Source: Pseudomonadota bacterium | GTDB lineage: Bacteria; Pseudomonadota; Alphaproteobacteria; Rhodospirillales; Magnetospirillaceae | Assembly (NCBI GenBank): GCA_021782815.1 | Contig: JAJXUO010000009.1 | Span: forward strand, 17,889-81,888 | Direction of reading: 5' to 3' | Length of the DNA stretch: 64,000 nucleotides | In this document: piece by piece, positions 1 through 64,000 of the stretch | How positions within the stretch are numbered: the stretch's first letter is position 1 | Layout: every line of letters begins with the position of its first letter | The notes under the pieces: generated by a model | Told to the model about the DNA's origin: nothing | Databases searched by the model: none | Seen by the model: the letters and a program-made list of their open reading frames with translations, nothing else | Position numbers and translations under genes: made by a program

Positions 1-109
1 CGCGAGGTGATCCGCCATCACGAGGCGGCGCAACGGCGGTGATCGCCACACGGTCCATGCCTCCGGCGACAAGCCGGACGTGCTGGATGGGGCGAATGCA
101 TGCGGAAGA

Positions 110-514
110 TCAGGACGAGAGGGCCATCACGGCGTCATGCAGAGTGTCGAGCGCCGCCAGGGCCTCGCGCACATCCTCGGCGGTCACGCCCAAGTCGCCT
201 TCCAGATCGGGATAGCGGGTGGCGGTGGCCCAGGGCGTGAGATCGGTCACGGGGGCGACAGCGGCATGCAAGGCTGGAAACAGCGGCTCCACCAGGGCGG
301 CCAAGCGCTGGAGGTCATGGCTCTTGGGAATCGCGGCCCCAGCCGCCACCAGCAGCGCCTTCAGCAGTTTCTCCGCGGCTTGCTGACAGTGATAGGCGGC
401 AGGGTCCAGTAACGGCGGATCATCCCCCAACATCAAAACGGCTGACCGCCGATCCTGCCCGGCCTTCGTCACCCAGCGCAGGGCCTCGGCCCATTGGGGA
501 TCAGTGCCGCTCAT
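110..514 (-). CDS. HEPN domain protein (partner of the adjacent MNT nucleotidyltransferase)
   Basis: Internal ATG at 512-514 of ORF 110..823 gives 134 aa. Helical protein with AEKLLKALL...KSHDLQRL...ATRYPD, typical of HEPN partners of minimal nucleotidyltransferases. Overlaps the upstream MNT gene by 14 nt. The longer N-terminus in the ORF track overlaps MNT in another frame and is rejected. Confidence 0.75.
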   Translation of the reverse strand: MSGTDPQWAEALRWVTKAGQDRRSAVLMLGDDPPLLDPAAYHCQQAAEKLLKALLVAAGAAIPKSHDLQRLAALVEPLFPALHAAVAPVTDLTPWATATRYPDLEGDLGVTAEDVREALAALDTLHDAVMALSS

Positions 515-815
515 AGACCACCACGCCTTCGCGCAGGACGGTATCGGCGAACGAACCGGTAGCGCGGGCCCGTTCCTGCAGGACGCCGGCCCGGCAGGGG
601 ATGATGTCCACCGATCCGGTATAGCCGCGGCGCGCCTCGTTGCGGCGGCGCCAGGACAGCGCCTCGGGAGGCGCGTCGTCGTCCAGAACCACCACGAGAT
701 CAATGTCGCTCTCAGGGCCCGCATCGCCCCGGGCCTGGCTTCCGAACAAAACGACGCGCCGAGGGGCGTAGACCTCGACGATGGTGCGCAGCAGGGGTTC
801 GGGAACGGTTGCCAT
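501..815 (-). CDS. Minimal nucleotidyltransferase (MNT) domain protein
   Basis: Internal ATG at 813-815 of ORF 501..953 gives 104 aa. Carries the GS-x10-DxD motif (LFGSQARGDAGPESDIDLVVVL) of the pol-beta-type nucleotidyltransferase fold. The upstream part of the ORF runs into the tRNA and is rejected. Confidence 0.8.
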   Translation of the reverse strand: MATVPEPLLRTIVEVYAPRRVVLFGSQARGDAGPESDIDLVVVLDDDAPPEALSWRRRNEARRGYTGSVDIIPCRAGVLQERARATGSFADTVLREGVVVYERH

Positions 816-912
816 GGGGGCATGATAACTGAGGGGGGCGATGCTTGCTACCAGGAACGAAAAGCCCCGTCCGAGCAGGCTTTGGCCCGCCCTTCGTGCC
901 GGGCTTTTTTTC

Positions 913-1002
913 TGGCGGATGGGGTGGGATTCGAACCCACGGTGGGCTTGCACCCACGGCGGTTTTCAAGACCGCTGCCTTAAACCACTCGGCCACCCAT
1001 CC
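913..1002 (-). tRNA. tRNA-Ser (anticodon UGA), long variable arm, encoded CCA
   Basis: The reverse complement reads GGATGGG-TG-GCCGAGTGGTTTAAGGC...CTTGAAA (anticodon loop, TGA)...long variable arm...GTGGGTTCGAATCCCAC-CCCATCC-G-CCA. It has a 7-bp acceptor stem and a T-loop GGTTCGAATCC. Confidence 0.9.
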
Positions 1003-1139
1003 GGCTTTTGCGCGCGGCCATGTTTAGCCTGGGCGGCGGGGGAACGCAACCGCCCTCGCATGGCGGTGTTGTGGAAATCAGGCATTGTTTCATCGGTAAA
1101 AAGGCGCATGGTGTCTGACCTTGAAGTCAGGAGAGGTTC

Positions 1140-1466
1140 ATGGCCAGGCACGTGGAGGGCGAGGGCGCCGAAAAAGCCCGGATTTTAAGGGCGTTCGCCT
1201 TTCAGGTGCATCGCAAGCAGCCCCTCGACGCGGTGGTGCTGGACTTTATCGAGCAGGAATTGCAGCGCGGGCGGCGCAAGGAATTCCGCCCCGCCGCCGA
1301 GGCTTTCAATGCCGAGGGGGTGACGGCGGCCATGGTGGCGCTGGGGCTGCTGGGCGGCGAGGGCGCCGCCCTGTTCCGGGTGCTGTCCGACGAGCTGCGC
1401 GATCACCGTCTGTTGTCTAACGTGCTGGAATCTTTGGCCGCCTACCACGAGGCCGAAGCCGCTTAG
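1140..1466 (+). CDS. Hypothetical protein (108 aa)
   Basis: ATG-initiated ORF with strong G/C third-position bias. No recognisable domain. The competing antisense ORF 1185..1580 is Arg/Gly/Ala-rich shadow. Confidence 0.5.
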   Translation: MARHVEGEGAEKARILRAFAFQVHRKQPLDAVVLDFIEQELQRGRRKEFRPAAEAFNAEGVTAAMVALGLLGGEGAALFRVLSDELRDHRLLSNVLESLAAYHEAEAA

Positions 1467-1468
1467 GA

Positions 1469-2017
1469 TCAGCGTAGAAACAGCAGCACCCCGGCCATGA
1501 AGCCGAGAACGGCGGCGGCGGGCAACAGCAGGGCCATTTTGCGCCGGGTGCGCTCGTGTTGCTGCTGTTCGTGATGCCATTGCGCCTGGAAGCCGCCCGA
1601 TACCACCCCCACCGAGGCGGCCTGCAGGAAATCGTTGAAGAAGATGCCGTCGAAGGCCCAGGGGGTGAAGCGGCCGTCGTAATATTCGTAGATCACCAGA
1701 TTGATGCCCACGTTCTGGTCGGCGTGAATGTCGGACTGCCAGCGCTCCACCACGCCCGAACGCTTTTCCTTTTCGCTGCGCACGCCGATGGCCTCGAAGG
1801 TGTAAAGGCCGCCCCGGAACAGGAATTCCCGGGTTTTCGGCCGCGCCTGGGGCGGCGGCGCCTCGGGCTCCGGCGTCGGGCGGTCGTCCACCACCCTCAA
1901 GGTGGAGGGGCGGGTGCGCAGCAGCGCCTCGATGGCCTTGGTGCGCTCCTGCATGCGGTCCTGCTGCGGCACCAGTTCCGCTGTGCCCGTCCAGTCGTCG
2001 TTCTCGTCCGCGCTCAT
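1469..2017 (-). CDS. Hypothetical protein with C-terminal transmembrane anchor (182 aa)
   Basis: Acidic N-terminus, Pro-rich linker, globular core and a C-terminal hydrophobic helix (MALLLPAAAVLGFMAGVLLFL). Codon bias is good. No family recognised. Confidence 0.55.
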   Translation of the reverse strand: MSADENDDWTGTAELVPQQDRMQERTKAIEALLRTRPSTLRVVDDRPTPEPEAPPPQARPKTREFLFRGGLYTFEAIGVRSEKEKRSGVVERWQSDIHADQNVGINLVIYEYYDGRFTPWAFDGIFFNDFLQAASVGVVSGGFQAQWHHEQQQHERTRRKMALLLPAAAVLGFMAGVLLFLR

Positions 2018-2120
2018 GGCGTCATCCCAGTTCTAGATCCTCGCCGGATCAGGATAACAAGAGCTGGGGGCGGGGACCAGCACTTGCCCCCGGCGGCGGC
2101 AAAGAGTAAAGCTCTAGGCC

Positions 2121-2939
2121 ATGGTGTATCTGCTGTCAAAGATCGTCGGCGCCGTGCTGACGCCGGGTTTCGTTCTGCTGGTGGTGCTGCTGGTGGGCAG
2201 CGGCCTGCTGTGGATGCGCCGGTCCTGGCGCAGCGGACGGCTGCTGCTGTCGGGAGCGGCGCTGTTCCTGCTGGTGCTGGCGGTCCTGCCCACCGACGAG
2301 CTTCTGCTGGCGCCGCTGGAGAACCGTTTTCCCGCCAATCCGCCGCTGCCCCATCATGTGGACGGCATCATCATTCTGGGCGGCGCCATCAACCAGACCA
2401 TCAGCAGCGCGCGCGGCCAGATCAATCTGACCGACGCCGCCGAGCGCCTGCTGGAAGGGGCCCGGCTGGCGCGGCTTTATCCCGAGGCCCGGGTGGTGTT
2501 CACCGGCGGCGCCTCCGATCCCTTCAATCAGACACTGCGGGAAGCGCCCTACGCCGTGCGCGAACTGGAGGATCTGGGGGTGGCGGCCGACCGTCTGGTG
2601 GTGGAGGACGCCTCGCGCAACACCTTCGAGAACGCCGTATTCACCCAGCGTCTGATGCAGCCGAAAAAAGGCCAGGTGTGGGTTCTGGTCACCTCGGCCA
2701 GCCACATGGCCCGCGCCGTGGGGGTGTTCCGGTCCGTCAACTGGCCGGTGATCCCCTGGCCGGTGAACTATTTCACCCCGTCGCGGCCGCTGTTCGGCAG
2801 CCTTGACATGCTGGTGGAGAATATGCGGATTTTGTCCCTGGCCTTGCATGAATGGGGCGGCTTGCTGTTCTACCGCCTGTCGGGCTGGACCGACGCCCTG
2901 TTTCCGGAACCCGAGAAGGCGGCGAAAGTTGGAAAATAG
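2121..2939 (+). CDS. YdcF/ElyC-like DUF218 family membrane protein
   Basis: N-terminal TM helices followed by DGIIILGGA...VFTGG...DASRNTFENA...VLVTSASHMARA, the characteristic DUF218 pattern. Confidence 0.8.
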   Translation: MVYLLSKIVGAVLTPGFVLLVVLLVGSGLLWMRRSWRSGRLLLSGAALFLLVLAVLPTDELLLAPLENRFPANPPLPHHVDGIIILGGAINQTISSARGQINLTDAAERLLEGARLARLYPEARVVFTGGASDPFNQTLREAPYAVRELEDLGVAADRLVVEDASRNTFENAVFTQRLMQPKKGQVWVLVTSASHMARAVGVFRSVNWPVIPWPVNYFTPSRPLFGSLDMLVENMRILSLALHEWGGLLFYRLSGWTDALFPEPEKAAKVGK

Positions 2940-2940
2940 C

Positions 2941-3936
2941 GTGAAATCTGTTCTGGTCCTGCTGGCTCTTGTGCTGCTTGCCCTGGGCGCCGGTCCGGCC
3001 CGGGCCGCCGATAAACCGGACTTTTCCGCCTGGCTGACGGCCTTCCGCGCCGAGGCCGCCGATCGCGGCATCCGCCCCGAGGTGCTGGATGCCGCCCTGA
3101 CCGGCTTGAAGCCCATCGACCGCGTGCTGGAACTGGATCACCGCCAGCCGGAATTCACCCTGACCTTCGATCAATATCTGTCGCGCGTGGTGTCGCCGCG
3201 CCGGGTGGCGCGCGGCCGGCGGATGATGGCGCGCAACCGCGCCCTGCTGCGGGCGGTGTCGCGCCGTTACGGCGTGCCCGCCGCCAATATCGCCGCCATG
3301 TGGGGCATCGAAACCGATTTCGGCCGCCTGACCGGCGGTTTTCCGGTGGTGCCGGCCCTGGCCACTCTGGCCTATGACGGGCGGCGCAGCCACTATTTCC
3401 GCGGCGAGCTGCTGAACGCCCTTACCATGGTCAATCGCGGCCTGGCGCCGCTGCCGCGCCTGCGCGGCTCGTGGGCCGGGGCCATGGGGCAGTGCCAGTT
3501 CATGCCCTCCACCTATCTGCATTATGCCCGCGCCTGGCGCGGCGGCCCCAGCCCGGATATCTGGAACGACCGCGCCGACGTCTTCGCCTCGGCGGCCAAT
3601 TATCTGTCGCAGCTGGGTTGGGACCCGCATCAGCGCTGGGGGCGGGCGGTGCGGTTGCCGGCGCGCGGCATTTCCCCCACCCTGGTGGGGCTGGAGGTGC
3701 GCCACAGCCTGACGGAATGGCGCAAGCTGGGCCTGCGCCAGGCCAACGGCAAGCCCCTGCCGCGCGGCCGCATGATGGCCTCGCTGATCCGTGCCGGCGG
3801 CGGCCAGGCCGACGGCACCCACAGCGGCCCGCCCTATCTGGTTTATGATAATTTCCGCGTCATCATGAAATGGAACCGCTCGGTGTTCTTCGCGCTGGCC
3901 GCCGGAACCCTTGCCGACCGTTTGGCCAGCCGTTAA
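2941..3936 (+). CDS. Lytic murein transglycosylase (MltB family)
   Basis: GTG at 2941, directly after the ydcF-like stop. Signal peptide VKSVLVLLALVLLALGAGPARA. Motifs MWGIETDFG, AYDGRRSHYF, GAMGQCQFMPSTY. Confidence 0.85.
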   Translation: MKSVLVLLALVLLALGAGPARAADKPDFSAWLTAFRAEAADRGIRPEVLDAALTGLKPIDRVLELDHRQPEFTLTFDQYLSRVVSPRRVARGRRMMARNRALLRAVSRRYGVPAANIAAMWGIETDFGRLTGGFPVVPALATLAYDGRRSHYFRGELLNALTMVNRGLAPLPRLRGSWAGAMGQCQFMPSTYLHYARAWRGGPSPDIWNDRADVFASAANYLSQLGWDPHQRWGRAVRLPARGISPTLVGLEVRHSLTEWRKLGLRQANGKPLPRGRMMASLIRAGGGQADGTHSGPPYLVYDNFRVIMKWNRSVFFALAAGTLADRLASR

Positions 3937-3942
3937 GGGGGG

Positions 3943-4920
3943 ATGATGCGACGACGCCGTACCCTACCGCGTTTCAAATCTCCGAGCCGCGTGCTGGTGG
4001 TGTTGGCGGGCTGCGCCCTTCTCGGGGCCTGCGCCAGCCAGCCCGATATCTATCAGGTGCAGAACGCCGCGCCGATGGGCGCGCATGGCGGCGTCTACAA
4101 GATCGGCAAGCCCTATCAGATCGACGGCGTCTGGTACTACCCCTCGGACGATTACGATTACGATGAAACCGGCATCGCCTCGTGGTACGGGCCGCATTTC
4201 AACAAGCAATACACCGCTAACGGCGAACGGTTCGATCAGAACGAGGTGACGGCGGCGCACCGCACCCTGCCCATGCCCAGTTTCGTGCGCGTCACCAATC
4301 TCGATAACGGCCGTTCGCTGGTGGTGCGCATCAATGATCGCGGGCCGTTCACCCATGGCCGCATTCTCGATCTGTCGCGCCGGGCCGCCCAGCTTCTGGG
4401 CATGGAAGGCGCCGGCACGGCACGGGTGCGGGTGCAGATCATGGCCGATGAAAGCCGCCAGATCGCCATGCAGATGACCAGCGGCCAGATGCTGGCCGAC
4501 GCCCCGCCGGTTTCGGCGGCGCCGCGCGCCAGCGTGATGGCGGAAAGCCTGCCGCCGCCCGGCGTGGCCGCGGCCCCGCAACCGATCGTTCGCGAGGCGC
4601 CGAAACCGCCTCCCGCCGCCGTGGCCCAGGATCCGGCGGTCAGCCCCGCCGCTCTGGTCCATCAGACGGTGGCGCAAGAGGCGCCCAATCCCGGCCATCT
4701 CTTCATCCAGGCCGGAGCCTTCCAGCGTTATACCAACGCCAACCGCCTGAATGCCGCCCTGCAAGCCTTCGGTCAAAGCGCCATCACCCAGGTGCAAACC
4801 AAGGAGGGCACCCTGTTCCGCGTGCGCCTGGGACCGTTCAGCGACATGCACGATGCCGACGCCCTGCTGGAAACCGTCATCAAATCGGGATATCCCGACG
4901 CCAAACTGGTCGTGGACTAG
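3943..4920 (+). CDS. rlpA: Septal ring lytic transglycosylase RlpA family lipoprotein with C-terminal SPOR domain
   Basis: Lipobox LLGAC. DPBB core ASWYGPHFNKQYTANGERFDQNEVTAAHRTLPMPSFVRVTNLDNGRSLVVRINDRGPF. C-terminal SPOR-like FIQAGAF...FRVRLGPF. Confidence 0.9.
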   Translation: MMRRRRTLPRFKSPSRVLVVLAGCALLGACASQPDIYQVQNAAPMGAHGGVYKIGKPYQIDGVWYYPSDDYDYDETGIASWYGPHFNKQYTANGERFDQNEVTAAHRTLPMPSFVRVTNLDNGRSLVVRINDRGPFTHGRILDLSRRAAQLLGMEGAGTARVRVQIMADESRQIAMQMTSGQMLADAPPVSAAPRASVMAESLPPPGVAAAPQPIVREAPKPPPAAVAQDPAVSPAALVHQTVAQEAPNPGHLFIQAGAFQRYTNANRLNAALQAFGQSAITQVQTKEGTLFRVRLGPFSDMHDADALLETVIKSGYPDAKLVVD

Positions 4921-4962
4921 GAAGATCACCGTCTTTCCGTCCGCGTCATTCAACCGAGGACC

Positions 4963-6168
4963 ATGCCGACCATGTCATTGCTTCCGTTCCGTCGTTCCGT
5001 GGCCGCCTGCGCCGCCGCTCTGGCCCTGCTGACAGGGGTGTCCGCCTCGGCGGAAACCATCGAAACCCAGGCACGCCAGGCCATCATCGTCGATTACAAC
5101 ACCGGCGCGGTGCTGCTGGACAAGAATGCCGACCAGTTGATGACCCCGTCGTCCATGAGCAAGCTGATGACCGTCTACATGGTGTTCTCGCGCCTGAAGG
5201 ACGGCAGCCTGAAGATGTCGGACAAGCTGCAGGTCAGCGATACCGCCTGGCGCAAGCATTACCGCTCCGACGGCTCGATGATGTTCCTGCCGCTGCATGC
5301 CCAGGTCACCATTTCCGATCTTCTGCACGGCGTCATCGTCCAGTCGGGCAACGATGCCTGCTCGGTGCTGGCCGAGGGGCTGGCCGGCAGCGAGGACGCC
5401 TTCGCCGCCGAGGAAACCCGCAAGGCCCGCGAGATCGGTCTGACCAAGTCCACCTTCCGCAACGCCAGCGGCCTGCCCGAACCGGGCCATCAGATGACGG
5501 CGCGCGATCTGTCCACCCTGGCCCGTATCCTCATCAGCCAGTTCCCGCAGTATTACGAGATTTTTTCCGAGAAGAACTTCACCTTCAACAACATCAAACA
5601 GGATAACCGCAACCCGCTGATCTGGGAGAACATCCAGGGCGCCGACGGCCTGAAGACCGGCCATACCGAAGACGGCGGCTTTGGTCTGGTGGGTTCGGTG
5701 CTGCGCAATGGCCGCCGCGTCATCCTGGTGATGAACGGCCTGCCCACCAACAAGGCCCGCACCGAGGAATCCGATCGCCTGATCGAGTGGGCCTTCCGCG
5801 AATTCGGCGATTACGCCCTGTTCAAGGCCGGCGACAAGGTGACCGACGCCAATGTCTGGCTGGGGCAGAGCGCCACCGTGCCGCTGGTGGTGGGCACGTC
5901 GCTGGAGGCGACCATGCCGCGCTCGGCGCGCGACGAAATGAAGGTGGTGGCCTCCTATAACGGCCCCATCGCCGCCCCCATCCGCAAGGGCCAGACCGTG
6001 GGCGAGGTGATCATCACCGCCCCCGGCATGGCCGATCTGCACGTGCCGCTGCTGGCGGGGGCCGATGTGGCCAAACTGGGCTTCTTCGGCCGCATGGGGG
6101 CCGCCCTGCACGGGCTGGTGTTCGGCGCGCCCAAGCCCGCCGACACCACGGCGGCGGTGAAGGGCTGA
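4963..6168 (+). CDS. D-alanyl-D-alanine carboxypeptidase (PBP5/6 class)
   Basis: Signal peptide, then SxxK (SMSKLMT), SxN (QSGND) and KTG (LKTGHT) motifs. Confidence 0.9.
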   Translation: MPTMSLLPFRRSVAACAAALALLTGVSASAETIETQARQAIIVDYNTGAVLLDKNADQLMTPSSMSKLMTVYMVFSRLKDGSLKMSDKLQVSDTAWRKHYRSDGSMMFLPLHAQVTISDLLHGVIVQSGNDACSVLAEGLAGSEDAFAAEETRKAREIGLTKSTFRNASGLPEPGHQMTARDLSTLARILISQFPQYYEIFSEKNFTFNNIKQDNRNPLIWENIQGADGLKTGHTEDGGFGLVGSVLRNGRRVILVMNGLPTNKARTEESDRLIEWAFREFGDYALFKAGDKVTDANVWLGQSATVPLVVGTSLEATMPRSARDEMKVVASYNGPIAAPIRKGQTVGEVIITAPGMADLHVPLLAGADVAKLGFFGRMGAALHGLVFGAPKPADTTAAVKG

Positions 6169-6179
6169 GATAAGGCGCC

Positions 6180-6818
6180 ATGAGCGGACGCTTCATCACC
6201 TTTGAAGGCGGGGAGGGGGCGGGGAAATCCACCCAGCTCCGCCTGCTGGCCGATGCCTTGCGGGGCGCCGGGATCGACGTGCTGGCCACGCGCGAACCCG
6301 GCGGTTCGCAAGGCGCCGAGGATATCCGCCGCCTGCTGGTGGAAGGCGAACCGGGCCGGTGGGACGCCACCACCGAAATCCTGCTGCATTACGCCGCCCG
6401 GCGCGATCATCTGGTGCGCACGGTGTGGCCGGCCTTGAGCGCCGGCCGCTGGGTGCTCTCGGACCGCTTCGCCGATTCCACCGAGGCCTATCAGGGGCGG
6501 GGTCATGGCCTGCCCCGCCACGCCATCGAACAGCTTTACCAGCTGGTGGTGGGGGCCTTCGCCCCCGATCTCACCCTGATCCTTGATCTGCCGGTGGAGG
6601 AGGGCTTGCGCCGCGCCGCCGGACGGGGCGGCCTCGAGGACCGCTACGAGCGCATGGGGCTGGAGTTCCATCAGCGCCTGCGCCAGGGGTTTCTCGAGAT
6701 CGCCAAGGCGCAGCCCCGGCGTTGCGTGGTGATTTCGGCGGCAGCGGCGGCGGAAGAGGTGCATGCGGCGGTTTTGCGCGTTGTGCGTGAACGCTTCGGC
6801 GCGGTTGTGCCCGCATAG
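6180..6818 (+). CDS. tmk: Thymidylate kinase
   Basis: MSGRFITFEGGEGAGKSTQ P-loop, TREPGG, and DRFADSTEAYQG. Confidence 0.95.
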   Translation: MSGRFITFEGGEGAGKSTQLRLLADALRGAGIDVLATREPGGSQGAEDIRRLLVEGEPGRWDATTEILLHYAARRDHLVRTVWPALSAGRWVLSDRFADSTEAYQGRGHGLPRHAIEQLYQLVVGAFAPDLTLILDLPVEEGLRRAAGRGGLEDRYERMGLEFHQRLRQGFLEIAKAQPRRCVVISAAAAAEEVHAAVLRVVRERFGAVVPA

Positions 6819-6966
6819 CGGGCGGCATTCGCGACAACCGACATATTTTGTGTGAAGGGTTTGAAAAATATAAGGAATTTCGAGATGGTGCCGTACATTC
6901 CCTGGTGAGGGGACGGCCGGATTGTTAGGATGGGCTGGGGTAGGATCTCAGGAGGGGATAAGCGGC

Positions 6967-7398
6967 ATGCCAATCGTGTGGCGCGAGCAAATGAGTGTCG
7001 GCATCAAGTCGATCGATGAGGATCACCAGAGGCTGATCGCCCTGGTCAATCAGTTCGCCGACATCATCCGTCAGGGCGGCGGCGGATTGGGCGGACAGAG
7101 CGAAGGGGCGGTGCGAACCCTGTTGGGGCGGCTGCAGGCCTATACCAACGAGCATTTCGCCCGCGAGGAACGCATTCAGGATCAGGCGAACTATCCCGGC
7201 CTCAAGGAGAACCGCACACATCACGCGGCCCTTATCGTCGAATTGAACCGCAAGATCGAACGCTACGCCGCCGGCGCAAAGGCCGAGAAACAGCTGACCG
7301 GCGAGGAACTGTCGGCCTTCCTCAATAGTTGGCTGGTGGAGCATATCATCAAGGTGGATCTGAAAATGAAGGCCCACAAATTTTCCGGTGTGTGGTGA
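6967..7398 (+). CDS. Bacteriohemerythrin (single-domain, 143 aa)
   Basis: ATG at 6967 preceded by GGAGGGG. Contains IDEDHQRLI, HFAREE, NRTHH and WLVEHIIKVD iron-ligand motifs. The upstream TTG-initiated extension in the ORF track is not needed. Confidence 0.85.
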   Translation: MPIVWREQMSVGIKSIDEDHQRLIALVNQFADIIRQGGGGLGGQSEGAVRTLLGRLQAYTNEHFAREERIQDQANYPGLKENRTHHAALIVELNRKIERYAAGAKAEKQLTGEELSAFLNSWLVEHIIKVDLKMKAHKFSGVW

Positions 7399-8486
7399 AC
7401 GAGGGCGACGACGCCCCCCTCTCTCCGCGCCTGCAAACCGGGCTGATCGGGCACGAGGCGGCCGAGGCGGCCTTTCTTGAGGCCTGGAGCGCCGGACGGC
7501 TGGCCCATGCCTGGCTGATCTCCGGTCCGCGCGGCATCGGCAAGGCCACCCTGGCCTATCGCATCGCCCGTTTCGTGCTGGCGGGCGGCGGCGGCAGCGG
7601 CGGGCTGTTCGGCGATGTGCCGCAAAACCTGGAGATCTCTCCCGACAGTCAGGTGTTCCGCCGCGTGGCCATGGGCGGCCATGCCGATCTCAAGGTCCTG
7701 GAACGGGGATGGGCCGACGATAAGAAAACCCGGATGCGCGGCGAAATCCCGGTGGCCGACGTGCGCGAGGTGGGCGGTTTCCTGTCGCTGACCCCGGCGG
7801 AGGGCGGCTGGCGCGTGGTGATCGTGGATGCCGCCGACGAAATGAACCGCTCCTCGGCCAATGCCATTCTGAAGGTGCTGGAGGAGCCGCCGCGCAACGC
7901 CCTGTTGCTGCTGCTGGCGCACAGCCCCGGCCGTTTGCTGCCCACCATCCGCTCGCGCTGCCGCCGTCTGACGTTGCGGCCCCTGGCCGACGATCAGGTG
8001 GAACTGCTGCTGCGCCGCCACCGCCCCGATCTCGAGGCCGGCGATGCCGCCGCCCTGGCCCGGCTGGCCGAGGGCAGCATCGGCAAGGCCCTGGGGCTGG
8101 CCGAGGCGGGCGGCCTGCCGCTTTACCGCGACATGGTGGGATTTTTCAACGCCCTGCCGCGTCTCGACGTGCCGGCGCTGCATCAGTTCTGCGAGGCGGC
8201 GGCCAAGGCCGACGGCGCTTTCCGCACGGTGACCGAGCTGTTTTCCTGGTGGCTTGCCCGCGCCGCCGCCCAGGCCGGGCGGGCAGGGGCGGGGGCCGCG
8301 TCCGAGGCGGTTCCGGGCGAGGCAGGGTTGCAATCCCGCCTGGTGAGGGTTGCCGGCCTTGATCGCTGGGTCGAGCTGTGGGAAAAAACCAGGGATCTGT
8401 TCAGCCGCGCCGATGCCGTCAATCTCGATCGCAAACAGGTGTTGCTGAACGCTTTTTTCGCCGTGGAACGGTGCTGCCGTCCGTAA
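7392..8486 (+). CDS. holB: DNA polymerase III subunit delta prime
   Basis: LIGHEAAEAAFLEAWSAGRLAHAWLISGPRGIGKATLAYRIARFVL followed by an AAA+ clamp-loader fold. Start placed at GTG 7392/7395, overlapping the hemerythrin stop; the exact start is uncertain. Confidence 0.85.
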   Translation: MVNEGDDAPLSPRLQTGLIGHEAAEAAFLEAWSAGRLAHAWLISGPRGIGKATLAYRIARFVLAGGGGSGGLFGDVPQNLEISPDSQVFRRVAMGGHADLKVLERGWADDKKTRMRGEIPVADVREVGGFLSLTPAEGGWRVVIVDAADEMNRSSANAILKVLEEPPRNALLLLLAHSPGRLLPTIRSRCRRLTLRPLADDQVELLLRRHRPDLEAGDAAALARLAEGSIGKALGLAEAGGLPLYRDMVGFFNALPRLDVPALHQFCEAAAKADGAFRTVTELFSWWLARAAAQAGRAGAGAASEAVPGEAGLQSRLVRVAGLDRWVELWEKTRDLFSRADAVNLDRKQVLLNAFFAVERCCRP

Positions 8487-8510
8487 CCGGTTTTTCGTTG
8501 GAGAACGTCG

Positions 8511-10064
8511 ATGACGGGGCCCCGTCGCTATTACATCACCACGCCCATCTATTACGTGAACGACAGCCCGCATATCGGCCACGCCTATACCTCGCTGGCC
8601 TGCGACGTGCTGGCCCGTTTCAAGCGGCTGGACGGCTTCGACGTCAAGTTCCTGACCGGCACCGACGAACATGGGCAGAAGGTGGAAAAATCGGCCGAGA
8701 AGGCCGGGGTGCACCCCCAGGCCTTTACCGACGAGGTTTCGCAGCGCTTCCGCGATCTGGCCGCCTTCATGGGCTATTCCAACGACGACTTCATCCGTAC
8801 CACCGAGCCGCGCCATATCGCCTCGGTGCAGGCGCTGTGGACCCGGCTGGTGGAGAAGGGCGAGATCTATCTCGGCAAATATGCCGGTTGGTATTCGGTG
8901 CGCGACGAGGCCTTCTACGGCGTCGACGAACTGACCGAGGGGCCCGGCGGCGGCAAGATCGCTCCCACCGGCGCTCCGGTGGACTGGGTGGAGGAGCCCA
9001 GCTACTTCTTCCGTCTGTCGGCCTGGGAAGACCGCCTGCTGCGCTTCTACGACGAAAACCCCGACTTCATCGCTCCCACCAGCCGCCGCAACGAGGTGAT
9101 CAGCTTCGTGAAGAACGGCCTGCAGGATCTTTCGGTGTCGCGCACCAGCTTCAAATGGGGCGTGCCGGTGCCGAATGATCCGGATCACATCATGTATGTG
9201 TGGCTGGACGCCCTGACCAATTACATCACCGCCGTCGGCTATCCCGACACCAGCGGCGATTACGCCCGCTTCTGGCCGGCCGATTTGCATATGGTGGGCA
9301 AGGACATCGTGCGCTTCCACGCCATTTACTGGCCGGCCTTCCTGATGGCCGCCGATCTGGCGCCGCCCCGGCGGGTGTTCGCCCACGGCTGGTGGACCAA
9401 CGAGGGGCAGAAAATCTCGAAGTCGCTGGGCAATGTCATCAGCCCCTACGATCTGGTGCAGCGTTACGGCCTGGATCCGGTGCGCTACTTCCTGCTGCGC
9501 GAGGTGCCGTTCGGCAACGACGGCGATTTCTCGCACCGGTCCATGGTCAACCGCGTCAATGGCGAACTGGCCAACGAATTTGGCAATCTGGCCCAGCGCT
9601 CGCTGTCGATGATCGCGAAAAATCTCGGTGGACAGGTGCCCGCCCCCGGCGCCTTCACCGCCGAGGACGACGAGCTTCTGGCCGCCGCCGCCGCCCTTTT
9701 GGACAAACTGCGCGGCAGTTTCGACCGCCAGGCTTTCCATGAGGGGCTGGAAGCCGTATGGTCGGTGGTGCGCGCCGCCAATGTCTATATCGACCGTCAG
9801 GCGCCCTGGGCCTTGAAGAAGACCGATCCGGCCCGCATGGGCACCGTGCTTTATGTGGTGGCCGAGGTCATCCGCCAGGTGGCGCTGCTGCTGCAGCCGG
9901 TGATGCCGGGCTCCACCGCCCGCATGCTGGATCAGCTGGCGGTGGCCGACACCGCCCGCGATTTCGCCGCCTACGGCCAGCGTTTGGCCGCCGGCACGGC
10001 GCTGCCCAAGCCGGAAGGCGTGTTTCCGCGCTATGTGGACGCCGATGAGGGGAGTCCTGCTTAA
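8511..10064 (+). CDS. metG: Methionine--tRNA ligase
   Basis: HIGH (SPHIGHAYT) and KMSKS (KISKSLGN) class I motifs. 517 aa, short-type MetRS. Confidence 0.95.
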   Translation: MTGPRRYYITTPIYYVNDSPHIGHAYTSLACDVLARFKRLDGFDVKFLTGTDEHGQKVEKSAEKAGVHPQAFTDEVSQRFRDLAAFMGYSNDDFIRTTEPRHIASVQALWTRLVEKGEIYLGKYAGWYSVRDEAFYGVDELTEGPGGGKIAPTGAPVDWVEEPSYFFRLSAWEDRLLRFYDENPDFIAPTSRRNEVISFVKNGLQDLSVSRTSFKWGVPVPNDPDHIMYVWLDALTNYITAVGYPDTSGDYARFWPADLHMVGKDIVRFHAIYWPAFLMAADLAPPRRVFAHGWWTNEGQKISKSLGNVISPYDLVQRYGLDPVRYFLLREVPFGNDGDFSHRSMVNRVNGELANEFGNLAQRSLSMIAKNLGGQVPAPGAFTAEDDELLAAAAALLDKLRGSFDRQAFHEGLEAVWSVVRAANVYIDRQAPWALKKTDPARMGTVLYVVAEVIRQVALLLQPVMPGSTARMLDQLAVADTARDFAAYGQRLAAGTALPKPEGVFPRYVDADEGSPA

Positions 10065-10065
10065 A

Positions 10066-10845
10066 ATGTCGCTGGTCGATAGCCACTGCCATCTCAATTT
10101 CGAGGATTTCCAGCCGGATTTCGAGGATGCGCTGGCGCGGGCCCGCAACGCCGGGGTGGAAACCATCCTGACCATCAGCACCCGCCTGTCCACCTTCGAC
10201 CAGGTGCTGGCCATCGCCGAACGGCACGACAATATCTATTGCTCGGTGGGGGTGCATCCGCACGAGGCCGGTTCGGAAATGGCCACGGTGGAGCAATTGG
10301 TGGATCTTGCCAAGCATCCCAAGGTGGTGGCGTTCGGGGAAACCGGGCTTGATTATTTCTACGAGAGAAGCCCGCGCGAGGCCCAGCGCGCCAATTTCCG
10401 CAACCATATCGCGGCGGCGCGCATCGCCAAACTGCCGGTGATCGTGCATACCCGCCAGGCCGATTTGGATACCGCCATCATTCTCGCCTCGGAAATGTCG
10501 ATGGGGCCGTTCACCGGCTTAATCCATTGTTTTAGCTCTGGTCGGCAACTTGCTGAAAAAGCTATTAAACATGGCTTTTTCATCTCGCTTTCCGGCATCA
10601 TCACCTTCAACAAGTCGGATGAGCTGCGGGCGGTGGTGCGCGATCTGCCGCTGGAGCGCCTGCTGGTGGAAACCGATGCCCCCTATCTGTCGCCGGTGCC
10701 CAAGCGCGGCAAGCGCAACGAACCGGCCTTCGTGGTGCATACCGCCCAGGCCCTGGCCGATCTGATGAAGGTGCCGGCCGACGAGATCGCCCGCGTGACC
10801 AGCAATAATTTCTACCGGCTGTTCTCCAAGGTGCCGCGGCCATGA
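10066..10845 (+). CDS. TatD family metal-dependent hydrolase
   Basis: ATG at 10066, 1 nt after the metG stop. MSLVDSHCHLNF, GVHPHEA, ETGLDYFY, VIVHTRQA, ETDAPYL. Confidence 0.9.
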   Translation: MSLVDSHCHLNFEDFQPDFEDALARARNAGVETILTISTRLSTFDQVLAIAERHDNIYCSVGVHPHEAGSEMATVEQLVDLAKHPKVVAFGETGLDYFYERSPREAQRANFRNHIAAARIAKLPVIVHTRQADLDTAIILASEMSMGPFTGLIHCFSSGRQLAEKAIKHGFFISLSGIITFNKSDELRAVVRDLPLERLLVETDAPYLSPVPKRGKRNEPAFVVHTAQALADLMKVPADEIARVTSNNFYRLFSKVPRP

Positions 10846-11615
10846 AGCTTACCATCCTCGGCTGCGGTGGCGCGGGCGGCGTGCCCATGGTCAGCGTCGG
10901 CTGGGGGCGGTGCGATCCGGCGGAACCGAAAAACCGCCGGCTGCGTCCGTCGGTCCTGTGCCGGGAAGGGGCGTATACCTGTCTGATCGATACCGGCCCG
11001 GATCTGCGCCAGCAATTGTTGAATGCCGAGGTGCAGCGTCTGGATGCGGTGTTCTTCACCCACGGCCATGCCGATCACACCCATGGCATCGATGATCTGC
11101 GCGAGGTCAACCGCGTCATGCGGGCGGCCATTCCGGCCTACGGCACGGCCGAAACCCTGGAGGATATCCGCCAGCGCTTCGATTACGTGTTCCAGCCGCT
11201 GGATCTGGACAAGGTGCCGGTTTATAAGCCGTGGCTGACGCCGCAGCCCATTGAGGGCGAGCGTTTCCGCGCCGGTCCCTGGGAGGTGACGGCCATCGAC
11301 CAGGATCACGGTTACGGCCGCACCACCGGTTTTCGCATCGGCAATTGCGCCTATTGCACCGATGTCTGGCAGTTTCCCGAACGGTCGATGGAGCTTTTGC
11401 AGGGGCTGGACTGCTGGGTGGTGGGCTGTCTGCTGGACGAGCCGCATCCCACCCACGCCGATCTCGACAAGGTGATCGCCTGGGCCGAGCGGCTGCAACC
11501 CAAACGCACCATCCTCACCCACATGTCCCCCCGTTTGGATTACAACGCCCTGAAGGCGCGCTTACCTTCGGGTATGGAGCCGGCCTACGACGGTATGGTG
11601 ATCGACTGCGCCTGA
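10842..11615 (+). CDS. MBL-fold metallo-hydrolase (PhnP/GPMBL-like)
   Basis: ATGA overlap with the tatD-like stop. HGHADHTHGIDDL motif. Confidence 0.85.
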   Translation: MKLTILGCGGAGGVPMVSVGWGRCDPAEPKNRRLRPSVLCREGAYTCLIDTGPDLRQQLLNAEVQRLDAVFFTHGHADHTHGIDDLREVNRVMRAAIPAYGTAETLEDIRQRFDYVFQPLDLDKVPVYKPWLTPQPIEGERFRAGPWEVTAIDQDHGYGRTTGFRIGNCAYCTDVWQFPERSMELLQGLDCWVVGCLLDEPHPTHADLDKVIAWAERLQPKRTILTHMSPRLDYNALKARLPSGMEPAYDGMVIDCA

Positions 11616-11746
11616 TCTCCTTCCGAAGATAAAAAGCCAAGGATTTGAAAGGGCATGGAAATTCCGGAAGAGGGATGGCATTATGTGATCTGTGGATCAT
11701 CTTTTTCGGGCCCTGGTGTCCGGACAAGAACGGAAGGGCTCTGGAT

Positions 11747-12562
11747 ATGACCACGGTGAATTCGGTAAGCAGCTCGGCGCTGCAAAGTCTGTTGGTGGCC
11801 GAGGCCATGTTCTCGAATGCCGCCTCGCGGGTGGCCTCGGGATCGATGCTGGCCAGCGATAGCCCCGCCAATACGGCGGTGGCGGTGGCGCAGCAAACCT
11901 CGCTCAGCCAATATAACGCCGCCATGCAGAACAACGCCCTGGCTTCGGGTTCGATCGCGGTGGGGGCAGGGGCCTTGCAGTCGGCCAATTCCACCCTGGT
12001 GCAGATGCAGTCCATCGCCTCGGAGGCGATGTCGGCCAACGCCAGCACCCGGGCCACCCTGGCCACCCAGTACGATGCCCTGGCGCAGCAGGTGACCGGC
12101 TATGTCAACGCCGCCAATTTCAACGGCGTCAATCTGGTGTCGTCGTCCTCCACCTCCATGTCGGTGAACCAATATGGCGGCGGCACTTCCACGCTGACCG
12201 TCAACGGTAGCAACAACACCGCCAGCGGCCTGGGGCTGCAGCAGGCCACCGGCGCCTGGACCGGCGGCAGCGCCGGCACCGCCGCCATCCAGGCCAGCAT
12301 GAATTCGCTGACCACGGCCATGGGGCAGATCTCGCAGTCGGTCGCCAATCTGGGGGCGGCGCAGTCGGCTCTCAACACGGGCGCGTCGGCCTTGCAGGCC
12401 TACAGCACCTCGGCGCAAAGCGCGCTGTCGCAGCTGACCGGCGCCGATATCGGCCAGCAGCTCATCAATATGAAGAAGGCCTCCACCCAGTATCAGATGT
12501 CGGCCTACGCCTTGGAAACCGAAAACAAGACCAAGGCCTACAGCCTGAGAATGCTGGGGTGA
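11747..12562 (+). CDS. Flagellin family protein, short and divergent (271 aa)
   Basis: ATG at 11747. Ser/Ala/Thr/Gln-rich. N-terminal RVASGSMLASDSPANTAVAVAQ..., central NFNGVNLVSS, and C-terminal LGAAQSALNTGASALQ...QLINMKKASTQYQMSAYALETENKTKAYSLRMLG match the flagellin D0/D1 layout. Confidence 0.75.
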   Translation: MTTVNSVSSSALQSLLVAEAMFSNAASRVASGSMLASDSPANTAVAVAQQTSLSQYNAAMQNNALASGSIAVGAGALQSANSTLVQMQSIASEAMSANASTRATLATQYDALAQQVTGYVNAANFNGVNLVSSSSTSMSVNQYGGGTSTLTVNGSNNTASGLGLQQATGAWTGGSAGTAAIQASMNSLTTAMGQISQSVANLGAAQSALNTGASALQAYSTSAQSALSQLTGADIGQQLINMKKASTQYQMSAYALETENKTKAYSLRMLG

Positions 12563-12590
12563 TGCGCGCTTGATAAAAAAGGCGCGCATC
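12561..12590. terminator. GC-rich stem-loop between convergent flagellin and thioesterase genes
   Basis: GATGCGCGC (12561-12569) pairs with GCGCGCATC (12582-12590) across a 12-nt loop. It is followed on the + strand by CCGTTGATTTTT. An AT palindrome TGATTTTT-CA-AAAAATCA lies at 12595-12612. Confidence 0.5.
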
Positions 12591-12609
12591 CCGTTGATTT
12601 TTCAAAAAA

Positions 12610-13059
12610 TCACAGAGCCATGATCAGCAGGCTCGACGTCGCCGAGGCGTAGAGTTTACCGGCTTTATCGGTAAGCCGCGCCTCGGTGAAGGCAACGCGC
12701 CGACCGAGGGAAACGATCTTTCCCTCGGCCCGGACCGGACCGGTGTCCTTGGTCATGGCCTTGTGATAGGCCACTTTCAGCTCGACGGTGGAAAAAGTCT
12801 GCTGCGGCGGCATCTTCGACAGCACGGCATAGCCGCAGGCGAAATCCAGCATGGTGGCGGAAAAGCCGCCATGGACGGTGCCCAGGGGATTATAGAGGTG
12901 CACGTCGGGCACGGCTTCCAGCACCACGCGGCCATCCTCGGCCTCGACCAGATGTATATCGAGTGTTTCGCCGATGCCGGGGCGCAGATCCTGCGCCAGC
13001 ATGGCGCGTAATTGCTCGAGGCCCGACAGATGCGGGCCGATATGGTGCAGCAGGGTCAT
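12610..13059 (-). CDS. PaaI-family hotdog-fold thioesterase
   Basis: Internal ATG at 13057-13059 gives 149 aa. Contains NPLGTVHGGFSATMLDFACGYA, typical of PaaI/YbgC-type thioesterases. Confidence 0.85.
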   Translation of the reverse strand: MTLLHHIGPHLSGLEQLRAMLAQDLRPGIGETLDIHLVEAEDGRVVLEAVPDVHLYNPLGTVHGGFSATMLDFACGYAVLSKMPPQQTFSTVELKVAYHKAMTKDTGPVRAEGKIVSLGRRVAFTEARLTDKAGKLYASATSSLLIMAL

Positions 13060-13233
13060 GGATACGCTTTCAAGATATGAAGCCAAGTGCTTGTTGTTCC
13101 TGGAAAGATGGGCGCTCGCCCACGGAACGGCAAGATGCCCGGGAACCCCGAAACAAAATTCACCATAATATACATTATGCGACAATTGGGTGTTTTCAAA
13201 TGGGGCCGGCGGCACGCTCCCAGGCGTCCCTCT

Positions 13234-13290
13234 CGCCGTCGTCTTCGTATCGCCGTCGTCTTCGTATCGCCGTCGTCTTCGTATCGCCGC
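13234..13290. repeat. 17-bp tandem repeat, about 3.4 copies (CGCCGTCGTCTTCGTAT)
   Basis: Perfect copies at 13234-13250, 13251-13267 and 13268-13284, plus a partial fourth. It lies in the divergent intergenic region between the two thioesterase genes. Confidence 0.9.
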
Positions 13291-13418
13291 CGTCAAGCCT
13301 CGCTCATCAGGCTCGGAAAATGCCACCCTTTCAGGGCTCCTTTGCAATTCCGCGGGTGGACAGCGGCGGCAAAGCGGGCCGATCATGCCCTTTTCCTTCT
13401 TGTGCCCCAGGAGGCTTC

Positions 13419-14183
13419 ATGCCGACGGAAACCCGCCTGATCGATCTGGTTTTTCCGGGAGATACCAACCATCACGGCACTCTGTTCGGCGGTGCCGGGC
13501 TGGCGGCCATGGACAAGGCGGCCTATATCGCCGCCGCCCGTCATGCCCAGGTGGATTTCGTCACCGCCTCATGCGATCGCATCGATTTTTCCGCCCCCGC
13601 CCATGTGGGCGAGATCGTCGAGGTGTCGGGCCGGGTGGTGCGGGCCGGACGGCGGTCGCTGACGGTGGAGGTGGATCTGGTGGCCGAGGCCACCATCAGC
13701 GGCGAGCGCCGTTTGTGCACGCGCGGCCGCTTCAACATGGTGGCCGCCGCCCGCGAGGCCAGCGTGCCGCCCCTGCCCGTTCCGGCGCCGGTTTCGCCCG
13801 ATCCGTTACGGGCGGCAACGGGGCCGCTGGCGATGGTGGAACTGGTTTTCCCCGATCAATGCAGCCACCGGCATTCGCTGTTCGGCGGCTACGCCCTGGC
13901 GGCCATGGGCAAGGCCGCCTTCGTGGCCGCCACCCGCCATTGTCGCAAGGCGGTGGTGATGGCGGCCAGCAGCGGCATGGATTTCAAGGCCCCCATCCAT
14001 GTGGGGGAACTGATGGAAATCACCGCCGAGGTGGTGCGCACCGGCACCAGTTCCATGCAGGTGGCGGTGCGCACCTTCGGGGTCAATCTGCAAGACGGCC
14101 GCCGCTGGCCGGTGGCCGAGGGCGGTTTCGTCATGGTGGCCCTGGATGAGAAACACCGCCCCACCCCGGCAATGGCGCCGTGA
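13419..14183 (+). CDS. Acyl-CoA thioesterase with two hotdog domains
   Basis: ATG at 13419 with AGGAGG at 13409-13414. Two repeats of the VFPxDxNHHGxLFGG pattern (VFPGDTNHHGTLFGG and VFPDQCSHRHSLFGG). Confidence 0.85.
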   Translation: MPTETRLIDLVFPGDTNHHGTLFGGAGLAAMDKAAYIAAARHAQVDFVTASCDRIDFSAPAHVGEIVEVSGRVVRAGRRSLTVEVDLVAEATISGERRLCTRGRFNMVAAAREASVPPLPVPAPVSPDPLRAATGPLAMVELVFPDQCSHRHSLFGGYALAAMGKAAFVAATRHCRKAVVMAASSGMDFKAPIHVGELMEITAEVVRTGTSSMQVAVRTFGVNLQDGRRWPVAEGGFVMVALDEKHRPTPAMAP

Positions 14184-14184
14184 T

Positions 14185-14616
14185 TTATTTCGGCGCGCCG
14201 CCCATATCCATGCTCTGCCCATGGGCCAGCGAGGCCAGATAGGCCTCCAGCGCCACCAGTTCGGCGCTGCCGTAAGCCGGGGCCTGCGCGCCCAGGCCGC
14301 CCTGGATGCAATGGCGGATCTGCGCGGCCAGGGTGATCACCCGTCCGGCGTTCTTGTTGTAGCGGGGGAAAATGGCGGCGGCGTTTTCCAGGCTTGGCAA
14401 GGGATGCCCCCCGGCCGCGCCCGGCCCCTTGCCGCCGTTCACATGGCAGCTGTCGCAGGTGCGGCCGGCGCCGCCGAAGGTGCTTTTGGCGAAGAGATTT
14501 TGCCCCTGGGCCACGGTCTCGGCCAGGGGATCGGCGGGCGCGGCGCTGGCGGGAACGGCGGCCGCGAACAGCAGGGCGCCGACGGCGGCGGTCAGGAAAC
14601 GGATGGAGGGCATCAA
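14185..14616 (-). CDS. Periplasmic c-type cytochrome
   Basis: Signal peptide (FLTAAVGALLFAAAVPASA) and a single CxxCH haem site (CDSCH). Confidence 0.8.
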   Translation of the reverse strand: MMPSIRFLTAAVGALLFAAAVPASAAPADPLAETVAQGQNLFAKSTFGGAGRTCDSCHVNGGKGPGAAGGHPLPSLENAAAIFPRYNKNAGRVITLAAQIRHCIQGGLGAQAPAYGSAELVALEAYLASLAHGQSMDMGGAPK

Positions 14617-14674
14617 GGGGCTCCTTCAGGGCTGGTTCAGGATGCGGATGCTGTCACATCCGCCCGACATGGCC

Positions 14675-14688
14675 TTGAGGATAATCCC
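14675..14688. promoter_or_regulatory. FNR/CRP-like half-conserved box TTGAG-GATA-ATCCC upstream of the cytochrome c gene
   Basis: Matches 7 of 10 positions of TTGAT-N4-ATCAA, centred about 65 nt upstream of the cytochrome c start codon. Confidence 0.25.
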
Positions 14689-14706
14689 ATTTCCCGCAGC
14701 CCGGAA

Positions 14707-15567
14707 TCAGCCATGTTTCCTGATATGCGCTGGATCCGCCGTTTCGTCCTGATTTTTGGCGTAGCGGCTCAGCGCCGGCACGTCGGCCGCATAAATGCAG
14801 CGGTTATGGGTGCGCACCCCCCGCTCCTTCAGGGTTTGGAAGGCGCGGGACAGGGTTTCCGGCGTCATGCCCAGGCGGGCGGCCAGCACGCTTTTGTCGT
14901 AGGGCAACCGGGTGTCGGCCTCGGTGGCGCCGGGCGGAAACAGTCCGGCCAGAAAGGCCGCCAGACGTTTGGGCGCCGACATCCAGTAGGCGTCTTCCAA
15001 CTCGCCGGTGCGGATTTCCAGCTGCCGGGCCAGGTGGCGGGCCATCGACCGGGCCAGGGCGGGGTCGGCGGTGAAAGCCTCCATCACCGCGGCGCGCGGC
15101 AATTCCAGAACCCGGCTGTCCCAAATGGCCTCGGCACCCATTTTAGCGGGAATTTCCAGGAAAATCTGGGCCGCGCCCACGCAGTCGCCGCCATGGGCGA
15201 TCTGATGCACGGTGAGCGATCCATCATTGCCGGTTTGATAGATCTTCAGGGAGCCTTCCAAAACGATGAACAGACTGGCCGGAGCCAGGCCTTGCGCGAA
15301 CAGGGTTTCCTCGCGGTGGAGCGCCCGCACCACGCCGGATCGCAGCAGGGCGGCGAAATGATCTTCCCCCATGGAACCCAACAGCGATGTGGACCGCAGC
15401 AGGGCCATATCGGCGGGCATCAGCTTCTGGCGTTGACGTTTGAGCTGGGGCGAGCGGCGATAACGCGCCTCGCGCTGGCACAGACCCCGATCTTCGTCGC
15501 TGATGCGCACGCAGACATGGGCCACACTGGGCAGCAGGCAGGATCCGCAGGAGGTTTTCACCGACAT
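14707..15567 (-). CDS. Crp/Fnr family transcriptional regulator with Cys-rich N-terminus
   Basis: Internal ATG at 15565-15567 gives 286 aa. N-terminal C-x2-C-x8-C-x10-C, a cNMP-binding-like beta-roll, and C-terminal HTH (SVLAARLGMTPETLSRAFQTLKERGV). A shorter start at MPADM is possible. Confidence 0.85.
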   Translation of the reverse strand: MSVKTSCGSCLLPSVAHVCVRISDEDRGLCQREARYRRSPQLKRQRQKLMPADMALLRSTSLLGSMGEDHFAALLRSGVVRALHREETLFAQGLAPASLFIVLEGSLKIYQTGNDGSLTVHQIAHGGDCVGAAQIFLEIPAKMGAEAIWDSRVLELPRAAVMEAFTADPALARSMARHLARQLEIRTGELEDAYWMSAPKRLAAFLAGLFPPGATEADTRLPYDKSVLAARLGMTPETLSRAFQTLKERGVRTHNRCIYAADVPALSRYAKNQDETADPAHIRKHG

Positions 15568-16038
15568 CACCTCTTTGAACGACCGTGTAACCGTGGCGAC
15601 CGGAACGGAGCAATGACGCAAGGTAACGAAATAGGACCGCTCCGCCCGGGATGGGGGGGCGGGAGGAGCGGTCCTGCCGGTACGATGCGGAGGGGTTCTC
15701 CCCCTCTTCTCCCGGATTGGTTTGCCCCGACGGCCCGGCCTTGCGGCACCAAGGCCAGACCGCCGGGGAAGGCAGGAGGTGCTTCCCGGATGGAACGACG
15801 TGATAAAGGCGGGATGCTTGGGGTCACAGCCGCGATCCTGATCACGTGAGCCGCCCCATCCGGGAGGGCTGCCGGGCACTGGGCGCTCGAACGGCCCGGC
15901 AAACCTTTTAAATCCTCCTGAGCCTAAGGCGCCTTTCGACGCTTTTTTTAGGCAATATCAACTGCCTAATGGATAATCCCTTCAACTTACGCCAGCCTTA
16001 CAAGCCTTAAAAGAATGCGGTTTTTTTGGCGTCCTCCC

Positions 16039-17211
16039 TCAATATTCCGGTAAACCGGCCTGCCGATGCGGAACGGCGGCCACCCCTTCCACTTCCACCA
16101 GCCATTCCGGGCGGCAGACCGACCCTTTGACGATGACCGCCGGGATGCCGGGGCAACGCTGGCCGAGGGCGCGGCGGATGGCGGGGGCATCGCTGCCGTC
16201 GCGCAGATAGACGATGAAATACATCATGTGGTTCAGCTCGCCGCCGGCGGGTCGCAGGATGGCGGCCACGTTGTCGAGGGCGCGGTCGAGCTGGGCCTCC
16301 ACATCACCCAGGTGCAGCACATCGCCCTTGTGATCGATACTGGCGGTGCCGGAGATGAAGCAGTGCGCGCGATCGGCATAGGCGATGCGGGTGCCCCGCT
16401 CGAAGGTGACGCGGTAGGCCCAGGTGGGGCACATGGCGTCGGTGTCGTTGAGAAAGCTCATCTGTTCGGGGCGCATCCCGACGATGGAATAGGCATCCAT
16501 CAGCACGCCGTCGAAGCGGTTCGGTCCCGCCCCTTCGATCCCGGTACTGGCGATATAATGACTGTCGGCGGTGAGGCCATGCCGGTCGAAGAGGTCGGTA
16601 CGGGCCTGCACCAGGGCGGGATAGAGGCAATCGACATCGCGCACATAAAGCCAGGTGCGCACGCAATGATCGCGCAGGGTGCCGTTTTCCGTTTCCAGGG
16701 CGTTCGTCAGCTGGGAAAACACCTCTTGGGTCTGTTCATAGGCGCCCTGCGGCGCGCTGGCCGAAGGTGTGAGGCCGGTGGTCCACAAATGCCGCAGTCC
16801 GTTGGCTTCCATCACCATGCCGCCTTGCGCCAGGCGACGTTTGCGGCGGGCGCTCCCGCCCGTCACATGACAGGCCAGCAGGCTGATTTTCGAACCGTCC
16901 AGCGGCGCCTGTTCCACCAGCGACACCGCCACCGGATGATCGGGATTTTCATCCAGAAGCCCGCTTCCGGCCAGGGCGGCGGCCTGGTTCTGGGCGTCGC
17001 TGACGAACAGGCGGCGGAACAGGGCGCTCTCCTCGCTCAAACCAAGGTCGGCGCAGGCTTTGCGATACCCCTCCGCGATGGCGCGGCATTGCGCGGCGAA
17101 ACTCCCCTGCCCGTTCACGCTGACGGTCAGAACATGCTCGTCGGTGCCGTTCTGGCCGGTGAAGCTGCGAACGGCGACGGTGGCGGCGGTGGTGGACATG
17201 ACGGCGGTCAT
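16039..17211 (-). CDS. Chorismatase-like protein (FkbO/Hyg5/XanB2 family, RidA/YjgF-type C-terminal domain)
   Basis: ATG at 17209-17211 gives 390 aa. C-terminal CFISGTASIDHKGDVLHLGDVEAQLDRALDNVAAIL...YLRD... matches the RidA-like fold of chorismatases. The family assignment is from memory of the ISGTASI signature, not from a search. Confidence 0.6.
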   Translation of the reverse strand: MTAVMSTTAATVAVRSFTGQNGTDEHVLTVSVNGQGSFAAQCRAIAEGYRKACADLGLSEESALFRRLFVSDAQNQAAALAGSGLLDENPDHPVAVSLVEQAPLDGSKISLLACHVTGGSARRKRRLAQGGMVMEANGLRHLWTTGLTPSASAPQGAYEQTQEVFSQLTNALETENGTLRDHCVRTWLYVRDVDCLYPALVQARTDLFDRHGLTADSHYIASTGIEGAGPNRFDGVLMDAYSIVGMRPEQMSFLNDTDAMCPTWAYRVTFERGTRIAYADRAHCFISGTASIDHKGDVLHLGDVEAQLDRALDNVAAILRPAGGELNHMMYFIVYLRDGSDAPAIRRALGQRCPGIPAVIVKGSVCRPEWLVEVEGVAAVPHRQAGLPEY

Positions 17212-17915
17212 CAGGCGCACCGGACCGGACGGTCGGGAAAACACAACTGGCCGCGGTCGCGCCAGCTGGGATGGACGTAGTTGATCTCCATCAGGCGGCG
17301 GATGCCGGCGATGGGGCGCTTTTCGTACCCATGCCAGGTATTTTCGCCGGGAATGAAGATGGTGGCGGAATTGAACTGGGAGGACGAGCGGCCGACCCAA
17401 CGCTTCTGGTCGTCGTAGATGTCGGTGCCCCAATCGGCGGCATCGGGGCCGGTGCACAGATAGATCACCATGGAGAACAGTTTTTCCGGCACGTCGTGGT
17501 GGGGTTCCAGCCAGGCGCCGTCGATATCCTGGATATATTCGGCGCGCAAATAACTGCCCTCGGCCTCGAACCCGCAGGTTTGCGCCAGCAGCCGGGCGAT
17601 ATCCGACCCCTGCAGCGCCTCGGTCAGGGCGGAGAAGACCGGAAAGCGCGCCTGCATGTCGGGGGTCAGGAAGGTGCGGATGTTGTTATCCACATCGCGC
17701 ACGCCGCGGCAATCCTCGATCAGCAGCGGCATGATGGGCAGGCCGATGATATTGAAGGCCACCGCTTCCGGCAGCATGTCGGTCAGCGACCAGTGCAGAT
17801 AGGGGCTTTCGTCGCGGCGGCAATCCAGCAGGGCCCGGCGGAAATGACGGGCGATGTCGGGCACCGGGGGAAGATCGAACAGGCTCACCGGGGAACACTC
17901 CGAAACGAAGATCAA
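17211..17915 (-). CDS. 2OG-Fe(II) oxygenase-like protein
   Basis: HxD...H facial triad candidates (EPHHDVPEK ... NTWHGYE). The start is uncertain: TTG at 17915, or GTG 27 nt downstream. Its stop overlaps the chorismatase-like start (TGATG). Confidence 0.6.
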   Translation of the reverse strand: MIFVSECSPVSLFDLPPVPDIARHFRRALLDCRRDESPYLHWSLTDMLPEAVAFNIIGLPIMPLLIEDCRGVRDVDNNIRTFLTPDMQARFPVFSALTEALQGSDIARLLAQTCGFEAEGSYLRAEYIQDIDGAWLEPHHDVPEKLFSMVIYLCTGPDAADWGTDIYDDQKRWVGRSSSQFNSATIFIPGENTWHGYEKRPIAGIRRLMEINYVHPSWRDRGQLCFPDRPVRCA

Positions 17916-18604
17916 TTACCGCCGCGGCGGAATTTGCGTGGCATCAGGCCCACCAGATTGCGCAGGCCGGGAATGGCCTTGGCAAAAGCGCTCAAGGAAT
18001 GGCGGGCGTAGGTTTTCCAGACATAGGACCGGCTGTCGACCCAGCAGAACTGCAGGCTCATGCGCTGCCCCTTCTGCGGCAGGAAGCCGTGATAGGAGCG
18101 ATCCGACACCTTGAACATCAGCATTTTGCCGAATTCGGGCGGGAACTCGAAGGCGCTGTCATCGCGGGAATTGCTGCGCAAAACCCGCAACCGGCCGCGT
18201 TCGTAAGGCCATTCCGGGCTGAAGCCCAGGATCACCGTCACGATCTTGTGGCGGCTGTCGGGATGGGCATAGCCCTCGTTGTAATGGCCGCTGGTGTTGC
18301 CCATCATCACGATGCTGGGATGGCAACCGGAAAGATCCACGCCGAACTTTTCCTCCACCAGCGCGCGGAAGCGCGGATTGAGCAGATCGTCCAGCACCGC
18401 CTTGAAACGGGGACCGTAGCGCAGGTTGGGAATACCGTAGGTGCCGCGATGCGGAATGCGCGGCGCATCGGCCAGAACCGCCTCCTTGTGGGAGAGCGGC
18501 ATGGCCTGATCGACGAAGGCGTAATCGTAAGGATCGCGCTGCAAGGGGGCGGCGGCGATGCTTTTTTCATCCAGAACGGCAAAAGGCCGGGCGGCGGCAC
18601 TCAT
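17912..18604 (-). CDS. 2OG-Fe(II) oxygenase superfamily protein
   Basis: ATG at 18602-18604 gives 230 aa. YAHPDSRHK (HxD) and RSYHGF (distal His). Confidence 0.7.
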   Translation of the reverse strand: MSAAARPFAVLDEKSIAAAPLQRDPYDYAFVDQAMPLSHKEAVLADAPRIPHRGTYGIPNLRYGPRFKAVLDDLLNPRFRALVEEKFGVDLSGCHPSIVMMGNTSGHYNEGYAHPDSRHKIVTVILGFSPEWPYERGRLRVLRSNSRDDSAFEFPPEFGKMLMFKVSDRSYHGFLPQKGQRMSLQFCWVDSRSYVWKTYARHSLSAFAKAIPGLRNLVGLMPRKFRRGGN

Positions 18605-18685
18605 GCGGGAACTCCAAGCCAAGGGTGTTACTGGGAACACGGCGTGGAGTGTGGCGATGTTGCTCTGGCAAAACCTTATCCACCG

Positions 18686-21178
18686 TCAAGATTTTGCCGC
18701 GATTTCCTCCAGAACCCGCAAAATCACAACATATTGAAAATTTTCCACCAAAGCGCCCAGATGTCGGCATAACGCCGGGGCATGGGGGCTTATGGCGTGC
18801 AGGGCCTCGTCGATGCGCGGGCGTTCCAGGCTTTCCAGGGCTTCGGCCAGGGCGGCCCGCAAGGGGGCGGGCACCGGGGCGAATTGCGCGGGCGTCAAGG
18901 CGATGGCGGTGTCGGGCGCCGCGTCGGCCGGCGGCGCCGCATAGCGGAATTCCACGCCCAGCTGGCGGGTCAGGCTGTCGTAGATTTCGCGGGAGCGGTA
19001 GGGCTTGCGGATGAAATCGTCCAGGCCCGCGCCCAGCATTTCGTCGCGCTGTTCGCGGAAGGCCGAGGCGGTGACGGCCACGATCTTCACGGCCGCGCCG
19101 CCCGGCCGGGCGCGGATCTGCCGGGCGCTTTCCAGGCCGTCCATCACCGGCATGCGGCGATCCATGAAGATGAGATCGGGATGCCAGCTGTCGAACAGTT
19201 CCACCGCCAGCTTGCCGTTTTCCGCCACCATCAGATCGTAGTTCAATGGGGCCAGCACCTTTTTCATCAGCAGCTGGTTCTCGGTCTGATCCTCGACGAT
19301 GAGAATGCGGCGGCGGGGCTGGCCCTCGGCCAGGCCGATCACGTCGCCCTCGTCCCGCGCCACCATCCGGTGCACGTCGCTTTCGCTGGCCGCCGTCAGC
19401 GGCAGATCCACCCGGAACAAGGTGCCCCGCCCCGGCTGGCTTTCCAGGCTGAGACGTCCCTGCATCAGGTGAACGAACTGCTGGGTGATGCTGAGGCCGA
19501 GACCGGTGCCGCGGCTGTCGCTGGCATCGCCCAATTGTACGAAGGGCTGAAAGATGGCGTTCTGTTCTTCCTGTCCGATGCCGGGGCCGGAATCCTCCAC
19601 CTCGATGATCAGATGGGCGATGGCGTTCTGGTGGGTGCCCAAACGCACCGTGACCCCGCCTTCCTCGGTGAATTTGATGGCGTTGCCGATGAGGTTCACC
19701 AGAATCTGCCGAACGCGCGCCTCGTCGCCCACGATGTAGCGGGGAAATTCCGAGGACTGGTCGTGCAGCAGGGTCAACCCCTTTTCGCTGGCGCGGATCC
19801 GCATCATCTCCATGATGTCGTGCACCAGGCCGCCCAGATCGAAGGGGGCGTGGGCCAGTTGCATCTGGCCGGCCTCGATCTTGGCCATGTCGAGAACGTC
19901 GTTGATGAGTTTCAGCAGATATTCGCCGCTGCGGTTGATGATGGAAAGCGTGCCGCGCTGTTCCTCCGAAAGGCCGCTATCGCGCCGCATCAGGGCGGAA
20001 AAGCCCAGGATGGCGTTCAAGGGTGTGCGCAGCTCGTGGCTCATATTGGCCAGGAACACGCTTTTGGCCCGGTTGGCGGCCTCGGCGGCGTTGCGCGCCA
20101 CCACCAGATCGGCGGTGCGTTGTTCCACCACCTCCTCGAGGTGGGTTTTATAACGCTGCAGCTCGGCTTCCGCCGCCAGCCGCTCGCCGATGTCGCGGGC
20201 CGAAATGGTCAGATAGCGCTGATTGTCCATGTCCATGCCGCGCGCCACCACCTCCACATCCATCAGGCTGCCGTCGGCGCGGCGGTGGCGGCTGCGGTAA
20301 AGCGTGGGCGCGCCCTGGGCGGCCCGTTCCAGCGCGAAGAGTTTTTCCGCCGGATAATCGGGATCCCAATCGGCGGCGTTGAGGGGGGGCGGCGTCTTGG
20401 GGGAATAGCCGAGATTGCGCCAGAAGGAATCGCTGGCCTCCACCAGATCGCCGGAGGCGTTGATGACATGGATGCCGTCCACCGAGGTTTTCAGCAAGGC
20501 CTGGTAGCGTACGGCGTCGCGGGCCATGCCCGCCACCACCGACAGCCCGGCGACGGCGATCAGCACCGCCATCACCACCAGGACGCTGGCGGTGCCGATC
20601 CGGGCCCGGGCATAGGCGGCCAGAGCGGCGGTGACGCTGCTGGCCCCCGCGGTTTTGGCGCGGGCGATGGCGGTGAGAACGGGAGCGCGGGTGGCGGTGA
20701 AGGCCGCGTGCTCCTTGTGGGAAAACAGATCGATGGGCCCCTTGTCCTCGCCGCGCAGCAGCATCTCGGCCAGATCGCGGGTATGGGCCCGCCATTGCGG
20801 CCAGGCCTGGTCGAAGGCGGCCAGATCGGCCTGGGTGGCGCCATCGTCGGCCAGGGGGCGCAGGGCGGCGCGGGCGCTGGCGATGCGTTGGGAAATGCCG
20901 GTCAGGGCGGTCTCCACCTCGCTGATGCCGGCATAATCGTTGATCAGGCCATAGGCCAGCAGACGTCCCTCGGCCAGACGATATTCGTCCAGGGTGTTGT
21001 TCAGGGTGCTCAAGGCCACGGCCAGCGGCAGGCGGCGGTTGCCCAGATGTTCGGCGCGGGTGCTGATGTCGCGCAGGGTCATGCTGGCATAAAGGGCCAG
21101 CCCCACCACCAGCAGCAGCAAACCGGCGAACAGGCCGGTGATCCGGGCTTTGCGGGAAAGGGTGCGCCACCGTTCCAT
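18686..21178 (-). CDS. Hybrid sensor histidine kinase (periplasmic helical sensor, PAS, HisKA, HATPase, REC)
   Basis: N-terminal TM, a roughly 170-aa helical periplasmic domain and a second TM. PAS follows, then H-box SHELRTPLN, G-boxes (DSGPGI, GTGLGLSI) and a receiver (ILIVEDQ...DLIFMDRRMPVMDG...KP). Confidence 0.9.
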   Translation of the reverse strand: MERWRTLSRKARITGLFAGLLLLVVGLALYASMTLRDISTRAEHLGNRRLPLAVALSTLNNTLDEYRLAEGRLLAYGLINDYAGISEVETALTGISQRIASARAALRPLADDGATQADLAAFDQAWPQWRAHTRDLAEMLLRGEDKGPIDLFSHKEHAAFTATRAPVLTAIARAKTAGASSVTAALAAYARARIGTASVLVVMAVLIAVAGLSVVAGMARDAVRYQALLKTSVDGIHVINASGDLVEASDSFWRNLGYSPKTPPPLNAADWDPDYPAEKLFALERAAQGAPTLYRSRHRRADGSLMDVEVVARGMDMDNQRYLTISARDIGERLAAEAELQRYKTHLEEVVEQRTADLVVARNAAEAANRAKSVFLANMSHELRTPLNAILGFSALMRRDSGLSEEQRGTLSIINRSGEYLLKLINDVLDMAKIEAGQMQLAHAPFDLGGLVHDIMEMMRIRASEKGLTLLHDQSSEFPRYIVGDEARVRQILVNLIGNAIKFTEEGGVTVRLGTHQNAIAHLIIEVEDSGPGIGQEEQNAIFQPFVQLGDASDSRGTGLGLSITQQFVHLMQGRLSLESQPGRGTLFRVDLPLTAASESDVHRMVARDEGDVIGLAEGQPRRRILIVEDQTENQLLMKKVLAPLNYDLMVAENGKLAVELFDSWHPDLIFMDRRMPVMDGLESARQIRARPGGAAVKIVAVTASAFREQRDEMLGAGLDDFIRKPYRSREIYDSLTRQLGVEFRYAAPPADAAPDTAIALTPAQFAPVPAPLRAALAEALESLERPRIDEALHAISPHAPALCRHLGALVENFQYVVILRVLEEIAAKS

Positions 21179-21493
21179 GGATTGCCTCCAATCCGGCCTC
21201 TGCTGCCTTTGGCCGCGTTCCCTCCGGAAACGGCGTGGCTATGGGCCCGAAAGTTCGGGCATGGTGCCGCTTTACGTTGTGTTAAAGTAAAGAGGAGTTC
21301 AGTCTGAAGCAGTCTGGCGGTGCTGTCAGTACGAAAAGTGATCTGCGTCAGGGTCATCGGGTGAACGCGCGATCGTTGCCCGCTTGAAGGGGCTTTTCGC
21401 CGCGTTGGCCCATTGAGGGCCCGCGCAAGCGTTTGCGCGAAAGCCAAGCTGGCGGCCGGCCCGCGCCCGGCGCCTGAGCGGACATGTGAAAAC

Positions 21494-21523
21494 CAGGGCA
21501 ATCGGCTTCGCCCGATTGCCCTG
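21494..21523 (+). promoter_or_regulatory. Perfect 12-bp stem-loop in the leader of the binding-protein gene
   Basis: CAGGGCAATCGG (21494-21505) pairs with CCGATTGCCCTG (21512-21523) across a 6-nt loop, 25 nt upstream of the proposed GTG start. Confidence 0.5.
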
Positions 21524-21548
21524 TGATCTGCGCAGACGGGAGGTGGAC

Positions 21549-22667
21549 GTGGGGTGGAATTGGCATCCTCTGATCCGGCCGCGCGCCGGCGGTGCGGCCG
21601 TGATGTGCCTGCTGCTGGTCATGGCGCTTCCGGCCCATGCCGATCATCTGGCCGACGCCCGCGCCGATCTGGCCCGCTATACCAGTCATAAAACCCGGTG
21701 GGACGGGCCCACCGACGGCCCCCGCGCCGCACGGGGCAAAAGCATCGCCATCATCGCCGCCGATCTGCGCAATGGCGGGGTGATGGGCGTGGCCGAGGGT
21801 ATCCGCGAGGCGGCCCACGTCATCGGCTGGCAGGTCATGCTGTTCGACGGGCACGGCAGCGCGCGGGGCCGGAGCATCGCCATGAAACGGGCCCTGGCCA
21901 TGAAGGCCGACGGCATCGTCATCGATGGTTTCGACGTCAACGAGCAGCGCGCCGCCCTGGCGGCGGCGGCCATGGCGCATGTCGCGGTGGTGAGCTGGCA
22001 TGGCGCCCCCGGTGTCGGTCCGGTGCCGGGCACCCCCCTCTTCGCCAACGTCACCACCACGGTGCGCGACGTGGCCCGGGCGGCGGCGGAATGGGTGCTG
22101 GTGGACGGCAAGGGCCATCCCGGCGTGGTGATCTTCACCGACAGCTCCTTTTCCATCGCCATGTCGAAAGCCCGCCGCATGGCCGAGATCATCGACGCCG
22201 ACGGCGGCAAGGTGCTGTCGGTCGAGGATGTGCCCATCGCCGAGACCGCCGAGCGCATACCGGTGCTGACCCATCTGCTGTTGCACATGTACGGCCCGGC
22301 CTGGACCCATTCCCTGGCCATCAACGATCGTTATTTCACCTATACCGGTCCGGCCCTGGCCGCCGAGGGCGTGGCCGGAAACGCCCCTCCCATCGCCGTG
22401 GCGGCGGGCGACGGCTCGCCCCAGGCCTATCAACGGGTGCGCGACGGCCGCTATCAGGCGGTGACGGTGGCCGAGCCCCTGTGCCTGCAGGGCTGGCAAT
22501 TGGTGGACGAGCTCAACCGCGCCTTCGCCGGACGGCCCTGGTCGGGCTATGTGGCCCCGCTGCAGGTGGTGACCCGGGACAATATCGACCGCGACGGCGG
22601 GCGCGATAATCATTTCGATCCCGACAACCAGTACCGCGCCCATTACCGGGCCATTTGGGGACGTTGA
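21549..22667 (+). CDS. Periplasmic binding protein (sugar-binding / LacI-type PBP fold)
   Basis: GTG at 21549 with GGGAGG 5 nt upstream. Signal peptide ...AAVMCLLLVMALPAHA. The two-lobe PBP pattern is present (IAIIAADLRNGGV..., ADGIVIDGFD, VVIFTDSS). The start is uncertain, since the ORF opens at 21486. Confidence 0.8.
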   Translation: MGWNWHPLIRPRAGGAAVMCLLLVMALPAHADHLADARADLARYTSHKTRWDGPTDGPRAARGKSIAIIAADLRNGGVMGVAEGIREAAHVIGWQVMLFDGHGSARGRSIAMKRALAMKADGIVIDGFDVNEQRAALAAAAMAHVAVVSWHGAPGVGPVPGTPLFANVTTTVRDVARAAAEWVLVDGKGHPGVVIFTDSSFSIAMSKARRMAEIIDADGGKVLSVEDVPIAETAERIPVLTHLLLHMYGPAWTHSLAINDRYFTYTGPALAAEGVAGNAPPIAVAAGDGSPQAYQRVRDGRYQAVTVAEPLCLQGWQLVDELNRAFAGRPWSGYVAPLQVVTRDNIDRDGGRDNHFDPDNQYRAHYRAIWGR

Positions 22668-22689
22668 CCGGGACCGCGCGACATGCGGG

Positions 22690-24207
22690 ATGCATTTTCA
22701 GGATCAACATCGTTCGGGTGACGCCATGACCTCTTCCGCCACGTCCTCATTCTGCGGCAACATCCTGATCGTCGACGACCTGCCGGCCAATTTACAGCTG
22801 CTCTCCGATATTCTGCTGCGCGAGGGCTATGCCGTGCGGGCCGCGCCCGATGGCCGCATGGCCCTGAAGGCGGTGGCGCAGCGCCTGCCCGATCTGATCC
22901 TGCTGGATGTGAAGATGCCGGAAATGGACGGGCTGGAGGTCTGCCGCCTGCTGAAGGAGAATCCGGCCAGCCGTCATGTGCCGGTGATCTTTCTCAGCGC
23001 CTATCAGGAAACCGCCGACAAGCTGGCCGGTTTCGCGGCCGGCGGCGTCGATTACATCGGCAAGCCCTTCATCGCCGAGGAGGTGCTGGCCCGCGTGCGC
23101 ACCCATGTGTCGCTCTATGATTTGCAGGTCCGTCTGGAAGAGCGGGTCATGCAGCGCACCCGGGCCTTGCGTATGCTGTCGGCGGGGAATCTGGCGTTGG
23201 CACAGGGACGGACCGAGCCGGACCTGCTGGAGGCCATGGCCCGCGTCATCGTCGAGCAGGGGCAATATCCCGCCGTCCGTCTGCGCTTGATCAGCGACGA
23301 AGGGGTGACCTTGCGGGCGGCCGAGGCCGGCGACAGAAGCGTGCTGGCCGTGGCCCCGCTCGACGGCTTCGGCCGCCCGCCCGCCCTGCGCGGCCTGCAC
23401 GAACTGGCTCTGGACGGCGAAAGCCGGGCCCGCTTCGCCCGTTTCGGCATTCACGCCCTGCTCACCCTGCATCTCGGCGGCGACACCCTGCGCGGCGCCA
23501 TCGGCGTGCTGACGGTTTTTTGCGCCAAACCGTTCGCCGATATCGCCGAGGAGGAACGCGCCCTGCTGGTGGAACTGGCGGGCAATCTCAGCTATGGCCT
23601 GACCGCCCTGGCCGCGCGCCGCAAGCTGGAGCAGATGTTTGAACAGACCATTCAGGCCATCGCCGCCACGGTGGAGAAGCGTGATCCCTACACCGCCGGT
23701 CATCAGCGCCGGGTGGCGGGCATCGCCACGGCCATCGCCCGCCAGATCGGCATGGACGAGCACCAGATCAAGGGCGTCTATCTGGCCAGCATCATCCACG
23801 ACATCGGCAAAATCGGCGTGCCGGTGGAAATCCTGACCCGCTCGGGCAAGCTCAGCAGCCACGAAATGGGATTGATCCAGGAACATCCCCGCATCGGTCA
23901 CGATGTGGTCAAGGAGATCGAATTTCCCTGGCCGGTGCCGGCGATCATCCTGCAGCACCATGAACGCATCGACGGCTCGGGCTATCCCTTCGGTCTCAAG
24001 GACAACGAGATCGTGCCCGAGGCCAAGATCGTGGCGGTGGCCGACGTGCTCGACGCCATCTCCTCGCACCGGCCCTACCGCCCGGCCCTGGGGATGGATG
24101 TGGCCATCCAGGAACTGCTGACGCACAAGGGCGCCCTTTATGATCCCGGTGTCGTCGAGGCCTGCATCGCCGTGGTGAACGAGGGCGGCGTCGCGGCGGG
24201 GCCGTAA
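22690..24207 (+). CDS. Response regulator with GAF-like and HD-GYP domains (c-di-GMP phosphodiesterase type)
   Basis: REC (ILIVDDLPANL...DLILLDVKMPEMDG...KPF), a central GAF-like segment, then HDIGKIGVP and HHERIDGSGYPFGL. An alternative start is ATG 22726. Confidence 0.9.
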   Translation: MHFQDQHRSGDAMTSSATSSFCGNILIVDDLPANLQLLSDILLREGYAVRAAPDGRMALKAVAQRLPDLILLDVKMPEMDGLEVCRLLKENPASRHVPVIFLSAYQETADKLAGFAAGGVDYIGKPFIAEEVLARVRTHVSLYDLQVRLEERVMQRTRALRMLSAGNLALAQGRTEPDLLEAMARVIVEQGQYPAVRLRLISDEGVTLRAAEAGDRSVLAVAPLDGFGRPPALRGLHELALDGESRARFARFGIHALLTLHLGGDTLRGAIGVLTVFCAKPFADIAEEERALLVELAGNLSYGLTALAARRKLEQMFEQTIQAIAATVEKRDPYTAGHQRRVAGIATAIARQIGMDEHQIKGVYLASIIHDIGKIGVPVEILTRSGKLSSHEMGLIQEHPRIGHDVVKEIEFPWPVPAIILQHHERIDGSGYPFGLKDNEIVPEAKIVAVADVLDAISSHRPYRPALGMDVAIQELLTHKGALYDPGVVEACIAVVNEGGVAAGP

Positions 24208-24216
24208 TACCAAATT

Positions 24217-24400
24217 GCAGTGATCGGAACCGATCACTGCACCCTCATGCGCCGGGCGGGTTTCTCCGAAACCCTTGGCGTCGTGCCTGATGGCGCGCTT
24301 TGCCTCACCGTGCCTGATGGCGCGCTTTGCCTCACCGCGCCATCAGGCGCGCGTCGCCTTGCTCCTAACCGGCGTCGCGATGAGTCAAACTCATCGCGAC
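24217..24400. repeat. Cluster of four stem-loops including a 27-bp tandem duplication
   Basis: Stem-loops: 24217-24240 (11-bp arms), 24258-24274 (7-bp arms) and 24374-24400 (11-bp arms). GTGCCTGATGGCGCGCTTTGCCTCACC occurs twice (24283-24309, 24310-24336). It is followed by GCGCCATCAGGC (24337-24348), the complement of the repeat core. Confidence 0.7.
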
Positions 24401-24416
24401 TTGGTATAAGCGCTCC

Positions 24417-24791
24417 TCACTCCTGCCGGGGCAGGCGGTCGTGTTGCAGAATGTCGATGAAGGTCTGGATCGGACAGGGTTTGCGTAAGACCGCGGCGAA
24501 CCCCGCCTGCCGGGCCTCGTCGGCGATACTGTCCGGCGGTACGGCCGTCAGGGCGAAAATCCGCCCCTCCTCCATGAGCGGGCGGATTTTCCGGGCCACG
24601 TCCAGGCCGCTTTCCTGGGCCAGACGGATGTCGAGGAAAGCGATGTCGGGTTTGAACTGCCGGACGATCTCCTCGATGGCGGTCCCATCGTTTTCGCCGC
24701 GCACGTCGCATCCCAGGCTTTCCATCAACTGGACATGCAATTTCAGGGTCAGGGGATTGTCATCCACGATAAGAACGCGATGCAAGGGCAT
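24417..24791 (-). CDS. Single-domain response regulator (CheY-like)
   Basis: VLIVDDNP, IAFLDIRL, ALTA and RKP give the complete receiver signature. 124 aa. Confidence 0.9.
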   Translation of the reverse strand: MPLHRVLIVDDNPLTLKLHVQLMESLGCDVRGENDGTAIEEIVRQFKPDIAFLDIRLAQESGLDVARKIRPLMEEGRIFALTAVPPDSIADEARQAGFAAVLRKPCPIQTFIDILQHDRLPRQE

Positions 24792-24812
24792 ACCTCGGCT
24801 GGGGGATCGGTT

Positions 24813-26099
24813 TTAAAAAAGCTCAATGTCCGTATCGTCGTCGGGTTGCGGCGTTTCCTCCCGGGCCTGCCGCTGTTGCTGCCGTTTGGCCTCAAGCCGA
24901 TTGCGGCAGGCCTGCAGAACGGCATCCAGGCGGTTGCGGATGGCGGTATTGATATCCTCGAGCGACATCTCCTGGCGCGCGCTCATCTCGGCCACCGATT
25001 GATCGATGGCGGTGATGATGCCTTCGAAGTCCTCCACCATATCGCCCAGATGGTCCTTGATGGCATCCTGGAAATTAATCCCGGACATCATCTCCCGGAT
25101 CGGTTCGGCCAGCCGTTCGTTCTCCTCGGTCACTTTCAGCAGCGAGGTTTCCTCGTAGGCGATCAGATCGCGCAGATTGTCGGCCAGCCCGTTGACGGCG
25201 GAGGAAATGGCGGCGAACCCCTCCTCCTCCTTGCCGTTGCGGTCGAAGATGATGGCCTGCAAACTGGATGTCACCGCCGCTTCCAGCTTGGCGATGCCGT
25301 CGCCGATCTGCACGGCGGCCTGATCGGAGCGCTGCGACAGATCCTTCACCTCCGCGGCCACCACGGCGAAGCCGCGGCCCATCTCTCCGGCCCGCGCCGC
25401 CTCGATGGTGGCGTTCAAGGCCAGCATGCGCGTGCGGTGCGACAGGCTGCGCACGATCCCGACGATCTGCCCCAGATCGTTCACCAGCCGCCCGATATCC
25501 TCCGAGGCGGTTCGCACCCTTGCGGCATCCCGGGCGCGATTTTCCGAAAACGCATCGATCAGGGCGCGGCTGTCGGCCACCTGATCGTTGGCGGCGCTGA
25601 TGGTGTCCATGAAGTTCTGACGCGAGTTGGTGGTGAAATTCAGCACCCGCTCCATGCCGGTCTGCACCATGCACAACTGGCTCATCAGGCGTACGTCGTT
25701 GTCGCCGGTATCGCGCACCACCCCGGCCACTTCGGTGCGCAATTCCTCGGAAAATCCCCGGAACGAGGAGAGAATCTCGGCCACCGAGACCGACATGGCG
25801 AAAACCTGCTCCGACATGACGGCGCCGACGGGCGGCGACGGCGCAGCCATCGGGGGGGCTGCGGCGGCAAGGACGGAATCAGTCGGGAGGGGGGCGGTTT
25901 CCTGGCGGCGAATTAGAAAAAAAGCGGCCGGTGTGAAAAGGCAGAAAAATATAACAACTTGTATAAAAACGAAATAAACAACATTTAATCTAAAAATCTG
26001 GGCGCAAATAGCGTCTGAGCACAAAACTGATAGTATGGAAGCTGCGGTCATGAGGACGGATAATTTGATTTTACAATTTATCCGAGATGTGCAGTTCAT
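24813..26099 (-). CDS. Methyl-accepting chemotaxis protein-like transducer (short, no recognisable ligand domain)
   Basis: MCP signalling hairpin [33 protein letters not shown]. An N-terminal hydrophobic helix (VVYFVFIQVVIFFCLFTPAAFFLI) is encoded in AT-rich DNA. The start is uncertain (26099, 26051, or downstream ATGs at 25850/25817). Confidence 0.8.
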   Translation of the reverse strand: MNCTSRINCKIKLSVLMTAASILSVLCSDAICAQIFRLNVVYFVFIQVVIFFCLFTPAAFFLIRRQETAPLPTDSVLAAAAPPMAAPSPPVGAVMSEQVFAMSVSVAEILSSFRGFSEELRTEVAGVVRDTGDNDVRLMSQLCMVQTGMERVLNFTTNSRQNFMDTISAANDQVADSRALIDAFSENRARDAARVRTASEDIGRLVNDLGQIVGIVRSLSHRTRMLALNATIEAARAGEMGRGFAVVAAEVKDLSQRSDQAAVQIGDGIAKLEAAVTSSLQAIIFDRNGKEEEGFAAISSAVNGLADNLRDLIAYEETSLLKVTEENERLAEPIREMMSGINFQDAIKDHLGDMVEDFEGIITAIDQSVAEMSARQEMSLEDINTAIRNRLDAVLQACRNRLEAKRQQQRQAREETPQPDDDTDIELF

Positions 26100-26339
26100 A
26101 TGGAGCTCTCTTGCCGGGAATGTTTTTCATTCCGATCGGCACCTTGTTTGTTGCAAGAATTTTATATATTTTTTGTGGGTATACGGCAAGAAACATTGAG
26201 GGAGATCCTCTCTATCTTCCTAACGATGGCCCCCATTCCTTGGTTTTAAGGGCTCTTCCAAAGGGTGGAGGGTGAATTGCTTATTTTCAGGAATACGGCA
26301 CAATCCAGCGCAGCGCTGGTGAGTGGGACTTGGCCTCGC

Positions 26340-27284
26340 ATGGACGTCATCTATTTTTCCCTGGGCACGGAGTGGGCAACGGAAGATCCGCCGCTGGCCC
26401 CTTGCGCGCATTGCGCCCCCTCGCCGCTCGAACGGGTGGAAACGGCCTTGTGGCAGCATCTGGCGCCGTTCCGCCTGGAGGAATATGCCTATGTGGGCAA
26501 CGACCTGCTGCCGGTGGAGCGGGCGCTGTTCGGTTTTCCCGGCGGCTTGATGTGCGATGCCGATGACGCGGTGCCCGCCGCCTGGGTGTCGGCGCTGGCG
26601 GCTCAGGCCTTAGCGGCGCCGCCGCCCTTGCCGATCTTTCTCTATCTCAAGATTGCGGAACCGGTCGCGCGGGAGCAGACCCGCGCCTATGGCCTGATGC
26701 TGAGCGCGCATCTGGACCGGGTTCTGACCGGCTTTGTTCCGGCGCCCGACGGCGCCTGGTGCCGCTGGCGCTTTGTCCCGGACGGCGGCGCCATCGACGA
26801 GGGACCGGCCTCGCCGCGGGACCGCGACCGCTTGTTGCCGTGGGCGGCGTTGCGCGCCGGCATCGAGGGGGAGGACGCGCCGGATGCGGAGGGACGTTGG
26901 GCGCGGTTTCGCTTCGGGTTCGAGGATCGTCAGCTGGAATTTTCCGACCAGACGCGGCGCGACGCCTTCCTGAGCTGGACCGTGGCCGCCACCGACGCCC
27001 TGTTCCGCTCCCCGGCGCTGTCGCTCCCCGATCTGGTGCAACCGGCGAACGCGGCGGATGTCCGTCTGCCCGGCCGCTCCAAGGTGCGCCTGCCCGCTCC
27101 CCCCGATTGGGTCGAAGGCGATCCCTGGGATTTCAGCGGAGGCAAGGACGGCAAGGTGGGCGCCGAAGCCTACTGGGCCCATGTGCGCGGCCTGCTGGTG
27201 CGCAGTTGCGGCGCTCGCCTGCCCTGGTCGCCCGCCTTGCGCGGCGCCGTGTCGCGGCGGCGCGGCGAGGTGCCGCCGCGATGA
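26340..27284 (+). CDS. Hypothetical protein (314 aa), translationally coupled to the MipZ-like ATPase
   Basis: Strong G/C third-position bias from ATG 26340 onward. The 26265-26339 extension has weak bias. No domain recognised. The stop overlaps the next start (ATGA at 27281-27284). Confidence 0.6.
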   Translation: MDVIYFSLGTEWATEDPPLAPCAHCAPSPLERVETALWQHLAPFRLEEYAYVGNDLLPVERALFGFPGGLMCDADDAVPAAWVSALAAQALAAPPPLPIFLYLKIAEPVAREQTRAYGLMLSAHLDRVLTGFVPAPDGAWCRWRFVPDGGAIDEGPASPRDRDRLLPWAALRAGIEGEDAPDAEGRWARFRFGFEDRQLEFSDQTRRDAFLSWTVAATDALFRSPALSLPDLVQPANAADVRLPGRSKVRLPAPPDWVEGDPWDFSGGKDGKVGAEAYWAHVRGLLVRSCGARLPWSPALRGAVSRRRGEVPPR

Positions 27285-28150
27285 CGCCCCCCTCCTCCCG
27301 CAAACCTCTGCCGGCCCATGTGGTGGTGACCGGGAATGAGAAAGGCGGCTCGGGCAAGACCACCGTCGCCATGCATCTGGCCGTCGGGCTGTTGCATCTT
27401 GGCTTCCGGGTGGGCTGTATCGATCTCGATTCCCGCCAGCAATCCCTGGCCCGCTACATTCAGAACCGCCGGGATTGGATCGAAGAGCACCGCCTGCCCC
27501 TGGCCATGCCGGAGAGCGCGGTCATCACCGCCAGCGCCGCCGACTCGCGGCAAGACGCCGTCCGCGAGGAGCAGGAGGCCTTCGCCCAGGCCCTGGCCGG
27601 ATTTTCCCGAAGCTGCGATTTCGTCATTATCGACTGCCCCGGATCGGATTCACCGTTGGCGCGCACGGCGCATATGTTCGCCGATACCCTGATCACCCCC
27701 ATCAACGACAGCCTGCTGGACCTTGATTTGATTGCCCGTCTCGATCCGGTGGATTGGCAGTTGCGGGGGGCCGGCGTTTATTCCGATCTGGTATGGACGC
27801 TGCGCGGCAAGCGCCGCGCCGAGCGCCGCACCGGGATCGACTGGGTGGTGACCCGCAGTCGCGTCGGCGCCCTGGCCGACCGCAACAAGCAGAAAATGAC
27901 CGAGTCCTTAAATCGTATCCAGCAGGTGCTCGGGTTCCGCCTGGCCGAGGGATTCGGCGAGCGCATCATCTACCGCTACCTGTTTCTGTGGGGGCTGACG
28001 GTGCTTGATCTGCGCGGTGCCGGGCTGGATATCGAAATGACCCGTTCCCATCTGGCGGCGCGCCAGGAGGTTCTGGCCCTGATCCGCATGTTGTGGCTGC
28101 CCAATGTGGATGAACGGCTGGATCGTCTGCTGGCCGAGAACCCGCTCTGA
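27281..28150 (+). CDS. ParA-superfamily ATPase of the MipZ type
   Basis: ATG at 27281 gives 289 aa. Deviant Walker A VVVTGNEKGGSGKTT. IDLDSRQQSLARYIQNRRDW, IIDCPGSDS, TPINDSLLDLD and WVVTRSRV give a MipZ-like layout (recalled from Caulobacter MipZ). Confidence 0.85.
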   Translation: MTPPSSRKPLPAHVVVTGNEKGGSGKTTVAMHLAVGLLHLGFRVGCIDLDSRQQSLARYIQNRRDWIEEHRLPLAMPESAVITASAADSRQDAVREEQEAFAQALAGFSRSCDFVIIDCPGSDSPLARTAHMFADTLITPINDSLLDLDLIARLDPVDWQLRGAGVYSDLVWTLRGKRRAERRTGIDWVVTRSRVGALADRNKQKMTESLNRIQQVLGFRLAEGFGERIIYRYLFLWGLTVLDLRGAGLDIEMTRSHLAARQEVLALIRMLWLPNVDERLDRLLAENPL

Positions 28151-28167
28151 AATCCGGCCGGGCGGTA

Positions 28168-28644
28168 TCAGAACAGCACATCCTCCTCTTCGTCCGCCGT
28201 TTCGTCCGCCGCCTCGCCCTTCAGGGCGGCGCTCAGGCGCTTGCGCCAGGCCGCCAGGGTGACCGCCTCTTCCTGACGGCGGCACCATTCGGTCCAATCG
28301 GGCGGCGCGCTGCCGTCGTCGGCCAGGCCGCAGGTTTCGGCCACCTCGGCCTGCTGGCGCAACAGTTCACCGATGACGCTGGCGATCTGCTGCAATTCCT
28401 GGCGGCGCCGGTCCACGCTTTGCAGACGGACCACCAGTTGGGTGATGTCGCCCTGCAGGGTTTGATCGCCGCGCCGCCGGGCGTCCTCGGCCAGCCGCGA
28501 CAGCACGCCGGCGGCGCCGTCGGTGCTGTCCTCGAAAGCCAGCCCGGTGGCTTCCAGCTCGGCGGCCAGAAAAGTCAGCAGCCGTCGTTCGAACTGGGCG
28601 AAATCCCGCCAGCGTTGCACCGGCGGTTTGGTTTCGAGGCTCAT
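28168..28644 (-). CDS. Hypothetical protein, terminal gene of the che operon (158 aa)
   Basis: ATG at 28642-28644 overlaps the cheB stop (ATGA). Helical, with an acidic C-terminus ending EEEDVLF. No family recognised. Confidence 0.65.
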   Translation of the reverse strand: MSLETKPPVQRWRDFAQFERRLLTFLAAELEATGLAFEDSTDGAAGVLSRLAEDARRRGDQTLQGDITQLVVRLQSVDRRRQELQQIASVIGELLRQQAEVAETCGLADDGSAPPDWTEWCRRQEEAVTLAAWRKRLSAALKGEAADETADEEEDVLF

Positions 28645-29711
28645 GACGGCACTCCCTTGCGTCCCGGTTCGCTGCACAGGCGCAGGATTTCCGAGGGGAT
28701 CAGCGGTAGCGGCAATTCAAACTGAACGGCGCCCAGCTCTTTGGCGGCGCGCGGCATGCCGTAGACCACGCAGCTGGATTCGTCCTCGCCGATGGTGGCG
28801 GCGCCGGCCTGGCGCATGGACAACAGGCCCTGGGCGCCATCGCGCCCCATGCCGGTCAGGAGAACCCCCACGGCGGCGGCGCCGCACATCTCGGCCACCG
28901 AGGCGAACAGCACATCCACCGAGGGCCGATGGCCGCTGACCAGGGGGCCGTCATGCAGGCAGGTGACATAGCTGGCGCCCGAGCGCCGCACCGTCAGATG
29001 ACGGTCGCCGGGCGCGATATAGACATGGCCGAACATGATGGGCTGGTTGTCCTCGGCCTCGCACACCGAAACCGCCGCCATGCCGTCGAGGCGCTGGGCG
29101 AAGCTGGCGGTGAATTTCGGCGGCATGTGCTGGGTGACCACCACCGGCGGGCTATCGGCGGGCAGAACGGTAATGATGTCGCGCAGCGCCTCCACCCCGC
29201 CGGTGGAGGCGCCGATGGCCACCAGGCGGTTGTTGGTGCGGTAGACGTCGGCCACGCGGGTTTGCGGACGGGCGCGCTCGCCCAGGGCGCGCACCCGGGC
29301 GCGGGCGGCGCTTTTCACCATTTCCACCAGTTGCGGCCCCATTTCGGCCAACGTGCGGCTTTCACCGGCGGCGGGTTTACAGAAAACATCGACGGCGCCG
29401 AGTTCCAGGGCCCGCAGGGTCACATCGGCGCCGGTCAGGGTCAGGGTCGAGACCATGACCACCGGCATGGGATGCAGGCTCATCAGCCGTTCCAGAAAGG
29501 CGATGCCGTCCATGCGCGGCATTTCCACATCCAGGGTCAGGACGTCCGGATTGAGCGCCTTGATCTTTTCACGCGCCACATAAGGGTCGGGCGCCGTGCC
29601 CACCACCTCGAGGGCGGAGTCGGCGGCCAGCAGGGCCGAAATCATCTGCCGCATCAGCGCGGAATCGTCCACCACCAGGACGCGGATGCGGTTGGAGGGC
29701 GCCATGATCAT
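28641..29711 (-). CDS. cheB: Protein-glutamate methylesterase/glutaminase CheB
   Basis: REC (RVLVVDDSALMR...VLTLDVEMPRMDG) plus esterase domain (IGASTGGVEAL, HMPPKFT, GMGRDGA). Confidence 0.95.
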   Translation of the reverse strand: MIMAPSNRIRVLVVDDSALMRQMISALLAADSALEVVGTAPDPYVAREKIKALNPDVLTLDVEMPRMDGIAFLERLMSLHPMPVVMVSTLTLTGADVTLRALELGAVDVFCKPAAGESRTLAEMGPQLVEMVKSAARARVRALGERARPQTRVADVYRTNNRLVAIGASTGGVEALRDIITVLPADSPPVVVTQHMPPKFTASFAQRLDGMAAVSVCEAEDNQPIMFGHVYIAPGDRHLTVRRSGASYVTCLHDGPLVSGHRPSVDVLFASVAEMCGAAAVGVLLTGMGRDGAQGLLSMRQAGAATIGEDESSCVVYGMPRAAKELGAVQFELPLPLIPSEILRLCSEPGRKGVPS

Positions 29712-30346
29712 CCGAACAACTCGACTTCGCCTTCCACCGGCGTTTCCTGCAACTGCCGGCGGTAGCTGATTTCGCGGGAGAGAACGGCCTGCTCGATTCC
29801 CTTACGCAGGAACAGTCGCACCACCTTACCAGTTTGAGGAAAAAAGTGAATCCTTCGCGGATGGCGGCCGCCCAGATCCTCGGCCGCGATCGCCAGCTGC
29901 TCCTCGTCCAGGTAGCGGCGGACGAAATCGGCGTTGCGCTCGCCGATGGCCAGGGTACCGCCGCTGTCTCCCATGGAGGCGAGGACATTGGCGCCGCCGA
30001 ACACCTTGATCTCCAGACGGTCGCGCTGCCCGCCCCGGCGCAGGACGTCGTTCAGCAGCGCTTCCATGGCGTAATTGCCGTAGCGCCGCGACCGGGTCAC
30101 CGGTCGTCCTTCCTGTTCGTTGGATTCCGGCAGCATGAAATGATTCATGCCGCCGATGCGGACGACCGGATCCCACACGCAGGCGGCCACGCAGCTGCCC
30201 AGCACCGTCACCACCATTTCGTGGGGATCGCGCGAGACGTAATGTTCGCCGGGCAGCACCTTGACCGCCATCAGCTTGAAGGTGGGGTCGAACCAGCGGC
30301 GGCGGTTCTCCTCCGCTGCCGGCAGGCGGGCGGCGCAGCCGGTCAT
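29708..30346 (-). CDS. cheD: Chemoreceptor glutamine deamidase CheD
   Basis: ATG at 30344-30346 overlaps the cheR stop (ATGA). VTVLGSCVAACVWD and GGMNHFMLP motifs. The 544-aa ORF 29708..31342 is a read-through artefact. Confidence 0.9.
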   Translation of the reverse strand: MTGCAARLPAAEENRRRWFDPTFKLMAVKVLPGEHYVSRDPHEMVVTVLGSCVAACVWDPVVRIGGMNHFMLPESNEQEGRPVTRSRRYGNYAMEALLNDVLRRGGQRDRLEIKVFGGANVLASMGDSGGTLAIGERNADFVRRYLDEEQLAIAAEDLGGRHPRRIHFFPQTGKVVRLFLRKGIEQAVLSREISYRRQLQETPVEGEVELFG

Positions 30347-31182
30347 GGCAGCCGCCGGTAGGCGGTCTTGCCCGCCACGTCGAAGCGTTCGGAAACGCCG
30401 ATCAGGGATTCGGCATGGCCCAGGAACAGCAGGCCGCCCGGCCTCAGGCAGTTGGCGTAGCGGTCCACCAGGGCGCGCTGGGTCTTCTTGTCGAAATAGA
30501 TGGCGACGTTGCGGCAGAAAATGACGTCGAAGAGGCCTTTCATCGGCCAGGGTTCCAGCAGATTGAGACGGCGGAAACGGATGCATTCGCGCACCTCCTC
30601 GGCAATCTCGAGGTATCCCTCCTCGTCCTCGACGCCGAGGAAACGGCGGCGGTAGCCGGGAGGCAGACGCTGCGTCGATTGGGCGGAATAGCGGCCCCGG
30701 GCGGCGCGGTCCAAAACGCTGGTATCGATATCCGTGGCCAGAACCAGGGCGTCGCGGCGCTGCGCCGGCGAGAGCGTATCCACCAGGGTCATGGCGATGG
30801 AGTAAGGCTCCTCGCCCGTCGAACAGCCCGCCGACCAGATGCGCAGCCGTCCGGGTCCGCCCGGCCGGGCGGCCAGGCGCTTCAGTTCCCCGGTCAGCAG
30901 GGTGAAATGATGCGGTTCGCGGAAAAACTGGGTGATGTTGGTGGTGATGGCGTTGACCACATGCTCCAGTTCGGACTCCGGATCGGCCTCCAGCAGGGCG
31001 CAATAGTCCTTGAAGTCGTCGAGGCCCAGGGCCCGCAGCCGCTTGACCATGCGTCCGCGCACCATCTCGCGCTTGTTGTCCGGCAGAACGATGCCGGTAT
31101 GCGACGACAGGAAGGCGGAGAGAAATTTGAACTCCTTGCTCCGCAGCGCGAAAAGCTCGTCGTTCCCGTGGGGATGGGTCAT
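30343..31182 (-). CDS. cheR: Chemotaxis protein methyltransferase CheR
   Basis: IWSAGCSTGEEPYSIAM SAM-binding motif, FCRNVAIYFD. Confidence 0.95.
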   Translation of the reverse strand: MTHPHGNDELFALRSKEFKFLSAFLSSHTGIVLPDNKREMVRGRMVKRLRALGLDDFKDYCALLEADPESELEHVVNAITTNITQFFREPHHFTLLTGELKRLAARPGGPGRLRIWSAGCSTGEEPYSIAMTLVDTLSPAQRRDALVLATDIDTSVLDRAARGRYSAQSTQRLPPGYRRRFLGVEDEEGYLEIAEEVRECIRFRRLNLLEPWPMKGLFDVIFCRNVAIYFDKKTQRALVDRYANCLRPGGLLFLGHAESLIGVSERFDVAGKTAYRRLP

Positions 31183-31199
31183 GTTTTTCCGTGGATCCG

Positions 31200-31694
31200 T
31201 CAGGCGGCGTCCTGGGCCACGGTGTCGGCCAGCAGCAGCTTCTCCAGGTCGAGCAACGCCACCATGCGGCCCTCCATATTGACCAGCCCCGACAGGAATT
31301 GCGCGTCCTTGCGATGTTCGAATTCGGGCAGCGGCTGCACATCGGTGACCGCCACCGTCAGGATATCGGCCACCGCATCCACCAGGACCCCCATGATGCG
31401 TTCCTTCATGCTGACCACCATGATGACATGGTGCGCCGAAGGCTCGGTCATGGTGCCCGAAAAGCGCATGCGCAGATCGAACACCGGCACCACCGCGCCG
31501 CGCAGATTGATCACGCCGCGAATATGCCGGGGCACGTTGGGCAGCGGCGTGGCCGGTGTCCAGCCCTTGATCTCGCGGATCTCCATGATATCGACGCCAT
31601 ATTCCTCGGCGCCGATGGTGAAGGAGATGAACTGCCGCATCTCCTGTTCCCGGGAGTCCGTCGTTGCCGTTTCCATCGCCGTTTCGGATGTCAT
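31200..31694 (-). CDS. cheW: Chemotaxis coupling protein CheW
   Basis: FISFTIGAEEYGVDIMEIREIKGW...RGVINLRGAVVPVFDLR. Confidence 0.95.
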   Translation of the reverse strand: MTSETAMETATTDSREQEMRQFISFTIGAEEYGVDIMEIREIKGWTPATPLPNVPRHIRGVINLRGAVVPVFDLRMRFSGTMTEPSAHHVIMVVSMKERIMGVLVDAVADILTVAVTDVQPLPEFEHRKDAQFLSGLVNMEGRMVALLDLEKLLLADTVAQDAA

Positions 31695-31713
31695 GCCACA
31701 GTCCTCTCGTTTT

Positions 31714-33840
31714 TCACTCGGCCGCCAGGGGCGCGGTGCCGCCGCCGTCGCGGTCGCCCTCGGCTTTCAGCGCCCCCACATCCAAAATCAGGGCCACGCG
31801 GCCATCCCCCAGGATGGTCGCGGCGGAGACGCCGCGCACCGGGCGGAAGTTGGATTCCAAACTTTTGATCACCACCTGCTGCTGGCCCAGCAACTCGTCC
31901 ACCAGCAGGCCCACGCGGTCGCCGCCCTCGGTTTCCACCACCACCACCAGGCCCTTGGTGGGATCGGTGACGGCCCCTTCCACGTTGAACAGGCTATGCA
32001 GGGCCACCAGCCGGATATATTCGCCGCGCAAGGTCAGCATGTTGCCCACATTGACCAGGGCGTGGGTCTGTTCCGGCTTGGGGCGGATGCTTTCGACGAT
32101 ATTGGTCAGCGGCAGCACGTAGCGTTCGCCGCCTACCGCCACCAGCATGCCGTCCATCACCGCCAGGGTCAAAGGCAACGACATGATGAAGCGCGCCCCC
32201 ACACCGGGTTGGGACTGCACGCTGACGCGGCCGCCCACATCCTGGATGTTCTTGCGCACCACATCGAGGCCGACACCGCGTCCGGAAACGTCGGACACCG
32301 CGGCGGCGGTGGAAAAACCGGGCGCGAAGATCAGTTGATCGATCTGTTCGTCGCTCAAGGTTTGACCGCGCTCCACCAGCCCCTTTTCGATGGCTTTCTC
32401 CAGCACGCGGCGGCGGTCGATGCCGTGGCCGTCATCCTCGATCTGAATGATCACGCGGCCTGAACGGTGTTCGGCGCTGAGATGGATGGTGCCTTCCGCC
32501 GGTTTGCCCCGGGCCGCGCGTTCCTCGGGCGTTTCCAGCCCGTGATCGAGGGAGTTGCGGATCAGATGCACCATGGGATCGGACAATTGTTCGATCACGG
32601 TTTTGTCCACCTCGGTGCCCTCGCCGCTCATCACCAGACGCACCTGCTTGCCCAGACGCGCCGAGAGATCGCGGACGATCCGAGGCGCGCGCGAGAACAG
32701 CGTCTTGATGGGCTGGGCGCGGATGGCCATCACGCTTTCCTGCAACTCGCGGGTATGGTGCGACAGTTCCTGCAGGCCCATGAACAGTTCCGGGTGGCTT
32801 TCCGCCGAGAAGCGGTTGGATTGCTGCCCCAGCATGGCCTGGGTGATCACCAGTTCCCCCACCATGTTCACCAGCCGGTCCACCTTGTCCAGCTCCACGC
32901 GGATCGAGGCGGTATGCACGCCGCCGGCGCCGGGTTTGTCCTCGGCCCTGAGGCGCAGCCCGCCCTCGGCGGGATGGGCCGCATCGGCGGGATGATCGAG
33001 GGAGACGGGATGATCGTCGTGCGCGGGCGCTTCGGGCGGCGGCGCGGCTGGAGCATGCGCGACGGCGGCGGGCGGGGCCGCGGGTTCCAAGACCGTTTCC
33101 GCGCCGACGGCCTCCACCGAGACCTCGGCGCAGTCTCCGGCCACGAATTCGAAGACGTCCAGAACCGCCTGGCGCCCCTGCTCCGTGGTGATGCGGAAGC
33201 TCCATGCGAGATAGGCGTCCTGGGCCGCGAGATCCTCGAGGCGGGCCGGCAGTCGCGTCAGATCGGCGCGGATGTCCAAGGCGCCCAGGCCGGCCAGTTC
33301 CCGCACCATCATCAGGGGGTCGTTGCCGGTGCGCAGCATGTTGGCGGCGGGCGTGAACCGGACCAGGAAGCTTTCCTCGCCCGATTCCGGGGCCGGCGCC
33401 GGTGTGGCGCTCGCCGCCGCCTTGGCATCCGCGCCGCCCTGGCCGGTCAGGGCGTTCAGCACCTGGGTCACGCGGTCGCCGTGGTCGGGCGGCAACACCA
33501 CACCCTCCTGGGCGGCGCGGACGAAGTCGCCCAGAATGTCGTTGCCGCGCACCAAAACCTCGGCCAGGGCGGGCGTCAGCCCCACCCGGCCCGAGCGCAG
33601 GGCGTCGAGAGCGGTTTCGAAAACATGGGCGAAACGCACCAGATCGGTGAAGGCGAAAGCGCCGGCGCCGCCCTTGATGGAATGGACGCACCGGAACACG
33701 GCGTTGCAGTCTTCCGGATCGTCGCTGCCCTCCTGCAGGCGCAGCAGACATTCCTCCGCCGTGATCAGCAGTTCGGCGCATTCCTCGAAATAGGTCGTCT
33801 TGAAGCGCGACAGGTCGTTCGTCGAGGACTCTTCGGTCAT
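31714..33840 (-). CDS. cheA: Chemotaxis histidine kinase CheA
   Basis: ATG at 33838-33840 gives 708 aa. Hpt (FRCVHSIKGGAGAF), dimerisation, HATPase (DDGHGID, SGRGVGLDVV) and a C-terminal CheW-like domain. Confidence 0.95.
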   Translation of the reverse strand: MTEESSTNDLSRFKTTYFEECAELLITAEECLLRLQEGSDDPEDCNAVFRCVHSIKGGAGAFAFTDLVRFAHVFETALDALRSGRVGLTPALAEVLVRGNDILGDFVRAAQEGVVLPPDHGDRVTQVLNALTGQGGADAKAAASATPAPAPESGEESFLVRFTPAANMLRTGNDPLMMVRELAGLGALDIRADLTRLPARLEDLAAQDAYLAWSFRITTEQGRQAVLDVFEFVAGDCAEVSVEAVGAETVLEPAAPPAAVAHAPAAPPPEAPAHDDHPVSLDHPADAAHPAEGGLRLRAEDKPGAGGVHTASIRVELDKVDRLVNMVGELVITQAMLGQQSNRFSAESHPELFMGLQELSHHTRELQESVMAIRAQPIKTLFSRAPRIVRDLSARLGKQVRLVMSGEGTEVDKTVIEQLSDPMVHLIRNSLDHGLETPEERAARGKPAEGTIHLSAEHRSGRVIIQIEDDGHGIDRRRVLEKAIEKGLVERGQTLSDEQIDQLIFAPGFSTAAAVSDVSGRGVGLDVVRKNIQDVGGRVSVQSQPGVGARFIMSLPLTLAVMDGMLVAVGGERYVLPLTNIVESIRPKPEQTHALVNVGNMLTLRGEYIRLVALHSLFNVEGAVTDPTKGLVVVVETEGGDRVGLLVDELLGQQQVVIKSLESNFRPVRGVSAATILGDGRVALILDVGALKAEGDRDGGGTAPLAAE

Positions 33841-33895
33841 GCTCGCGGACTCCGCAGGATGGTGGTCGGCAGATGGCAGGGAGGCACCAGGGCCC

Positions 33896-34261
33896 TTACG
33901 GGCAGACCTTGGCCACCACCTGCAAAAGCTTTTCGGGCGAGAACGGTTTGACGATCCAACCAGTGGCCCCGGCGGCGCGTCCCTCATCCTTCTTGCTCTG
34001 ATCGGATTCGGTGGTGAGAACCAGGATGGGCGTGCCGGCGTGACCGGCGGTGGCGCGGATGCGGCGGGTCAGGGTCAGACCGTCCATCTGCGGCATATTG
34101 ACGTCGGTAATGACGCAATCCACCTTTTCGCGGCCCAGCATCGACAGTCCTTCGACGCCGTTCACGGCTTCCACCACCTTGTAACCGGCGCCGCGCAAGG
34201 TGAAGGCCACCATCTCGCGCATGGTCTTGGAATCGTCAACAGCCAGAATGCACTTGGTCAT
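33896..34261 (-). CDS. cheY: Chemotaxis response regulator CheY
   Basis: ATG at 34259-34261 gives 121 aa. ILAVDDSKTMR, VITDVNMPQMDG, LTTE, VKPF. Confidence 0.95.
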   Translation of the reverse strand: MTKCILAVDDSKTMREMVAFTLRGAGYKVVEAVNGVEGLSMLGREKVDCVITDVNMPQMDGLTLTRRIRATAGHAGTPILVLTTESDQSKKDEGRAAGATGWIVKPFSPEKLLQVVAKVCP

Positions 34262-34289
34262 CTTAAATCCTCGTTCTCTCACGCACCGC

Positions 34290-34580
34290 TCAGGCGGCGC
34301 ACATCTCGGTCAATTGCGGGTCCAGCCCCAGCACATGAAAGGCCTTGCACAGGGCTTCGGAGGGCGAGAGCAGCCGCAAGCGGCCGCCTTGGGACCGGCA
34401 GTCCGCCGCCGCCGTCAGGAGAACCTGCAGACAGGCGGTGGAAACCCGGTCGACGGCGTCGCCCTCAAGCCGCACCTCCCCGCCGCCCCCCTGCCCCAGC
34501 CGCTCCAGCAGGGCTTGCCGGAGCGGTTCGGCGGCCGACAGATCCAGGATTGCCGGCAGGCTCAGCGCGGTCTCGGTCAT
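34290..34580 (-). CDS. STAS domain protein (anti-sigma-antagonist fold) within the che operon
   Basis: 96 aa. LDLSAAEPLRQALLE...VRLEGDAVDRVSTACLQVLLTAA...LRLLSPSEALCKAFHVLGLD. Confidence 0.8.
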   Translation of the reverse strand: MTETALSLPAILDLSAAEPLRQALLERLGQGGGGEVRLEGDAVDRVSTACLQVLLTAAADCRSQGGRLRLLSPSEALCKAFHVLGLDPQLTEMCAA

Positions 34581-34605
34581 GGCGTTCCCTTTCCTGGCCG
34601 GGGGC

Positions 34606-37209
34606 TCAGAACTCTTCCCAATCGTCTCCGGCGGCCTTCTTGGCCAGGGCCGGACGCTTGGCCGGAGCCGGCTTGCTCTCCTTGGCGGAATGCAGCTTGT
34701 TCAGATGTTCGTGAGCGATGGCGGCCTTGGCCGGAGTCCGCGCCGGAGGGGCGCGCCGGGTTTCCACGGCATGGGCGCTTTCAGGCGCCACGCGGACTTT
34801 ACCGGTCTGGAAGAAGCCCATCAGACGGTCCAGTTCCTGGGACTGATCCTCGAGGGCGCTGGCGGCGGCCGAGCTTTCCTCCACCAGGGCGGCGTTCTGC
34901 TGGGTCATTTCGTCCATCTGGGTGACGGCGGCGTTGACCTGCTCGATGCCGTCGGCCTGTTCCTGGCTGGCGGCGGCGATTTCGGCGACGATATCGGCCA
35001 CCCGCTTGACGCTGCCCAGGATGTCGTCGAGGGTGGTGCCGGCCTTTTTCACCAGATCGGCGCCGCCCTTCACCTCGGTGGTGGACTGGCCGATCAGCCC
35101 CTTGATCTCTTTGGAGGCCTGGGCCGAACGCTGCGCCAGGCTGCGCACCTCCTGGGCCACCACGGCGAAGCCCTTGCCGGCATCACCGGCGCGGGCCGCC
35201 TCGACGGCGGCATTCAACGCCAGCAGATTGGTCTGGAAGGCGATTTCGTCGATCATGCCCACGATGTCGCCGATGCGCTGCGACGAGGCCTCGATGCGGC
35301 CCATGGCGGCGATGGCGTCCGAGACCACCTGCCCGCCCGAGGCGGCGACGTCGCGCGCCCCCGAGGCCAGCTGATTGGCCTGCTGGGCGTTGGCGGCGTT
35401 CTGCTTGACGGTGGCCGACAGTTCCTCCATGGAGGCGGCGGTTTCCTCAAGGGCGCTGGCCTGCTGTTCCGAGCGCTGCGACAGATCGAGATTGCCGGTG
35501 GCGATCTCGCCGGTGGCGCTGTTGATGGAATTGGCCGCCGCCGTGATGGTGTCGACCATTTCGAACAGCTTGTCGATGGTTCCGTTCAAAGCGCTTTTGA
35601 TCTGGGTGAAGGTGCCTTCGTAGTCCTGGGTCATCTTCTTGGTCAGATCGCCGGCCGACACCGCCTTCAGCACGTCGACGCATTCGGTCATGCCGCGCTC
35701 GTTTTCCATGCGGTTACGCACCATCTCGCTGACGTCGGTGGCGTATTTCACCACCTTGAAGGGCTTGCCGTTGAGATCGAGGATGGGATTGTAGGAGGCC
35801 TGGATCCACACTTCGCGGCCGCCCTTGCCGATGCGCTTATATTCCGCCGCCTGGTATTCGCCCCGGTTGAGGGTGGCCCAGAACTGCTGGTAATCGGCGC
35901 TGGCGCGGAAGGCCGGGTCGACGAAAATGCTGTGATGCCGTCCCTTGACCTCGTCCAGAGTGTAGCCCAGGGCGTTGAGGAAGTTTGGATTGGCCTCGAT
36001 GATGGTGCCGTCCATGTTGAACGAGATCACCGCCTGCGACTTGTTGATGGCGTCGATCTGGCCGGCATAATCGGCGTTGCGCAGTTTCTGCTGGGTGACG
36101 TCGGTGGCGAACTTCACCACCTTGAAGGGCTTGCCGTTGAGATCGAGGATGGGATTGTAGGAGGCCTGGATCCACACTTCGCGGCCGCCCTTGCCGATGC
36201 GCTTATATTCCGCCGCCTGGTATTCGCCCCGGTTGAGGGCGGCCCAGAACTGCTGATAGTCGGGGCTATTGGCGTAGGCGGCCTCAACGAAGATGCTGTG
36301 ATGCTTACCCTTGACCTCGTCCAGGGTGTAGCCCAAAGCGTTGAGGAAGTTGGCATTGGCCTCGATGATGGAGCCGTCCATGTTGAACGAGATCACCGCC
36401 TGCGATTTGCCGATGGCCTCGATCTGGCCGACATAATCGGCGTTGCGGATTTTCTGGCTGGTGACGTCGGTGGCGAATTTCACCACTTTCACCGGCTTGC
36501 CGTTGGCGTCGAGGATGGGGTTGTAGGAGGCCTGGATCCACACCTCGCGGCCGCCCTTGCCGATGCGCTTATATTCCGCCGCCTGGAATTCGCCCCGGTT
36601 GAGGGCGGCCCAGAACTGCTGATAATCGGGGCTGCTGCGATAGGCGGCCTCAACGAAGATGCTGTGATGCTTGCCGCGGATCTCGTCCAGGCTATAGCCC
36701 AGAAGGTCGAGGAAATTCTGATTGGCCTCGACCACCGTGCCGTCCATGTTGAAGGTGATCATGGCCTGGGACTTGCTGATGGCCTTGATCTGCCCGGCAA
36801 AGTCGAACGCCTGCTGGCGCACCGAGGCGTCGCTCCATTCCACCAGGGTGCCGGTGCGGCGGCCTTGGCCGTCGAACAGGGGCGTGCTGGTCAGATCGAA
36901 CTGGCGCGATCCCACCGTGATGCTGCTCTGATGCGGCGCGGTCAGGCCGTCCAGCAGGCGCCGCTGATGGCCGGGCGTCTGGTGGAAGATGTCCATGCTT
37001 TCCCCAACCAGGCGCGCGGCGGAGAAATTGGGCAGATCCTTCTGCATGTCGCCTTCGGCGTCGCGGAGGAAAGCCTTCATGGCCGGATTGACGTAGACGA
37101 TCATATGGTCCGCATCCGCCAGCATGACGTTGGTGGTCACTTTATCGAGTGCATCCAGCTTGGCCAGATCAACGGCGCCGGGGCGGTTGGACGACAGGAA
37201 AGAAAACAT
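34606..37209 (-). CDS. Soluble methyl-accepting chemotaxis protein with four PAS-type modules (three near-identical)
   Basis: ATG at 37207-37209 gives 867 aa. No TM segment. Three 122-aa PAS/PAC repeats, the MCP signalling hairpin ([33 protein letters not shown]) and a C-terminal DWEEF pentapeptide. Confidence 0.9.
35731..36828. repeat. Three tandem copies of a 366-bp unit inside the PAS-MCP gene
   Basis: The period of 366 bp is confirmed by ATGCGCTTAT at 35831, 36197 and 36563. The tract 35747-35873 recurs without mismatch at 36113-36239. Confidence 0.9.
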
Positions 37210-37278
37210 GGCGAAACCTTTTCTGCTAGACGTTGGCGGTCTTGGCATTGGACTGGAAAATTAAAAAACACATGTGAG

Positions 37279-37749
37279 TCAGGCCGCTGTGGCGCCGACG
37301 CTGTGCGCCGCGGCAATACTTTGGGAATCGAACAGATCGTCCAGCCCCAACAGGGTGACCATGCGCCCCGTCGTGATGACGATCCCTTGGATGTAATGAT
37401 TTTGCCCGTGATCGACCTCGGGAACCGGGCGGATCTCATCGGGCTGCACCGTCAGGATATCCACCACGGCATCCACCAGAATACCCAGCAGCCGTCCATG
37501 CACAGCCATCACCACCACCACATGCCGGGGCGACGGTTCCGTCAGGATACCGGTAAAACGGGCGCGGAGATCAAAAACGGGAACAATGACGCCGCGCAGG
37601 TTAATCACGCCGCGCATGGAGGCTGGCATTTCCGGCAATTCCGTCACCATGGTCCATCCTTTGATTTCCCGGATGGCCATCACATCGAACCCGTATTCTT
37701 CGGCGCCGATCGTGAAGGTGATGAATTGACGCCCACTATTCGTGGTCAT
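37279..37749 (-). CDS. cheW: Chemotaxis coupling protein CheW (second copy)
   Basis: FITFTIGAEEYGFDVMAIREIKGW...RGVINLRGVIVPVFDLR. 156 aa. Confidence 0.9.
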   Translation of the reverse strand: MTTNSGRQFITFTIGAEEYGFDVMAIREIKGWTMVTELPEMPASMRGVINLRGVIVPVFDLRARFTGILTEPSPRHVVVVMAVHGRLLGILVDAVVDILTVQPDEIRPVPEVDHGQNHYIQGIVITTGRMVTLLGLDDLFDSQSIAAAHSVGATAA

Positions 37750-37936
37750 CGGTGGCTGTCCTTGTTCAGGCTCTTTTCACAAAAAATTTAGGGGATGGTA
37801 CCACCTTTCCGGGCGGATAGAAGGGGCGCGGGCCGAATTGCGGAGGGAAAATGGCGGTTTCATACAAAATATTTATAAGGAATCATCCTTTTGATGGAGC
37901 CCCTCTTGTTCCAAGTGAGGGGATGTTCTCTTTGGG

Positions 37937-39922
37937 TCAATCCCAGAGTTCATCCTCTTCAATCTGAGTATTTTGCTGGGTTTTTTCCGGTGTTTGTTCC
38001 GGGATTTCGGCGATCACCGTTTCCAGCCGGGCGGACTGCGCCGGAGTGGGGTGGAATTCCACATGCAGGCCCGCGGGAGAGAGCTGCACCACCACGGCCT
38101 CGAGGTGATCGACCCGGCCGATGGTGAGGTGCAGGGTATCGCCCACCGCCACACCGGCGGGTTTTTCGTTCAGGCAGGCGCCGCCCGGGGAAACGTCGGT
38201 CAGGCGCGCCTCCAGGGCGCGGTCGGCCAACTGCAGGCGCACCGGCCAGTCGACGGCCCGGCGCGGATGCTTGCGGCGGTCGTGCACCAGGGAATTGCGC
38301 AGCCGGTCCACCAGGCGATCGCTGATGGCTTCCATCTCGTGGCCGATGGATCCCACCACCGATCCCAGCAATACCGACATCTGTTCGGTTTCGGAGGTGG
38401 TGCTGGAGATGGTGGCCACGGCGTTGGAGACATCGCCGGCCGCCTGGGCCGCCACATCCGCCAGACGGGCGATCCGTTCCGCCGACTGTTCCTGCTCGGC
38501 CGCGCTGGACACGATGCCGCCCGACAGGTCCGATACCTCGCGCATGCCGGAATCGGTGGCTTCGATCAGGGTGACCGTGGCGGCGACGCCGGTCTGGATG
38601 GAGGAGATCCGGGTGGCGATCTCGCCGGTGGCCTTGGCCGTCTGATTGGCCAGGTTTTTCACTTCGCCCGCCACCACGGCGAAGCCCTTGCCGGCGTCGC
38701 CGGCCCGCGCCGCCTCGATGGTGGCATTGAGGGCCAGAAGGTTGGTTTGGGCGGCGATGTCGTTGATCAGCTGCACCACGTCGCCGATCTGGCGCGAGGC
38801 CTCGGCCAGGGCGGCAACCTCGGCCAGGCCGGCCTTGGCCCGCGCGGCGGTGGCGGTGGTGACGTCGAACGAGCGTTCGGCATCGGCGCGCATTTGCCGG
38901 ATGGCCTCCAGCATGGCCTCTCCGGCCCGGGCCGCCTGATCGATATTGCTGCGGGCGGTTTCCGAAGCGGTGGCGGCGCATTGGTTCTGCTGGGCGACGG
39001 AGGCCGATTGCTCGCGCAGGTTATCGGCCACATGTCCCAAGGTGGCCGAGCGCTCGCCCATGGCGCCCACGCCGTGGGCGATCTCGCCTTGCAGATCGGC
39101 CGACAGCGTGAAGAACATGGAGCGCAGTTCGGATTCGGAAGAGCGGCCGATCCGGTTCATCTCGGCCTGTTTGACCGCGGACAGGGCCGTGATGCCCTGC
39201 AGGATCCTGATCTGAAACAACAGGCCGTCCACGTCGGCCACCGGCGAGGAAAGCTTCAGCTCGTCGCCCTCCCGGTTGGCGAGAACGGCGTTGAGGGTCG
39301 CGCCGATGGCGGCCAGCGGCCGCATCACGGCGCGCTGCGCCCCCAAGAGCAGCAGTGCCGCCACGGCGGCGGCGGCGGCGATCCCGGCCGGCGCCACCCC
39401 TGGAGCGAACAGCGGGACGGCGGCACAGGCCAGGATCAGGACCAGTCCAAGCGCCAGCCAGCCCATTGCCGCCAGACCGCGGCGGCGCGGCACGCGCCCC
39501 GGTTGCTGGATGGCGTTGATGCCCAGGCTTTGAAAATAAGGGGTGTAAAGGCTGTCCTCGTTGATGGTGTGCCCCAGCAGCCAGTCGCGCACGAAGTCGA
39601 ACAGATCGTCGCCGATGGTGTCGGCGCCGCCCTGCTGGAAGGCCGTCTCCAGTTCCGCCAGCCGGGTCAGGGCGCGCTGATGACTTTGCGTATGTTCGGC
39701 GGCGGCGGGATAGTTCCATTTGGCGAACAGCGCCTCCTCGCGGGCGAAGTGGCTGGCGCAATGCTCTTGCAGACGCGCCAGGATCCGGCGCAGTTGCCGG
39801 GGATCGTCCCGGCGCTCGTTGGCGTCCCACAGGCTGTTCAGCAGCGTGATGATTTCGCGATGGTCGTCGTCGAACTCGGTAACACCGACGCTAAGGCCTT
39901 CAGACCAATCCAAAAAAGCCAT
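37937..39922 (-). CDS. Methyl-accepting chemotaxis protein with N-terminal hemerythrin domain and C-terminal PilZ domain
   Basis: ATG at 39920-39922 (GGGGGAG upstream) gives 661 aa. Hemerythrin motifs ([30 protein letters not shown]), 2 TM helices and the MCP hairpin ([33 protein letters not shown]). PilZ motifs RRKHPRR and DVSPGG. Confidence 0.9.
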
Positions 39923-40192
39923 GGGACTCCCCCTTTTTCTTCCTCCAGAAGATCGGTCCGGAACCGGGGTGCCGATGGTTTGCGCGGCACGCATTGGGTC
40001 GGAGTGTTGAAATTCTGAAGATGTATTTCCCTTAACACATTATGCGCGAAGGCGATGCTCAGCAAGACGTCGCGGATCGGGCCCGATTGGGCTGGCCCGA
40101 CGGAAGGGGCCTTGTTACAGTCGCCCTCTGCCCCGTAACGGCGCGCCCCTGCAGGCGCCCGGGACGGACCGTTTCGCAAGGATACTCAACGC

Positions 40193-40996
40193 ATGTCCCA
40201 TCCCGGTTCCGGCATGTCGCGCCTGCTGGCCATCATGTCCCGCCTGCGTGATCCCCGGGGCGGTTGCCCCTGGGATCTGGAACAGACCTTCGCCAGCATC
40301 GCCCCCCATACCATCGAAGAGGCCTACGAGGTGGTGGAGGCCATCGAAAGCGGCGACCGCGCCGCCCTGCGCGATGAGCTGGGCGATCTTTTGTTCCAGG
40401 TGGTGTTCTACGCCCAGATGGGCCGCGAGGAAGGCTGTTTCGACTTCGAGACGATCGCCGCCGCCATCTGCGACAAGATGGAGCGTCGCCACCCCCATAT
40501 CTTTCTCGATGCCGACGCCCCCAAGGTGGCCGACGCCGAGGCCCAGGTACGGGCCTGGGAGGAGACCAAGGCCGCCGAACGCGCCGCCAAGGCCGCCGAC
40601 GGCGTGCTGGATGGGGTTTCCACCGCCCTGCCCGCCATCACCCGCGCCCTGAAACTGCAGGGGCGCGCCGCCCGCGTCGGCTTCGACTGGCCCGAGGCCG
40701 CCGATGTTCTGGACAAGATCGAAGAGGAAATCGGCGAGGTGCGCCAGGAACTGCCCGGCGCCAGCCCCGACCGTCTGGAGGACGAGGTGGGCGATCTGTT
40801 GTTTGCCTGCGTCAATCTGGCGCGCAAACTGAAGGTGGACCCGGAAAGCGCCCTGCGGCGCTGCAACCGTAAATTCGAAACCCGCTTCCGCCATATCGAA
40901 CGGGAACTGGCCAAGGCCGGGCGCAGCCCCGCCGAGGCCGACCTCGAGGACATGGAGCGGTTGTGGGTGGCGGCCAAACAGGAGACCGGAGCATGA
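40193..40996 (+). CDS. mazG: Nucleoside triphosphate pyrophosphohydrolase MazG
   Basis: CPWDLEQTFASIAPHTIEEAYEVVEAI and two EExGDLLF-type repeats (DELGDLLFQVV, DEVGDLLFACV). Confidence 0.9.
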   Translation: MSHPGSGMSRLLAIMSRLRDPRGGCPWDLEQTFASIAPHTIEEAYEVVEAIESGDRAALRDELGDLLFQVVFYAQMGREEGCFDFETIAAAICDKMERRHPHIFLDADAPKVADAEAQVRAWEETKAAERAAKAADGVLDGVSTALPAITRALKLQGRAARVGFDWPEAADVLDKIEEEIGEVRQELPGASPDRLEDEVGDLLFACVNLARKLKVDPESALRRCNRKFETRFRHIERELAKAGRSPAEADLEDMERLWVAAKQETGA

Positions 40997-41634
40997 TGTC
41001 CGCGCGCAAGATCCTCGTTCCCATGGCCTGCCTGCTGCTGCTGACGGTGCTGGCCGCCTGCTATCTGCCCAATCATTTCAAATCCGAGATCCGCCTTGGC
41101 GCCAACGGCGATTACGCCATCAGTTTCTATGGCGATCTGACCTGGGCGCCGCTCTATCGCGCCATCGCCCAGGGCAAGATCTCGCCGGCCGACGCCGCCA
41201 AGGAAAATGCCGCCATCGAGGCCGACCTGCGCCGCGATCCCAGCTTCAAATCCATCGAGCCCCTGGGCCAGGGCCGTTTCAAGGTGGCCTACGAGCGCCA
41301 GGGACATCTGGGTCTGAACGACATGGTGACCTTCGTGCGCCGCAACGCCATCATTCTGGAGATCACCTCCAAGCCCGACGGCCGCATCATCGTCAACGGC
41401 AATACCCTGCGCCCCGGCGACGCCCAAAGCCTGACCAGCGCCGGCATGAACGTGCAGGGCCAGTTCCGCATCATCACCAACGGCCTGGTGAAGGAGCAGA
41501 ACGCCTCGACGATCCGCAATTACGACGGCTATCTGGTCTATATCTGGGATATTGAAAACGCCTTCTCCCCCGCCCCACATTTCGTCATGCAGCGCGAGGG
41601 GGTGTTCCCCCAGGGCGGCAAGACCCCTCATTGA
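40993..41634 (+). CDS. Hypothetical lipoprotein (213 aa)
   Basis: ATGA overlap with the mazG stop. Lipobox LTVLAAC. No family recognised. Confidence 0.7.
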   Translation: MMSARKILVPMACLLLLTVLAACYLPNHFKSEIRLGANGDYAISFYGDLTWAPLYRAIAQGKISPADAAKENAAIEADLRRDPSFKSIEPLGQGRFKVAYERQGHLGLNDMVTFVRRNAIILEITSKPDGRIIVNGNTLRPGDAQSLTSAGMNVQGQFRIITNGLVKEQNASTIRNYDGYLVYIWDIENAFSPAPHFVMQREGVFPQGGKTPH

Positions 41635-41649
41635 GCCCAAGGATGTAAG

Positions 41650-42411
41650 ATGAGCCTTTCCCAGGACACCACGGTTTTCATCACCGGCGCCAGTTCCGGT
41701 TTCGGCGCCGCCGCCGCCCGGCTGTTCGCCAAGGACGGCGTGCGGCTGGTGCTGGCGGCACGCCGCCAGGACCGGTTGGACGCCCTGAAGGCGGAGTTGG
41801 ACGTGCCCTGCCATGTGCTGACCCTGGATCAGCGCGACCGCCAGGCGGTGGCCCGGGCCTTCGCCGCCCTGCCCGAACCCTTCGCCAAAATCGACGTGCT
41901 GGTGAACAATGCCGGGCTGGCGCAGGGTCTGGAGGCGGCCGACAACGCCGATCTGGATGACTGGGACCGCATGGTGGACACCAACATCAAGGGCCTGATG
42001 TACTGCACCCGCGCCGTACTGCCCGGCATGGTGGCGCGCAAACGCGGCCATATCATCAATATCGGCTCGGTGGCCGGGCGTTATCCCTATCCGGGCGGCA
42101 ATGTATACGGCGGCACCAAGGCCTTCGTCGAGCAGTTCTCCCTGAACCTGCGCGCCGAACTGCTGGGCAAGGGCGTGCGGGTGACGGTGATCGAACCGGG
42201 GATGTGCGATACCGAATTTTCCCTGGTGCGCTTCAAGGGCGACGGCGCCAAGGCCGACAGCGTTTATGCCGGCATGACGCCGCTTTCGGCCGACGATATC
42301 GCCAACTGCATCCATTGGGTGGCCGCCCTGCCCCCGCATGTGAACATCAATACCCTGGAAGTGATGCCCACCGAACAGGCCAATGGCGGCTTCGCCGTGC
42401 ATCGCTGCTGA
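41650..42411 (+). CDS. SDR family NADP-dependent oxidoreductase (YdfG-like)
   Basis: TGASSGFG, NNAG, and the YxxxK catalytic motif (YGGTKAF). Confidence 0.9.
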   Translation: MSLSQDTTVFITGASSGFGAAAARLFAKDGVRLVLAARRQDRLDALKAELDVPCHVLTLDQRDRQAVARAFAALPEPFAKIDVLVNNAGLAQGLEAADNADLDDWDRMVDTNIKGLMYCTRAVLPGMVARKRGHIINIGSVAGRYPYPGGNVYGGTKAFVEQFSLNLRAELLGKGVRVTVIEPGMCDTEFSLVRFKGDGAKADSVYAGMTPLSADDIANCIHWVAALPPHVNINTLEVMPTEQANGGFAVHRC

Positions 42412-42524
42412 ATTCGCAAATCGCAAGGCGCTCTTTTCGCAATTTGCGGCGCAGATCACGAAAAAAGCCGGAATGTTCCGCTTCCGGGCCGGAAAAAATC
42501 CCGTAATTCCGCGCCTCCGATAGT

Positions 42525-42540
42525 TGGCATGCTTCGTGCT
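42525..42540 (+). promoter_or_regulatory. Sigma-54-type -24/-12 promoter-like element (TGGCATG-N4-GTGCT)
   Basis: GG at 42526-42527 and GC at 42538-42539 have the canonical spacing. There are two mismatches to TGGCACG-N4-TTGCW. Sequence match only. Confidence 0.3.
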
Positions 42541-42609
42541 TTGTAGTGGGCATGTCCGCTCCGGGGAGTTCCCAACCCCCCAGCCCTACTCTCCGGCGCG
42601 TTCAAGACA

Positions 42610-42640
42610 GGGGCCTCCTTCGGGAGGCCCCGATGCTTTT
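42610..42640 (+). terminator. Intrinsic-terminator-like hairpin (9-bp GC stem, UUCG loop, U-rich tail)
   Basis: GGGGCCTCC-TTCG-GGAGGCCCC followed by GATGCTTTT, located about 90 nt upstream of the next start codon. Confidence 0.5.
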
Positions 42641-42730
42641 AAGCGGGGAAGCGCTCTATCAGAGCGCGGGAAATCGTATTATGCTGCGGCACACCGTGTT
42701 CAAAGCCGCGCGCCGAAGGGTTTCCCCACA

Positions 42731-44062
42731 ATGATTCATCTGGCCAATATTCTGATCGCCTCCGATGACGCCGTCTTTTGTCAGGACCTGTTGCGGATGG
42801 TGCGCGGATACGGCTATGTCGGCGATGCGGTGGCGTCGCTGACCGAGGCGGTGAACTCGACGCGCAACGAACATCCCGATCTGCTGCTGCTGGGGCCGAC
42901 CTTGGCCGGAGGATCGCCCCTGGCGCTGGCGCGAACCTTGCGCCAGGACGCGGCGTGCCAGGATATTCCCCTCTGTCTGCTGACGCACGCCTGCCCGCCC
43001 AGCGAAAAGCGGGCGGCGCTGGAAGCCGGAATCGACGACGTGGTGATCGCGCCGTGGTCCGACGACAAACTTCAGGCCCATCTGCGGCCGCTGGTGCGCA
43101 TCGCCACCATGTATGTGGAATTGCAGCAGCGCGCCGGGGCGGCCCACGGCATGGGCGTCCAGGCCGCCACCGCCGTGCCGCCGCTGGATCTGCCCGCGCG
43201 CTGTTCGCTGCTGATGGTCGGCGCCGTTGCGCCCGCCCTGCGAGCCGCGCTCGAAGGCGATGCCGTGGTGCAGGCCGCCGATCCCTTCGTGGCCGAGGGA
43301 TTGCTGGACGACAGCAACTTCGATGCCGCCATTCTGGCGCTGCCCGCCGATACCGACAGCGGCCGGATCCAGCCCTATCTCGATCTCTGCTCCCAACTGC
43401 GCAACAATCCCCGGCTGTTCAATCTGCCGGTGGTGGCCATCAGCGACGCCGCCGTCTTCGACGAAACCACCGCCTACCGCCACGGCGTCAGCGCCTTTTT
43501 CCCGGAACGGTTCGACCGCGACGATCTCAGGGTGACGGTGCAATCCCTGGTGCGCCGTCAGCGGCTGCGCTGGGCCATCCGCCAGGCCATCGCCCGCACG
43601 CAGGGCGAGGCCAGCCTGGACCGCGGCACCATCGCCTATTCCCGGGCCTTTTTCGACCGCTATCTGGCCGATCGCCTGGAGTTCGCCGCCCGGCACGGCC
43701 GCCATCTGGCTCTGATGTTCTTCCGGGTGCCCGATATCGAGGGGGTGCGCCAGCGTTTCGGCGATGAGGCGGCGGCGCATCTGCGTTTGCAGGTGTCGCA
43801 ATGGATTATCAGCCTCTTACGCGGCGAGGATCTGACCGCCCGCACCGACGAGAACGAGTTTTGCGTGGTGCTGCCCGATACCCCCCGGGAAGAGGCGGCC
43901 ATCGTCATGCATCGTATCGCCGGGGTGCTGGCCTATACCGATTTCGCCGTCAAGGATGTGTATCAACCGGTAAAGGTGTGGGTGCGGGTCGGCGCCTCGG
44001 ACTATCACCCCGGTGACGATGTGGCCGCCCTGGTGGGCCGCGCCCATCAGGAAATGCTGTAA
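42731..44062 (+). CDS. PleD/PopA-like REC-REC-GGDEF protein with degenerate active site
   Basis: ATG at 42731 gives 443 aa. There are two receiver-like domains lacking the phospho-acceptor Asp (LLLLGPTL, AAILALPAD). The GGDEF domain has DENEF in place of GG[DE]EF, with RGED (RxxD) five residues upstream. Confidence 0.8.
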   Translation: MIHLANILIASDDAVFCQDLLRMVRGYGYVGDAVASLTEAVNSTRNEHPDLLLLGPTLAGGSPLALARTLRQDAACQDIPLCLLTHACPPSEKRAALEAGIDDVVIAPWSDDKLQAHLRPLVRIATMYVELQQRAGAAHGMGVQAATAVPPLDLPARCSLLMVGAVAPALRAALEGDAVVQAADPFVAEGLLDDSNFDAAILALPADTDSGRIQPYLDLCSQLRNNPRLFNLPVVAISDAAVFDETTAYRHGVSAFFPERFDRDDLRVTVQSLVRRQRLRWAIRQAIARTQGEASLDRGTIAYSRAFFDRYLADRLEFAARHGRHLALMFFRVPDIEGVRQRFGDEAAAHLRLQVSQWIISLLRGEDLTARTDENEFCVVLPDTPREEAAIVMHRIAGVLAYTDFAVKDVYQPVKVWVRVGASDYHPGDDVAALVGRAHQEML

Positions 44063-44083
44063 CGCCGCGGGAGGACGCCACCG

Positions 44084-44749
44084 ATGAAGATCGACGTGGT
44101 GTTCGATACGGTCTGCCCCTGGTGCTTCATCGGCAAGCGCCGCCTGTCCCGCGCCTTGTCCTTGCGCCCCGGCACCCACGCCGAATTGCGCTGGCGGCCC
44201 TTCCTGCTCAATCCCGACATGCCGCTGGAAGGCATGGACCGGGCCTATTACCTGGAGCGCAAATTCGGCAGCAGCTACCGCGTGCAGCGCATTCAGGCGG
44301 CGGCGCAGCTGGCCGGCGAACCCGACGGCATCGCCTTCGCCTTCGACCGCATCGCCCATATGCCCAGCAGCATGCAGTCGCACCGCCTGATCGCCTGGGC
44401 GGCGGCCCAATGTCCGCCCGATCAGGACTGCGCCTCCCTTCTGGTGGAGTCCATCTACCGGGCTTTTTTCGAACAGGGCGAGGATATCGGCGATATCGCC
44501 GTGCTGCGCCGCCTGGCCGAGGCGGCCGGGCTTTCGGGGCGCGCGGCGGCGGCGTATCTGGCCGGCGATGCCGGATTCTCGGCGGTGGAATCCGATAATT
44601 CCCGTCTGCATCGTCTGGGCGTGTCCGGGGTGCCCTGCTTCATCCTGAACGGCACCTATGCCGTTTCGGGCGCGCAGGAACCCGATATGCTGGCCCGCAT
44701 GATCGACATCGCCCGCGAAAGCGATCCCGGCGGCGTGTCCGCCGGATGA
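44084..44749 (+). CDS. DsbA family oxidoreductase (FrnE/HCCA-isomerase-like)
   Basis: MKIDVVFDTVCPWCFIGKRRL, with a CPWC active site. Confidence 0.85.
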   Translation: MKIDVVFDTVCPWCFIGKRRLSRALSLRPGTHAELRWRPFLLNPDMPLEGMDRAYYLERKFGSSYRVQRIQAAAQLAGEPDGIAFAFDRIAHMPSSMQSHRLIAWAAAQCPPDQDCASLLVESIYRAFFEQGEDIGDIAVLRRLAEAAGLSGRAAAAYLAGDAGFSAVESDNSRLHRLGVSGVPCFILNGTYAVSGAQEPDMLARMIDIARESDPGGVSAG

Positions 44750-44773
44750 TCCTCACTCTTTGGAGGTCCGGCT

Positions 44774-45121
44774 ATGAACGAACGGCGTGATATCCTGTTG
44801 TTTTCCTACGGCACCTTGCAGCAGGACGCGGTGCAGCTGGCCTCGTTCGGCCGCCTGCTGGAGGGCTTCGACGACGCCCTGCCCGGCTACCGCCAGGCCT
44901 TGCTGGAAATCACCGATCCCGAGGTGCTGCGCCACAGCGGCAAGCGCTTTCACCCCATCGTCATGCCGTCCGACGATGCGGCCGATGAAATTCCCGGCAA
45001 GGTGTTCCTTATCAGCCGCCGCGAACTGGATGCCGCCGACCGCTACGAGGTGGCCGATTACAAACGCATCGCCGTGGGCCTGGCCTCGGGCCGCGCCGCC
45101 TGGGTTTACGTCAAAAAATAA
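44774..45121 (+). CDS. Gamma-glutamylcyclotransferase / AIG2-like family protein
   Basis: LLFSYGTLQ N-terminal motif. 115 aa. Confidence 0.75.
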   Translation: MNERRDILLFSYGTLQQDAVQLASFGRLLEGFDDALPGYRQALLEITDPEVLRHSGKRFHPIVMPSDDAADEIPGKVFLISRRELDAADRYEVADYKRIAVGLASGRAAWVYVKK

Positions 45122-45165
45122 GGGGACGGGCCGAAGCCCGCCCCCTCTCCCGCGTGGTTTTCCGC

Positions 45166-46317
45166 CTACATGGCGGCCTTGTAGATGCCTTCGATCTCGC
45201 TCTGCGAGGCCGGGCGCGGGTTGGTCAGGCCGCAGGCGTCGTTCAGGGCGTTGGCGGCCAGGGTGGGGATATCGGCGGCCTTGACGCCAAGCCCGGCCAG
45301 ACCGGCGGGAATGCCGATATCGGCGGCCAGGGCGCGGATGGCCTTCAGGCAGGCGGCGGCGCCCTCCGTGGCCGAGAGGCCCTTGACCTCAACGCCCATG
45401 GCGGCGGCGACATCGCGCAGCCGTTCGGCCGAAACCCCGGCATTGAACTCTTCCACATGCGGCAGCAGCACGGCATTGCACACGCCGTGCGGCAGATCGT
45501 AGAAGCCGCCCAGCTGGTGGGCCATGGCGTGCACATAGCCCAGCGAGGCGTTGTTGAAGGCCATGCCCGCCAGGAACTGGGCATAGGCCATCTGTTCCCG
45601 GGCGGCGAGATCCTGGCCGTTCTTCACCGCCTGGCGCAGGTTCTGCGCGATCAGCGACACCGCCTTCAGGGCGCAGGCGTCGGTGATGGGGGTGGCGATG
45701 GTGGAGACATAGGCCTCCACCGCGTGGGTCAGGGCGTCCATGCCGGTGGCGGCGGTGAGCGACGCCGGCTTGTTGACCATCATGGTGGGATCGTTCACCG
45801 ACAAAAGCGGCGTGACATGACGATCGACGATGGCCATTTTGATGTGGCGGCGCTCGTCGGTGATGATGCAAAAGCGCGTCATCTCGCTGGCGGTGCCCGC
45901 CGTGGTGTTGATGGCCACCAGGGGCAATTGCGGCTTGGCCGATTTGTCCACCCCTTCGTAATCGGCGATATTGCCGCCGTTGGCGGCGCAGAGCGCGATG
46001 CCCTTGGCGCAATCGTGCGGCGAGCCGCCGCCCAGCGATACCACGCAATCGCAGCCGTCCCGCTTCAGCAGGGCCAGACCGGCCTCCACATTGCCGACGG
46101 TGGGATTGGGCTGCACGCCGTCGAACACGGTGGCGGCAATGCCCTTGCCGCGCAGGGCTTCGGTGATCTTGCCGGCCAGGCCGATCTTCACCAGGATGGT
46201 GTCGGTCACAATCAGCGCGTGTTTGAAGCCGTGTCCGGCCATGGCGTCGATGGCGGCGCCCAGGCAATCGGCGCCCATGAGATTCATGCTGGGGATATAG
46301 AACGTGCTCTGGGTCAT
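45166..46317 (-). CDS. Iron-containing alcohol dehydrogenase (AdhB/YiaY-like)
   Basis: ATG at 46315-46317 gives 383 aa. Near-collinear with remembered Zymomonas ADH II: [75 protein letters not shown]. Confidence 0.95.
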
Positions 46318-46438
46318 GAACGGTCTCCCTGTTGGAAAGTGCGGCCAGACCGGCCCTTGACGGGCTTTTTTCCTAACCGGCACCTTGCCGGTCCGATCTT
46401 GCCGAAACACAACCTACAGGAAAATTTTCCATTCACGA

Positions 46439-46468
46439 ATGCGACTTTGGTCGATGCGACTTAGGTCG
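46439..46468. repeat. Tandem 15-bp direct repeat (ATGCGACTTTGGTCG / ATGCGACTTAGGTCG)
   Basis: Two adjacent copies with 1 mismatch, about 120-150 nt upstream of the alcohol dehydrogenase start. Confidence 0.6.
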
Positions 46469-46478
46469 AAAGCGCGGA

Positions 46479-48230
46479 CTACGGCATCTCGGCCAGGGCT
46501 TTCGCCACCTGCCGCACCACTTCGGCCCAGTCGCCGTGGCGGGGTTGGCGGAACAGGCGGAGGGTGGGATACCAGGGGCTGTCGTCCCGCCCCTCCAACC
46601 AGCGCCAGCAGCCGTCGAAGCGCGACAGCAGCCACACCGGCTTGCCCAGGGCTCCGGCCAGATGCGCCACGGCGGTATCCACGGAAATCACCAGATCCAG
46701 CGCCGCCACCAGGGCGGCGGTATCGGCCATGTCGCCCAGTTCGGCCGTCCAGTCGTGCAGCGCCAGGCCGCGCTGCGCCGCCGCCGGTCCCTTTTGCAGG
46801 CTGACCAGGCTGATGCCGGGCACGGCGGCCAGAGGGGCCAACTGGTCGCGGCGCATGCTACGGCGGCGGTCCAGCAGATGGGCGATCTTGCTGAAGGGGC
46901 GCGGATCGCCGGCCCACACCAGGCCCACCTTGCGCCCCGGCAGGGCGGAAAGGCGCTGCCGCCAGGCCGCCGCGGCTTCGGCGTCGGCCGTCAGAAAGGG
47001 GGCGGGCAGGAATTGATCGGGCATCAGGCCGGGCAGGCTCATCAGCGGCAGATGCGCGGCGCAGGCGGGGACCGGCTCGTTGCGGCCCACCACCCTCACC
47101 CGTGCGCTGTTCAGGCCGGAAAGCAGCCGGGTCAGTTCGGGCGGCACCTGCAGCACCACGGCGATCCCGGCGCCCTCGGCCAGGGCCGGCGCGTAGCGGC
47201 AGAAGTGCAGGCAATCGCCCAATCCCTGCTCGGCATGCACCAGCAGCGGTTTGTCCAGCGCCCCGCCGGTCCAGGGCGGCAGATCGGCGGGCAACCAGGG
47301 CGGCGGCAGGCGCGGCAGCAGGCGCCGCGCCTCGTAGGAGGCCCAGCCTTCGCGGAAATTTCCGCGTTTCAGCAGCACGGCGGCAAAATTCAGGGCCATC
47401 TGGGCATCCCGGGGCGCCAGGGCCAGGCCCTGGCGGAAGGCCGCTTCGGCCTCCTCCAGCCGTCCCAGGGCCAGCAGGCTGTTGCCCAGGGTGTTGCAGG
47501 CCGGGGCGAAACCGGGATGACGGTCGAGGACCGCCCACGCCGCCTGCATCGCCTCATCGAAGCGTTCCAGGTCGTAAAGCAGTCCGGCCAGATTGACCCC
47601 GGCCTCGGCCGAATCCCCGGCCTGGCGGAACGCGGCTTCGGCCTCCTCCAGGCGGCCGTCCAACAGCAGGGCGTTGCCCAGGCAGTTCAGGGCCGCTCCA
47701 TGGGCGGGGTCCCGCTCCAACACCTGGCGGCAGGCGGCGATGCAGCCGGCCGGATCGCCCAGTTCCAGCAGGCAGGCGGCCAGATTGCTCAAGGGCTGCG
47801 CATGATCGGGAGCCAGGGCGGCGGCGCGGCGGAAAGCCTCGGCGGCTTCGGCCAGACGGCCCGTCTTGCGCAAGACATTGCCGAGATTGTTGGCGGGATC
47901 GGCCAAAGCGGGCGCCAGATCGGCGGCGCGGCGGAAGGCGGCCTCGGCTTCCGTCAGACGGTCCTGCTCCAGGCACAGACAGCCCAGGCTGTTCTCGGCT
48001 TCGGCCAGGCCGGGTTTTTGCGCCAGAACGTCGCGCAGGGCCCGCTCGGCCTCGGCGCCGCGGTTCAGGCCCTGCAGGGCGATGGCCAGATTGACCACCG
48101 CCGCCGCCGCCTGGGGCCTTAGGGTCAGAACCAGGCGGTAGGCGCCCACCGCGCCTTCGAGATCGCCCTGCTGATGGCGCAAGACCGCCTGTTGAAACAG
48201 TTGATCGATGCCATCGGGTTCGCTGGTCAT
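46479..48230 (-). CDS. TPR-repeat protein fused to a GT9 (heptosyltransferase-like) glycosyltransferase domain
   Basis: About 9 TPR units (AxxxxRxALxLxPxxAxAxxNLG pattern). The C-terminal half has HAEQGLGDCLHFCRY...VGLVWAG...ISVDTAVAHLAGALGKPVWLL. Confidence 0.8.
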   Translation of the reverse strand: MTSEPDGIDQLFQQAVLRHQQGDLEGAVGAYRLVLTLRPQAAAAVVNLAIALQGLNRGAEAERALRDVLAQKPGLAEAENSLGCLCLEQDRLTEAEAAFRRAADLAPALADPANNLGNVLRKTGRLAEAAEAFRRAAALAPDHAQPLSNLAACLLELGDPAGCIAACRQVLERDPAHGAALNCLGNALLLDGRLEEAEAAFRQAGDSAEAGVNLAGLLYDLERFDEAMQAAWAVLDRHPGFAPACNTLGNSLLALGRLEEAEAAFRQGLALAPRDAQMALNFAAVLLKRGNFREGWASYEARRLLPRLPPPWLPADLPPWTGGALDKPLLVHAEQGLGDCLHFCRYAPALAEGAGIAVVLQVPPELTRLLSGLNSARVRVVGRNEPVPACAAHLPLMSLPGLMPDQFLPAPFLTADAEAAAAWRQRLSALPGRKVGLVWAGDPRPFSKIAHLLDRRRSMRRDQLAPLAAVPGISLVSLQKGPAAAQRGLALHDWTAELGDMADTAALVAALDLVISVDTAVAHLAGALGKPVWLLSRFDGCWRWLEGRDDSPWYPTLRLFRQPRHGDWAEVVRQVAKALAEMP

Positions 48231-48231
48231 G

Positions 48232-51726
<3,495 letters not shown>

Positions 51727-51737
51727 GCGTCTTTCTA

Positions 51738-51998
51738 TCAGCGCCGCGCCTGGGCCAGGGTGTAGGAGCGCAGCATTTGCAAAACGTCGCAGTCATGTTC
51801 GGGCGGCACCGGCTTGGCGCCGGTCACCCATAAGAACAAATCGGGATCATTGATTTCAAGCAGTTTCTCAAAACGATCCAGCTGCTCCTTGGAAAGGCTT
51901 TCCAAAGTTTCCTCGGCGAAGGCGCCGAAAAAAATGTCGTTCTCGTTGGTGCCCATATGACGGGCGCGGTACAACAGGCGTTTTCTTTGAATATCCAT
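51738..51998 (-). CDS. sdhE: Succinate dehydrogenase assembly factor 2 (SdhE/DUF339)
   Basis: 86 aa. RKRLLYRARHMGTNENDIFFGAFAE...LLEINDPDLFLWVTG is the typical alphaproteobacterial SdhE pattern. It sits upstream of mfd and divergent from recG. Confidence 0.85.
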   Translation of the reverse strand: MDIQRKRLLYRARHMGTNENDIFFGAFAEETLESLSKEQLDRFEKLLEINDPDLFLWVTGAKPVPPEHDCDVLQMLRSYTLAQARR

Positions 51999-52091
51999 CA
52001 GGAGGCTCGGCGTGGCTGGTCGATCAGAATGGGGTAGGATATAAAGGCTTTAAGCCCGTCTGTCAGCCATGGCGTCGTCGATCCCTGCCCC

Positions 52092-54173
52092 ATGCGTCCC
52101 GAAAAGCTCTATCCCCTGTTCACGCCCGTTGCCGATCTGCCCGGCTTAGGGCCCCGTCTGGCGCCCCTGGTGGAAAAGCTGGTGGGGCCGCTGGTGGTGG
52201 ATCTGTTGTGGCACAAGCCCTATGCCCTGGTGGACCGCCGCTTCATGCCCCCCGCCGCCCAGGCCCCCGAGGGCCGGGTGGCCACCTTCAAGGTGCGGGT
52301 CGATCAGCATCTGGTGCCGGAAACCAGCCGCCGCCCCTACCGGGTGCTTTGCTCCGACGACAGCGGCCCGCTGCATCTGGTGTTCTTTCACGCCAAGGGC
52401 GACTGGCTGGCGAAACTGCTGCCGGTGGGCGAGGTGCGCATCGTCAGCGGCCTGGTGGAGCAGTTCAACGGCGTGGCCCAGATCAGCCATCCCGACCATG
52501 TGGTGCCGCCGGCGCAACTGGACGAGGTGATGACGGTGGAGCCGGTCTATCCGCTGACGGCGGGGGTTAGCGGCAAAATCATGACCAAGGTGGTGCGCGC
52601 CGCCGTGGCCCGCGCCCCCGAACTGCCGGAATGGCAGGACGAGGCCTATCGCAGCCGCCAGGGCTGGCCCGGCTGGCGCCAGGCCCTGGCGGGCCTGCAT
52701 GCGCCGGAAGACGAGGCCGCGCTTTCCCCCTTGAGTCCCATCCGGCAGCGCCTGGCCTATGACGAACTTCTGGCCAACCAATTGGCCCTGGCCCTGGTGC
52801 GGGCCAGCCTGCGCAAGCAGACCGGGCGGGTTCTGACCGGCGACGGCCGCCTGCGCGCGCGGATCATCGCCGCCCTGCCCTACCACCTGACCGGGGCGCA
52901 GCAACGCTCGCTGGCCGAGATCGATGCCGATCTGGCCGCGCCCGCCCGCATGCTGCGCATGCTGCAGGGCGATGTGGGGGCGGGCAAAACCGTGGTGGCG
53001 CTGCTGGCGATGGCGGCGGCGGTGGAGGCCGGCGCCCAGGCCGCCCTGATGGCGCCCACGGAAATCCTGGCCCGCCAGCATCTGGCCACCCTGGAAAAGC
53101 TGGCGGCGCCCGCCGGCCTGCGCTTGGGGCTTTTGACCGGGCGCGACAAGGGCAAGGCCCGGCAGGCGCTGCTGGCGGCGCTGGCGGCGGGCGAGATCGA
53201 TATTCTGGTGGGCACCCACGCCCTGTTCCAGGAGGATGTGCTCTATCACGATCTGGCCCTGGCGGTGATCGACGAGCAGCATCGCTTCGGCGTGCATCAG
53301 CGCCTGGATCTGGCGGCCAAGGGCCGGGCGGTGGATATGCTGGTGATGACCGCCACCCCCATTCCCCGCACGTTGATGCTGACCGCCTACGGCGACATGG
53401 ACATTTCGCGCCTGGACGAGAAGCCGCCGGGGCGCAGCCCCATCGATACCCGCGTGCTGCCCCTGGCCCGCCTGGACGAGGTGATCGGCGGCGTGCGCCG
53501 CGCCATGGCCGAGGGCGCCAAGGTCTATTGGGTGTGCCCTTTGGTGGAGGAGTCGGAAAAATCCGATCTGGCGGCGGCCGAGGAGCGTTACCGCGACCTG
53601 AGCGGGCTGATGGGGCCGCGCGTCGGGCTGGTGCACGGCCGCATGAAGGGCGCCGAGAAGGACGCGGCCATGGCCGCCTTCGCCGGTGACGGCCTGGATC
53701 TTCTGGTGGCCACCACGGTGATCGAGGTGGGGGTGGACGTGCCCGCCGCCTCGGTGATGGTGATCGAGCACGCCGAACGCTTCGGGCTGGCGCAGTTGCA
53801 TCAGCTGCGCGGCCGCATCGGGCGCGGCCGGGCCAAATCCACCTGCCTGCTGCTTTATGGCGGCCCGCTGTCGGAAAGCGGCAAGGCCCGCCTCAACATC
53901 ATGCGCGAAACCGAGGACGGTTTCCTCATCGCCGAGGAGGATCTGAAACTGCGCGGCGGCGGCGAACTGCTGGGCACCCGCCAGTCGGGCCTGCCGGAGT
54001 TCCGTCTGGCCGATCTGGCCCAGCATGGCGAATTGCTGGCCACGGCGCGCGACGACGCCCGGTTGATTCTGGCCCGCGATCCCGATCTCGAAAGCGCGCG
54101 CGGCCAGGCCCTGCGCACCCTGCTCTATCTCTTTCAGCGCGACGCGGTGGTGAAAACCCTGCGTTCGGGATAA
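52092..54173 (+). CDS. recG: ATP-dependent DNA helicase RecG
   Basis: 693 aa. Wedge domain plus SF2 motifs (LQGDVGAGKTVVA, DEQHRFGV, TATPIPRTL, QLHQLRGRIGRG). Confidence 0.95.
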   Translation: MRPEKLYPLFTPVADLPGLGPRLAPLVEKLVGPLVVDLLWHKPYALVDRRFMPPAAQAPEGRVATFKVRVDQHLVPETSRRPYRVLCSDDSGPLHLVFFHAKGDWLAKLLPVGEVRIVSGLVEQFNGVAQISHPDHVVPPAQLDEVMTVEPVYPLTAGVSGKIMTKVVRAAVARAPELPEWQDEAYRSRQGWPGWRQALAGLHAPEDEAALSPLSPIRQRLAYDELLANQLALALVRASLRKQTGRVLTGDGRLRARIIAALPYHLTGAQQRSLAEIDADLAAPARMLRMLQGDVGAGKTVVALLAMAAAVEAGAQAALMAPTEILARQHLATLEKLAAPAGLRLGLLTGRDKGKARQALLAALAAGEIDILVGTHALFQEDVLYHDLALAVIDEQHRFGVHQRLDLAAKGRAVDMLVMTATPIPRTLMLTAYGDMDISRLDEKPPGRSPIDTRVLPLARLDEVIGGVRRAMAEGAKVYWVCPLVEESEKSDLAAAEERYRDLSGLMGPRVGLVHGRMKGAEKDAAMAAFAGDGLDLLVATTVIEVGVDVPAASVMVIEHAERFGLAQLHQLRGRIGRGRAKSTCLLLYGGPLSESGKARLNIMRETEDGFLIAEEDLKLRGGGELLGTRQSGLPEFRLADLAQHGELLATARDDARLILARDPDLESARGQALRTLLYLFQRDAVVKTLRSG

Positions 54174-54182
54174 ACTGCCGCC

Positions 54183-55361
54183 ATGATGACGCCCGACCGC
54201 CCTTCCGCCGCCGTGCTGGAGATGCTCGAACGGCTGATCGCCTTCGACACCACCAGCGTTCGCTCCAATCTGGATGCCATCGCCTTCATGCAGGCGCATC
54301 TGGAGGGCCTGGGCGCGGCGACCCGCCTGACCTTCAACGACGACCGCCATAAGGCCAATCTCTACGCCGTGTTGGGCGGCGAAGAGACGCCCGGCGGCAT
54401 CATGCTGTCGGGCCATACCGACGTGGTGCCGGTGGAGGGACAGGATTGGAGCACGCCGCCCTTCACCCTGAGTGAGCGCGACGGCAAGCTGTTCGGGCGC
54501 GGCACCGCCGATATGAAGGGCTTCGTGGCCCTGGCTTTGGCCCTGGCGCCGGAGTTCGTGGCGCGCGGCCTGCGCCTGCCCCTGGCCTTCAGCCTGTCCT
54601 ACGACGAGGAGGTGGGCTGCATGGGGGTGCGCCGCTTGATCGAGGATCTGGACAACATCCCGGTCAAACCCGGCCTCTGCATCGTCGGCGAGCCCACCGG
54701 CATGAAGGTGATCGCCGGGCACAAGGGCAAGAAAAGCCTGCGCTGCCATGTGCACGGCAAGGAATGCCATTCCGCCCTGGCGCCCCAGGGCGTTAACGCG
54801 GTGGAGGCCGCCGCCGAGGTCATCGCCCATATCCGCGGCCTGCAGCGGCGCATCCGCCGCGACGGCCCCTTCGACGAGGCCTACGATCCCCCCTTCACCA
54901 CTCTGCATACCGGCGTGGTGCAGGGCGGCCGGGCCTTGAACATCGTGCCGCGCGATTGCTGGTTCGATTTCGAGATCCGCTCCCTGCCCGCTCAGGGCGG
55001 CGACGGCCTCTATGACGAGATCGTGGCCTTCGCCCGCCGGCAGATCGAGCCGGAAATGCGGGCGGTGGACGCCGCCACCGGAGTGGAGTTTCAGGTGGTG
55101 AACGACACCGCCGGCTTCGATCTGCCCGACACGCATCCGGCGGTGCGTTTCGTGACCATGCTCACCGGCGACAACCGGGTGGGCCGGGTCAGCTTCGGCA
55201 CCGAGGCCGGTTTGTTCACCCAGGCCGGCGTGCCCAGCGTGGTGTGCGGCCCCGGCCATATCGAACAGGCCCATAAGCCCGACGAGTTCATCAGCCTGGA
55301 TCAATTGGCCCAGGGCGAGGCTTTCCTGCGCCGCCTGATGGCGCGCATGTGCGGCGAATGA
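54183..55361 (+). CDS. argE: Acetylornithine deacetylase-type M20 metallopeptidase
   Basis: LSGHTDVVPVEGQDW, GRGTADMKGF and EEVGCMG. The gene symbol is tentative. Confidence 0.8.
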   Translation: MMTPDRPSAAVLEMLERLIAFDTTSVRSNLDAIAFMQAHLEGLGAATRLTFNDDRHKANLYAVLGGEETPGGIMLSGHTDVVPVEGQDWSTPPFTLSERDGKLFGRGTADMKGFVALALALAPEFVARGLRLPLAFSLSYDEEVGCMGVRRLIEDLDNIPVKPGLCIVGEPTGMKVIAGHKGKKSLRCHVHGKECHSALAPQGVNAVEAAAEVIAHIRGLQRRIRRDGPFDEAYDPPFTTLHTGVVQGGRALNIVPRDCWFDFEIRSLPAQGGDGLYDEIVAFARRQIEPEMRAVDAATGVEFQVVNDTAGFDLPDTHPAVRFVTMLTGDNRVGRVSFGTEAGLFTQAGVPSVVCGPGHIEQAHKPDEFISLDQLAQGEAFLRRLMARMCGE

Positions 55362-55437
55362 CGCGGGGGGAGATCCCGCCTCCCCCCGCCTTGCGTCTCA
55401 CCGGCGCCGCGATAGCCACGCGCATCGCGGCGTGGTC

Positions 55438-55665
55438 TTAAACCCGCTCCACATCCACGTCGTGGCAGCGATGGCCGTATTTATCGGTCAGGGCCGCGCC
55501 ATCGGGGATGATGTCCTGCAGGCGGAAATGCACCGGATGATTCAGCAGCTTGGCCTGCTGTTCGATCAGGGTGTCGTACATGACGAAGGTGTTGCGCCAC
55601 ATCTTGATCCAGCTTTCGCACAGGGACAGCTGCACGCGCCACAGGGCTTCCATGGGATTGTCCAT
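55438..55665 (-). CDS. Hypothetical small protein (75 aa)
   Basis: Clean ATG ORF with strong G/C third-position bias and balanced composition. No family recognised. Confidence 0.6.
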   Translation of the reverse strand: MDNPMEALWRVQLSLCESWIKMWRNTFVMYDTLIEQQAKLLNHPVHFRLQDIIPDGAALTDKYGHRCHDVDVERV

Positions 55666-55824
55666 TCTTCCCTCCTCTTATTTCAGGGACCCCGCCTCAT
55701 ATTTCATGGACGGAAGAATCTTATCACAGTGGCGAAAAGGTGATAACTTTTTCCCTCCGGCGGGCTGGTGGCACGGCTGCCGCGCCGGGCAGGGCAATGG
55801 ACTGTTAAAGGGTGGCCTTCCGTC

Positions 55825-56214
55825 ATGTCAGACGATCGTACGCGTCTCCGTAAAATCGCCAGCAATCTGTCCGAGGACAGCCGCAAGCAGCAGCTGAGCG
55901 CCGCCGCCGATGTGCGCCGCGATATCGAGGAAACTCTCGGCTTCGATATCGTCAACCAGGATGCCCTGGTGAAGCTGGCCGACGCCATCTGGTCGAACGT
56001 GCCCCTTAACCAGCGTTCCAGCTATACCGCCGAGGACTGGCAGCGCGCCATCCACGACCGCTGCACCGCCGCCCTGATGCGGGCCGAGCAGCGGTTGGAG
56101 GAAAACAAGATCGACGAGAAGATGCATCTGGCCAAGATCAAGGTGCTGCGCCACACCTTCAGTCAGCAGGTGGTGCGCGCCATGCACACGGTGGCCGAGA
56201 AATACAAGAAATAA
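55825..56214 (+). CDS. Hypothetical protein (129 aa)
   Basis: ATG at 55825. Helical, charged, Lys-rich C-terminus. Followed by a strong terminator. No family recognised. Confidence 0.6.
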   Translation: MSDDRTRLRKIASNLSEDSRKQQLSAAADVRRDIEETLGFDIVNQDALVKLADAIWSNVPLNQRSSYTAEDWQRAIHDRCTAALMRAEQRLEENKIDEKMHLAKIKVLRHTFSQQVVRAMHTVAEKYKK

Positions 56215-56241
56215 CCGCCCTTGGGGCTTTGACCATGGAAA

Positions 56242-56272
56242 GCGGCCCGGAGAGATCCGGGCCGCTTTTTTT
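56242..56272 (+). terminator. Rho-independent terminator
   Basis: GCGGCCCGG-AGAGAT-CCGGGCCGC followed by TTTTTTT (56266-56272), 28 nt after the stop at 56214. Confidence 0.8.
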
Positions 56273-56274
56273 CA

Positions 56275-56598
56275 TCAGCGCAGATTGAGGGGCACGATGA
56301 TATTGATGCCCGAGGGCGGCGGAGCCACCACCATCGGCGGCGGCACATAGACGGCGCCCGGCGGCGGCATCACCACCACGGGCGGCGCATAATATCGATC
56401 CTCGTCGAAACGACGATGATAGTGATCGCGCCACTCATGGTCACGCCACTCATGGCCGTGCCAGCCATGGTCGTGGCGGCCATGATCGTGCCAGTCGTCG
56501 GCGAAGGCCGGTGTGCCGCCCATCAGGCCGATCCCGAGGAGGACGGCGGCGAGAACGGCACTTCGCCGTCCCAGACCAAGACGAGTGCGAGCGTTCAT
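56275..56598 (-). CDS. Secreted histidine-rich / proline-rich small protein (107 aa)
   Basis: Signal peptide (AVLAAVLLGIGLMGGTPAFA), then DDWHDHGRHDHGWHGHEWRDHEWRDHYHRR, then a Pro/Val-rich tail. Confidence 0.65.
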   Translation of the reverse strand: MNARTRLGLGRRSAVLAAVLLGIGLMGGTPAFADDWHDHGRHDHGWHGHEWRDHEWRDHYHRRFDEDRYYAPPVVVMPPPGAVYVPPPMVVAPPPSGINIIVPLNLR

Positions 56599-56610
56599 GA
56601 TGTGAAATCC

Positions 56611-57117
56611 TTACTGAGCGGCGGCGGGCTGCTGTTTTTGCAGCTCGGCGCGCATGTGCCGCCGATGGGCGCGGAAAGTCTCGTCGGCAACCTTCTTCTG
56701 GCTGTCCGACATGCTGGCATAGAGGGTCTGGAAGGCGGCGGCCAGTTTCTTCACGCCGTCGGCATGGGTCTGGGCGATCTCGGCATAGGCGTTGAGATCG
56801 TCGGCGGCGCTCATGGTTTCGGCCTTGGCGCGCTTGGCGGCCACCAGATCGTCGTGGGTCTTGACGTCGTCGCGCATGATCTGCGCCACCACGCCCCACT
56901 GCGCTTCCTGCGCCGGGGTGATCTGCAATTCCTTGTGCAGCGTGGCGATGCGCGTCTCGACCCGGCTTTCCATCTTGTGGTGATGCGCCATCTTGACCGG
57001 GGCGGCGGCCTGGGGCGCCTGTTCGGCGGCCAGAACCGGCGTGGCCACGGCCAGAGGGGCCAGCAGCACGGCGGCGGAAACGGCGTGCATCAGCGTTTGG
57101 GAGAGCGGCTTCATCAT
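56611..57117 (-). CDS. Spy/CpxP/ZraP-family (LTxxQ-type) periplasmic protein
   Basis: ATG at 57115-57117 gives 168 aa. Signal peptide, an HHH tract, LQITPAQEAQW and MSDSQKK LTxxQ-like repeats. All-helical. Confidence 0.7.
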   Translation of the reverse strand: MMKPLSQTLMHAVSAAVLLAPLAVATPVLAAEQAPQAAAPVKMAHHHKMESRVETRIATLHKELQITPAQEAQWGVVAQIMRDDVKTHDDLVAAKRAKAETMSAADDLNAYAEIAQTHADGVKKLAAAFQTLYASMSDSQKKVADETFRAHRRHMRAELQKQQPAAAQ

Positions 57118-57317
57118 GTACCCCTGTCGTTTAAGGAAACGGTTTTCTTTGTAAGGCAAGTATCCGACCGTAAGTGTACTGGGTGCGCTGGCCTCACGGG
57201 AAAACAATATGGGGGAGGATTGTGAAAAAATTTTGTCAAACCGGCGGTGCTTTCATGTCGCCCCGGCCAGTGACAGCAAAAAGCCCCGAAAAGCATGGCT
57301 TTTCAGGGCTTTGAACT

Positions 57318-57393
57318 TGGTGATCCGGGCGGGACTCGAACCCGCGGCCACATGATTAAAAGTCACGTGCTCTACCAACTGAGCTACCGGATC
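57318..57393 (-). tRNA. tRNA-Lys (anticodon UUU), encoded CCA
   Basis: The reverse complement reads GATCCGG-TA-GCTCAGTTGGTAGAGC-A-CGTGA-CTTTTAA-TCATG-...-GCGGGTTCGAGTCCCGC-CCGGATC-A-CCA. Confidence 0.9.
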
Positions 57394-57439
57394 TCATAGG
57401 GGCGCTCACCATAGGGAGGATGGGCGCCCAGGTCAACAG

Positions 57440-58024
57440 TTACTCTTTCTGATCCTTCATATCGGCGGCGACCTTCATCCAGACGATGCTGTCGGGATCA
57501 TTGACGAAGCCGTTGGCCCCCTCGCCCTTCTTGATCTGATCCACATATTGCATGCCCGAAATCACCTGACCCCAGATGGTGTATTTACCATCCAGTTCGG
57601 GCTGCGGGGCGAAGCAGATGAAGAATTGGGAATCGGCGCTGTCGGGATCCTGGGCGCGGGCCATGGAAACGGTGCCGCGCTCATGATGGACCGCGGAGAA
57701 TTCCGCCTTCAGTTTGAAGCCCGAGCCGCCCCGGCCGGTGCCGGTGGGATCGCCGCCCTGGGCCATGAAGCCGGCGATGACGCGATGGAACGGCGTGCCG
57801 TCGTAAAAGCCCTGGCGCACCAACTGCTTGATGCGGGCCACGGTATGCGGCGCCAGATCGGGGCGCATGGCGATAACCACGCGGCCGGTCTTCAACTGCA
57901 TGACCAGGGTATTTTCCGGGTTCGGAGCTTGCGTGGCGGCTTGCGCCGGAGCGGTCGCCAGCAGGCCCGACAGCATCAGGGCGCAGGCCAGGAAAAGCTT
58001 TTTCAACAACGGCATGGGCAACAT
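57440..58024 (-). CDS. Peptidylprolyl isomerase, cyclophilin type, periplasmic
   Basis: Signal peptide MLPMPLLKKLFLACALMLSGLLATAPAQA. FHRVIAGFMAQGGDP and SQFFICF motifs. Confidence 0.9.
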   Translation of the reverse strand: MLPMPLLKKLFLACALMLSGLLATAPAQAATQAPNPENTLVMQLKTGRVVIAMRPDLAPHTVARIKQLVRQGFYDGTPFHRVIAGFMAQGGDPTGTGRGGSGFKLKAEFSAVHHERGTVSMARAQDPDSADSQFFICFAPQPELDGKYTIWGQVISGMQYVDQIKKGEGANGFVNDPDSIVWMKVAADMKDQKE

Positions 58025-58035
58025 TCCTTCAAGGC

Positions 58036-58524
58036 TTATTCAGCGGAAGCGTCGGCGGCGATCTGCATGCGCACGATCTGGTCGGGCTCGGACACCTGGC
58101 CGCTGCCGCCCGATCCCTTCTTGATCATATCGACGAACTCCATCCCCTCGCTCACCTGGCCCCAAACGGTATATTGGCGGTTGAGGTGCGGCGCCGCGTC
58201 GAAGCAGATGAAGAACTGGCAATCGGCGCTGTTGGGGTTCTGGGCGCGGGCCATGGAACAGGTGCCGCGCACATGCTTTTCGGCCGAGAATTCGGCCGGC
58301 AGTTTCTGCCCCGAGCCGCCGGCGCCGGTGCCGGTGGGGTCGCCACCCTGGGCCATGAAGCCGGGAATGACGCGATGGAAGGTAAGACCATCATAGAAGC
58401 CGGAACGCACCAGTTCCTTGATGCGGGCCACATGTTGCGGGGCAAGATCGGGGCGCAGCGTGATAACGACGCGGCCGTCCTTCAGGTCCAGCCACAGGGT
58501 GTTTTCCGGATCAGACGCCGACAT
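58036..58524 (-). CDS. Peptidylprolyl isomerase, cyclophilin type, cytoplasmic
   Basis: No signal peptide. FHRVIPGFMAQGGDP and CQFFICF. Tandem paralogue of the preceding gene. Confidence 0.9.
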   Translation of the reverse strand: MSASDPENTLWLDLKDGRVVITLRPDLAPQHVARIKELVRSGFYDGLTFHRVIPGFMAQGGDPTGTGAGGSGQKLPAEFSAEKHVRGTCSMARAQNPNSADCQFFICFDAAPHLNRQYTVWGQVSEGMEFVDMIKKGSGGSGQVSEPDQIVRMQIAADASAE

Positions 58525-58569
58525 GGAAAAACTCCATCCAAAGAATAATTAAAGGATAAAGAACCGGGA

Positions 58570-59085
58570 TCAGCTCCCGCTGGGCAGGCTGGCCCAACGA
58601 TCTTCAAGCCGTTGCTTGACCAGCGGGGAGACGAACGAGGAGATATCGCCGCCCAAGCGGCCGATTTCCTTGATGAAACGCGAGGAAATGAACTGGCAGC
58701 GTTCGGACGCCATCAGGAACAGCGTTTCGATCTCGCCGCTCAAGCGCGCATTCATTCCGGCCATCTGAAACTCGTATTCGAAGTCGGAAACGGCGCGCAG
58801 GCCGCGAAAAATCACGGTGGCGCCGCAGCTTTTGGCGAAATTGATCAAAAGATCGTCGAACGGGCGGACCTCGATGGTGGCGCCGTGCGGATTAACGAGG
58901 CCGCTCATGTCGGCCCGGGCCATCTGCACGCGCTCTTCCAGGGTGAACAACGGGTTTTTCCCGGCATTGCGGGCCACGCCCACAATCAGGCGGTCCACCG
59001 AACGGCAGGCGCGCTGAATAATATCCTGATGACCATAGGTCATGGGATCGAAGGTACCGGGATAAACGCCAATCCGTTCAGTCAC
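58570..59085 (-). CDS. coaD: Pantetheine-phosphate adenylyltransferase
   Basis: GTG at 59083-59085, overlapping the gyrA stop by 8 nt. [18 protein letters not shown] and SSRFIKE. Confidence 0.9.
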
Positions 59086-61744
59086 CGCTGCTCTCCTGTT
59101 CGCCGTCGGACTCCTCTCCTTCGTCGGAGTCCTCGCCGTTCCCCACATCGCCCAGGCGGGCGGCCGAAACCACATGCTCGTCCTCGGCGGTGCGCACCAG
59201 GGTCACGCCCTGGGTCTTGCGGCCCACCACGCGCACATCGTCCACCGGAATGCGGATCAGCTTGCCGCCGTCGGTGACCAGCATGATCTCGTCGCTGTGC
59301 TCCACCGGGAACGAAGCCACCACTTTGCCGGTTTTTTCGGTCATGTCCAGATTGGCGATGCCCGAACCGCCGCGTCCGGTGATGCGATATTCATAGGCCG
59401 AGGTGCGCTTGCCGAAGCCGTTTTCACTGATGGTCAGGATATGTTGTTCCAAACCGGCCATACGCTCGCTGTCCTCGGCGCTCATGTCGCCGCGCAGGTA
59501 GGCGTCGCGGGTTTCGGAATCGAAGTCGGCATGGGTCAGCATCGACATGCTGATGATGGTGTCGCCCTCCTCCAGGCGGATGCCGCGCACGCCGGTGGAA
59601 TCGCGGCCCTTGAACACGCGGACATCGGTGGTGGAGAAGCGGATGCATTTGCCGTTATGGGTGGCCAGCAGCACATCCTGCTGTTCCGAGCACACCTGCA
59701 CGGCGATCAGGCGGTCGCCCTCGTCCAGCTTCATGGCGATCTTGCCGTTGGCGCGGATATCGGTGAAGTCCGACAGCAGATTGCGGCGCACATTGCCCGA
59801 GGCGGTGGCGAACATCACATGCAGTTCGCTCCAGCTGGCCTCGTCCTCGGGCAGCGGCATCACCGTGGAAATGCTTTCGTCCTGATCCAGCGGCAGCAGA
59901 TTGACCATGGCCTTGCCCTTGGCCTGCGGGCTGCCCAGCGGCAGGCGGTACACCTTCATCTTGTAGGCGATGCCGGTGGAGGAGAAGAAGACGATGGGGG
60001 TGTGGGTGTTGGCCACGAACACCTGGGTGACGAAATCCTCTTCCTTGATGGTCATGCCCGACCGGCCCTTGCCGCCGCGCCGCTGCGTGCGGTATTCCGA
60101 CAGGGGCACCCGCTTGATGTAGCCGGTGTTGGTCACCGTCACCACCATGTCCTCGCGGGCGATCAGATCCTCGATATCGGCCTCGAACTCGTTTTCCTCG
60201 ATGGAGGTGCGGCGTTCGCTGCCGAACTGGGCGCGCATCTCCACCAGTTCGCCGCGCAGGATCTCGTAAAGACGCTCGCGCGAGCCCAGGATATGCAGGA
60301 ATTCCTTGATCTGCTCGCCGATCTCGGTCAGCTCGTCATGGATCTTGTCGCGCTCCAGGCCGGTCAGGCGGTGCAGGCGCAGATCGAGAATGCCCTTGGC
60401 TTGGGCTTCCGACAGGCGATAGCAGCCGTCCACCACGGCGCGGCCCGGCTCGTCGATCAGGGCGATCAGCGGCGCCACGTCGGCGGCGGGCCAGTCGCGG
60501 GCCATCAGCTGTTCGCGGGCGGTGGCCGGATCGGGGGCGTTGCGGATCAGCTGGATCACCGGATCGAGATTGGCCACGGCGATGGCCAGGCCCACCAACA
60601 AATGGGCGCGGTCGCGGGCCTTGCCCAGCTCGAAGATCGTGCGGCGGGTGATCACCTCCTCGCGGAAGGCGACGAAGGCCTGCAGGATGTCCTTCAAGGG
60701 CATCATCTGCGGGCGGCCGCCGTTCAGGGCCAGGGCGTTGACGCCGAAGCTGGTCTGCAGCGGGGTGTAGCGGTAAAGCTGGTTCAGCACCACGTCGGGC
60801 ACGGCGTCGCGCTTCAGCTCGATCACCACGCGCACGCCGTCGCGGTCGGATTCGTCGCGCAGATCGGAAATGCCCTCGATACGCTTGTCGCGCACCAGTT
60901 CGGCCATCTGCTCGATCATGCGGGCCTTGTTCACCTGATAGGGAACCTCGGTCACCACGATGGCGGTGCGGTCCTTGCGGATTTCCTCGAAATGGCAGCG
61001 GCCGCGCAGGATCACCGAGCCGCGCCCGGTGCTGAAGGCCGAGCGGATGCCCGAGCGGCCGAGAATGATGCCGCCGGTGGGGAAATCCGGTCCGGGCACG
61101 ATCTCCATCAACTCCTCGACGGAAATCTCCGGCCGGTCGATCACGGCGCAGCAGGCGTCGATGACCTCGCCCAGGTTATGGGGCGGAATATTGGTGGCCA
61201 TGCCCACGGCGATGCCGCCGGCGCCGTTCACCAAAAGATTGGGGAAGCGGGCGGGCAGAACCGTGGGTTCGTGGGTGGTGTCGTCGTAGTTGGACTGGAA
61301 ATTGACGGTATCCTTGTCGATATCGTCCAGCAGGGCGGCGGCCGAGCGGGCCATGCGCGCCTCGGTGTAACGCATGGCGGCGGCGGGGTCGCCGTCCATC
61401 GAGCCGAAATTGCCCTGGCCGTCCACCAGCGGCAGGCGCATGGAGAAATCCTGCGCCATACGCACCATGGCGTCGTAAATGGCGGAATCGCCGTGGGGGT
61501 GGTATTTGCCCATGACGTCGCCGACGATGCGGGCCGACTTGCGGAACGGCTTGTTGAAGTCGTAGCCGCTTTCCTTCATCGAGAACAGAATGCGCCGGTG
61601 CACCGGCTTCAGACCGTCGCGCACGTCGGGCAGCGCGCGGGAAACGATCACGCTCATGGCGTAGTCGAGATAGGAGCGTTTCATCTCCTCTTCGACGGTC
61701 ACCGGGGTGATATCGAAGGACGGCGGAGTGGGAGCGACAGTCAA
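59078..61744 (-). CDS. gyrA: DNA gyrase subunit A
   Basis: [44 protein letters not shown] (active-site Tyr), a beta-pinwheel CTD and an acidic tail. TTG start at 61744 as given in the ORF track; the exact start is uncertain. Confidence 0.95.
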
Positions 61745-61854
61745 TGCATCAATCTCGACGGTAAGGGGGAATCCGCCCGGAAAGGACGGATATCACAGAA
61801 GAACTTTGCGCGGCGCACGGTAGCAGATATCGCCCTGGGGAACAAGGCGAAGCA

Positions 61855-62286
61855 CTAGCCCTGGGTGGACGGCGCGCCCCGGCCCGCCGCCATGGCGCGG
61901 ATGACGCGGCATTCGGAAACGTTGTGGCGTTCGCCGCAGATCATGTGGCGCAGTTCGTCGCGCAGGGCCAGCAGATCGGCGATGCGCCGTTCCACCTCGG
62001 CCAGATGGCGGGCGGCCAGGGTATCGGCGTCGCAGCAGGCCTGGCCGGGATGCTCGGCCAGATCGAGCAGAGCGCGGATGGTGTCGATTTCGAAGCCCAG
62101 ATCCCGCCCCCGGCGGATGAAACGCAGCCGCGCCGCGTGGGCCGCCCCATATTGACGGTATCCGGCGGGCGTGCGCCGTGCCGGCGGCAACAGGCCGATT
62201 TTTTCGTAATATCGGATGGTTTCCACTTTAACTCCGGCGGCCTCTCCCAGCCGGCCGATGCTCATGTCGGCGTCCGTCGTCTGCAT
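61855..62286 (-). CDS. MerR family heavy-metal-responsive transcriptional regulator (ZntR/CadR-like)
   Basis: HTH MSIGRLGEAAGVKVETIRYYEKIGLL. Cys residues at CCDAD and C-x8-C (ICGERHNVSEC). The true start may be the second ATG (62263-62265). Confidence 0.9.
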   Translation of the reverse strand: MQTTDADMSIGRLGEAAGVKVETIRYYEKIGLLPPARRTPAGYRQYGAAHAARLRFIRRGRDLGFEIDTIRALLDLAEHPGQACCDADTLAARHLAEVERRIADLLALRDELRHMICGERHNVSECRVIRAMAAGRGAPSTQG

Positions 62287-62292
62287 TTGCCC

Positions 62293-62323
62293 TTGACCCT
62301 GTAGCGACTACAGGGTTCATGCT
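62293..62323 (+). promoter_or_regulatory. MerR-type promoter/operator: TTGACC, 19-bp spacer containing a 9-3-9 palindrome, -10-like CATGCT
   Basis: ACCCTGTAG-CGA-CTACAGGGT at 62296-62316 overlaps the -35 TTGACC (62293-62298). It lies between the divergent merR-like and CDF genes. Confidence 0.6.
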
Positions 62324-62355
62324 GCCATCAAATCCTCCGTTATCGCGAGTACAAA

Positions 62356-63318
62356 ATGCCGGGTCCGCAGCACGATCACCACGACCACGACCACGACCAC
62401 GATCACGACCATCATCATGGGCATCACCACCATCACGGCCCGGCCGACTACAACATCGCCTTCGCCGTGGGCACCCTGCTCAATCTGGGCTTCGTGGCGG
62501 TGGAGGCGGGATACGGCGTTTGGGCCCATTCCCTGGCCCTGCTGGCCGATGCCGGGCATAATTTCAGCGACGTCATCGGCCTGGTGATGGCCTGGGCGGC
62601 GGTGTGGCTGTCGGGGCGGCGCTCGTCGCGGCGCCATACCTACGGCTATGGCCGCACCACCATCATGGCCTCGCTGATCAACGGCACCCTGCTGCTGCTG
62701 GGCATCGGCGCCGTGGCCTGGGAGGCGGTGCTGCGTCTGGCCCATCCCGAGCCGGTGTCCGCCCCGGTGGTGATGGGCGTGGCCGGGGTTGGCATCGTCA
62801 TCAATGTGGGTACCGCCCTGATGTTTCTCTCGGGCCGCAAGGGCGACCTTAATATTCGCGGCACCTTCCTGCACATGGCCTCCGACGCCCTGGTGGCGGC
62901 GGGCGTGGTGGTGGCGGCCTTTCTCATGGGGAAAACCGGCTGGCTGTGGATCGATCCGCTGGTCAGCCTGGGCATCGCCGTGGTGATCCTGCTGGGCACC
63001 TGGGGGCTGTTCCGCGAATCCCTCGATCTCGCCCTCGACGCCGTGCCCGAGGCCGTGGACCGCGACGGGGTGGAGGCCTACCTGCGCGCCCTGCCCGGCG
63101 TAACCGCCCTGCATGATCTGCATATCTGGCCTTTGAGCACCCGCTCGGTGGCGCTGACGGCCCATCTGGTGGTGCCCGGCGCCGTGGTGGACGATGCCGC
63201 CATGGAACGCATCGCCGCCGATCTGGCCGAGCGCTTCGGCATCGATCATGCCACCTTGCAGCTGGAAACCGGCGAAGACGGCATTGCCTGCCGCCTCTCG
63301 GAGGTGCATGCCTGCTGA
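62356..63318 (+). CDS. Cation diffusion facilitator transporter (CzcD/ZitB-like) with N-terminal His/Asp tract
   Basis: MPGPQHDHHDHDHDHDHDHHHGHHHHHG. TM2 HxxxD (AGHNFSD), TM5 HxxxD (HMASD), and a C-terminal cytoplasmic domain. Confidence 0.9.
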   Translation: MPGPQHDHHDHDHDHDHDHHHGHHHHHGPADYNIAFAVGTLLNLGFVAVEAGYGVWAHSLALLADAGHNFSDVIGLVMAWAAVWLSGRRSSRRHTYGYGRTTIMASLINGTLLLLGIGAVAWEAVLRLAHPEPVSAPVVMGVAGVGIVINVGTALMFLSGRKGDLNIRGTFLHMASDALVAAGVVVAAFLMGKTGWLWIDPLVSLGIAVVILLGTWGLFRESLDLALDAVPEAVDRDGVEAYLRALPGVTALHDLHIWPLSTRSVALTAHLVVPGAVVDDAAMERIAADLAERFGIDHATLQLETGEDGIACRLSEVHAC

Positions 63319-63323
63319 GGGTC

Positions 63324-64000
63324 TTACCGTAAGAAAACGGCGGCCAGGGCGAACAGGCCGTAGAGCCAGCCGCTCTGGGCCAGCCGCAGCCCCGACACCC
63401 GGCCGGAGCGGAAGGCCAGGAACAGCAGCAGGATGGAGAGACTGGTCACCAATGCCGCCGCCAGCAACGGCGCATCCAGCCGCCATGGGGTGAAGAACAG
63501 GCCGAAAGCGGTGGGGATGCACGCCTGGATCATCATGGCGCCGCTGATATTGGCCAGGGCCAGCCGTTCCTTGCCCTGGCGCACCCAGATCACGGCGTTC
63601 ATGGTTTCCGGCAGTTCGGTGGCGATGGGGCTGAACAGCAGCGCCGTCAGCTGCGGCGACAGGCCAAGCCCCTGCCCCACCGTTTCCAACTGGCCGACGA
63701 ACAGCCGCGAGGCGGCGAAAATGACGGCGGTGGCGGCCAGGGTTTGCAGCAGGATCCAGCCCAGCGCCGGCGAGGGATCGCGCCGCCGCAGAGCCAGGGG
63801 TTCGGGGTCGCCCTCCTCGGCGTCGTCCCCGTCCGTCATCTCGCTGCGGAAATACCAGGCATAGGCCGCCAGAAAGGCCCAGCCCAGCCACGGCTTCCAG
63901 GCGAAAGCCACCAGACCCAGGGCCACCTTGCCGGCGAAAATCAGCAAAAACCAGGCCTGATCGCGGCTCAGGCGGCGGCCGTCCACCTGCACCAGCCGCC
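63324..64000 (-). CDS. Sodium/calcium exchanger (CaCA) family membrane protein, probably 5'-truncated by the window edge
   Basis: The alpha-repeat signature GLSPQLTALLFSPIATELPE is present. Only about one half of a typical CaCA protein is seen. The ATG at 63992 may be internal. Confidence 0.7.
   Translation of the reverse strand, partial: RLVQVDGRRLSRDQAWFLLIFAGKVALGLVAFAWKPWLGWAFLAAYAWYFRSEMTDGDDAEEGDPEPLALRRRDPSPALGWILLQTLAATAVIFAASRLFVGQLETVGQGLGLSPQLTALLFSPIATELPETMNAVIWVRQGKERLALANISGAMMIQACIPTAFGLFFTPWRLDAPLLAAALVTSLSILLLFLAFRSGRVSGLRLAQSGWLYGLFALAAVFLR

What the first reader, a model, noticed from the sequence alone, without database searches (positions are those of the whole stretch)
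16039..18604. Tightly coupled three-gene operon: 2OG-oxygenase, 2OG-oxygenase-like, chorismatase-like
Seen:
- Three minus-strand genes with overlapping stop/start signals (17912-17915 and TGATG at 17209-17213).
- The first two have HxD...H facial-triad candidates.
- The third ends in a RidA/YjgF-like domain with ISGTASI...GD...Q, which I associate with FkbO/Hyg5/XanB2 chorismatases.

Established knowledge: chorismatases make 3- or 4-hydroxybenzoate or dihydroxy-cyclohexadiene carboxylates. These feed ubiquinone, pigments or polyketide starter units.

Inference: pairing with two Fe/2OG oxygenases, without any PKS, NRPS or ubi genes nearby, suggests a small, undescribed route to a hydroxylated benzoate-type metabolite or signal. 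The operon lies directly downstream of a hybrid sensor kinase on the same strand (80-nt gap).
Basis: partly seen in the sequence, partly recalled or inferred. Interest (0 to 1): 0.6.

Follow-up and report, generated by a model that had tools for sequence, protein, structure and literature searches.

The report
Chorismatase-like enzyme with two oxygenases
Three adjacent genes (a chorismatase-fold enzyme and two iron/2-oxoglutarate oxygenases) belong to a widespread, unnamed bacterial gene set that most carriers put behind a low-oxygen promoter site and that probably makes an oxygenated aromatic acid from chorismate, although its product is unknown.

Summary
The three minus-strand genes are real. 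A (17912-18604) and B (17211-17888) are distantly related PolD/PasI-like Fe(II)/2OG oxygenases with invariant HxD...H triads. C (16039-17211) has the full three-domain chorismatase fold of FkbO and Hyg5, including the catalytic Glu, but it scores far below the FkbO/Hyg5 family cut-off and lacks the RidA catalytic Arg.

The trio is strongly co-conserved. About 68 of 80 loci from alpha-, beta- and gamma-proteobacteria and Omnitrophota carry A, B and C together, as C-A-B or A-B-C, and no other neighbour is conserved.

In 37 of 59 loci an FNR/FixK box (one mismatch or none) lies upstream, against about 3% of control windows. Among 301 alphaproteobacteria, C co-occurs with UbiU of the oxygen-independent ubiquinone pathway (6 of 7 against 13%, p=4e-5).

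This window has no such box. The cassette sits 81 nt behind a PAS hybrid kinase.

A direct ubiquinone role gets no complementarity support. This genome already has both hydroxylase sets, 32 of 41 relatives lack C, and Omnitrophota carriers lack UbiA and UbiU.

The function is unproven. The most likely chemistry is chorismate to a (dihydro)hydroxybenzoate, followed by two O2-dependent oxidations. I found no paper describing the cassette.

The parts
18686..21178 (-). Hybrid sensor kinase (PAS, HisKA, HATPase_c, REC), directly upstream. It may be co-transcribed with the cassette. The linkage is conserved only within this genus.
   Evidence: Pfam. Present next to A-B-C only in G001 (87% identity). 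No terminator-like site before A.
18605..18685 (-). 81-nt spacer between the kinase and gene A. It has no FNR/FixK box, no sigma-70-like promoter match and no terminator-like hairpin.
17912..18604 (-). Gene A: a 230-aa Fe(II)/2-oxoglutarate oxygenase of PolD/PasI type. Motifs: H114-x-D116...H172 and R181-x-S183.
   Evidence: PF13640, 33.8 bits. PDB 9blq (PolD) E=6e-12 and 9ei6 (PasI). Conserved residues.
17898..17901 (-). GGAG ribosome-binding site, 9 nt before the GTG start of B.
   Evidence: Read from the sequence.
17211..17888 (-). Gene B: a 225-aa divergent Fe(II)/2-oxoglutarate oxygenase, a distant homologue of A. Motifs: H130-x-D132...H186 and R197/R198.
   Evidence: PF13640, only 18.9 bits. 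AF2 model pLDDT 91.5. Foldseek top hits PolD, PasI, Tpa1, OGFOD1 and PHD2. hhalign A against B: probability 90.7%, E=1.2e-6. Invariant residues.
16039..17211 (-). Gene C: a 390-aa chorismatase-fold protein made of three RidA-like domains. E373 is the counterpart of the catalytic Glu of Hyg5 (E334) and FkbO (E338). Its ATG overlaps B's TGA (TGATG, 17209-17213).
   Evidence: PF01042 at the C-terminus and TIGR04444 at 38.5 bits against a cut-off of 325. AF2 pLDDT 88, pTM 0.90. Foldseek FkbO 4bps E=5e-18 and Hyg5 5ag3/5a3k over about 345 columns. Alignments.
14707..15420 (-). Crp/FNR-family regulator (cNMP_binding plus HTH_Crp_2) downstream on the same strand. This is context only and is conserved only in the same genus.
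   Evidence: Pfam..

Best explanation
The three genes encode a self-contained short pathway that branches from chorismate.

1. C is a member of a new, large subfamily of the chorismatase fold. It binds chorismate or a very close enolpyruvyl analogue. Its conserved Glu373 protonates the enolpyruvyl methylene, which releases pyruvate and a hydroxybenzoate or dihydroxy-cyclohexadiene carboxylate.
2. A and B are two anciently diverged PolD/PasI-like Fe(II)/2OG oxygenases, always encoded in the order A then B. Each carries out one O2-dependent oxidation of that acid. The end product would be a di- or tri-oxygenated benzoate or quinol-type small molecule.

In most carriers the cassette is driven from an FNR/FixK-box promoter, so it is switched on at low oxygen. 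It occurs in bacteria that also have the oxygen-independent ubiquinone system UbiTUV. It therefore most likely serves micro-oxic quinone or redox metabolism.

In this genus the FNR box is absent and the cassette has been placed behind a PAS hybrid kinase.

Shown here: the folds, the conserved catalytic residues, the co-conservation, the FNR-box enrichment and the co-occurrence with UbiU. Inferred: the substrate, the products, the order of the reactions and the physiological role.
For: Fold and residues of C:
- Foldseek matches full-length FkbO and Hyg5 (E about 1e-17, TM 0.6-0.72). All other hits cover a single RidA domain.
- C shares with FkbO the motifs RTW, Y..R, A(S/A)TGI.GA, F.R.T, IS.TA.I and (C/A)R..LLVE.EG, and these are invariant across the family.
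- E373 aligns with Hyg5 Glu334, which PMC7170507 reports as essential.
- G288 and C366 align with Hyg5 G240 and C327 by my mapping. The counterparts of these two in Nat-hyg5 (Gly-231, Cys-318) are named as CH-II marker residues in PMC7170507.

A and B:
- Both keep the metal triad and a 2OG-binding Arg.
- Their nearest solved relatives, PolD and PasI, are small-molecule enzymes.

Co-conservation:
- A, B and C are adjacent in about 68 of 80 loci. Of the 62 same-strand trios whose order was scored, 48 are C-A-B and 14 are A-B-C, and A-B gaps are often -4 or -1.
- No other family is present in more than 6 of 80 loci.
- In five genomes where C stands alone in the locus, an A orthologue lies elsewhere in the genome.

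Regulation and co-occurrence:
- An FNR box lies within 250 nt upstream in 17 of 59 loci (perfect) and 20 of 59 (one mismatch). Control windows give 0.3% and 2.4%.
- UbiU co-occurs with C in 6 of 7 C-positive genomes against 37 of 294 C-negative genomes. Fisher p=3.9e-5; at genus level 5 of 5, p=5.9e-5.
- C lies directly after ubiT-ubiU-ubiV in L021.

The window's C keeps 84 of 89 highly conserved positions.
Against: - No substrate or product is known for any member, and no paper on the cassette was found.
- C shares only 18-19% identity with the characterised chorismatases and scores far below the family cut-off. A different enolpyruvyl or related substrate cannot be excluded.
- Fe/2OG enzymes rarely hydroxylate aromatic rings.
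- A is dispensable in some lineages. G002 (same genus) and G027 have only B-C and no A anywhere in the genome.
- C occurs without A in Planctomycetota and Elusimicrobia.
- Extra paralogues in this genome (two of B, one of A) lie away from any C-like gene.
- In this window there is no FNR box, so low-oxygen control is not shown for this copy.
- The association with UbiU may reflect a shared low-oxygen lifestyle and not a shared pathway.
Confidence: 0.45

Rival explanations
1. Ubiquinone ring supply. C replaces UbiC or XanB2 as the 4-HB (or 3-HB) synthase. A and B pre-install two of the three ring hydroxyls on the soluble benzoate before prenylation. This would be a third, micro-oxic route beside the flavin/Coq7 hydroxylases and UbiUV.
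For: - C lies directly after ubiTUV in L021, and U32 (UbiU/V-like) genes recur next to the cassette in 5-6 loci.
- C co-occurs with UbiU class-wide, p=4e-5.
- None of 41 relatives has UbiC or a true FkbO/Hyg5-family chorismatase. The source of 4-HB in such alphaproteobacteria is listed as unknown in PMC5714133 and PMC12423496.
- Two oxygenases would match two hydroxylations.
Against: - This genome already has a flavin Ubi hydroxylase, Coq7 and UbiTUV. Eight of nine cassette-bearing relatives have both oxygen-dependent enzymes, so no enzymatic gap needs filling.
- 32 of 41 relatives and 98% of sampled alphaproteobacteria lack C and mostly also lack UbiC.
- Omnitrophota genomes with a full C-A-B set have no UbiU and no UbiA above the cut-off.
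Confidence: 0.17
2. A and B are protein prolyl or lysyl hydroxylases, acting on a ribosomal protein or on EF-Tu as oxygen sensors. C has an unrelated or accessory role.
For: - B's model also matches Tpa1, OGFOD1, PHD2 and the Pseudomonas EF-Tu prolyl hydroxylase.
- The cassette belongs to an oxygen-responsive regulon in most carriers.
- Paralogues of both A and B elsewhere in this genome lie away from any C-like gene.
Against: - The best sequence and fold matches are the small-molecule enzymes PolD and PasI.
- Tight linkage, often with overlapping reading frames, to a chorismatase-fold enzyme across phyla is hard to explain for a protein hydroxylase.
Confidence: 0.08
3. C is a RidA-type deaminase or hydrolase fusion. 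It would quench a reactive enamine or imine made when A and B oxidise an amino compound, and chorismate would not be involved.
For: - PF01042 is the only Pfam hit, and the sources name homologues 'Rid family hydrolase', 'RutC' or 'enamine deaminase RidA'.
- By sequence alone, the scores against single-domain RidA proteins are similar to those against chorismatases.
Against: - The residue at the position of the RidA catalytic Arg (E. coli R105, recalled from memory) is Val or a gap in C. The family consensus there is P..IV.GAVCRP.
- Only chorismatases match all three domains.
- Motifs outside the RidA-like C-terminal domain are shared with FkbO.
Confidence: 0.08

Closest known systems
Hyg5 / CH-II chorismatases (3-hydroxybenzoate synthases; PDB 5ag3, 5a3k) and FkbO / CH-I (PDB 4bps)
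   Same: - Same three-domain pseudo-trimeric RidA-like fold over about 345 aligned columns.
- The catalytic Glu is conserved (C E373 = Hyg5 E334 = FkbO E338).
- The RTW, Y..R, ATGI.GA, F.R.T and SGTAS motifs are shared.
- Gly288 and Cys366 match Hyg5 G240 and C327, where FkbO has Ala.
   Different: - Only 18-19% identity, and TIGR04444 scores 38.5 bits against a cut-off of 325.
- C is about 45 residues longer.
- It is not found in PKS, NRPS or pigment clusters. It is paired with two Fe/2OG oxygenases and sits behind FNR boxes.
- The third CH-II marker residue could not be mapped.
- The product is unknown.
XanB2 (CH-III bifunctional 3-HBA/4-HBA synthase of Xanthomonas, which feeds ubiquinone and xanthomonadin)
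   Same: - A chorismatase-type enzyme in proteobacteria, outside polyketide clusters.
- It has a documented link to ubiquinone precursor supply (Zhou et al. 2013, as cited in PMC5714133 and PMC12423496).
- C is sometimes adjacent to ubiTUV.
   Different: - No XanB2 sequence was available for a direct comparison.
- C does not reach the FkbO/Hyg5-family model cut-off. From memory, that model also names XanB2 proteins.
- XanB2 is not known to work with Fe/2OG oxygenases.
PolD (Streptomyces cacaoi, PDB 9blq) and PasI (Photorhabdus asymbiotica, PDB 9ei6/9ei7), Fe/2OG oxygenases of nucleoside-antibiotic pathways
   Same: - They are the closest solved relatives of A by sequence (E=6e-12) and of B by fold.
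- They share the H-x-D-x3-K...H motif and a similar size of about 220 aa.
- They act on small molecules.
   Different: - Only 13-16% identity to B.
- According to the PDB entry title, PasI binds an octosyl-acid phosphate nucleoside. No nucleoside-antibiotic genes accompany A and B.
- The substrate-binding residues were not compared.
UbiC chorismate pyruvate-lyase
   Same: It catalyses the same type of overall reaction that is proposed for C: chorismate to hydroxybenzoate plus pyruvate.
   Different: - The fold is unrelated (PF04345).
- It is absent from this genome and from all 40 relatives.

Membership tests
Chorismatase fold (FkbO/Hyg5/XanB2 superfamily) | Single chain of three RidA/YjgF-like domains forming a pseudo-trimer | tested here: met
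   The AF2 model (pLDDT 88) matches 4bps, 5ag3 and 5a3k over 341-354 columns (E 5e-18 to 9e-16, TM 0.59-0.72). All other hits cover one domain.
Chorismatase fold (FkbO/Hyg5/XanB2 superfamily) | Catalytic acid Glu in the C-terminal VE(I/V)EG motif (Hyg5 E334, FkbO E338) | tested here: met
   E373 aligns with it and is invariant in the 26-sequence alignment A1. RidA proteins also keep a Glu here, so this feature alone does not discriminate.
FkbO/Hyg5 family chorismatase (NCBIfam TIGR04444) | Score at or above the curated cut-off of 325 bits | tested here: not met
   38.5 bits for C. Orthologues in relatives score 35-58 bits.
CH-II (Hyg5-type 3-HBA synthase) | Subfamily marker residues Gly/Gly/Cys (Nat-hyg5 G164, G231, C318) | tested here: inconclusive
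   G288 and C366 match the second and third markers. The first could not be mapped, because Hyg5 aligns only from residue 234 onward.
Chorismatase (enzymatic activity) | Converts chorismate to pyruvate plus a (dihydro)hydroxybenzoate | not testable with these tools
   This needs an enzyme assay.
RidA imine/enamine deaminase (TIGR00004 / PF01042) | Catalytic Arg (E. coli RidA R105, recalled from memory) and a homotrimer of about 125-aa subunits | tested here: not met
   The Arg position is Val or a gap. TIGR00004 scores 32 bits against a cut-off of 106. The protein is a 390-aa three-domain chain.
Fe(II)/2-oxoglutarate oxygenase (P4H-like, PF13640) | HxD/E...H metal triad and a basic residue that binds the 2OG C5 carboxylate, on a double-stranded beta-helix | tested here: met
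   A: 33.8 bits (cut-off 27), H114/D116/H172 and R181-x-S183. B: 18.9 bits (below the cut-off), but H130/D132/H186 and R197/R198 are invariant and the fold matches PolD, PasI, Tpa1 and PHD2.
PolD/PasI-type oxygenases | Acts on an octosyl-acid phosphate nucleoside within a nucleoside-antibiotic cluster | tested here: not met
   No such cluster genes appeared among the conserved neighbours in 80 loci. Similarity is at family level only.
FNR/FixK low-oxygen regulon | TTGAT-N4-ATCAA box upstream of the first gene | tested here: not met
   For this window there is no box with two mismatches or fewer in 18590-19000, and none upstream of the kinase. The feature is met in 37 of 59 other loci.
Ubiquinone biosynthesis genes | Presence tracks ubiquinone producers and fills a missing step | tested here: inconclusive
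   C co-occurs with UbiU (p=4e-5). However, no enzymatic gap exists in this genome, and Omnitrophota carriers lack UbiA and UbiU.

The most novel reading that the evidence does not exclude
The cassette is a third, micro-oxic way of building the oxygenated ubiquinone ring. C makes a soluble hydroxybenzoate from chorismate without O2. A and B, induced by FNR/FixK, use traces of O2 to add two hydroxyls before prenylation, giving for example a 2,3,4-trihydroxybenzoate-type precursor. This would bypass the membrane hydroxylases in the oxygen range where neither the flavin/Coq7 enzymes nor the O2-sensitive UbiUV system works well.
Probability: 0.12. Interest if true: 0.85.

Novelty: new variant of a known kind. 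Interest (0 to 1): 0.58.

Why it matters
Chorismatases are known mainly from antibiotic and pigment clusters and fall into four described subfamilies. This cassette defines a further, large subfamily: 541 clusters at 50% identity with E at or below 1e-30. It is spread across Proteobacteria and beyond, is fixed next to two dedicated oxygenases, and usually sits behind a low-oxygen promoter.

Working out its product would add a new branch to chorismate metabolism. It could also bear on two open questions:
- Where many alphaproteobacteria get their ubiquinone ring precursor.
- How respiratory quinone or redox chemistry is maintained in the micro-oxic range.

The proteins are currently annotated only as 'Rid family hydrolase', 'hypothetical protein' or '2OG-Fe(II) oxygenase', so the annotation is misleading.

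Tried and rejected
- **A-B fusion.** An apparent 464-aa A-B fusion ORF in L082 was an artefact of my script. The translation contains a stop between A and B.
- **FNR box for this copy.** None lies upstream of A or of the kinase. The one-mismatch match at 17281-17294 is inside B. It is explained by the codons of B's invariant L-M-E-I-N motif, which give a box with one mismatch or none in 38 of 51 homologues.
- **Missing-hydroxylase idea.** Rejected for this clade. One flavin Ubi hydroxylase and Coq7 are present in G000 and in 8 of 9 cassette-bearing relatives.
- **C as the general 4-HB synthase of alphaproteobacteria.** Rejected, because C is present in only 7 of 301 sampled genomes and 9 of 41 relatives.
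- **UbiU association within the order.** Not informative, because UbiU is present in 34 of 41 genomes (p=0.15).
- **Kinase as part of the system.** Not conserved outside the genus.
- **'C alone' as a separate clade.** Rejected. Lone copies are scattered through the tree, and in five genomes with a lone C an A orthologue lies elsewhere.
- **Literature.** Searches for chorismatase plus 2-oxoglutarate, for the PDB codes 9BLQ/9EI6/9EI7, and for PolD/PasI gave nothing useful.
Full report
**Anatomy**

Three minus-strand ORFs fill 16039-18604.
- Gene A (17912-18604, 230 aa) starts 81 nt after the stop of an 830-aa hybrid kinase. No terminator-like or promoter-like site lies between them.
- Gene B most likely starts at the GTG at 17888, 9 nt after a GGAG. 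The TTG that overlaps A's stop is the less likely start. With the GTG start, A and B are 23 nt apart.
- Gene C is 390 aa (16039-17211).

**Families**

A passes PF13640 (33.8 bits). B does not (18.9 bits). C hits only PF01042 in its last 100 residues. In NCBIfam, C scores 38.5 bits on TIGR04444, the FkbO/Hyg5 chorismatase model, against a cut-off of 325.

By sequence against the PDB, A finds 9blq and 9ei6. C finds FkbO (4bps), Hyg5 (5ag3, 5a3k) and single-domain RidA proteins at similar weak scores.

Structure prediction settles the question of fold.
- The model of C (pLDDT 88, pTM 0.90) matches FkbO and Hyg5 over about 345 columns (E 5e-18 to 9e-16, TM 0.59-0.72). Every other hit covers one RidA domain only.
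- The model of B (pLDDT 91.5) matches PolD (9blq), PasI (9ei6/9ei7), Tpa1, OGFOD1 and PHD2.
- Profile comparison shows that A and B are distant homologues (hhalign probability 90.7%, 18% identity). BLASTP finds no similarity between them.

**Catalytic residues**

Across 69 A and 65 B homologues the HxD...H triad is essentially invariant, and so is a downstream Arg (R-x-S in A, RR in B).

In C:
- E373 aligns with Hyg5 Glu334 and FkbO Glu338. PMC7170507 describes Glu334 of Hyg5 as the essential acid that protonates the enolpyruvyl methylene.
- G288 and C366 align with Hyg5 G240 and C327, where FkbO has Ala.
- Further motifs (RTW, Y..R, ATGI.GA, F.R.T) are shared with FkbO and are invariant in the family.
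- The position of the RidA catalytic Arg (identity recalled from memory) holds Val or a gap.
- The window's C sits on a long branch with its genus-mate but keeps 84 of 89 highly conserved positions.

**Co-conservation**

Within the window's own family and order, full-length C orthologues occur in 9 of 41 genomes. A and/or B are always adjacent: A-B-C, C-A-B, or B-C only.

A scan of species-representative genomes returned 80 loci.
- About 68 of them carry A, B and C together on one strand.
- Of the 62 same-strand trios whose order was scored, 48 are C-A-B and 14 are A-B-C.
- A always comes immediately before B, often with -4 or -1 overlaps.
- The carriers include alpha-, beta- and gamma-proteobacteria, a bin labelled Terriglobia, and Omnitrophota.
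- The C tree mixes these classes, which indicates horizontal transfer.

No other gene family is present in more than 6 of 80 loci. The minor recurrent neighbours are HemN-like, U32 (UbiU/V-like) and Crp/FNR-like proteins, identified by sequence motifs and by similarity to the Pfam-annotated U32 genes of L021.

Where C stands alone in a proteobacterial locus, an A orthologue at 64-79% identity lies elsewhere in the genome (5 genomes). Planctomycetota and Elusimicrobia have C without A. G002 and G027 have B-C without A.

The C family comprises 541 clusters at 50% identity with E at or below 1e-30. Homologues of B and C are named only 'hypothetical', '2OG-Fe(II) oxygenase', 'Rid family hydrolase' or similar.

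**Regulation**

In 59 loci with enough upstream sequence, a perfect TTGAT-N4-ATCAA box lies within 250 nt of the first cassette gene in 17 loci, and a one-mismatch box in 20. In 1190 control windows from the same loci the rates are 0.3% and 2.4%.

The window has no such box, and most cassettes in its own family also lack one. In this genus the cassette follows a PAS-HisKA-HATPase-REC kinase, and a Crp/FNR-type regulator lies downstream.

**Link to ubiquinone**

In L021, C follows ubiT-ubiU-ubiV directly.

In an even sample of 301 alphaproteobacteria, C occurs in 7 genomes and UbiU in 43. Six of the 7 C-positive genomes have UbiU (Fisher p=3.9e-5; 5 of 5 genera, p=5.9e-5).

None of 41 relatives has UbiC or a protein above the TIGR04444 cut-off. 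The source of 4-HB in such bacteria is listed as unknown in PMC5714133 and PMC12423496.

Three tests count against a direct role.
- This genome has UbiA, one flavin Ubi hydroxylase, Coq7 and UbiTUV, so no step is missing. Eight of nine cassette-bearing relatives have both oxygen-dependent enzymes.
- 32 of 41 relatives lack C.
- Two Omnitrophota genomes with the full cassette have neither UbiU nor a UbiA above the cut-off.

**Conclusion**

The chemistry remains inferred.

The most likely mechanism has two stages. First, a chorismatase-type cleavage of chorismate by C. Second, two O2-dependent oxidations by A and B, which would give an oxygenated benzoate or quinol.

In most lineages the cassette is under FNR/FixK control, and it is found in bacteria equipped for low-oxygen quinone biosynthesis. 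This copy has been rewired behind a sensor kinase. Whether the product feeds ubiquinone, acts as a redox shuttle or chelator, or is a signal cannot be decided with these tools.

No publication on the cassette was found.

Noticed in passing
window 17281-17294: An FNR-like box with one mismatch (TTGATCTCCATCAG) lies inside gene B, about 70 nt before C's start. It is the reverse complement of the codons for B's invariant L-M-E-I-N motif. The same motif gives a box with one mismatch or none in 38 of 51 homologues. It is probably a coding by-product, but it could serve as an internal promoter site in A-B-C arrangements.
   Followed up: partly
own genome, contigs C45:37500-38171, C76:9995-10648 and C101:17576-18295 (outside the window): There are two further B paralogues (43-44% identity) and one A paralogue (27%). 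They lie next to unrelated genes (a small heat-shock protein and a kinase; phosphoglucomutase and UDP-glucose dehydrogenase; a glycosyltransferase-like gene). No C-like gene is nearby.
   Followed up: partly
window 13400-14183 (+) and 12610-13386 (-): A double-hotdog 4HBT-superfamily acyl-CoA thioesterase (PF03061, two domains) and a PaaI-like thioesterase are transcribed divergently about 2 kb downstream of C. The double-hotdog gene is conserved next to the cassette only in the same genus. No link to the cassette was shown.
   Followed up: no
window 14185-14616 (-): A small SoxA/TsdA-type cytochrome c (PF21342) lies next to the Crp/FNR-type regulator.
   Followed up: no
window 21486-24207 (+): A periplasmic binding protein (Peripla_BP_4) and a REC-HD-GYP protein are transcribed divergently from the hybrid kinase. 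The arrangement is conserved in the same genus.
   Followed up: no
L063 (a MAG labelled Terriglobia) = G340: This bin carries the cassette, a UbiU at 71% identity to the proteobacterial query, and a proteobacterial-type UbiA above the cut-off. Either the bin is mislabelled or these contigs are proteobacterial.
   Followed up: partly

What the first reader, a model, noticed from the sequence alone, without database searches (positions are those of the whole stretch)
26340..28150. Unknown 314-aa protein translationally coupled to a MipZ/ParA-type ATPase beside a che cluster with a soluble receptor
Seen:
- The 314-aa ORF has strong coding bias and no recognisable domain. It ends in an ATGA overlap with the start of a 289-aa ParA-superfamily ATPase.
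- The ATPase has the deviant Walker A GNEKGGSGKTT and, overall, a MipZ-like sequence pattern.
- The pair converges on an 11-gene che cluster 17 nt away. That cluster's major receptor has four PAS modules and no TM segment.

Established knowledge: MipZ positions the division plane through ParB. Other ParA-like ATPases (ParC with ParP, PpfA with TlpT) position chemoreceptor arrays using a dedicated partner protein.

Inference: the upstream ORF may be a new partner or adaptor for this ATPase. Together they could form a positioning system for a cytoplasmic chemosensory array or another cargo.
Basis: partly seen in the sequence, partly recalled or inferred. Interest (0 to 1): 0.7.

Follow-up and report, generated by a model that had tools for sequence, protein, structure and literature searches.

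The report
MipZ2-type ATPase operon with unknown partner
A two-gene operon pairs an accessory MipZ-type positioning ATPase (the MipZ2 clade) with a protein from a small family that has no known domain or fold match, and this ATPase clade repeatedly sits at the end of one type of chemotaxis gene cluster, which suggests an undescribed link between a cell-division-type ATPase and a chemosensory pathway.

Summary
A 314-aa ORF (X, 26340-27284) overlaps by ATGA a 289-aa ATPase (27281-28150). The pair converges, 17 nt apart, on an 11-gene che cluster whose main receptor is soluble.

The ATPase is a full-length MipZ-family protein. It does not group with canonical Caulobacter MipZ. It groups (96% bootstrap) with MipZ2, the "accessory cell division ATPase" of Magnetospirillum gryphiswaldense, which is reported at the division site with little or no deletion phenotype.

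X belongs to a small family (about 118 clusters) seen only in Magnetospirillum and relatives. It has no Pfam, NCBIfam or PDB match. Its AlphaFold model is confident (pLDDT 86) but has no fold match.

X overlaps mipZ2 in three lineages, lies 2-5 kb upstream in 11 Magnetospirillum-type loci, sits tail-to-tail in one, and is unlinked in Paramagnetospirillum and Phaeospirillum.

MipZ2-type genes border the same che cluster type in many loci. In one related metagenomic contig the ATPase is the last co-directional gene of that cluster. About 28 loci with more distant MipZ genes have neither X nor che genes nearby.

Best reading (about 0.4): a MipZ-derived positioning module with a clade-specific partner, tied to this chemosensory pathway. 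No interaction is shown.

The parts
24417..24791 (-). Single-domain response regulator (124 aa), second gene of the divergent MCP-RR pair upstream of X
   Evidence: Pfam Response_reg, 5.4e-19. Conserved with the MCP in the sister lineage (80% identity in L008/L011).
24813..26099 (-). Membrane-anchored 428-aa MCP, transcribed divergently from X. Its C-terminus is ...DDDTDIELF.
   Evidence: Pfam MCPsignal, 1.1e-25. N-terminal hydrophobic segments, maximum hydropathy 2.45.
26100..26339 (.). 240-nt divergent intergenic region. It contains a block of about 110 nt (roughly 26197-26305) that is nearly identical in the sister lineage. Probably a promoter/operator region.
   Evidence: Alignment with L008 and L011. 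The block is far more conserved than synonymous sites in the flanking genes (pS about 0.40). No Rfam match and no unusual RNA stability (z = -0.29). No sigma-70-type consensus found.
26340..27284 (+). X: 314-aa cytoplasmic protein of a small clade-restricted family with no known domain. Candidate partner of the ATPase.
   Evidence: ORF and start. No Pfam, NCBIfam or PDB sequence match. The family has 118 clusters and 15 representatives at E<=1e-10 among 1.84 billion proteins. AF2 pLDDT 86.2, pTM 0.74. No fold match in PDB or BFVD. No TM segment. dN/dS 0.36.
27281..28150 (+). MipZ2-clade ParA/MinD-type ATPase (289 aa), translationally coupled to X through an ATGA overlap
   Evidence: PF09140 MipZ, 313 bits, profile positions 1-261 of 262. 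63% identity to M. gryphiswaldense MipZ2. About 40% identity to Caulobacter MipZ, PDB 2xj4. NJ tree: 96% support for the clade with MipZ2. K13, G14, K18, D42 and W164 are retained. Carries the clade-specific C-terminal motif LWLPxVxxRLDRL.
28151..28167 (.). 17-nt spacer between the converging stop codons of the ATPase gene and U158
   Evidence: Sequence. No terminator-like hairpin was called here.
28168..28644 (-). U158: 158-aa protein of unknown family, last gene of the che cluster. It travels with cheB next to mipZ2 in other lineages.
   Evidence: No Pfam or NCBIfam match. Homologues follow cheB in L008 (85%), L033/34 (53%) and L010/L021/L025/L038 (42-43%). Conserved DRxRQ motif and an acidic ...(D/E)xLF C-terminus.
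28641..34580 (-). Core of the che cluster. In transcription order (high to low coordinates): STAS, CheY, CheA, CheW, CheR, CheD, CheB.
   Evidence: Pfam assignments and CheB. The same gene order occurs in L086, with CheB 60%, CheY 59%, CheD 50% and CheR 49% identity.
34606..37248 (-). Soluble 880-aa receptor: a PAS-like region, three PAS repeats, HAMP and an MCP signalling domain. It ends in DDWEEF.
   Evidence: Pfam. No TM segment. Three tandem PAS repeats at 151-270, 274-392 and 395-512.
37279..39994 (-). Second CheW (37279-37749) and a hemerythrin-MCP-PilZ receptor (37937-39994) at the head of the cluster
   Evidence: Pfam. The hemerythrin receptor has hydrophobic segments around residues 172-206.

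Best explanation
**What it is.** X and the ATPase form a two-gene operon. It encodes a catalytically complete MipZ-family ParA/MinD-type ATPase of the accessory MipZ2 clade, plus a clade-restricted cytoplasmic protein made in fixed proportion with it.

**Shown.**
- The operon structure.
- The family and clade of the ATPase.
- Retention of the ATP-binding, dimerisation and hydrolysis residues and of the three DNA-binding residues found essential in Caulobacter MipZ.
- The restricted distribution of X, its lack of any fold match, and its linkage to mipZ2.
- The repeated placement of MipZ2-type genes at the cheB end of one che cluster type.

**Inferred.**
- The ATPase cycles between monomer and ATP-bound dimer on the nucleoid, as MipZ and ParA do.
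- X is its dedicated partner, either an adaptor or an ATPase regulator. Its conserved LAPFRLVEYxYVD and EFx6RDDFIxWS surfaces or its basic C-terminal tail may form the contact.
- The module organises in space the signalling complex built by the neighbouring che cluster, around the soluble PAS receptor. It would place or partition that complex at midcell or at division, functionally like PpfA-TlpT or ParC-ParP.
- This would fit the midcell localisation and the lack of a growth phenotype reported for MipZ2 in M. gryphiswaldense.
For: **Operon.**
- ATGA overlap.
- The same 4-nt overlap occurs in the lineage where X is 68-69% identical.
- A 19-nt overlap occurs in a third lineage where X is only 31% identical.
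- No terminator lies between the genes.

**ATPase.**
- PF09140, 313 bits.
- Clade with MipZ2 at 96% bootstrap, separate from Caulobacter MipZ.
- K13, G14, K18, D42 and W164 are retained. R194, R198 and R221 are retained as R, K and R. Residue roles come from PMC7229837 and PMC9897490.

**X-mipZ2 linkage.**
- X lies 2-5 kb upstream on the same strand in 11 Magnetospirillum-type loci.
- X and mipZ2 are adjacent tail-to-tail in L036.
- Both families are of similar size and come from the same taxa.

**che linkage.**
- U158-CheB-CheD-CheR converges on mipZ2 in the window, L008/L011/L037, L033/34, L010, L021, L025 and L038.
- CheW plus the PAS-MCP orthologue (86% identity in the signalling domain) lies downstream of mipZ2 in L039.
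- In L086 a MipZ2-like ATPase is the last co-directional gene of STAS-CheY-CheA-CheW-MCP-CheR-CheD-CheB-RR. In L042 it follows CheD directly.
- None of about 28 loci with MipZ genes at 41-52% identity has X or che genes nearby.

**Other.**
- The receptor is soluble.
- General rule: ParA/MinD ATPases act with partner proteins (PMC11407121).
Against: - No physical interaction is shown.
- X has no CheW or MCP domain and no N-terminal basic peptide. Its N-terminus is predicted as a structured beta-strand.
- X and mipZ2 are not co-transcribed in most Magnetospirillum genomes, where an opposite-strand HK-RR pair lies between them. They are unlinked in Paramagnetospirillum and Phaeospirillum.
- X's most constant neighbours there are livH and a response regulator, not mipZ2.
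- One metagenomic X copy (L033) carries an in-frame TAG at codon 26.
- In the window the che cluster is convergent, so it is not co-transcribed with the pair.
- About half of the MipZ2-clade loci, including M. gryphiswaldense, have no che genes nearby.
- All loci come from related bacteria, so part of the synteny may be inherited rather than selected.
- The key FtsZ-contact tryptophan (W164) is conserved in 97 of 104 clade members. MipZ2 is reported at the division site. Both fit a division role just as well.
Confidence: 0.4

Rival explanations
1. An accessory cell-division module with no chemotaxis role. The ATPase does what its family does: it binds FtsZ and the nucleoid at the division site, as reported for MipZ2. 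X is a lineage-specific modulator or localisation factor for it. The che adjacency is inherited gene order.
For: - Full-length MipZ family match.
- The key FtsZ-contact residue W164 and the essential DNA-binding residues are conserved (PMC9897490 and PMC7229837).
- MipZ2 of M. gryphiswaldense localises to the division site with a minor effect on division (PMC7022226). NCBI names it 'accessory cell division ATPase MipZ2'.
- M. gryphiswaldense and many other loci lack che genes beside mipZ2.
- One sister-clade locus lies about 3 kb from ftsK.
Against: - Other FtsZ-contact positions differ from Caulobacter MipZ: L161, K168 and R209 are replaced, L172 falls in a gap, and K208 is Q in this window but K/R in most of the clade. 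Two of three residues tied to ParB binding are also changed clade-wide: R219G and L248K/R.
- The che association recurs in different arrangements. These include co-directional placement inside the che operon (L086, L042), which is hard to explain by inheritance alone.
- More distant MipZ genes show no such neighbours.
Confidence: 0.28
2. X is not a functional partner of the ATPase. The overlap is a by-product of gene packing after a rearrangement that brought two neighbouring but independent genes together. X's real function lies elsewhere.
For: - In 20 or more loci X sits between livH and a response regulator. It stays there in Paramagnetospirillum and Phaeospirillum, where mipZ2 is elsewhere.
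- X evolves about four times faster than the ATPase at non-synonymous sites.
- One X copy has an in-frame stop while the ATPase gene beside it is intact.
- MipZ2-like genes in L086 and L042 have no X.
Against: - Overlapping stop and start codons persist in three lineages over large X divergence, from 69% down to 31% identity.
- X stays within 5 kb of mipZ2 through at least three different local arrangements.
- Both genes co-occur in every lineage examined that has X.
Confidence: 0.2
3. The direction of control is reversed. The neighbouring che-like pathway is an 'alternative cellular function' pathway whose output acts on the MipZ2 module through a CheY-like regulator. It would tune cell division or cell length in response to signals.
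For: - A single-domain response regulator with a sensor lies next to the module in three arrangements: RR-MCP divergent from X here, HK-RR between X and mipZ2 in Magnetospirillum, and RR directly upstream of the ATPase in L086.
- The cluster carries STAS and CheD, and one receptor has a PilZ domain.
- From memory, not checked here: the Azospirillum Che1 pathway affects cell length.
Against: - The response regulators are not orthologous between lineages: 25% identity between the window and M. gryphiswaldense.
- No known case of a CheY-type protein acting on a MipZ protein was found in the searched literature.
Confidence: 0.12

Closest known systems
MipZ2 of Magnetospirillum gryphiswaldense (accessory cell division ATPase; Toro-Nahuelpan et al. 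2019, cited in PMC7022226 and PMC9897490)
   Same: - 63% identity over 94% of the length.
- Same clade in the tree, 96% support.
- Same clade-wide substitutions at the Caulobacter functional positions.
- Same C-terminal LWLPxVxxRLDRL motif.
- An X homologue (30% identity, E = 3e-23) lies 2.4 kb upstream in M. gryphiswaldense.
   Different: - Here X overlaps the ATPase gene in one operon. In M. gryphiswaldense an opposite-strand PAS-HK and RR pair lies between them.
- Here the che cluster abuts the ATPase gene. In M. gryphiswaldense a TetR-family gene and unrelated genes follow.
- The papers that could be searched mention no partner protein for MipZ2.
Canonical MipZ-ParB division-site system of Caulobacter crescentus (PDB 2xj4, 2xit, 2xj9)
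   Same: - Same Pfam family and fold-level match across residues 13-273.
- Same Walker A signature lysine, catalytic Asp and W164.
- The three essential DNA-binding positions are kept as R, K and R.
   Different: - About 40% identity, in a different well-supported clade.
- R219G, R242L, L248R and K197Q, and changes or a gap at L161, K168, L172, K208 and R209.
- The canonical partner ParB is encoded elsewhere. Here a dedicated unknown gene is translationally coupled.
- Loci with MipZ genes at 41-52% identity, which include the relatives that cluster with Caulobacter MipZ in the tree, show no che or X neighbours.
PpfA-TlpT of Rhodobacter sphaeroides (partitioning of the cytoplasmic chemoreceptor cluster)
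   Same: - A ParA/MinD-type ATPase encoded at a che cluster that contains a soluble receptor.
- Nucleoid-binding residues are retained.
- A deletion would not be expected to give a growth phenotype.
- The functional analogy is an inference.
   Different: - The ATPase here is MipZ-family, not a ParA/PpfA type.
- The candidate partner X has no MCP signalling domain, whereas TlpT is a receptor.
- In the window the genes are convergent with the che cluster rather than inside it.
ParC-ParP of Vibrio (polar anchoring of chemotaxis arrays)
   Same: - ATPase plus a small dedicated partner encoded side by side next to che genes.
- The partner would link the ATPase to the array.
   Different: - ParP carries a CheW-like array-integration domain (PMC5706961). 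X has no CheW match.
- The gene order is reversed: here the candidate partner is upstream of the ATPase.
- The ATPase belongs to a different clade.
PomXYZ of Myxococcus xanthus and McdAB of carboxysomes (ParA-like ATPases with lineage-specific, fast-evolving partners)
   Same: - A ParA/MinD ATPase working with a partner that has no homologues outside a narrow group and evolves faster than the ATPase.
- Partner function would be ATPase stimulation and cargo linkage (PMC11407121).
   Different: - No sequence or fold relation of X to these partners was found.
- X is a compact, confidently folded alpha/beta protein, not a disordered or coiled-coil protein.

Membership tests
MipZ family (Pfam PF09140) | Full-length match to the family profile above the curated cut-off | tested here: met
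   313.3 bits against a cut-off of 20.7, residues 13-274 on profile positions 1-261 of 262. Matches PDB 2xj4 MipZ at E = 2.6e-62.
MipZ family (Pfam PF09140) | Deviant Walker A with signature lysine (K13), G14, K18 and catalytic D42 | tested here: met
   All four are present in the window protein and in 102-104 of 104 clade members. The motif is GNEKGGSGKTT.
MipZ family (Pfam PF09140) | FtsZ-specific site (helix H7 region) with W164 as the key determinant (PMC9897490) | tested here: inconclusive
   W164 is conserved (97 of 104). L161 becomes D, K168 becomes G, L172 falls in a gap, and K208/R209 become Q/V. Binding itself cannot be tested here.
MipZ family (Pfam PF09140) | Non-specific DNA binding through R194, R196, K197, R198, R219, R221, L237, R242 and L248 (PMC7229837) | tested here: inconclusive
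   The three residues found essential are kept as R, K and R. R196 becomes K and L237 is kept. K197Q, R219G, R242L and L248R are changed.
MipZ family (Pfam PF09140) | Recruitment by ParB and a bipolar gradient that restricts the Z ring to midcell | not testable with these tools
   Needs localisation and binding experiments. Two of three residues linked to ParB binding (R219, L248) are changed.
MipZ2 clade (accessory MipZ of magnetospirilla) | Groups with M. gryphiswaldense MipZ2 to the exclusion of canonical MipZ | tested here: met
   NJ tree with 200 bootstraps: 96% for the clade with MipZ2, 100% for window + P0004 + P0005. Caulobacter MipZ falls in another clade. Identity is 62-67% to clade members and 57% or less to others.
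MipZ2 clade (accessory MipZ of magnetospirilla) | Clade signature at the C-terminus (LWLPxVxxRLDRL) | tested here: met
   Present in the window protein. The strict pattern W[LIM]Px[VI]xxR[LI][DEG] matches 98 of 103 clade members. Sister-clade tails show the looser form WLPxVxxRL. It is absent from the three proteins on the canonical side.
MipZ2 clade (accessory MipZ of magnetospirilla) | A second, canonical MipZ1 is encoded in the same genome | not testable with these tools
   Only a 64-kb window is available, and the MAG (GCA_027325525.1) could not be searched as a whole.
Chemosensory-array positioning systems (ParC-ParP, PpfA-TlpT) | ATPase gene located in or at a che cluster | tested here: met
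   17 nt from the cluster here. The same holds in 7 other loci. Co-directional inside the cluster in L086 and L042.
Chemosensory-array positioning systems (ParC-ParP, PpfA-TlpT) | ATPase belongs to the ParC or PpfA lineage | tested here: not met
   The protein is a MipZ-family member by Pfam and by the tree. ParC and PpfA sequences were not compared directly.
Chemosensory-array positioning systems (ParC-ParP, PpfA-TlpT) | Partner carries a CheW-like or MCP signalling domain that inserts into the array | tested here: not met
   X and 117 relatives have no CheW or MCPsignal match. No fold match to any PDB chain.
Chemosensory-array positioning systems (ParC-ParP, PpfA-TlpT) | Array number or position changes when the ATPase or partner is deleted | not testable with these tools
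   Requires genetics and microscopy.
ParA/MinD partner proteins (ParB, MinE, McdB, PomX type) | Partner contacts the ATPase through an N-terminal region (many cases, PMC11407121); this region is often basic and flexible (from memory) | tested here: not met
   The N-terminus of X (MDVIYFSLG) has no basic residue and is modelled as a strand in the fold, with pLDDT about 91. A basic tail is at the C-terminus instead: 5 K/R in the last 20 residues. 67 of 118 relatives have 4 or more.

The most novel reading that the evidence does not exclude
MipZ2-type ATPases would be a third, independently evolved ParA/MinD lineage dedicated to a chemosensory pathway, after ParC and PpfA. It would have been derived from a cell-division regulator. 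With X as a new-fold adaptor, it would use nucleoid and/or divisome binding to place or partition a cytoplasmic array built on the soluble PAS receptor. That would explain why deleting MipZ2 gave no obvious division phenotype.
Probability: 0.3. Interest if true: 0.8.

Novelty: new variant of a known kind. Interest (0 to 1): 0.58.

Why it matters
- MipZ2 has a reported location but no clear function (review PMC7022226).
- This locus and its relatives offer two concrete leads that the searchable literature does not mention. One is a dedicated, co-translated candidate partner, which also exists in the genetically tractable M. gryphiswaldense. The other is a recurrent link to one particular che cluster with a soluble receptor.
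- If the link is functional, it shows a division-type ATPase being re-used for a signalling complex.
- It would add a new adaptor fold to the ParA/MinD toolkit.
- It would also give a way to study how cytoplasmic chemoreceptor arrays are inherited outside Rhodobacter and Vibrio.
- If the link is not functional, X is still a testable modulator of an accessory division ATPase.

Tried and rejected
1. **Heterocomplex model.** I built 23 genome-paired X-linker-MipZ2 fusions.
2. **Fold assignment of X.** Foldseek against PDB and BFVD gave only noise: best E 0.06-0.14, TM 0.2 or less, proteasome subunits and 'YubB ferredoxin-like' phage proteins. A profile search of PDB sequences gave one hit at E = 0.59. 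Scanning all 118 family members against Pfam and NCBIfam gave only scattered single hits, including one CheC hit at E = 0.017. I rejected all of these.
3. **First fused alignment.** X-only and MipZ-only rows misaligned, so I discarded it.
4. **U158 as a CheZ-like phosphatase.** There is a motif-level resemblance only (DRxRQ and an acidic tail ending in LF). There was no CheZ hit even at E up to 10. It remains an idea.
5. **Regulatory signals upstream of X.** No sigma-70-type consensus was found. A sigma-54-like GGCAC...TTG element seen by eye is not conserved in the sister lineage. I saw no CtrA box. The conserved leader has no Rfam match and no unusual folding energy.
6. **The original MipZ2 paper** (doi 10.1111/mmi.14369) is not held. 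Its findings are quoted second-hand from PMC7022226.
7. **Basic C-terminal tail of X** as a marker of linkage to mipZ2. There is a trend only, and it is not consistent.
8. **Whether this MAG also has a canonical mipZ1 or parB** could not be checked.
Full report
**Observation.** The ORF list and the raw sequence confirm the finding as written.
- X runs from an ATG at 26340 to a TGA at 27282-27284 and is 314 aa.
- The ATPase runs from an ATG at 27281 to a TGA at 28148-28150 and is 289 aa. The two share ATGA.
- The next gene, on the other strand, has its stop codon at 28168-28170, which leaves 17 nt.
- The ATG at 26340 is the right start. Every homologue begins with the same D-V-I motif close to its N-terminus. 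The upstream in-frame GTG is not conserved in frame, because the closest relative has a 2-nt indel there.
- X is a real gene. GC at the third codon position (GC3) is 0.83. dN/dS is 0.36 against its 69%-identical orthologue, compared with 0.08 for the ATPase. Relatives at 28-31% identity give pairwise E-values of 3e-23 and 2e-26.
- Its 880-aa receptor has no hydrophobic segment. It has three tandem PAS repeats plus a divergent N-terminal PAS-like region, and a classic DDWEEF tail.

**The ATPase.**
- It matches Pfam MipZ over the whole profile, at 313 bits against a cut-off of 20.7. It matches the Caulobacter MipZ crystal-structure sequences at E = 2.6e-62.
- Among 5.8 billion clustered proteins, about the first hundred hits are 60-92% identical. 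They come from Magnetospirillum, Paramagnetospirillum and related MAGs.
- One of these hits is the protein NCBI names [quoted passage not shown], at 63% identity. Identity to Caulobacter MipZ is about 40%.
- A neighbour-joining tree with 200 bootstraps gives three results.
  - The window protein, P0004 and P0005 form a 100% clade.
  - That clade is sister to the Magnetospirillum MipZ2 group, at 96%.
  - Both sit inside a 98% superclade that excludes Caulobacter MipZ and its closer relatives.
- The superclade has its own C-terminal signature, LWLPxVxxRLDRL. The three proteins examined on the canonical side lack it.

I mapped the residues that were tested experimentally in Caulobacter MipZ (PMC7229837 and PMC9897490) onto the window protein.
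- The nucleotide-cycle residues K13, G14, K18 and D42 are all kept.
- The key FtsZ-contact tryptophan W164 is kept.
- The three DNA-binding residues found essential are kept as R, K and R.
- K197, R219, R242 and L248, and several FtsZ-site residues, are replaced. Most of these replacements are clade-wide.
- The protein is therefore very likely an active, dimerising ATPase. It probably binds DNA. Its ParB and FtsZ contacts may differ from those of canonical MipZ.
- According to a review (PMC7022226), M. gryphiswaldense MipZ1 is the canonical gradient-forming regulator. [quoted passage not shown] The original paper is not held.

**X.**
- A single-sequence search found only three proteins. A profile search found 118 clusters, all unnamed and without Pfam domains.
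- An exhaustive HMMER scan of 1.84 billion representatives found 15 at E<=1e-10.
- All named sources are Magnetospirillum, Paramagnetospirillum, Phaeospirillum or unclassified or mis-binned MAGs.
- With the 118-sequence alignment, AlphaFold2 gives a confident compact alpha/beta model (pLDDT 86.2, pTM 0.74).
- Foldseek finds nothing in the PDB or in BFVD: best E 0.06-0.14, TM 0.2 or less.
- X has no TM segment and is acidic overall, with a net charge of -8.
- The invariant positions cluster in LAPFRLVEYxYVD (residues 41-53) and EF...RDDFIxWS (residues 200-214).
- The last 20 residues are basic in the window protein and in 67 of 118 relatives.

**Is X tied to the ATPase?** I mapped X, mipZ2 and their neighbours in about 45 loci from genomes and metagenomes. 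Four arrangements exist.
1. X overlaps mipZ2. This occurs in the window, in the sister lineage (4-nt overlap; L001, L008, L009, L011, L037) and in a third, lower-GC lineage where X is only 31% identical (19-nt overlap; L033, L034).
2. livH<- X-> <-RR <-PAS-HK mipZ2->. This occurs in 11 Magnetospirillum-type loci, including M. gryphiswaldense.
3. X-> <-mipZ2 HK->, with a 3-nt gap, in L036.
4. Unlinked. In Paramagnetospirillum and Phaeospirillum, livH<- X-> <-RR stays together while HK<- mipZ2-> sits elsewhere. The distance is 76 kb in P. kuznetsovii.

The overlapping form occurs in the lineages that branch outside the Magnetospirillum group in the ATPase tree. An ancestral X-mipZ2 operon, later split by insertion of the HK-RR pair, is therefore the simplest history. 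This is good but not conclusive evidence for a functional pair. Co-transcription has been lost more than once, and one X copy carries an in-frame TAG at codon 26.

**The che link.**
- The orthologous tail of the che cluster (U158-CheB-CheD-CheR) converges on mipZ2 in the window, the sister lineage, the third lineage, and L010, L021, L025 and L038.
- In L039 a CheW and the orthologue of the soluble PAS receptor (86% identity in the signalling domain) lie a few kb downstream of mipZ2.
- The most telling case is outside the MipZ2 clade proper but inside the superclade.
  - In L086 a MipZ-like ATPase (54% identity) is the last co-directional gene of STAS-CheY-CheA-CheW-NIT-MCP-CheR-CheD-CheB-RR.
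  - This has the same gene order and orthologous proteins as the window cluster: CheB 60%, CheY 59%, MCP signalling domain 73.5%.
  - In L042 a 55%-identical MipZ-family gene follows CheD with a 19-nt gap.
- By contrast, none of about 28 metagenomic loci whose MipZ gene is 41-52% identical has X, U158 or che genes within reach. Many of those contigs are short.
- About half of the MipZ2-clade loci, including M. gryphiswaldense, have no che genes nearby. One sister-clade locus (L043) lies near ftsK instead.

**Interpretation.**
- The layers that are shown:
  - a real two-gene operon;
  - an active-site-complete MipZ2-clade ATPase;
  - a clade-restricted partner candidate with no fold match;
  - a recurrent association of this ATPase clade with one che cluster class.
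- The layers that are inferred:
  - X binds and regulates or localises the ATPase;
  - the cargo is the signalling complex of that cluster.
- ParA/MinD ATPases generally work with a partner that stimulates ATP hydrolysis and links them to cargo (PMC11407121).
- Soluble-receptor arrays are actively partitioned in Rhodobacter by PpfA-TlpT (from memory of the literature; named in PMC7229837).
- The array model would also account for the midcell location of MipZ2 and the absence of a growth phenotype.
- I give this combined model about 0.4.
- The main rival (0.28) is a division-only accessory regulator with X as a modulator. The conserved W164 and the published localisation support it.
- A further 0.2 goes to X being functionally unrelated to the ATPase.
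- About 0.12 goes to the reverse wiring, in which the che-like pathway controls the module.

**Comparison and novelty.**
- The ATPase is a member of a known, named clade (MipZ2), so it is not new in kind.
- It fails two defining features of ParC-ParP and PpfA-TlpT. The ATPase lineage is different, and X has no CheW or MCP domain. It should not be filed there, though it may work like them.
- New here are the operon with X, the existence and distribution of the X family, and the MipZ2-che association. None of these appears in the papers that could be searched.
- I rate it a new variant of a known kind, of moderate to good interest. It turns the open question of what MipZ2 does into specific experiments in an organism that can be manipulated genetically.

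Noticed in passing
window 28168-28644 (-): U158 is the last gene of the che cluster and has no family match. It is conserved after cheB in four lineages. It has an invariant DRxRQ motif (the D-x3-Q spacing of the CheZ active site, recalled from memory), a WRxRL motif, and an acidic C-terminus ending in (D/E)xLF. It may be a divergent CheY-P phosphatase. No CheZ Pfam hit appeared even at E up to 10.
   Followed up: partly
window 26197-26305: A block of about 110 nt in the divergent MCP/X intergenic region is almost identical in the sister lineage (L008, L011), although synonymous sites in the flanking genes differ by about 40%. It is not coding in X's frame (a 2-nt indel). It has no Rfam match and its folding energy is ordinary (z = -0.29). 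It is probably a shared promoter/operator.
   Followed up: partly
L086 836-10864: A metagenomic contig (71% GC) carries a complete che operon: STAS-CheY-CheA-CheW-NIT-(NIT-MCP)-CheR-CheD-CheB-RR. A MipZ-family ATPase is its last co-directional gene, 64 nt after the RR. No X homologue is present.
   Followed up: partly
L042 1693-4069: A 55%-identical MipZ-family gene follows CheD with a 19-nt gap. Upstream lies a 310-aa Hpt+CheW protein that lacks the kinase domains (a truncated CheA?). A PemK-family toxin gene and a transposase gene are nearby, so the region looks rearranged.
   Followed up: partly
L033 8170-8172: The X homologue of the third lineage has an in-frame TAG at codon 26, after a conserved MDVIYIRLD start. 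The overlapping ATPase gene is intact. This could be a recent nonsense mutation, a strain variant or an assembly error.
   Followed up: no
window 24813-26099 (-) and 34606-37248 (-): The membrane MCP upstream of X ends in ...DDDTDIELF, which resembles the U158 tail. The soluble PAS receptor ends in the classic CheR/CheB tether DDWEEF. The two kinds of C-terminal tail in one locus may recruit different partners.
   Followed up: no
window 37937-39994 (-): A receptor that combines an N-terminal hemerythrin domain, TM segments, an MCP signalling domain and a C-terminal PilZ domain. It looks like an oxygen/iron- and c-di-GMP-responsive chemoreceptor at the head of the cluster. An RR-HD-GYP protein (22690-24207, +) lies nearby.
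   Followed up: no
L007 6587-10834 and 20 or more related loci: In Magnetospirillum, Paramagnetospirillum and Phaeospirillum, X is always flanked by livH (divergent). In most loci it is also followed by a convergent single-domain response regulator that is 70-88% identical across species. The X-RR pair stays together even where the HK-mipZ2 pair has moved away.
   Followed up: partly
window 40408-42459 (-): A 683-aa ORF just beyond the che cluster has no Pfam match at E<=1e-4.
   Followed up: no
MipZ2-clade proteins, C-terminal 15 residues (window 28096-28147): The motif LWLPxVxxRLDRL lies beyond the Pfam MipZ domain. The strict pattern matches 98 of 103 MipZ2-clade proteins, and sister-clade members carry a looser form. 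The three proteins examined on the canonical side lack it. It is a candidate clade-specific interaction helix.
   Followed up: partly

Follow-up and report, generated by a model that had tools for sequence, protein, structure and literature searches.

A rare chemoreceptor pairing an N-terminal hemerythrin domain with a C-terminal PilZ domain in an Aer-like layout

Introduction

Can a single chemoreceptor carry both an oxygen- or iron-type sensor and a binding domain for the second messenger c-di-GMP? The question is raised by a gene for a protein of 661 residues in the DNA stretch of 64,000 nucleotides analysed here (the window), which an earlier note had read as a hemerythrin-MCP-PilZ receptor and as a candidate for a new point at which oxygen and second-messenger state are integrated. 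The two ends of such a protein are known from separate receptors. In Desulfovibrio vulgaris DcrH the hemerythrin domain reportedly binds O2 (Xiong et al. 2000; Isaza et al. 2006), and in Azospirillum brasilense Tlp1 c-di-GMP is reported to bind to the PilZ domain, which tunes the aerotaxis response (Russell et al. 2013; O'Neal et al. 2017). A further receptor, A. brasilense Aer (AZOBR_p280026), consists of an N-terminal cytoplasmic PAS domain, two transmembrane (TM) helices, HAMP, MA and PilZ, and its PilZ domain is needed for normal aerotaxis (O'Neal et al. 2019, PMC6406031). Both the mechanism by which a C-terminal PilZ domain affects receptor output and that by which a hemerythrin domain signals to an MCP are poorly understood, and a 2026 review of aerotaxis calls DcrH signalling 'inadequately understood'.

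Results and Discussion

Gene structure and domain organization

The receptor gene lies within an open reading frame on the reverse strand (37937..39994), and the positions of its parts and of the genes which follow it are collected in Table 1. The earlier note had placed the start at 39922 (MAFLDW...), and this start is the right one, because all 20 of the 20 homologues begin at an equivalent methionine and a Shine-Dalgarno-like sequence is located 5 nt upstream. Independent public contigs also carry a called gene for the same 661-residue protein, identical throughout. Each of the three domains passes its Pfam threshold: Hemerythrin at residues 13-129 (56.5 bits, cut-off 25.3), MCPsignal at residues 321-513 (102 bits, cut-off 34.6) and PilZ at residues 548-634 (38.3 bits, cut-off 22.5). 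In the full-length AF2 model these appear, in order, as a four-helix bundle, a TM hairpin, a helix-loop-helix, a coiled-coil hairpin of 300 residues and a beta-barrel. The domains, their ligand motifs and the two TM helices with almost no periplasmic loop had thus been correctly described from the letters of the sequence, while the che operon headed by the gene and a conserved C-terminal tail had been overlooked.

Table 1. Positions in the window of the receptor gene, its parts and the downstream che genes.
Feature	Position	Strand	Basis
Hemerythrin-MCP-PilZ receptor gene, 661 aa (Hr-TM2-HAMP-like-MCP-PilZ-tail)	37937..39922	-	Pfam, ORF, collinear 21-member family
Shine-Dalgarno-like GGGGGAG, 5 nt 5' of the ATG at 39922	39927..39933	-	sequence reading
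Cytoplasmic bacteriohemerythrin four-helix bundle, residues 1-135	39518..39922	-	Pfam, NCBIfam, AF2, DcrH-Hr 2AVK
Membrane hairpin, residues 149-200 (TM1 ~149-172, TM2 ~178-200)	39323..39478	-	Kyte-Doolittle, AF2 helices
Divergent HAMP-like helix-loop-helix, residues 201-250 (16-residue AS1, connector, 12-residue AS2)	39173..39322	-	AF2
MCP kinase-control coiled-coil hairpin, residues 251-547, tip ~407	38282..39172	-	Pfam MCPsignal (PF00015) 102 bits, AF2
PilZ beta-barrel and C-terminal helix, residues 548-640	38003..38281	-	Pfam 38.3 bits, PDB profile matches, AF2, Foldseek
Disordered acidic linker ending EEDELWD, residues 641-661	37940..38002	-	pLDDT, family alignment
Receptor gene stop codon	37937-37939	-	
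cheW, next gene 3' of the receptor, 187-bp gap	37279..37749	-	Pfam CheW 126 bits
Soluble receptor (PAS x3-HAMP_2-MCP) with the canonical pentapeptide DWEEF at its end	34606..37248	-	Pfam, translation
Rest of che operon, STAS to 158-aa protein	28168..34580	-	Pfam; gene calls on same or orthologous contigs
STAS	34290-34580	-	Pfam
CheY	33896-34282	-	Pfam
CheA	31714-33840	-	Pfam
CheW (second)	31200-31694	-	Pfam
CheR	30343-31182	-	Pfam
CheD	29708-30346	-	gene calls and Pfam on same or orthologous contigs
CheB	28641-29711	-	Pfam
158-aa protein without family assignment	28168-28644	-	

Hydropathy and AF2 agree on the membrane hairpin. Kyte-Doolittle windows above 1.6 are centred at residues 157-175 and 178-191, the loop between the helices is only ~5-9 residues long (FAPGVAPAG), and basic residues stand beside both cytoplasmic sides; the predicted topology is therefore that of an N-terminal cytoplasmic sensor and a membrane hairpin without a periplasmic domain. 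Between the membrane and the signalling domain AF2 places one helix which ends at residue 214 and another which starts at 231, residues 215-230 being the loop that joins them. Residues ~186-282 gave no match to Pfam HAMP or HAMP_2, even at E<=10, and precomputed PF00672 matches are absent from all 21 family clusters. With gaps, the linker can be aligned to residues 201-242 of P0155, a relative without PilZ in which Pfam does recognise HAMP, and the conserved proline of AS1 is kept.

The signalling domain is modelled as an antiparallel hairpin of ~300 residues, with two long helices (231-406 and 408-547). Its tip motif is fully canonical, and a stretch of 31 residues around the tip is nearly invariant across the family alignment. 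A scan for the methylation consensus [ASTG][ASTG]xx[EQ][EQ]xx[ASTG][ASTG] gave a single strict match in the receptor (472-481) and none in 15 of the 21 family members; with so few strict sites, classical adaptation is uncertain for this receptor family.

The che operon and its surroundings

Both in the window and in a relative which is 83% identical, the receptor gene is the first of a complete che operon. The terminator scan returned no reverse-strand terminator-like site in the gap between the receptor gene and cheW. No sigma-70-like promoter was found upstream of the receptor gene, and no FixK/FNR-type box (TTGA-N6-TCAA) anywhere in the 64-kb window. The operon is not syntenic in A. brasilense, to which the only nucleotide similarity near the locus is that of mazG.

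Two neighbouring genes had been put forward as a c-di-GMP context, and at motif level both are what they were said to be. The REC-HD-GYP gene (22690-24207) has the HD, HHE and GYP motifs, and the REC-GGDEF gene at 42.7-44.1 kb is PopA/PleD-like, because its A-site is degenerate (DENEF) and its RxxD I-site intact. They were seen beside the receptor in the query lineage only, and are weak evidence. The 83% identical relative also has the PopA-like gene near its receptor gene, its fetched locus ending before the position of the HD-GYP gene.

Rarity and genomic contexts of the receptor family

How common is this architecture? Among the matches listed from a search of 5.8 billion proteins it is represented by 21 clusters (90% identity), and among 1.84 billion proteins by seven full-length representatives; it is rare rather than widespread. 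The 21 members are collinear and 32-83% identical, and the closest relative (83%) stems from a mine-drainage metagenome. A search with the N-terminal 250 residues gave no match, the alanine-rich TM segment having probably swamped the word index. The family-profile search of genome contigs keyed on the universal MCP tip motifs, so that the matches listed (at least 600) are mostly generic MCPs, and among them only L023 (residues 1-533, 41%) resembles a true member. When P0019, the member encoded by Azospirillum sp. A39, was compared by tblastn with 72,556 plasmids and chromids (PLSDB), no place covered at least 80% of the query, which suggests that the family is not carried on sequenced Azospirillum chromids. 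A different arrangement of the three domains (sensor-TM-HAMP-MCP-PilZ-Hr) was detected with local HMMs in only one of 254 fetched relatives, P0133; the combination of hemerythrin, MCP and PilZ has therefore arisen at least twice and is still rare.

Linkage to a che operon was found only in the query and its 83% identical relative, and in seven other contexts the receptor is an orphan. In three other lineages the receptor gene is followed directly, on the same strand, by a gene for a PAS-GGDEF protein or for a CBS-PAS-GGDEF-EAL protein; among these cyclases, two are orthologues with 56% identity. Such downstream GGDEF genes tie the receptor family to c-di-GMP turnover, and the PAS-GGDEF gene is a more telling conserved neighbour than the HD-GYP and PopA-like genes of the window.

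A putative oxygen- or redox-responsive sensor

The N-terminal domain matches the NCBIfam bacteriohemerythrin model NF033749 (105.2 bits, cut-off 84) and TIGR02481 (103.1 bits, cut-off 51.75); Pfam finds no PAS match in the receptor. The ligand pattern H, HxxxE, HxxxH, HxxxxD is complete, and the seven di-iron ligands (H21, H58, E62, H77, H81, H118 and D123) are invariant in the 21 family members. AF2 models the bundle as helices 15-36, 41-68, 74-97 and 105-132, with pLDDT mostly 80-90. The best relative in the PDB is DcrH-Hr (2AVK, E 3.3e-17), and in the printed alignment H77, H81, H118 and D123 coincide with the corresponding DcrH-Hr residues. Residue 119, beside the ligand H118, is threonine in the query and its closest relative and isoleucine in ~90% of the family and in DcrH-Hr, a substitution which could alter the O2 affinity or the autoxidation of the domain.

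The receptor is probably O2- or redox-responsive, with an output tuned by c-di-GMP, and combines an Aer-type topology with two intracellular inputs; this is the reading to which we give moderate confidence. By homology, the bacteriohemerythrin domain would bind O2 or switch redox state at its di-iron site. As there is no periplasmic domain, the change would probably reach the HAMP-like linker and the kinase-control hairpin by side-on domain contact, as in Aer. Gene context suggests that the hairpin tip would control the CheA encoded four genes downstream, via the CheW proteins of the operon, and that the receptor probably shares mixed arrays with the soluble PAS-MCP of the same operon.

Iron, redox state and NO are further signals that a hemerythrin domain can report. 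In another reading of the same receptor, c-di-GMP might modulate a sensor for iron or stress taxis, whose hemerythrin domain reports the availability of cytoplasmic Fe(II), oxidative stress (H2O2), NO or the general redox state. The sequence specifies a di-iron site and no more, and the ligand-pocket threonine shared by the query and its closest relative is compatible with a non-O2 input. Genes related to iron and oxidative stress are found near several family members: ferritin, TonB-ExbBD and PepSY_TM genes upstream of P0019, a Dyp peroxidase gene near P0003, a rubrerythrin gene near P0014, and FixG and FeS-assembly genes near P0017. However, the family as a whole does not keep these neighbours, the solved structure nearest to the domain is that of the O2-binding DcrH-Hr, the match to the bacteriohemerythrin subfamily is above threshold, and the partner encoded in the operon of the window is a soluble MCP rich in PAS domains, a type used for energy or aerotaxis. 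A non-O2 input is thus considered unlikely.

The PilZ domain and the C-terminal tail

Both motifs of the PilZ domain are intact. All three arginines of RRKHPR (R549, R550 and R554), which precedes the barrel, are invariant in the family, and in DVSPGG D576 is ~90% conserved, G580 at least 90% conserved and G581 invariant in the 21-member alignment, while S578 is replaced by glycine in four of the six members of an Azospirillum-labelled subgroup. That the seven di-iron ligands and RRxxxR stay invariant at 32-83% identity speaks for purifying selection at each of the two ligand sites. The barrel is modelled with a pLDDT of ~90. In a Foldseek search with this model, ranks 1-39 are all PilZ-domain proteins and all but three of those listed are c-di-GMP complexes, the best match being Alg44 (4RT1, E 1.5e-5). 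The PilZ profile likewise matches PilZ sequences in the PDB; the domains recovered by profile or model are those of Alg44, BcsA, MapZ, PA0012, YcgR, PlzA and MrkH, nearly all c-di-GMP-bound. Motifs, profile and fold therefore support a PilZ domain of the predicted c-di-GMP-binding type. By analogy with Tlp1 and Aer, c-di-GMP would bind via RRxxxR and DxSxxG and shift the signalling bias or the sensitivity of the receptor, and oxygen taxis may then be weighted by the motile-versus-sessile state of the cell. The dual input predicted in the earlier note, of an O2/iron-type sensor and a c-di-GMP binder, is supported as a prediction by the profiles, the invariant motifs, the modelled structure and the gene context.

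The barrel is followed by a tail which AF2 models with pLDDT <50 over residues 643-661. Across the family a hypervariable linker ends in D-[ILV]-[DE]-L-[WF] in 15 of the 21 aligned members and also in P0121, P0122 and P0154, the query tail (EEDELWD) being a slightly shifted version, while the Azospirillum-labelled subgroup is entirely without it. The pentapeptide tether for CheR and CheB, xWxxF, is of acidic character, and its positions 2 and 5 are aromatic (Ortega and Krell 2020), and only ~3% of Rhodospirillales receptors carry the canonical form. The tail studied here cannot be identified with the canonical pentapeptide, since the query ends in DELWD and the family tail has an aliphatic residue at position 2.

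The same tail is present in 36 of the 37 members of an unrelated family of short MCPs, one of which is encoded in this window.

The position of PilZ and tail bears on a second alternative, namely that PilZ acts on adaptation rather than on the kinase, and that the c-di-GMP-bound domain together with the tail would recruit or block CheR, CheB or another Che protein in cis. Pseudomonas aeruginosa MapZ reportedly binds CheR1 when loaded with c-di-GMP, and the Foldseek matches include the MapZ-CheR1 complex (5XLY, 5Y4R). Moreover, the PilZ domain occupies the usual place of a CheR/CheB tether. After it come a disordered linker and a conserved, acidic peptide which ends in an aromatic residue, recalling the acidic and aromatic character of canonical pentapeptides, and the peptide is also kept by the short MCPs. 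The lack of the defining aromatic residue at position 2, the shift of the query tail (EDELWD), its absence from the Azospirillum-labelled subgroup and the few consensus methylation sites all speak against this analogy-based reading, which is judged to be rather improbable. A bolder combination would have O2 acting at the hemerythrin domain and c-di-GMP, made by the PAS-GGDEF protein that several lineages encode directly downstream, at PilZ, with the loaded PilZ domain gating the tail. The tail would then belong to an unrecognised class of tethers with a non-aromatic position 2, shared with short sensor-less MCPs of the Rhodospirillales and recruiting CheR, CheB, CheD, CheY or the 158-aa protein. 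We hold this to have a small chance of being right; if true, the receptor family would be a self-contained two-input module which brings along its own source of the second messenger and a docking peptide of a new kind.

Finally, that the receptor feeds an alternative pathway (c-di-GMP, biofilm or development) instead of flagellar taxis, or is a non-signalling array component, is very improbable: although several family members adjoin GGDEF or GGDEF-EAL genes, methylation sites are poorly conserved and c-di-GMP-related response regulators occur in the window, the operon has a STAS-CheY-CheA-CheW-CheR core with CheD and CheB, resembles a chemotaxis cluster on a roseobacter plasmid and lacks any output domain of the kind typical for alternative pathways, the motif at the hairpin tip is fully canonical and invariant, and one member has a flagellar hook-associated gene nearby.

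Comparison with known receptors and implications

The closest analogue of the O2- or redox-responsive receptor favoured here is A. brasilense Aer, not Tlp1 or DcrH, and the query can be described as Aer-like with hemerythrin replacing PAS. [quoted passage not shown] They differ in the sensor, which is a di-iron hemerythrin, a putative direct ligand site for O2 or redox, in the query, and an FAD-type PAS domain with indirect energy sensing in Aer. The HAMP-like linker of the query is also too divergent for Pfam, and the query family has the additional conserved C-terminal peptide. Membership of the Aer type proper is rejected, as the layout is Aer-like but there is no FAD-binding PAS domain.

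Tlp1 likewise has a C-terminal PilZ domain on an MCP, but its N-terminal sensor is periplasmic and it lacks a dedicated domain for O2 binding, in contrast to the query with its cytoplasmic hemerythrin and no periplasmic domain. Many relatives retrieved by exhaustive search have a TM-HAMP-MCP-PilZ chassis in common with the query family (profile positions ~150-645). DcrH also fuses hemerythrin to an MCP and provides the closest solved relative of the query sensor; its hemerythrin domain, however, is C-terminal, after the MCP, and it carries a periplasmic domain as well as a canonical HAMP but no PilZ, whereas in the query hemerythrin is N-terminal and the C-terminus is occupied by PilZ. Two further groups have an N-terminal hemerythrin domain, membrane segments and an MCP domain and are collinear with the query through the signalling domain. 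These are P0052, P0056, P0126, P0141 and P0155, which lack both PilZ and tail, and the Hr-NIT-HAMP-MCP proteins of ~830-840 aa (P0022 and its relatives), which have a NIT domain and lack PilZ and tail. The latter resemble Magnetospirillum gryphiswaldense MCP-Hr2 in length and Pfam domain set. The two hemerythrin MCPs deleted experimentally in M. gryphiswaldense have no PilZ domain, and their single deletions caused no strong defect in aerotaxis, nor that of MCP-Hr2 in the swim halo, which implies that hemerythrin-MCPs need not be major O2 receptors. MapZ (PA4608) has the same PilZ fold and similarly feeds c-di-GMP into the chemotaxis machinery, but it is a stand-alone single domain which acts on the methyltransferase CheR1, whereas the query PilZ is fused to the receptor and any contact with CheR is hypothetical.

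No description of a fusion of hemerythrin and PilZ was found in the literature searched, in agreement with the claim that no characterised receptor combines the two. To call the receptor a new integration point of oxygen and second messenger is nevertheless an overstatement, because Tlp1 and especially Aer, both studied genetically, already link aerotaxis to c-di-GMP; the pairing is uncharacterised, while the principle is not novel. The architecture is thus rare but not conceptually new, and the gain is incremental, since c-di-GMP tuning of aerotaxis receptors is already established in Azospirillum. If its two inputs are indeed small, defined ligands bound by compact cytoplasmic domains, the receptor would offer a clean setting in which to study how a single kinase-control module integrates signals. 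Binding of O2 to a di-iron site that can be seen by spectroscopy and of c-di-GMP to a canonical PilZ domain could both be followed directly, which would make it cleaner than Aer, with its indirect FAD/redox input, or Tlp1, whose ligand is not known. In addition, the conserved non-canonical Φ-[DE]-L-[WF] tail on two MCP families may aid the annotation of adaptation tethers in the Rhodospirillales.

Gene, domains and fold

The earlier note had proposed that a hemerythrin domain, an MCP signalling domain and a PilZ domain are combined in one receptor, and all three exceed the Pfam gathering thresholds in the 661-aa product (table below); with the NCBIfam bacteriohemerythrin model the product reaches 105 bits, where the cut-off is 84. 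The proposed start is also correct, since an equivalent MxLxxW opens all homologues and a GGGGGAG ribosome-binding site is found 5 nt upstream. The identical product is annotated on several independent public contigs.

All seven of the claimed di-iron ligands (H21, H58, E62, H77, H81, H118 and D123) are present, and the nearest solved sequence is the hemerythrin domain of the Desulfovibrio chemoreceptor DcrH (2AVK, E 3.3e-17), which, as summarised in other papers, binds O2 with a redox-linked conformational change. Residue 119 (codon at 39566-39568), beside ligand H118, is Thr in the query and in its 83% identical relative; Ile is found here in about 90% of the receptor family and in DcrH-Hr. 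Two other DcrH-Hr entries in the PDB are variant sequences, and 3WAQ, for which the alignment is printed, differs from the wild type at I119 to E. The two predicted transmembrane helices correspond to hydrophobic helices at about 149-172 and 178-200. The loop of 5-9 residues between them and their basic flanks place the hemerythrin, signalling and PilZ domains all in the cytoplasm. The full-length AF2 model (mean pLDDT 75) consists of a four-helix bundle, the transmembrane hairpin, a helix-loop-helix (helix to 214, loop 215-230, helix from 231), an unbroken coiled-coil hairpin whose tip lies at 407, a beta-barrel (555-623) followed by a helix, and a disordered tail from 643. The segment following the second transmembrane helix gave no match to the Pfam HAMP model at E<=10. 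It aligns with the Pfam-recognised HAMP of P0155, a relative with an N-terminal hemerythrin and no PilZ, and the AS1 proline is kept; on this basis we describe the segment as a divergent HAMP-like linker.

Both c-di-GMP motifs attributed to the PilZ domain, RxxxR and DxSxxG, are present (R549, R550, R554, D576, S578, G581). In a domain-only AF2 model the barrel reaches a pLDDT of about 90, and its Foldseek matches at ranks 1-39 are exclusively PilZ-domain proteins (Alg44, BcsA, MapZ, PA0012, YcgR, PlzA, MrkH, VCA0042, MotI, Lpg0364). A profile of the C-terminal region of the family likewise matched PilZ domains in the PDB.

Rarity and origin of the architecture

A full-length search over 5.8 billion protein clusters yielded, among the matches listed, a family of at least 21 clusters (P0001-P0021) with all three Pfam domains and 32-83% identity to the query. 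Past these the score falls from 315 bits to 211, and the matches are MCPs that carry either hemerythrin or PilZ but not both. The 21 members are collinear from end to end and invariant in the seven hemerythrin ligands, the MCP tip, R549, R550, R554 and G581; G580 is kept in at least 90% and D576 in about 90%, and S578 is replaced by Gly in four of the six members labelled Azospirillum. The homologues are labelled as Magnetospirillum, as Azospirillum and as other alphaproteobacterial MAGs, besides two MAGs with the labels Actinomycetota and Bacteroidales; the nearest relative, at 83%, comes from a mine-drainage metagenome. For the frequency survey suggested in the earlier note, 1.84 billion representatives at 50% identity were scanned exhaustively with HMMER (E<=1e-30), which returned 43,286 MCP-like proteins, only seven of them full-length members (P0010, P0017, P0014, P0001, P0004, P0121, P0124), together with a few fragments; the domains of the newly found full-length members were borne out by Pfam. 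The architecture is real, rare and uncharacterised.

When the 254 relatives fetched to that point were scanned with local HMMs, a single further protein emerged, P0133 of the representative library (855 aa), arranged as N-terminal sensor, TM, HAMP, MCP, PilZ (563-647) and hemerythrin (712-832). Its different domain order implies that hemerythrin and PilZ were combined at least twice. Sister architectures comprise N-terminal hemerythrin-TM-HAMP-MCP proteins without PilZ (P0052, P0056, P0126, P0141, P0155) and TM hairpin-MCP-PilZ-tail proteins without hemerythrin (P0231, P0239), and the TM-to-PilZ chassis behind other sensors (Tlp1-like) is the sole part shared with many of the top relatives. 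The receptor recombines modules, each of which occurs commonly among Rhodospirillales receptors.

Genomic context

The receptor gene heads a complete same-strand chemotaxis operon both in the window and in the 83% relative, in the order receptor, CheW, PAS-MCP, STAS, CheY, CheA, CheW, CheR, CheD, CheB and a 158-aa protein. No terminator-like site was found on the operon strand within the 187-bp receptor-cheW gap. With the soluble PAS-MCP the operon has two candidate sensors for oxygen or energy, only one of which carries the classical adaptation tether. The 158-aa protein may, speculatively, be a CheZ/CheT-like accessory protein; its tail is acidic with a terminal aromatic, like the receptor tails. 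The convergence with mipZ is repeated in the mine-drainage relative, and a similar STAS-CheY-CheA-CheW-CheR core is present on a roseobacter plasmid. The che linkage is lineage-specific; a further seven members of the family are orphan genes.

Features in the window, in the receptor and in the fetched loci L086, L090 and L091
Feature	Position	Strand	Remarks
Hybrid PAS histidine kinase-REC	18686-21178	-	Signalling cluster 18686-24207
Periplasmic binding protein	21486-22667	+	Same cluster
REC-HD-GYP phosphodiesterase	22690-24207	+	Same cluster; HD, HHE, GYP motifs
CheY-like REC	24417-24791	-	After the cluster; short MCP follows
Second MCP, sensor-less, about 345-428 aa	24813-26099	-	Ends DTDIELF
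mipZ, MipZ-type division-site ATPase	26759-28150	+	Pfam MipZ 311 bits; convergent with che-operon end
158-aa protein, last che-operon gene	28168-28644	-	No Pfam family; ends EEEDVLF
Soluble PAS-MCP, second operon receptor	34606-37248	-	Three or four PAS domains; canonical pentapeptide DWEEF
Receptor gene, 661 aa	37937-39922	-	Genuine gene; mechanical ORF extends to 39994
Hemerythrin domain	residues 13-129		Pfam 56.5 bits
MCPsignal domain	residues 321-513		Pfam 102 bits
PilZ domain	residues 548-634		Pfam 38.3 bits
REC-GGDEF	42524-44062	+	Likely start near 42731; A-site DENEF (not GG[DE]EF); I-site RGED intact
CBS-PAS-GGDEF-EAL	L086 12096-14687	as receptor gene	113 bp after P0019 (Azospirillum sp. 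A39)
PAS-GGDEF	L090 2416-3729	as receptor gene	8 bp after P0010
PAS-GGDEF	L091 9243-10538	as receptor gene	250 bp after P0014

The HD-GYP and PopA-like neighbours noted earlier are real, as the motifs of both were found (the latter at 42.7-44.1 kb). The REC-GGDEF protein has its RGED I-site (RxxD) five residues upstream of DENEF, and this pairing of an intact I-site with a degenerate A-site suggests that it is probably a c-di-GMP receptor of PopA/PleD type, not a cyclase. Both genes were found near the receptor only in the query lineage; the 83% relative has the PopA-like gene, its fetched locus ending before the HD-GYP position. In three lineages among the orphans the next same-strand downstream gene encodes a c-di-GMP enzyme with PAS input. 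The cyclases following P0010 and P0014 are orthologues, 56% identical over their full length, which indicates that the receptor-cyclase gene pair is conserved. Of the contextual evidence, this recurring downstream enzyme speaks most strongly for a PilZ domain in active use.

C-terminal tails

The motif D-[ILV]-[DE]-L-[WF], preceded by a hypervariable acidic linker, ends 15 of the 21 aligned family members as well as P0121, P0122 and P0154; the query tail (37940-38002) is a shifted form, EEDELWD. A tail of the same kind closes the second MCP in the window; 36 of its 37 homologues (30-85% identity) finish in the four residues [IVM]-[EDQ]-[LM]-F, after variable linkers. A Φ-[DE]-L-[WF] motif is shared by the hemerythrin-MCP-PilZ family and these short MCPs without a sensor, which form an unrelated family. 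The other fetched loci contain 99 MCP ORFs; among them a tail of this type occurs once, in a protein that is itself a family member, and the canonical aromatic-x-x-aromatic pentapeptide three times; 43 of the 99 (alphaproteobacterial MCP genes, loci L001-L080) end in -AA, typically FLxxxRAA. PilZ-bearing relatives without hemerythrin (P0036, P0072, P0078, P0109, P0115) end in -RAA or -PAA. The -AA endings may resemble the ClpXP-dependent turnover signal at the C-terminus of Caulobacter McpA. In charge, placement and final aromatic residue the tail resembles the pentapeptide that tethers CheR/CheB. Its position 2, however, is aliphatic where the pentapeptide is defined by an aromatic, and for this reason it would escape published surveys.

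Proposed mechanism and comparison with known receptors

The closest characterised system is Aer of A. brasilense (PMC6406031). Its cytoplasmic N-terminal PAS is followed by two TM helices, HAMP, MA and, at the C-terminus, a PilZ with a conserved arginine pair; normal aerotaxis and the colonisation of roots both depend on this PilZ. The layout is alike, with hemerythrin where Aer has PAS; lacking a PAS domain, the receptor is Aer-like in working and not an Aer member. Only the MCP-PilZ half is shared with Tlp1, and only the hemerythrin, at the opposite end of the protein, with DcrH as other papers summarise it. The M. gryphiswaldense receptors MCP-Hr1 and MCP-Hr2, deleted experimentally, have no PilZ, and its PilZ-MCPs have no hemerythrin. 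A full-text literature search found no description of a hemerythrin-PilZ fusion, with or without a chemoreceptor. The integration logic is not new, as it has already been demonstrated in Aer and Tlp1.

We favour, with some reservation, a receptor of Aer topology with two predicted ligand sites in the cytoplasm. By homology to DcrH-Hr, the hemerythrin domain would be altered when the di-iron centre binds O2 or is oxidised, and the signal would reach the HAMP-like linker and the kinase-control bundle most plausibly by lateral contact, because the receptor is without a periplasmic domain. The tip would regulate the CheA of the che operon, and c-di-GMP at RRxxxR/DxSxxG would shift signalling bias or sensitivity, as reported for Tlp1 in summaries of that work; in A. 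brasilense Aer the PilZ is required for function. Against this mechanism stands the absence of a HAMP recognisable by Pfam. The presence of at most one strict methylation site in the receptor, and none in most relatives, counts against it or leaves it uncertain, as does the lack of a strong phenotype in single deletions of the M. gryphiswaldense hemerythrin-MCPs. T119 in place of the usual I119 beside ligand H118 adds uncertainty at the sensor, and the hemerythrin might report iron, redox state or NO instead of O2, which we regard as unlikely beside the O2-binding precedent of DcrH. Slightly less probable is a MapZ-like action of the PilZ domain via the adaptation enzymes, involving the C-terminal tail with its partial likeness to a tether; such a role is compatible with the Aer-like mechanism. 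Output to a non-taxis pathway, or a passive receptor, is improbable. To a specialist the Aer-like receptor would be no surprise, though it would be useful as a clean two-ligand model receptor.
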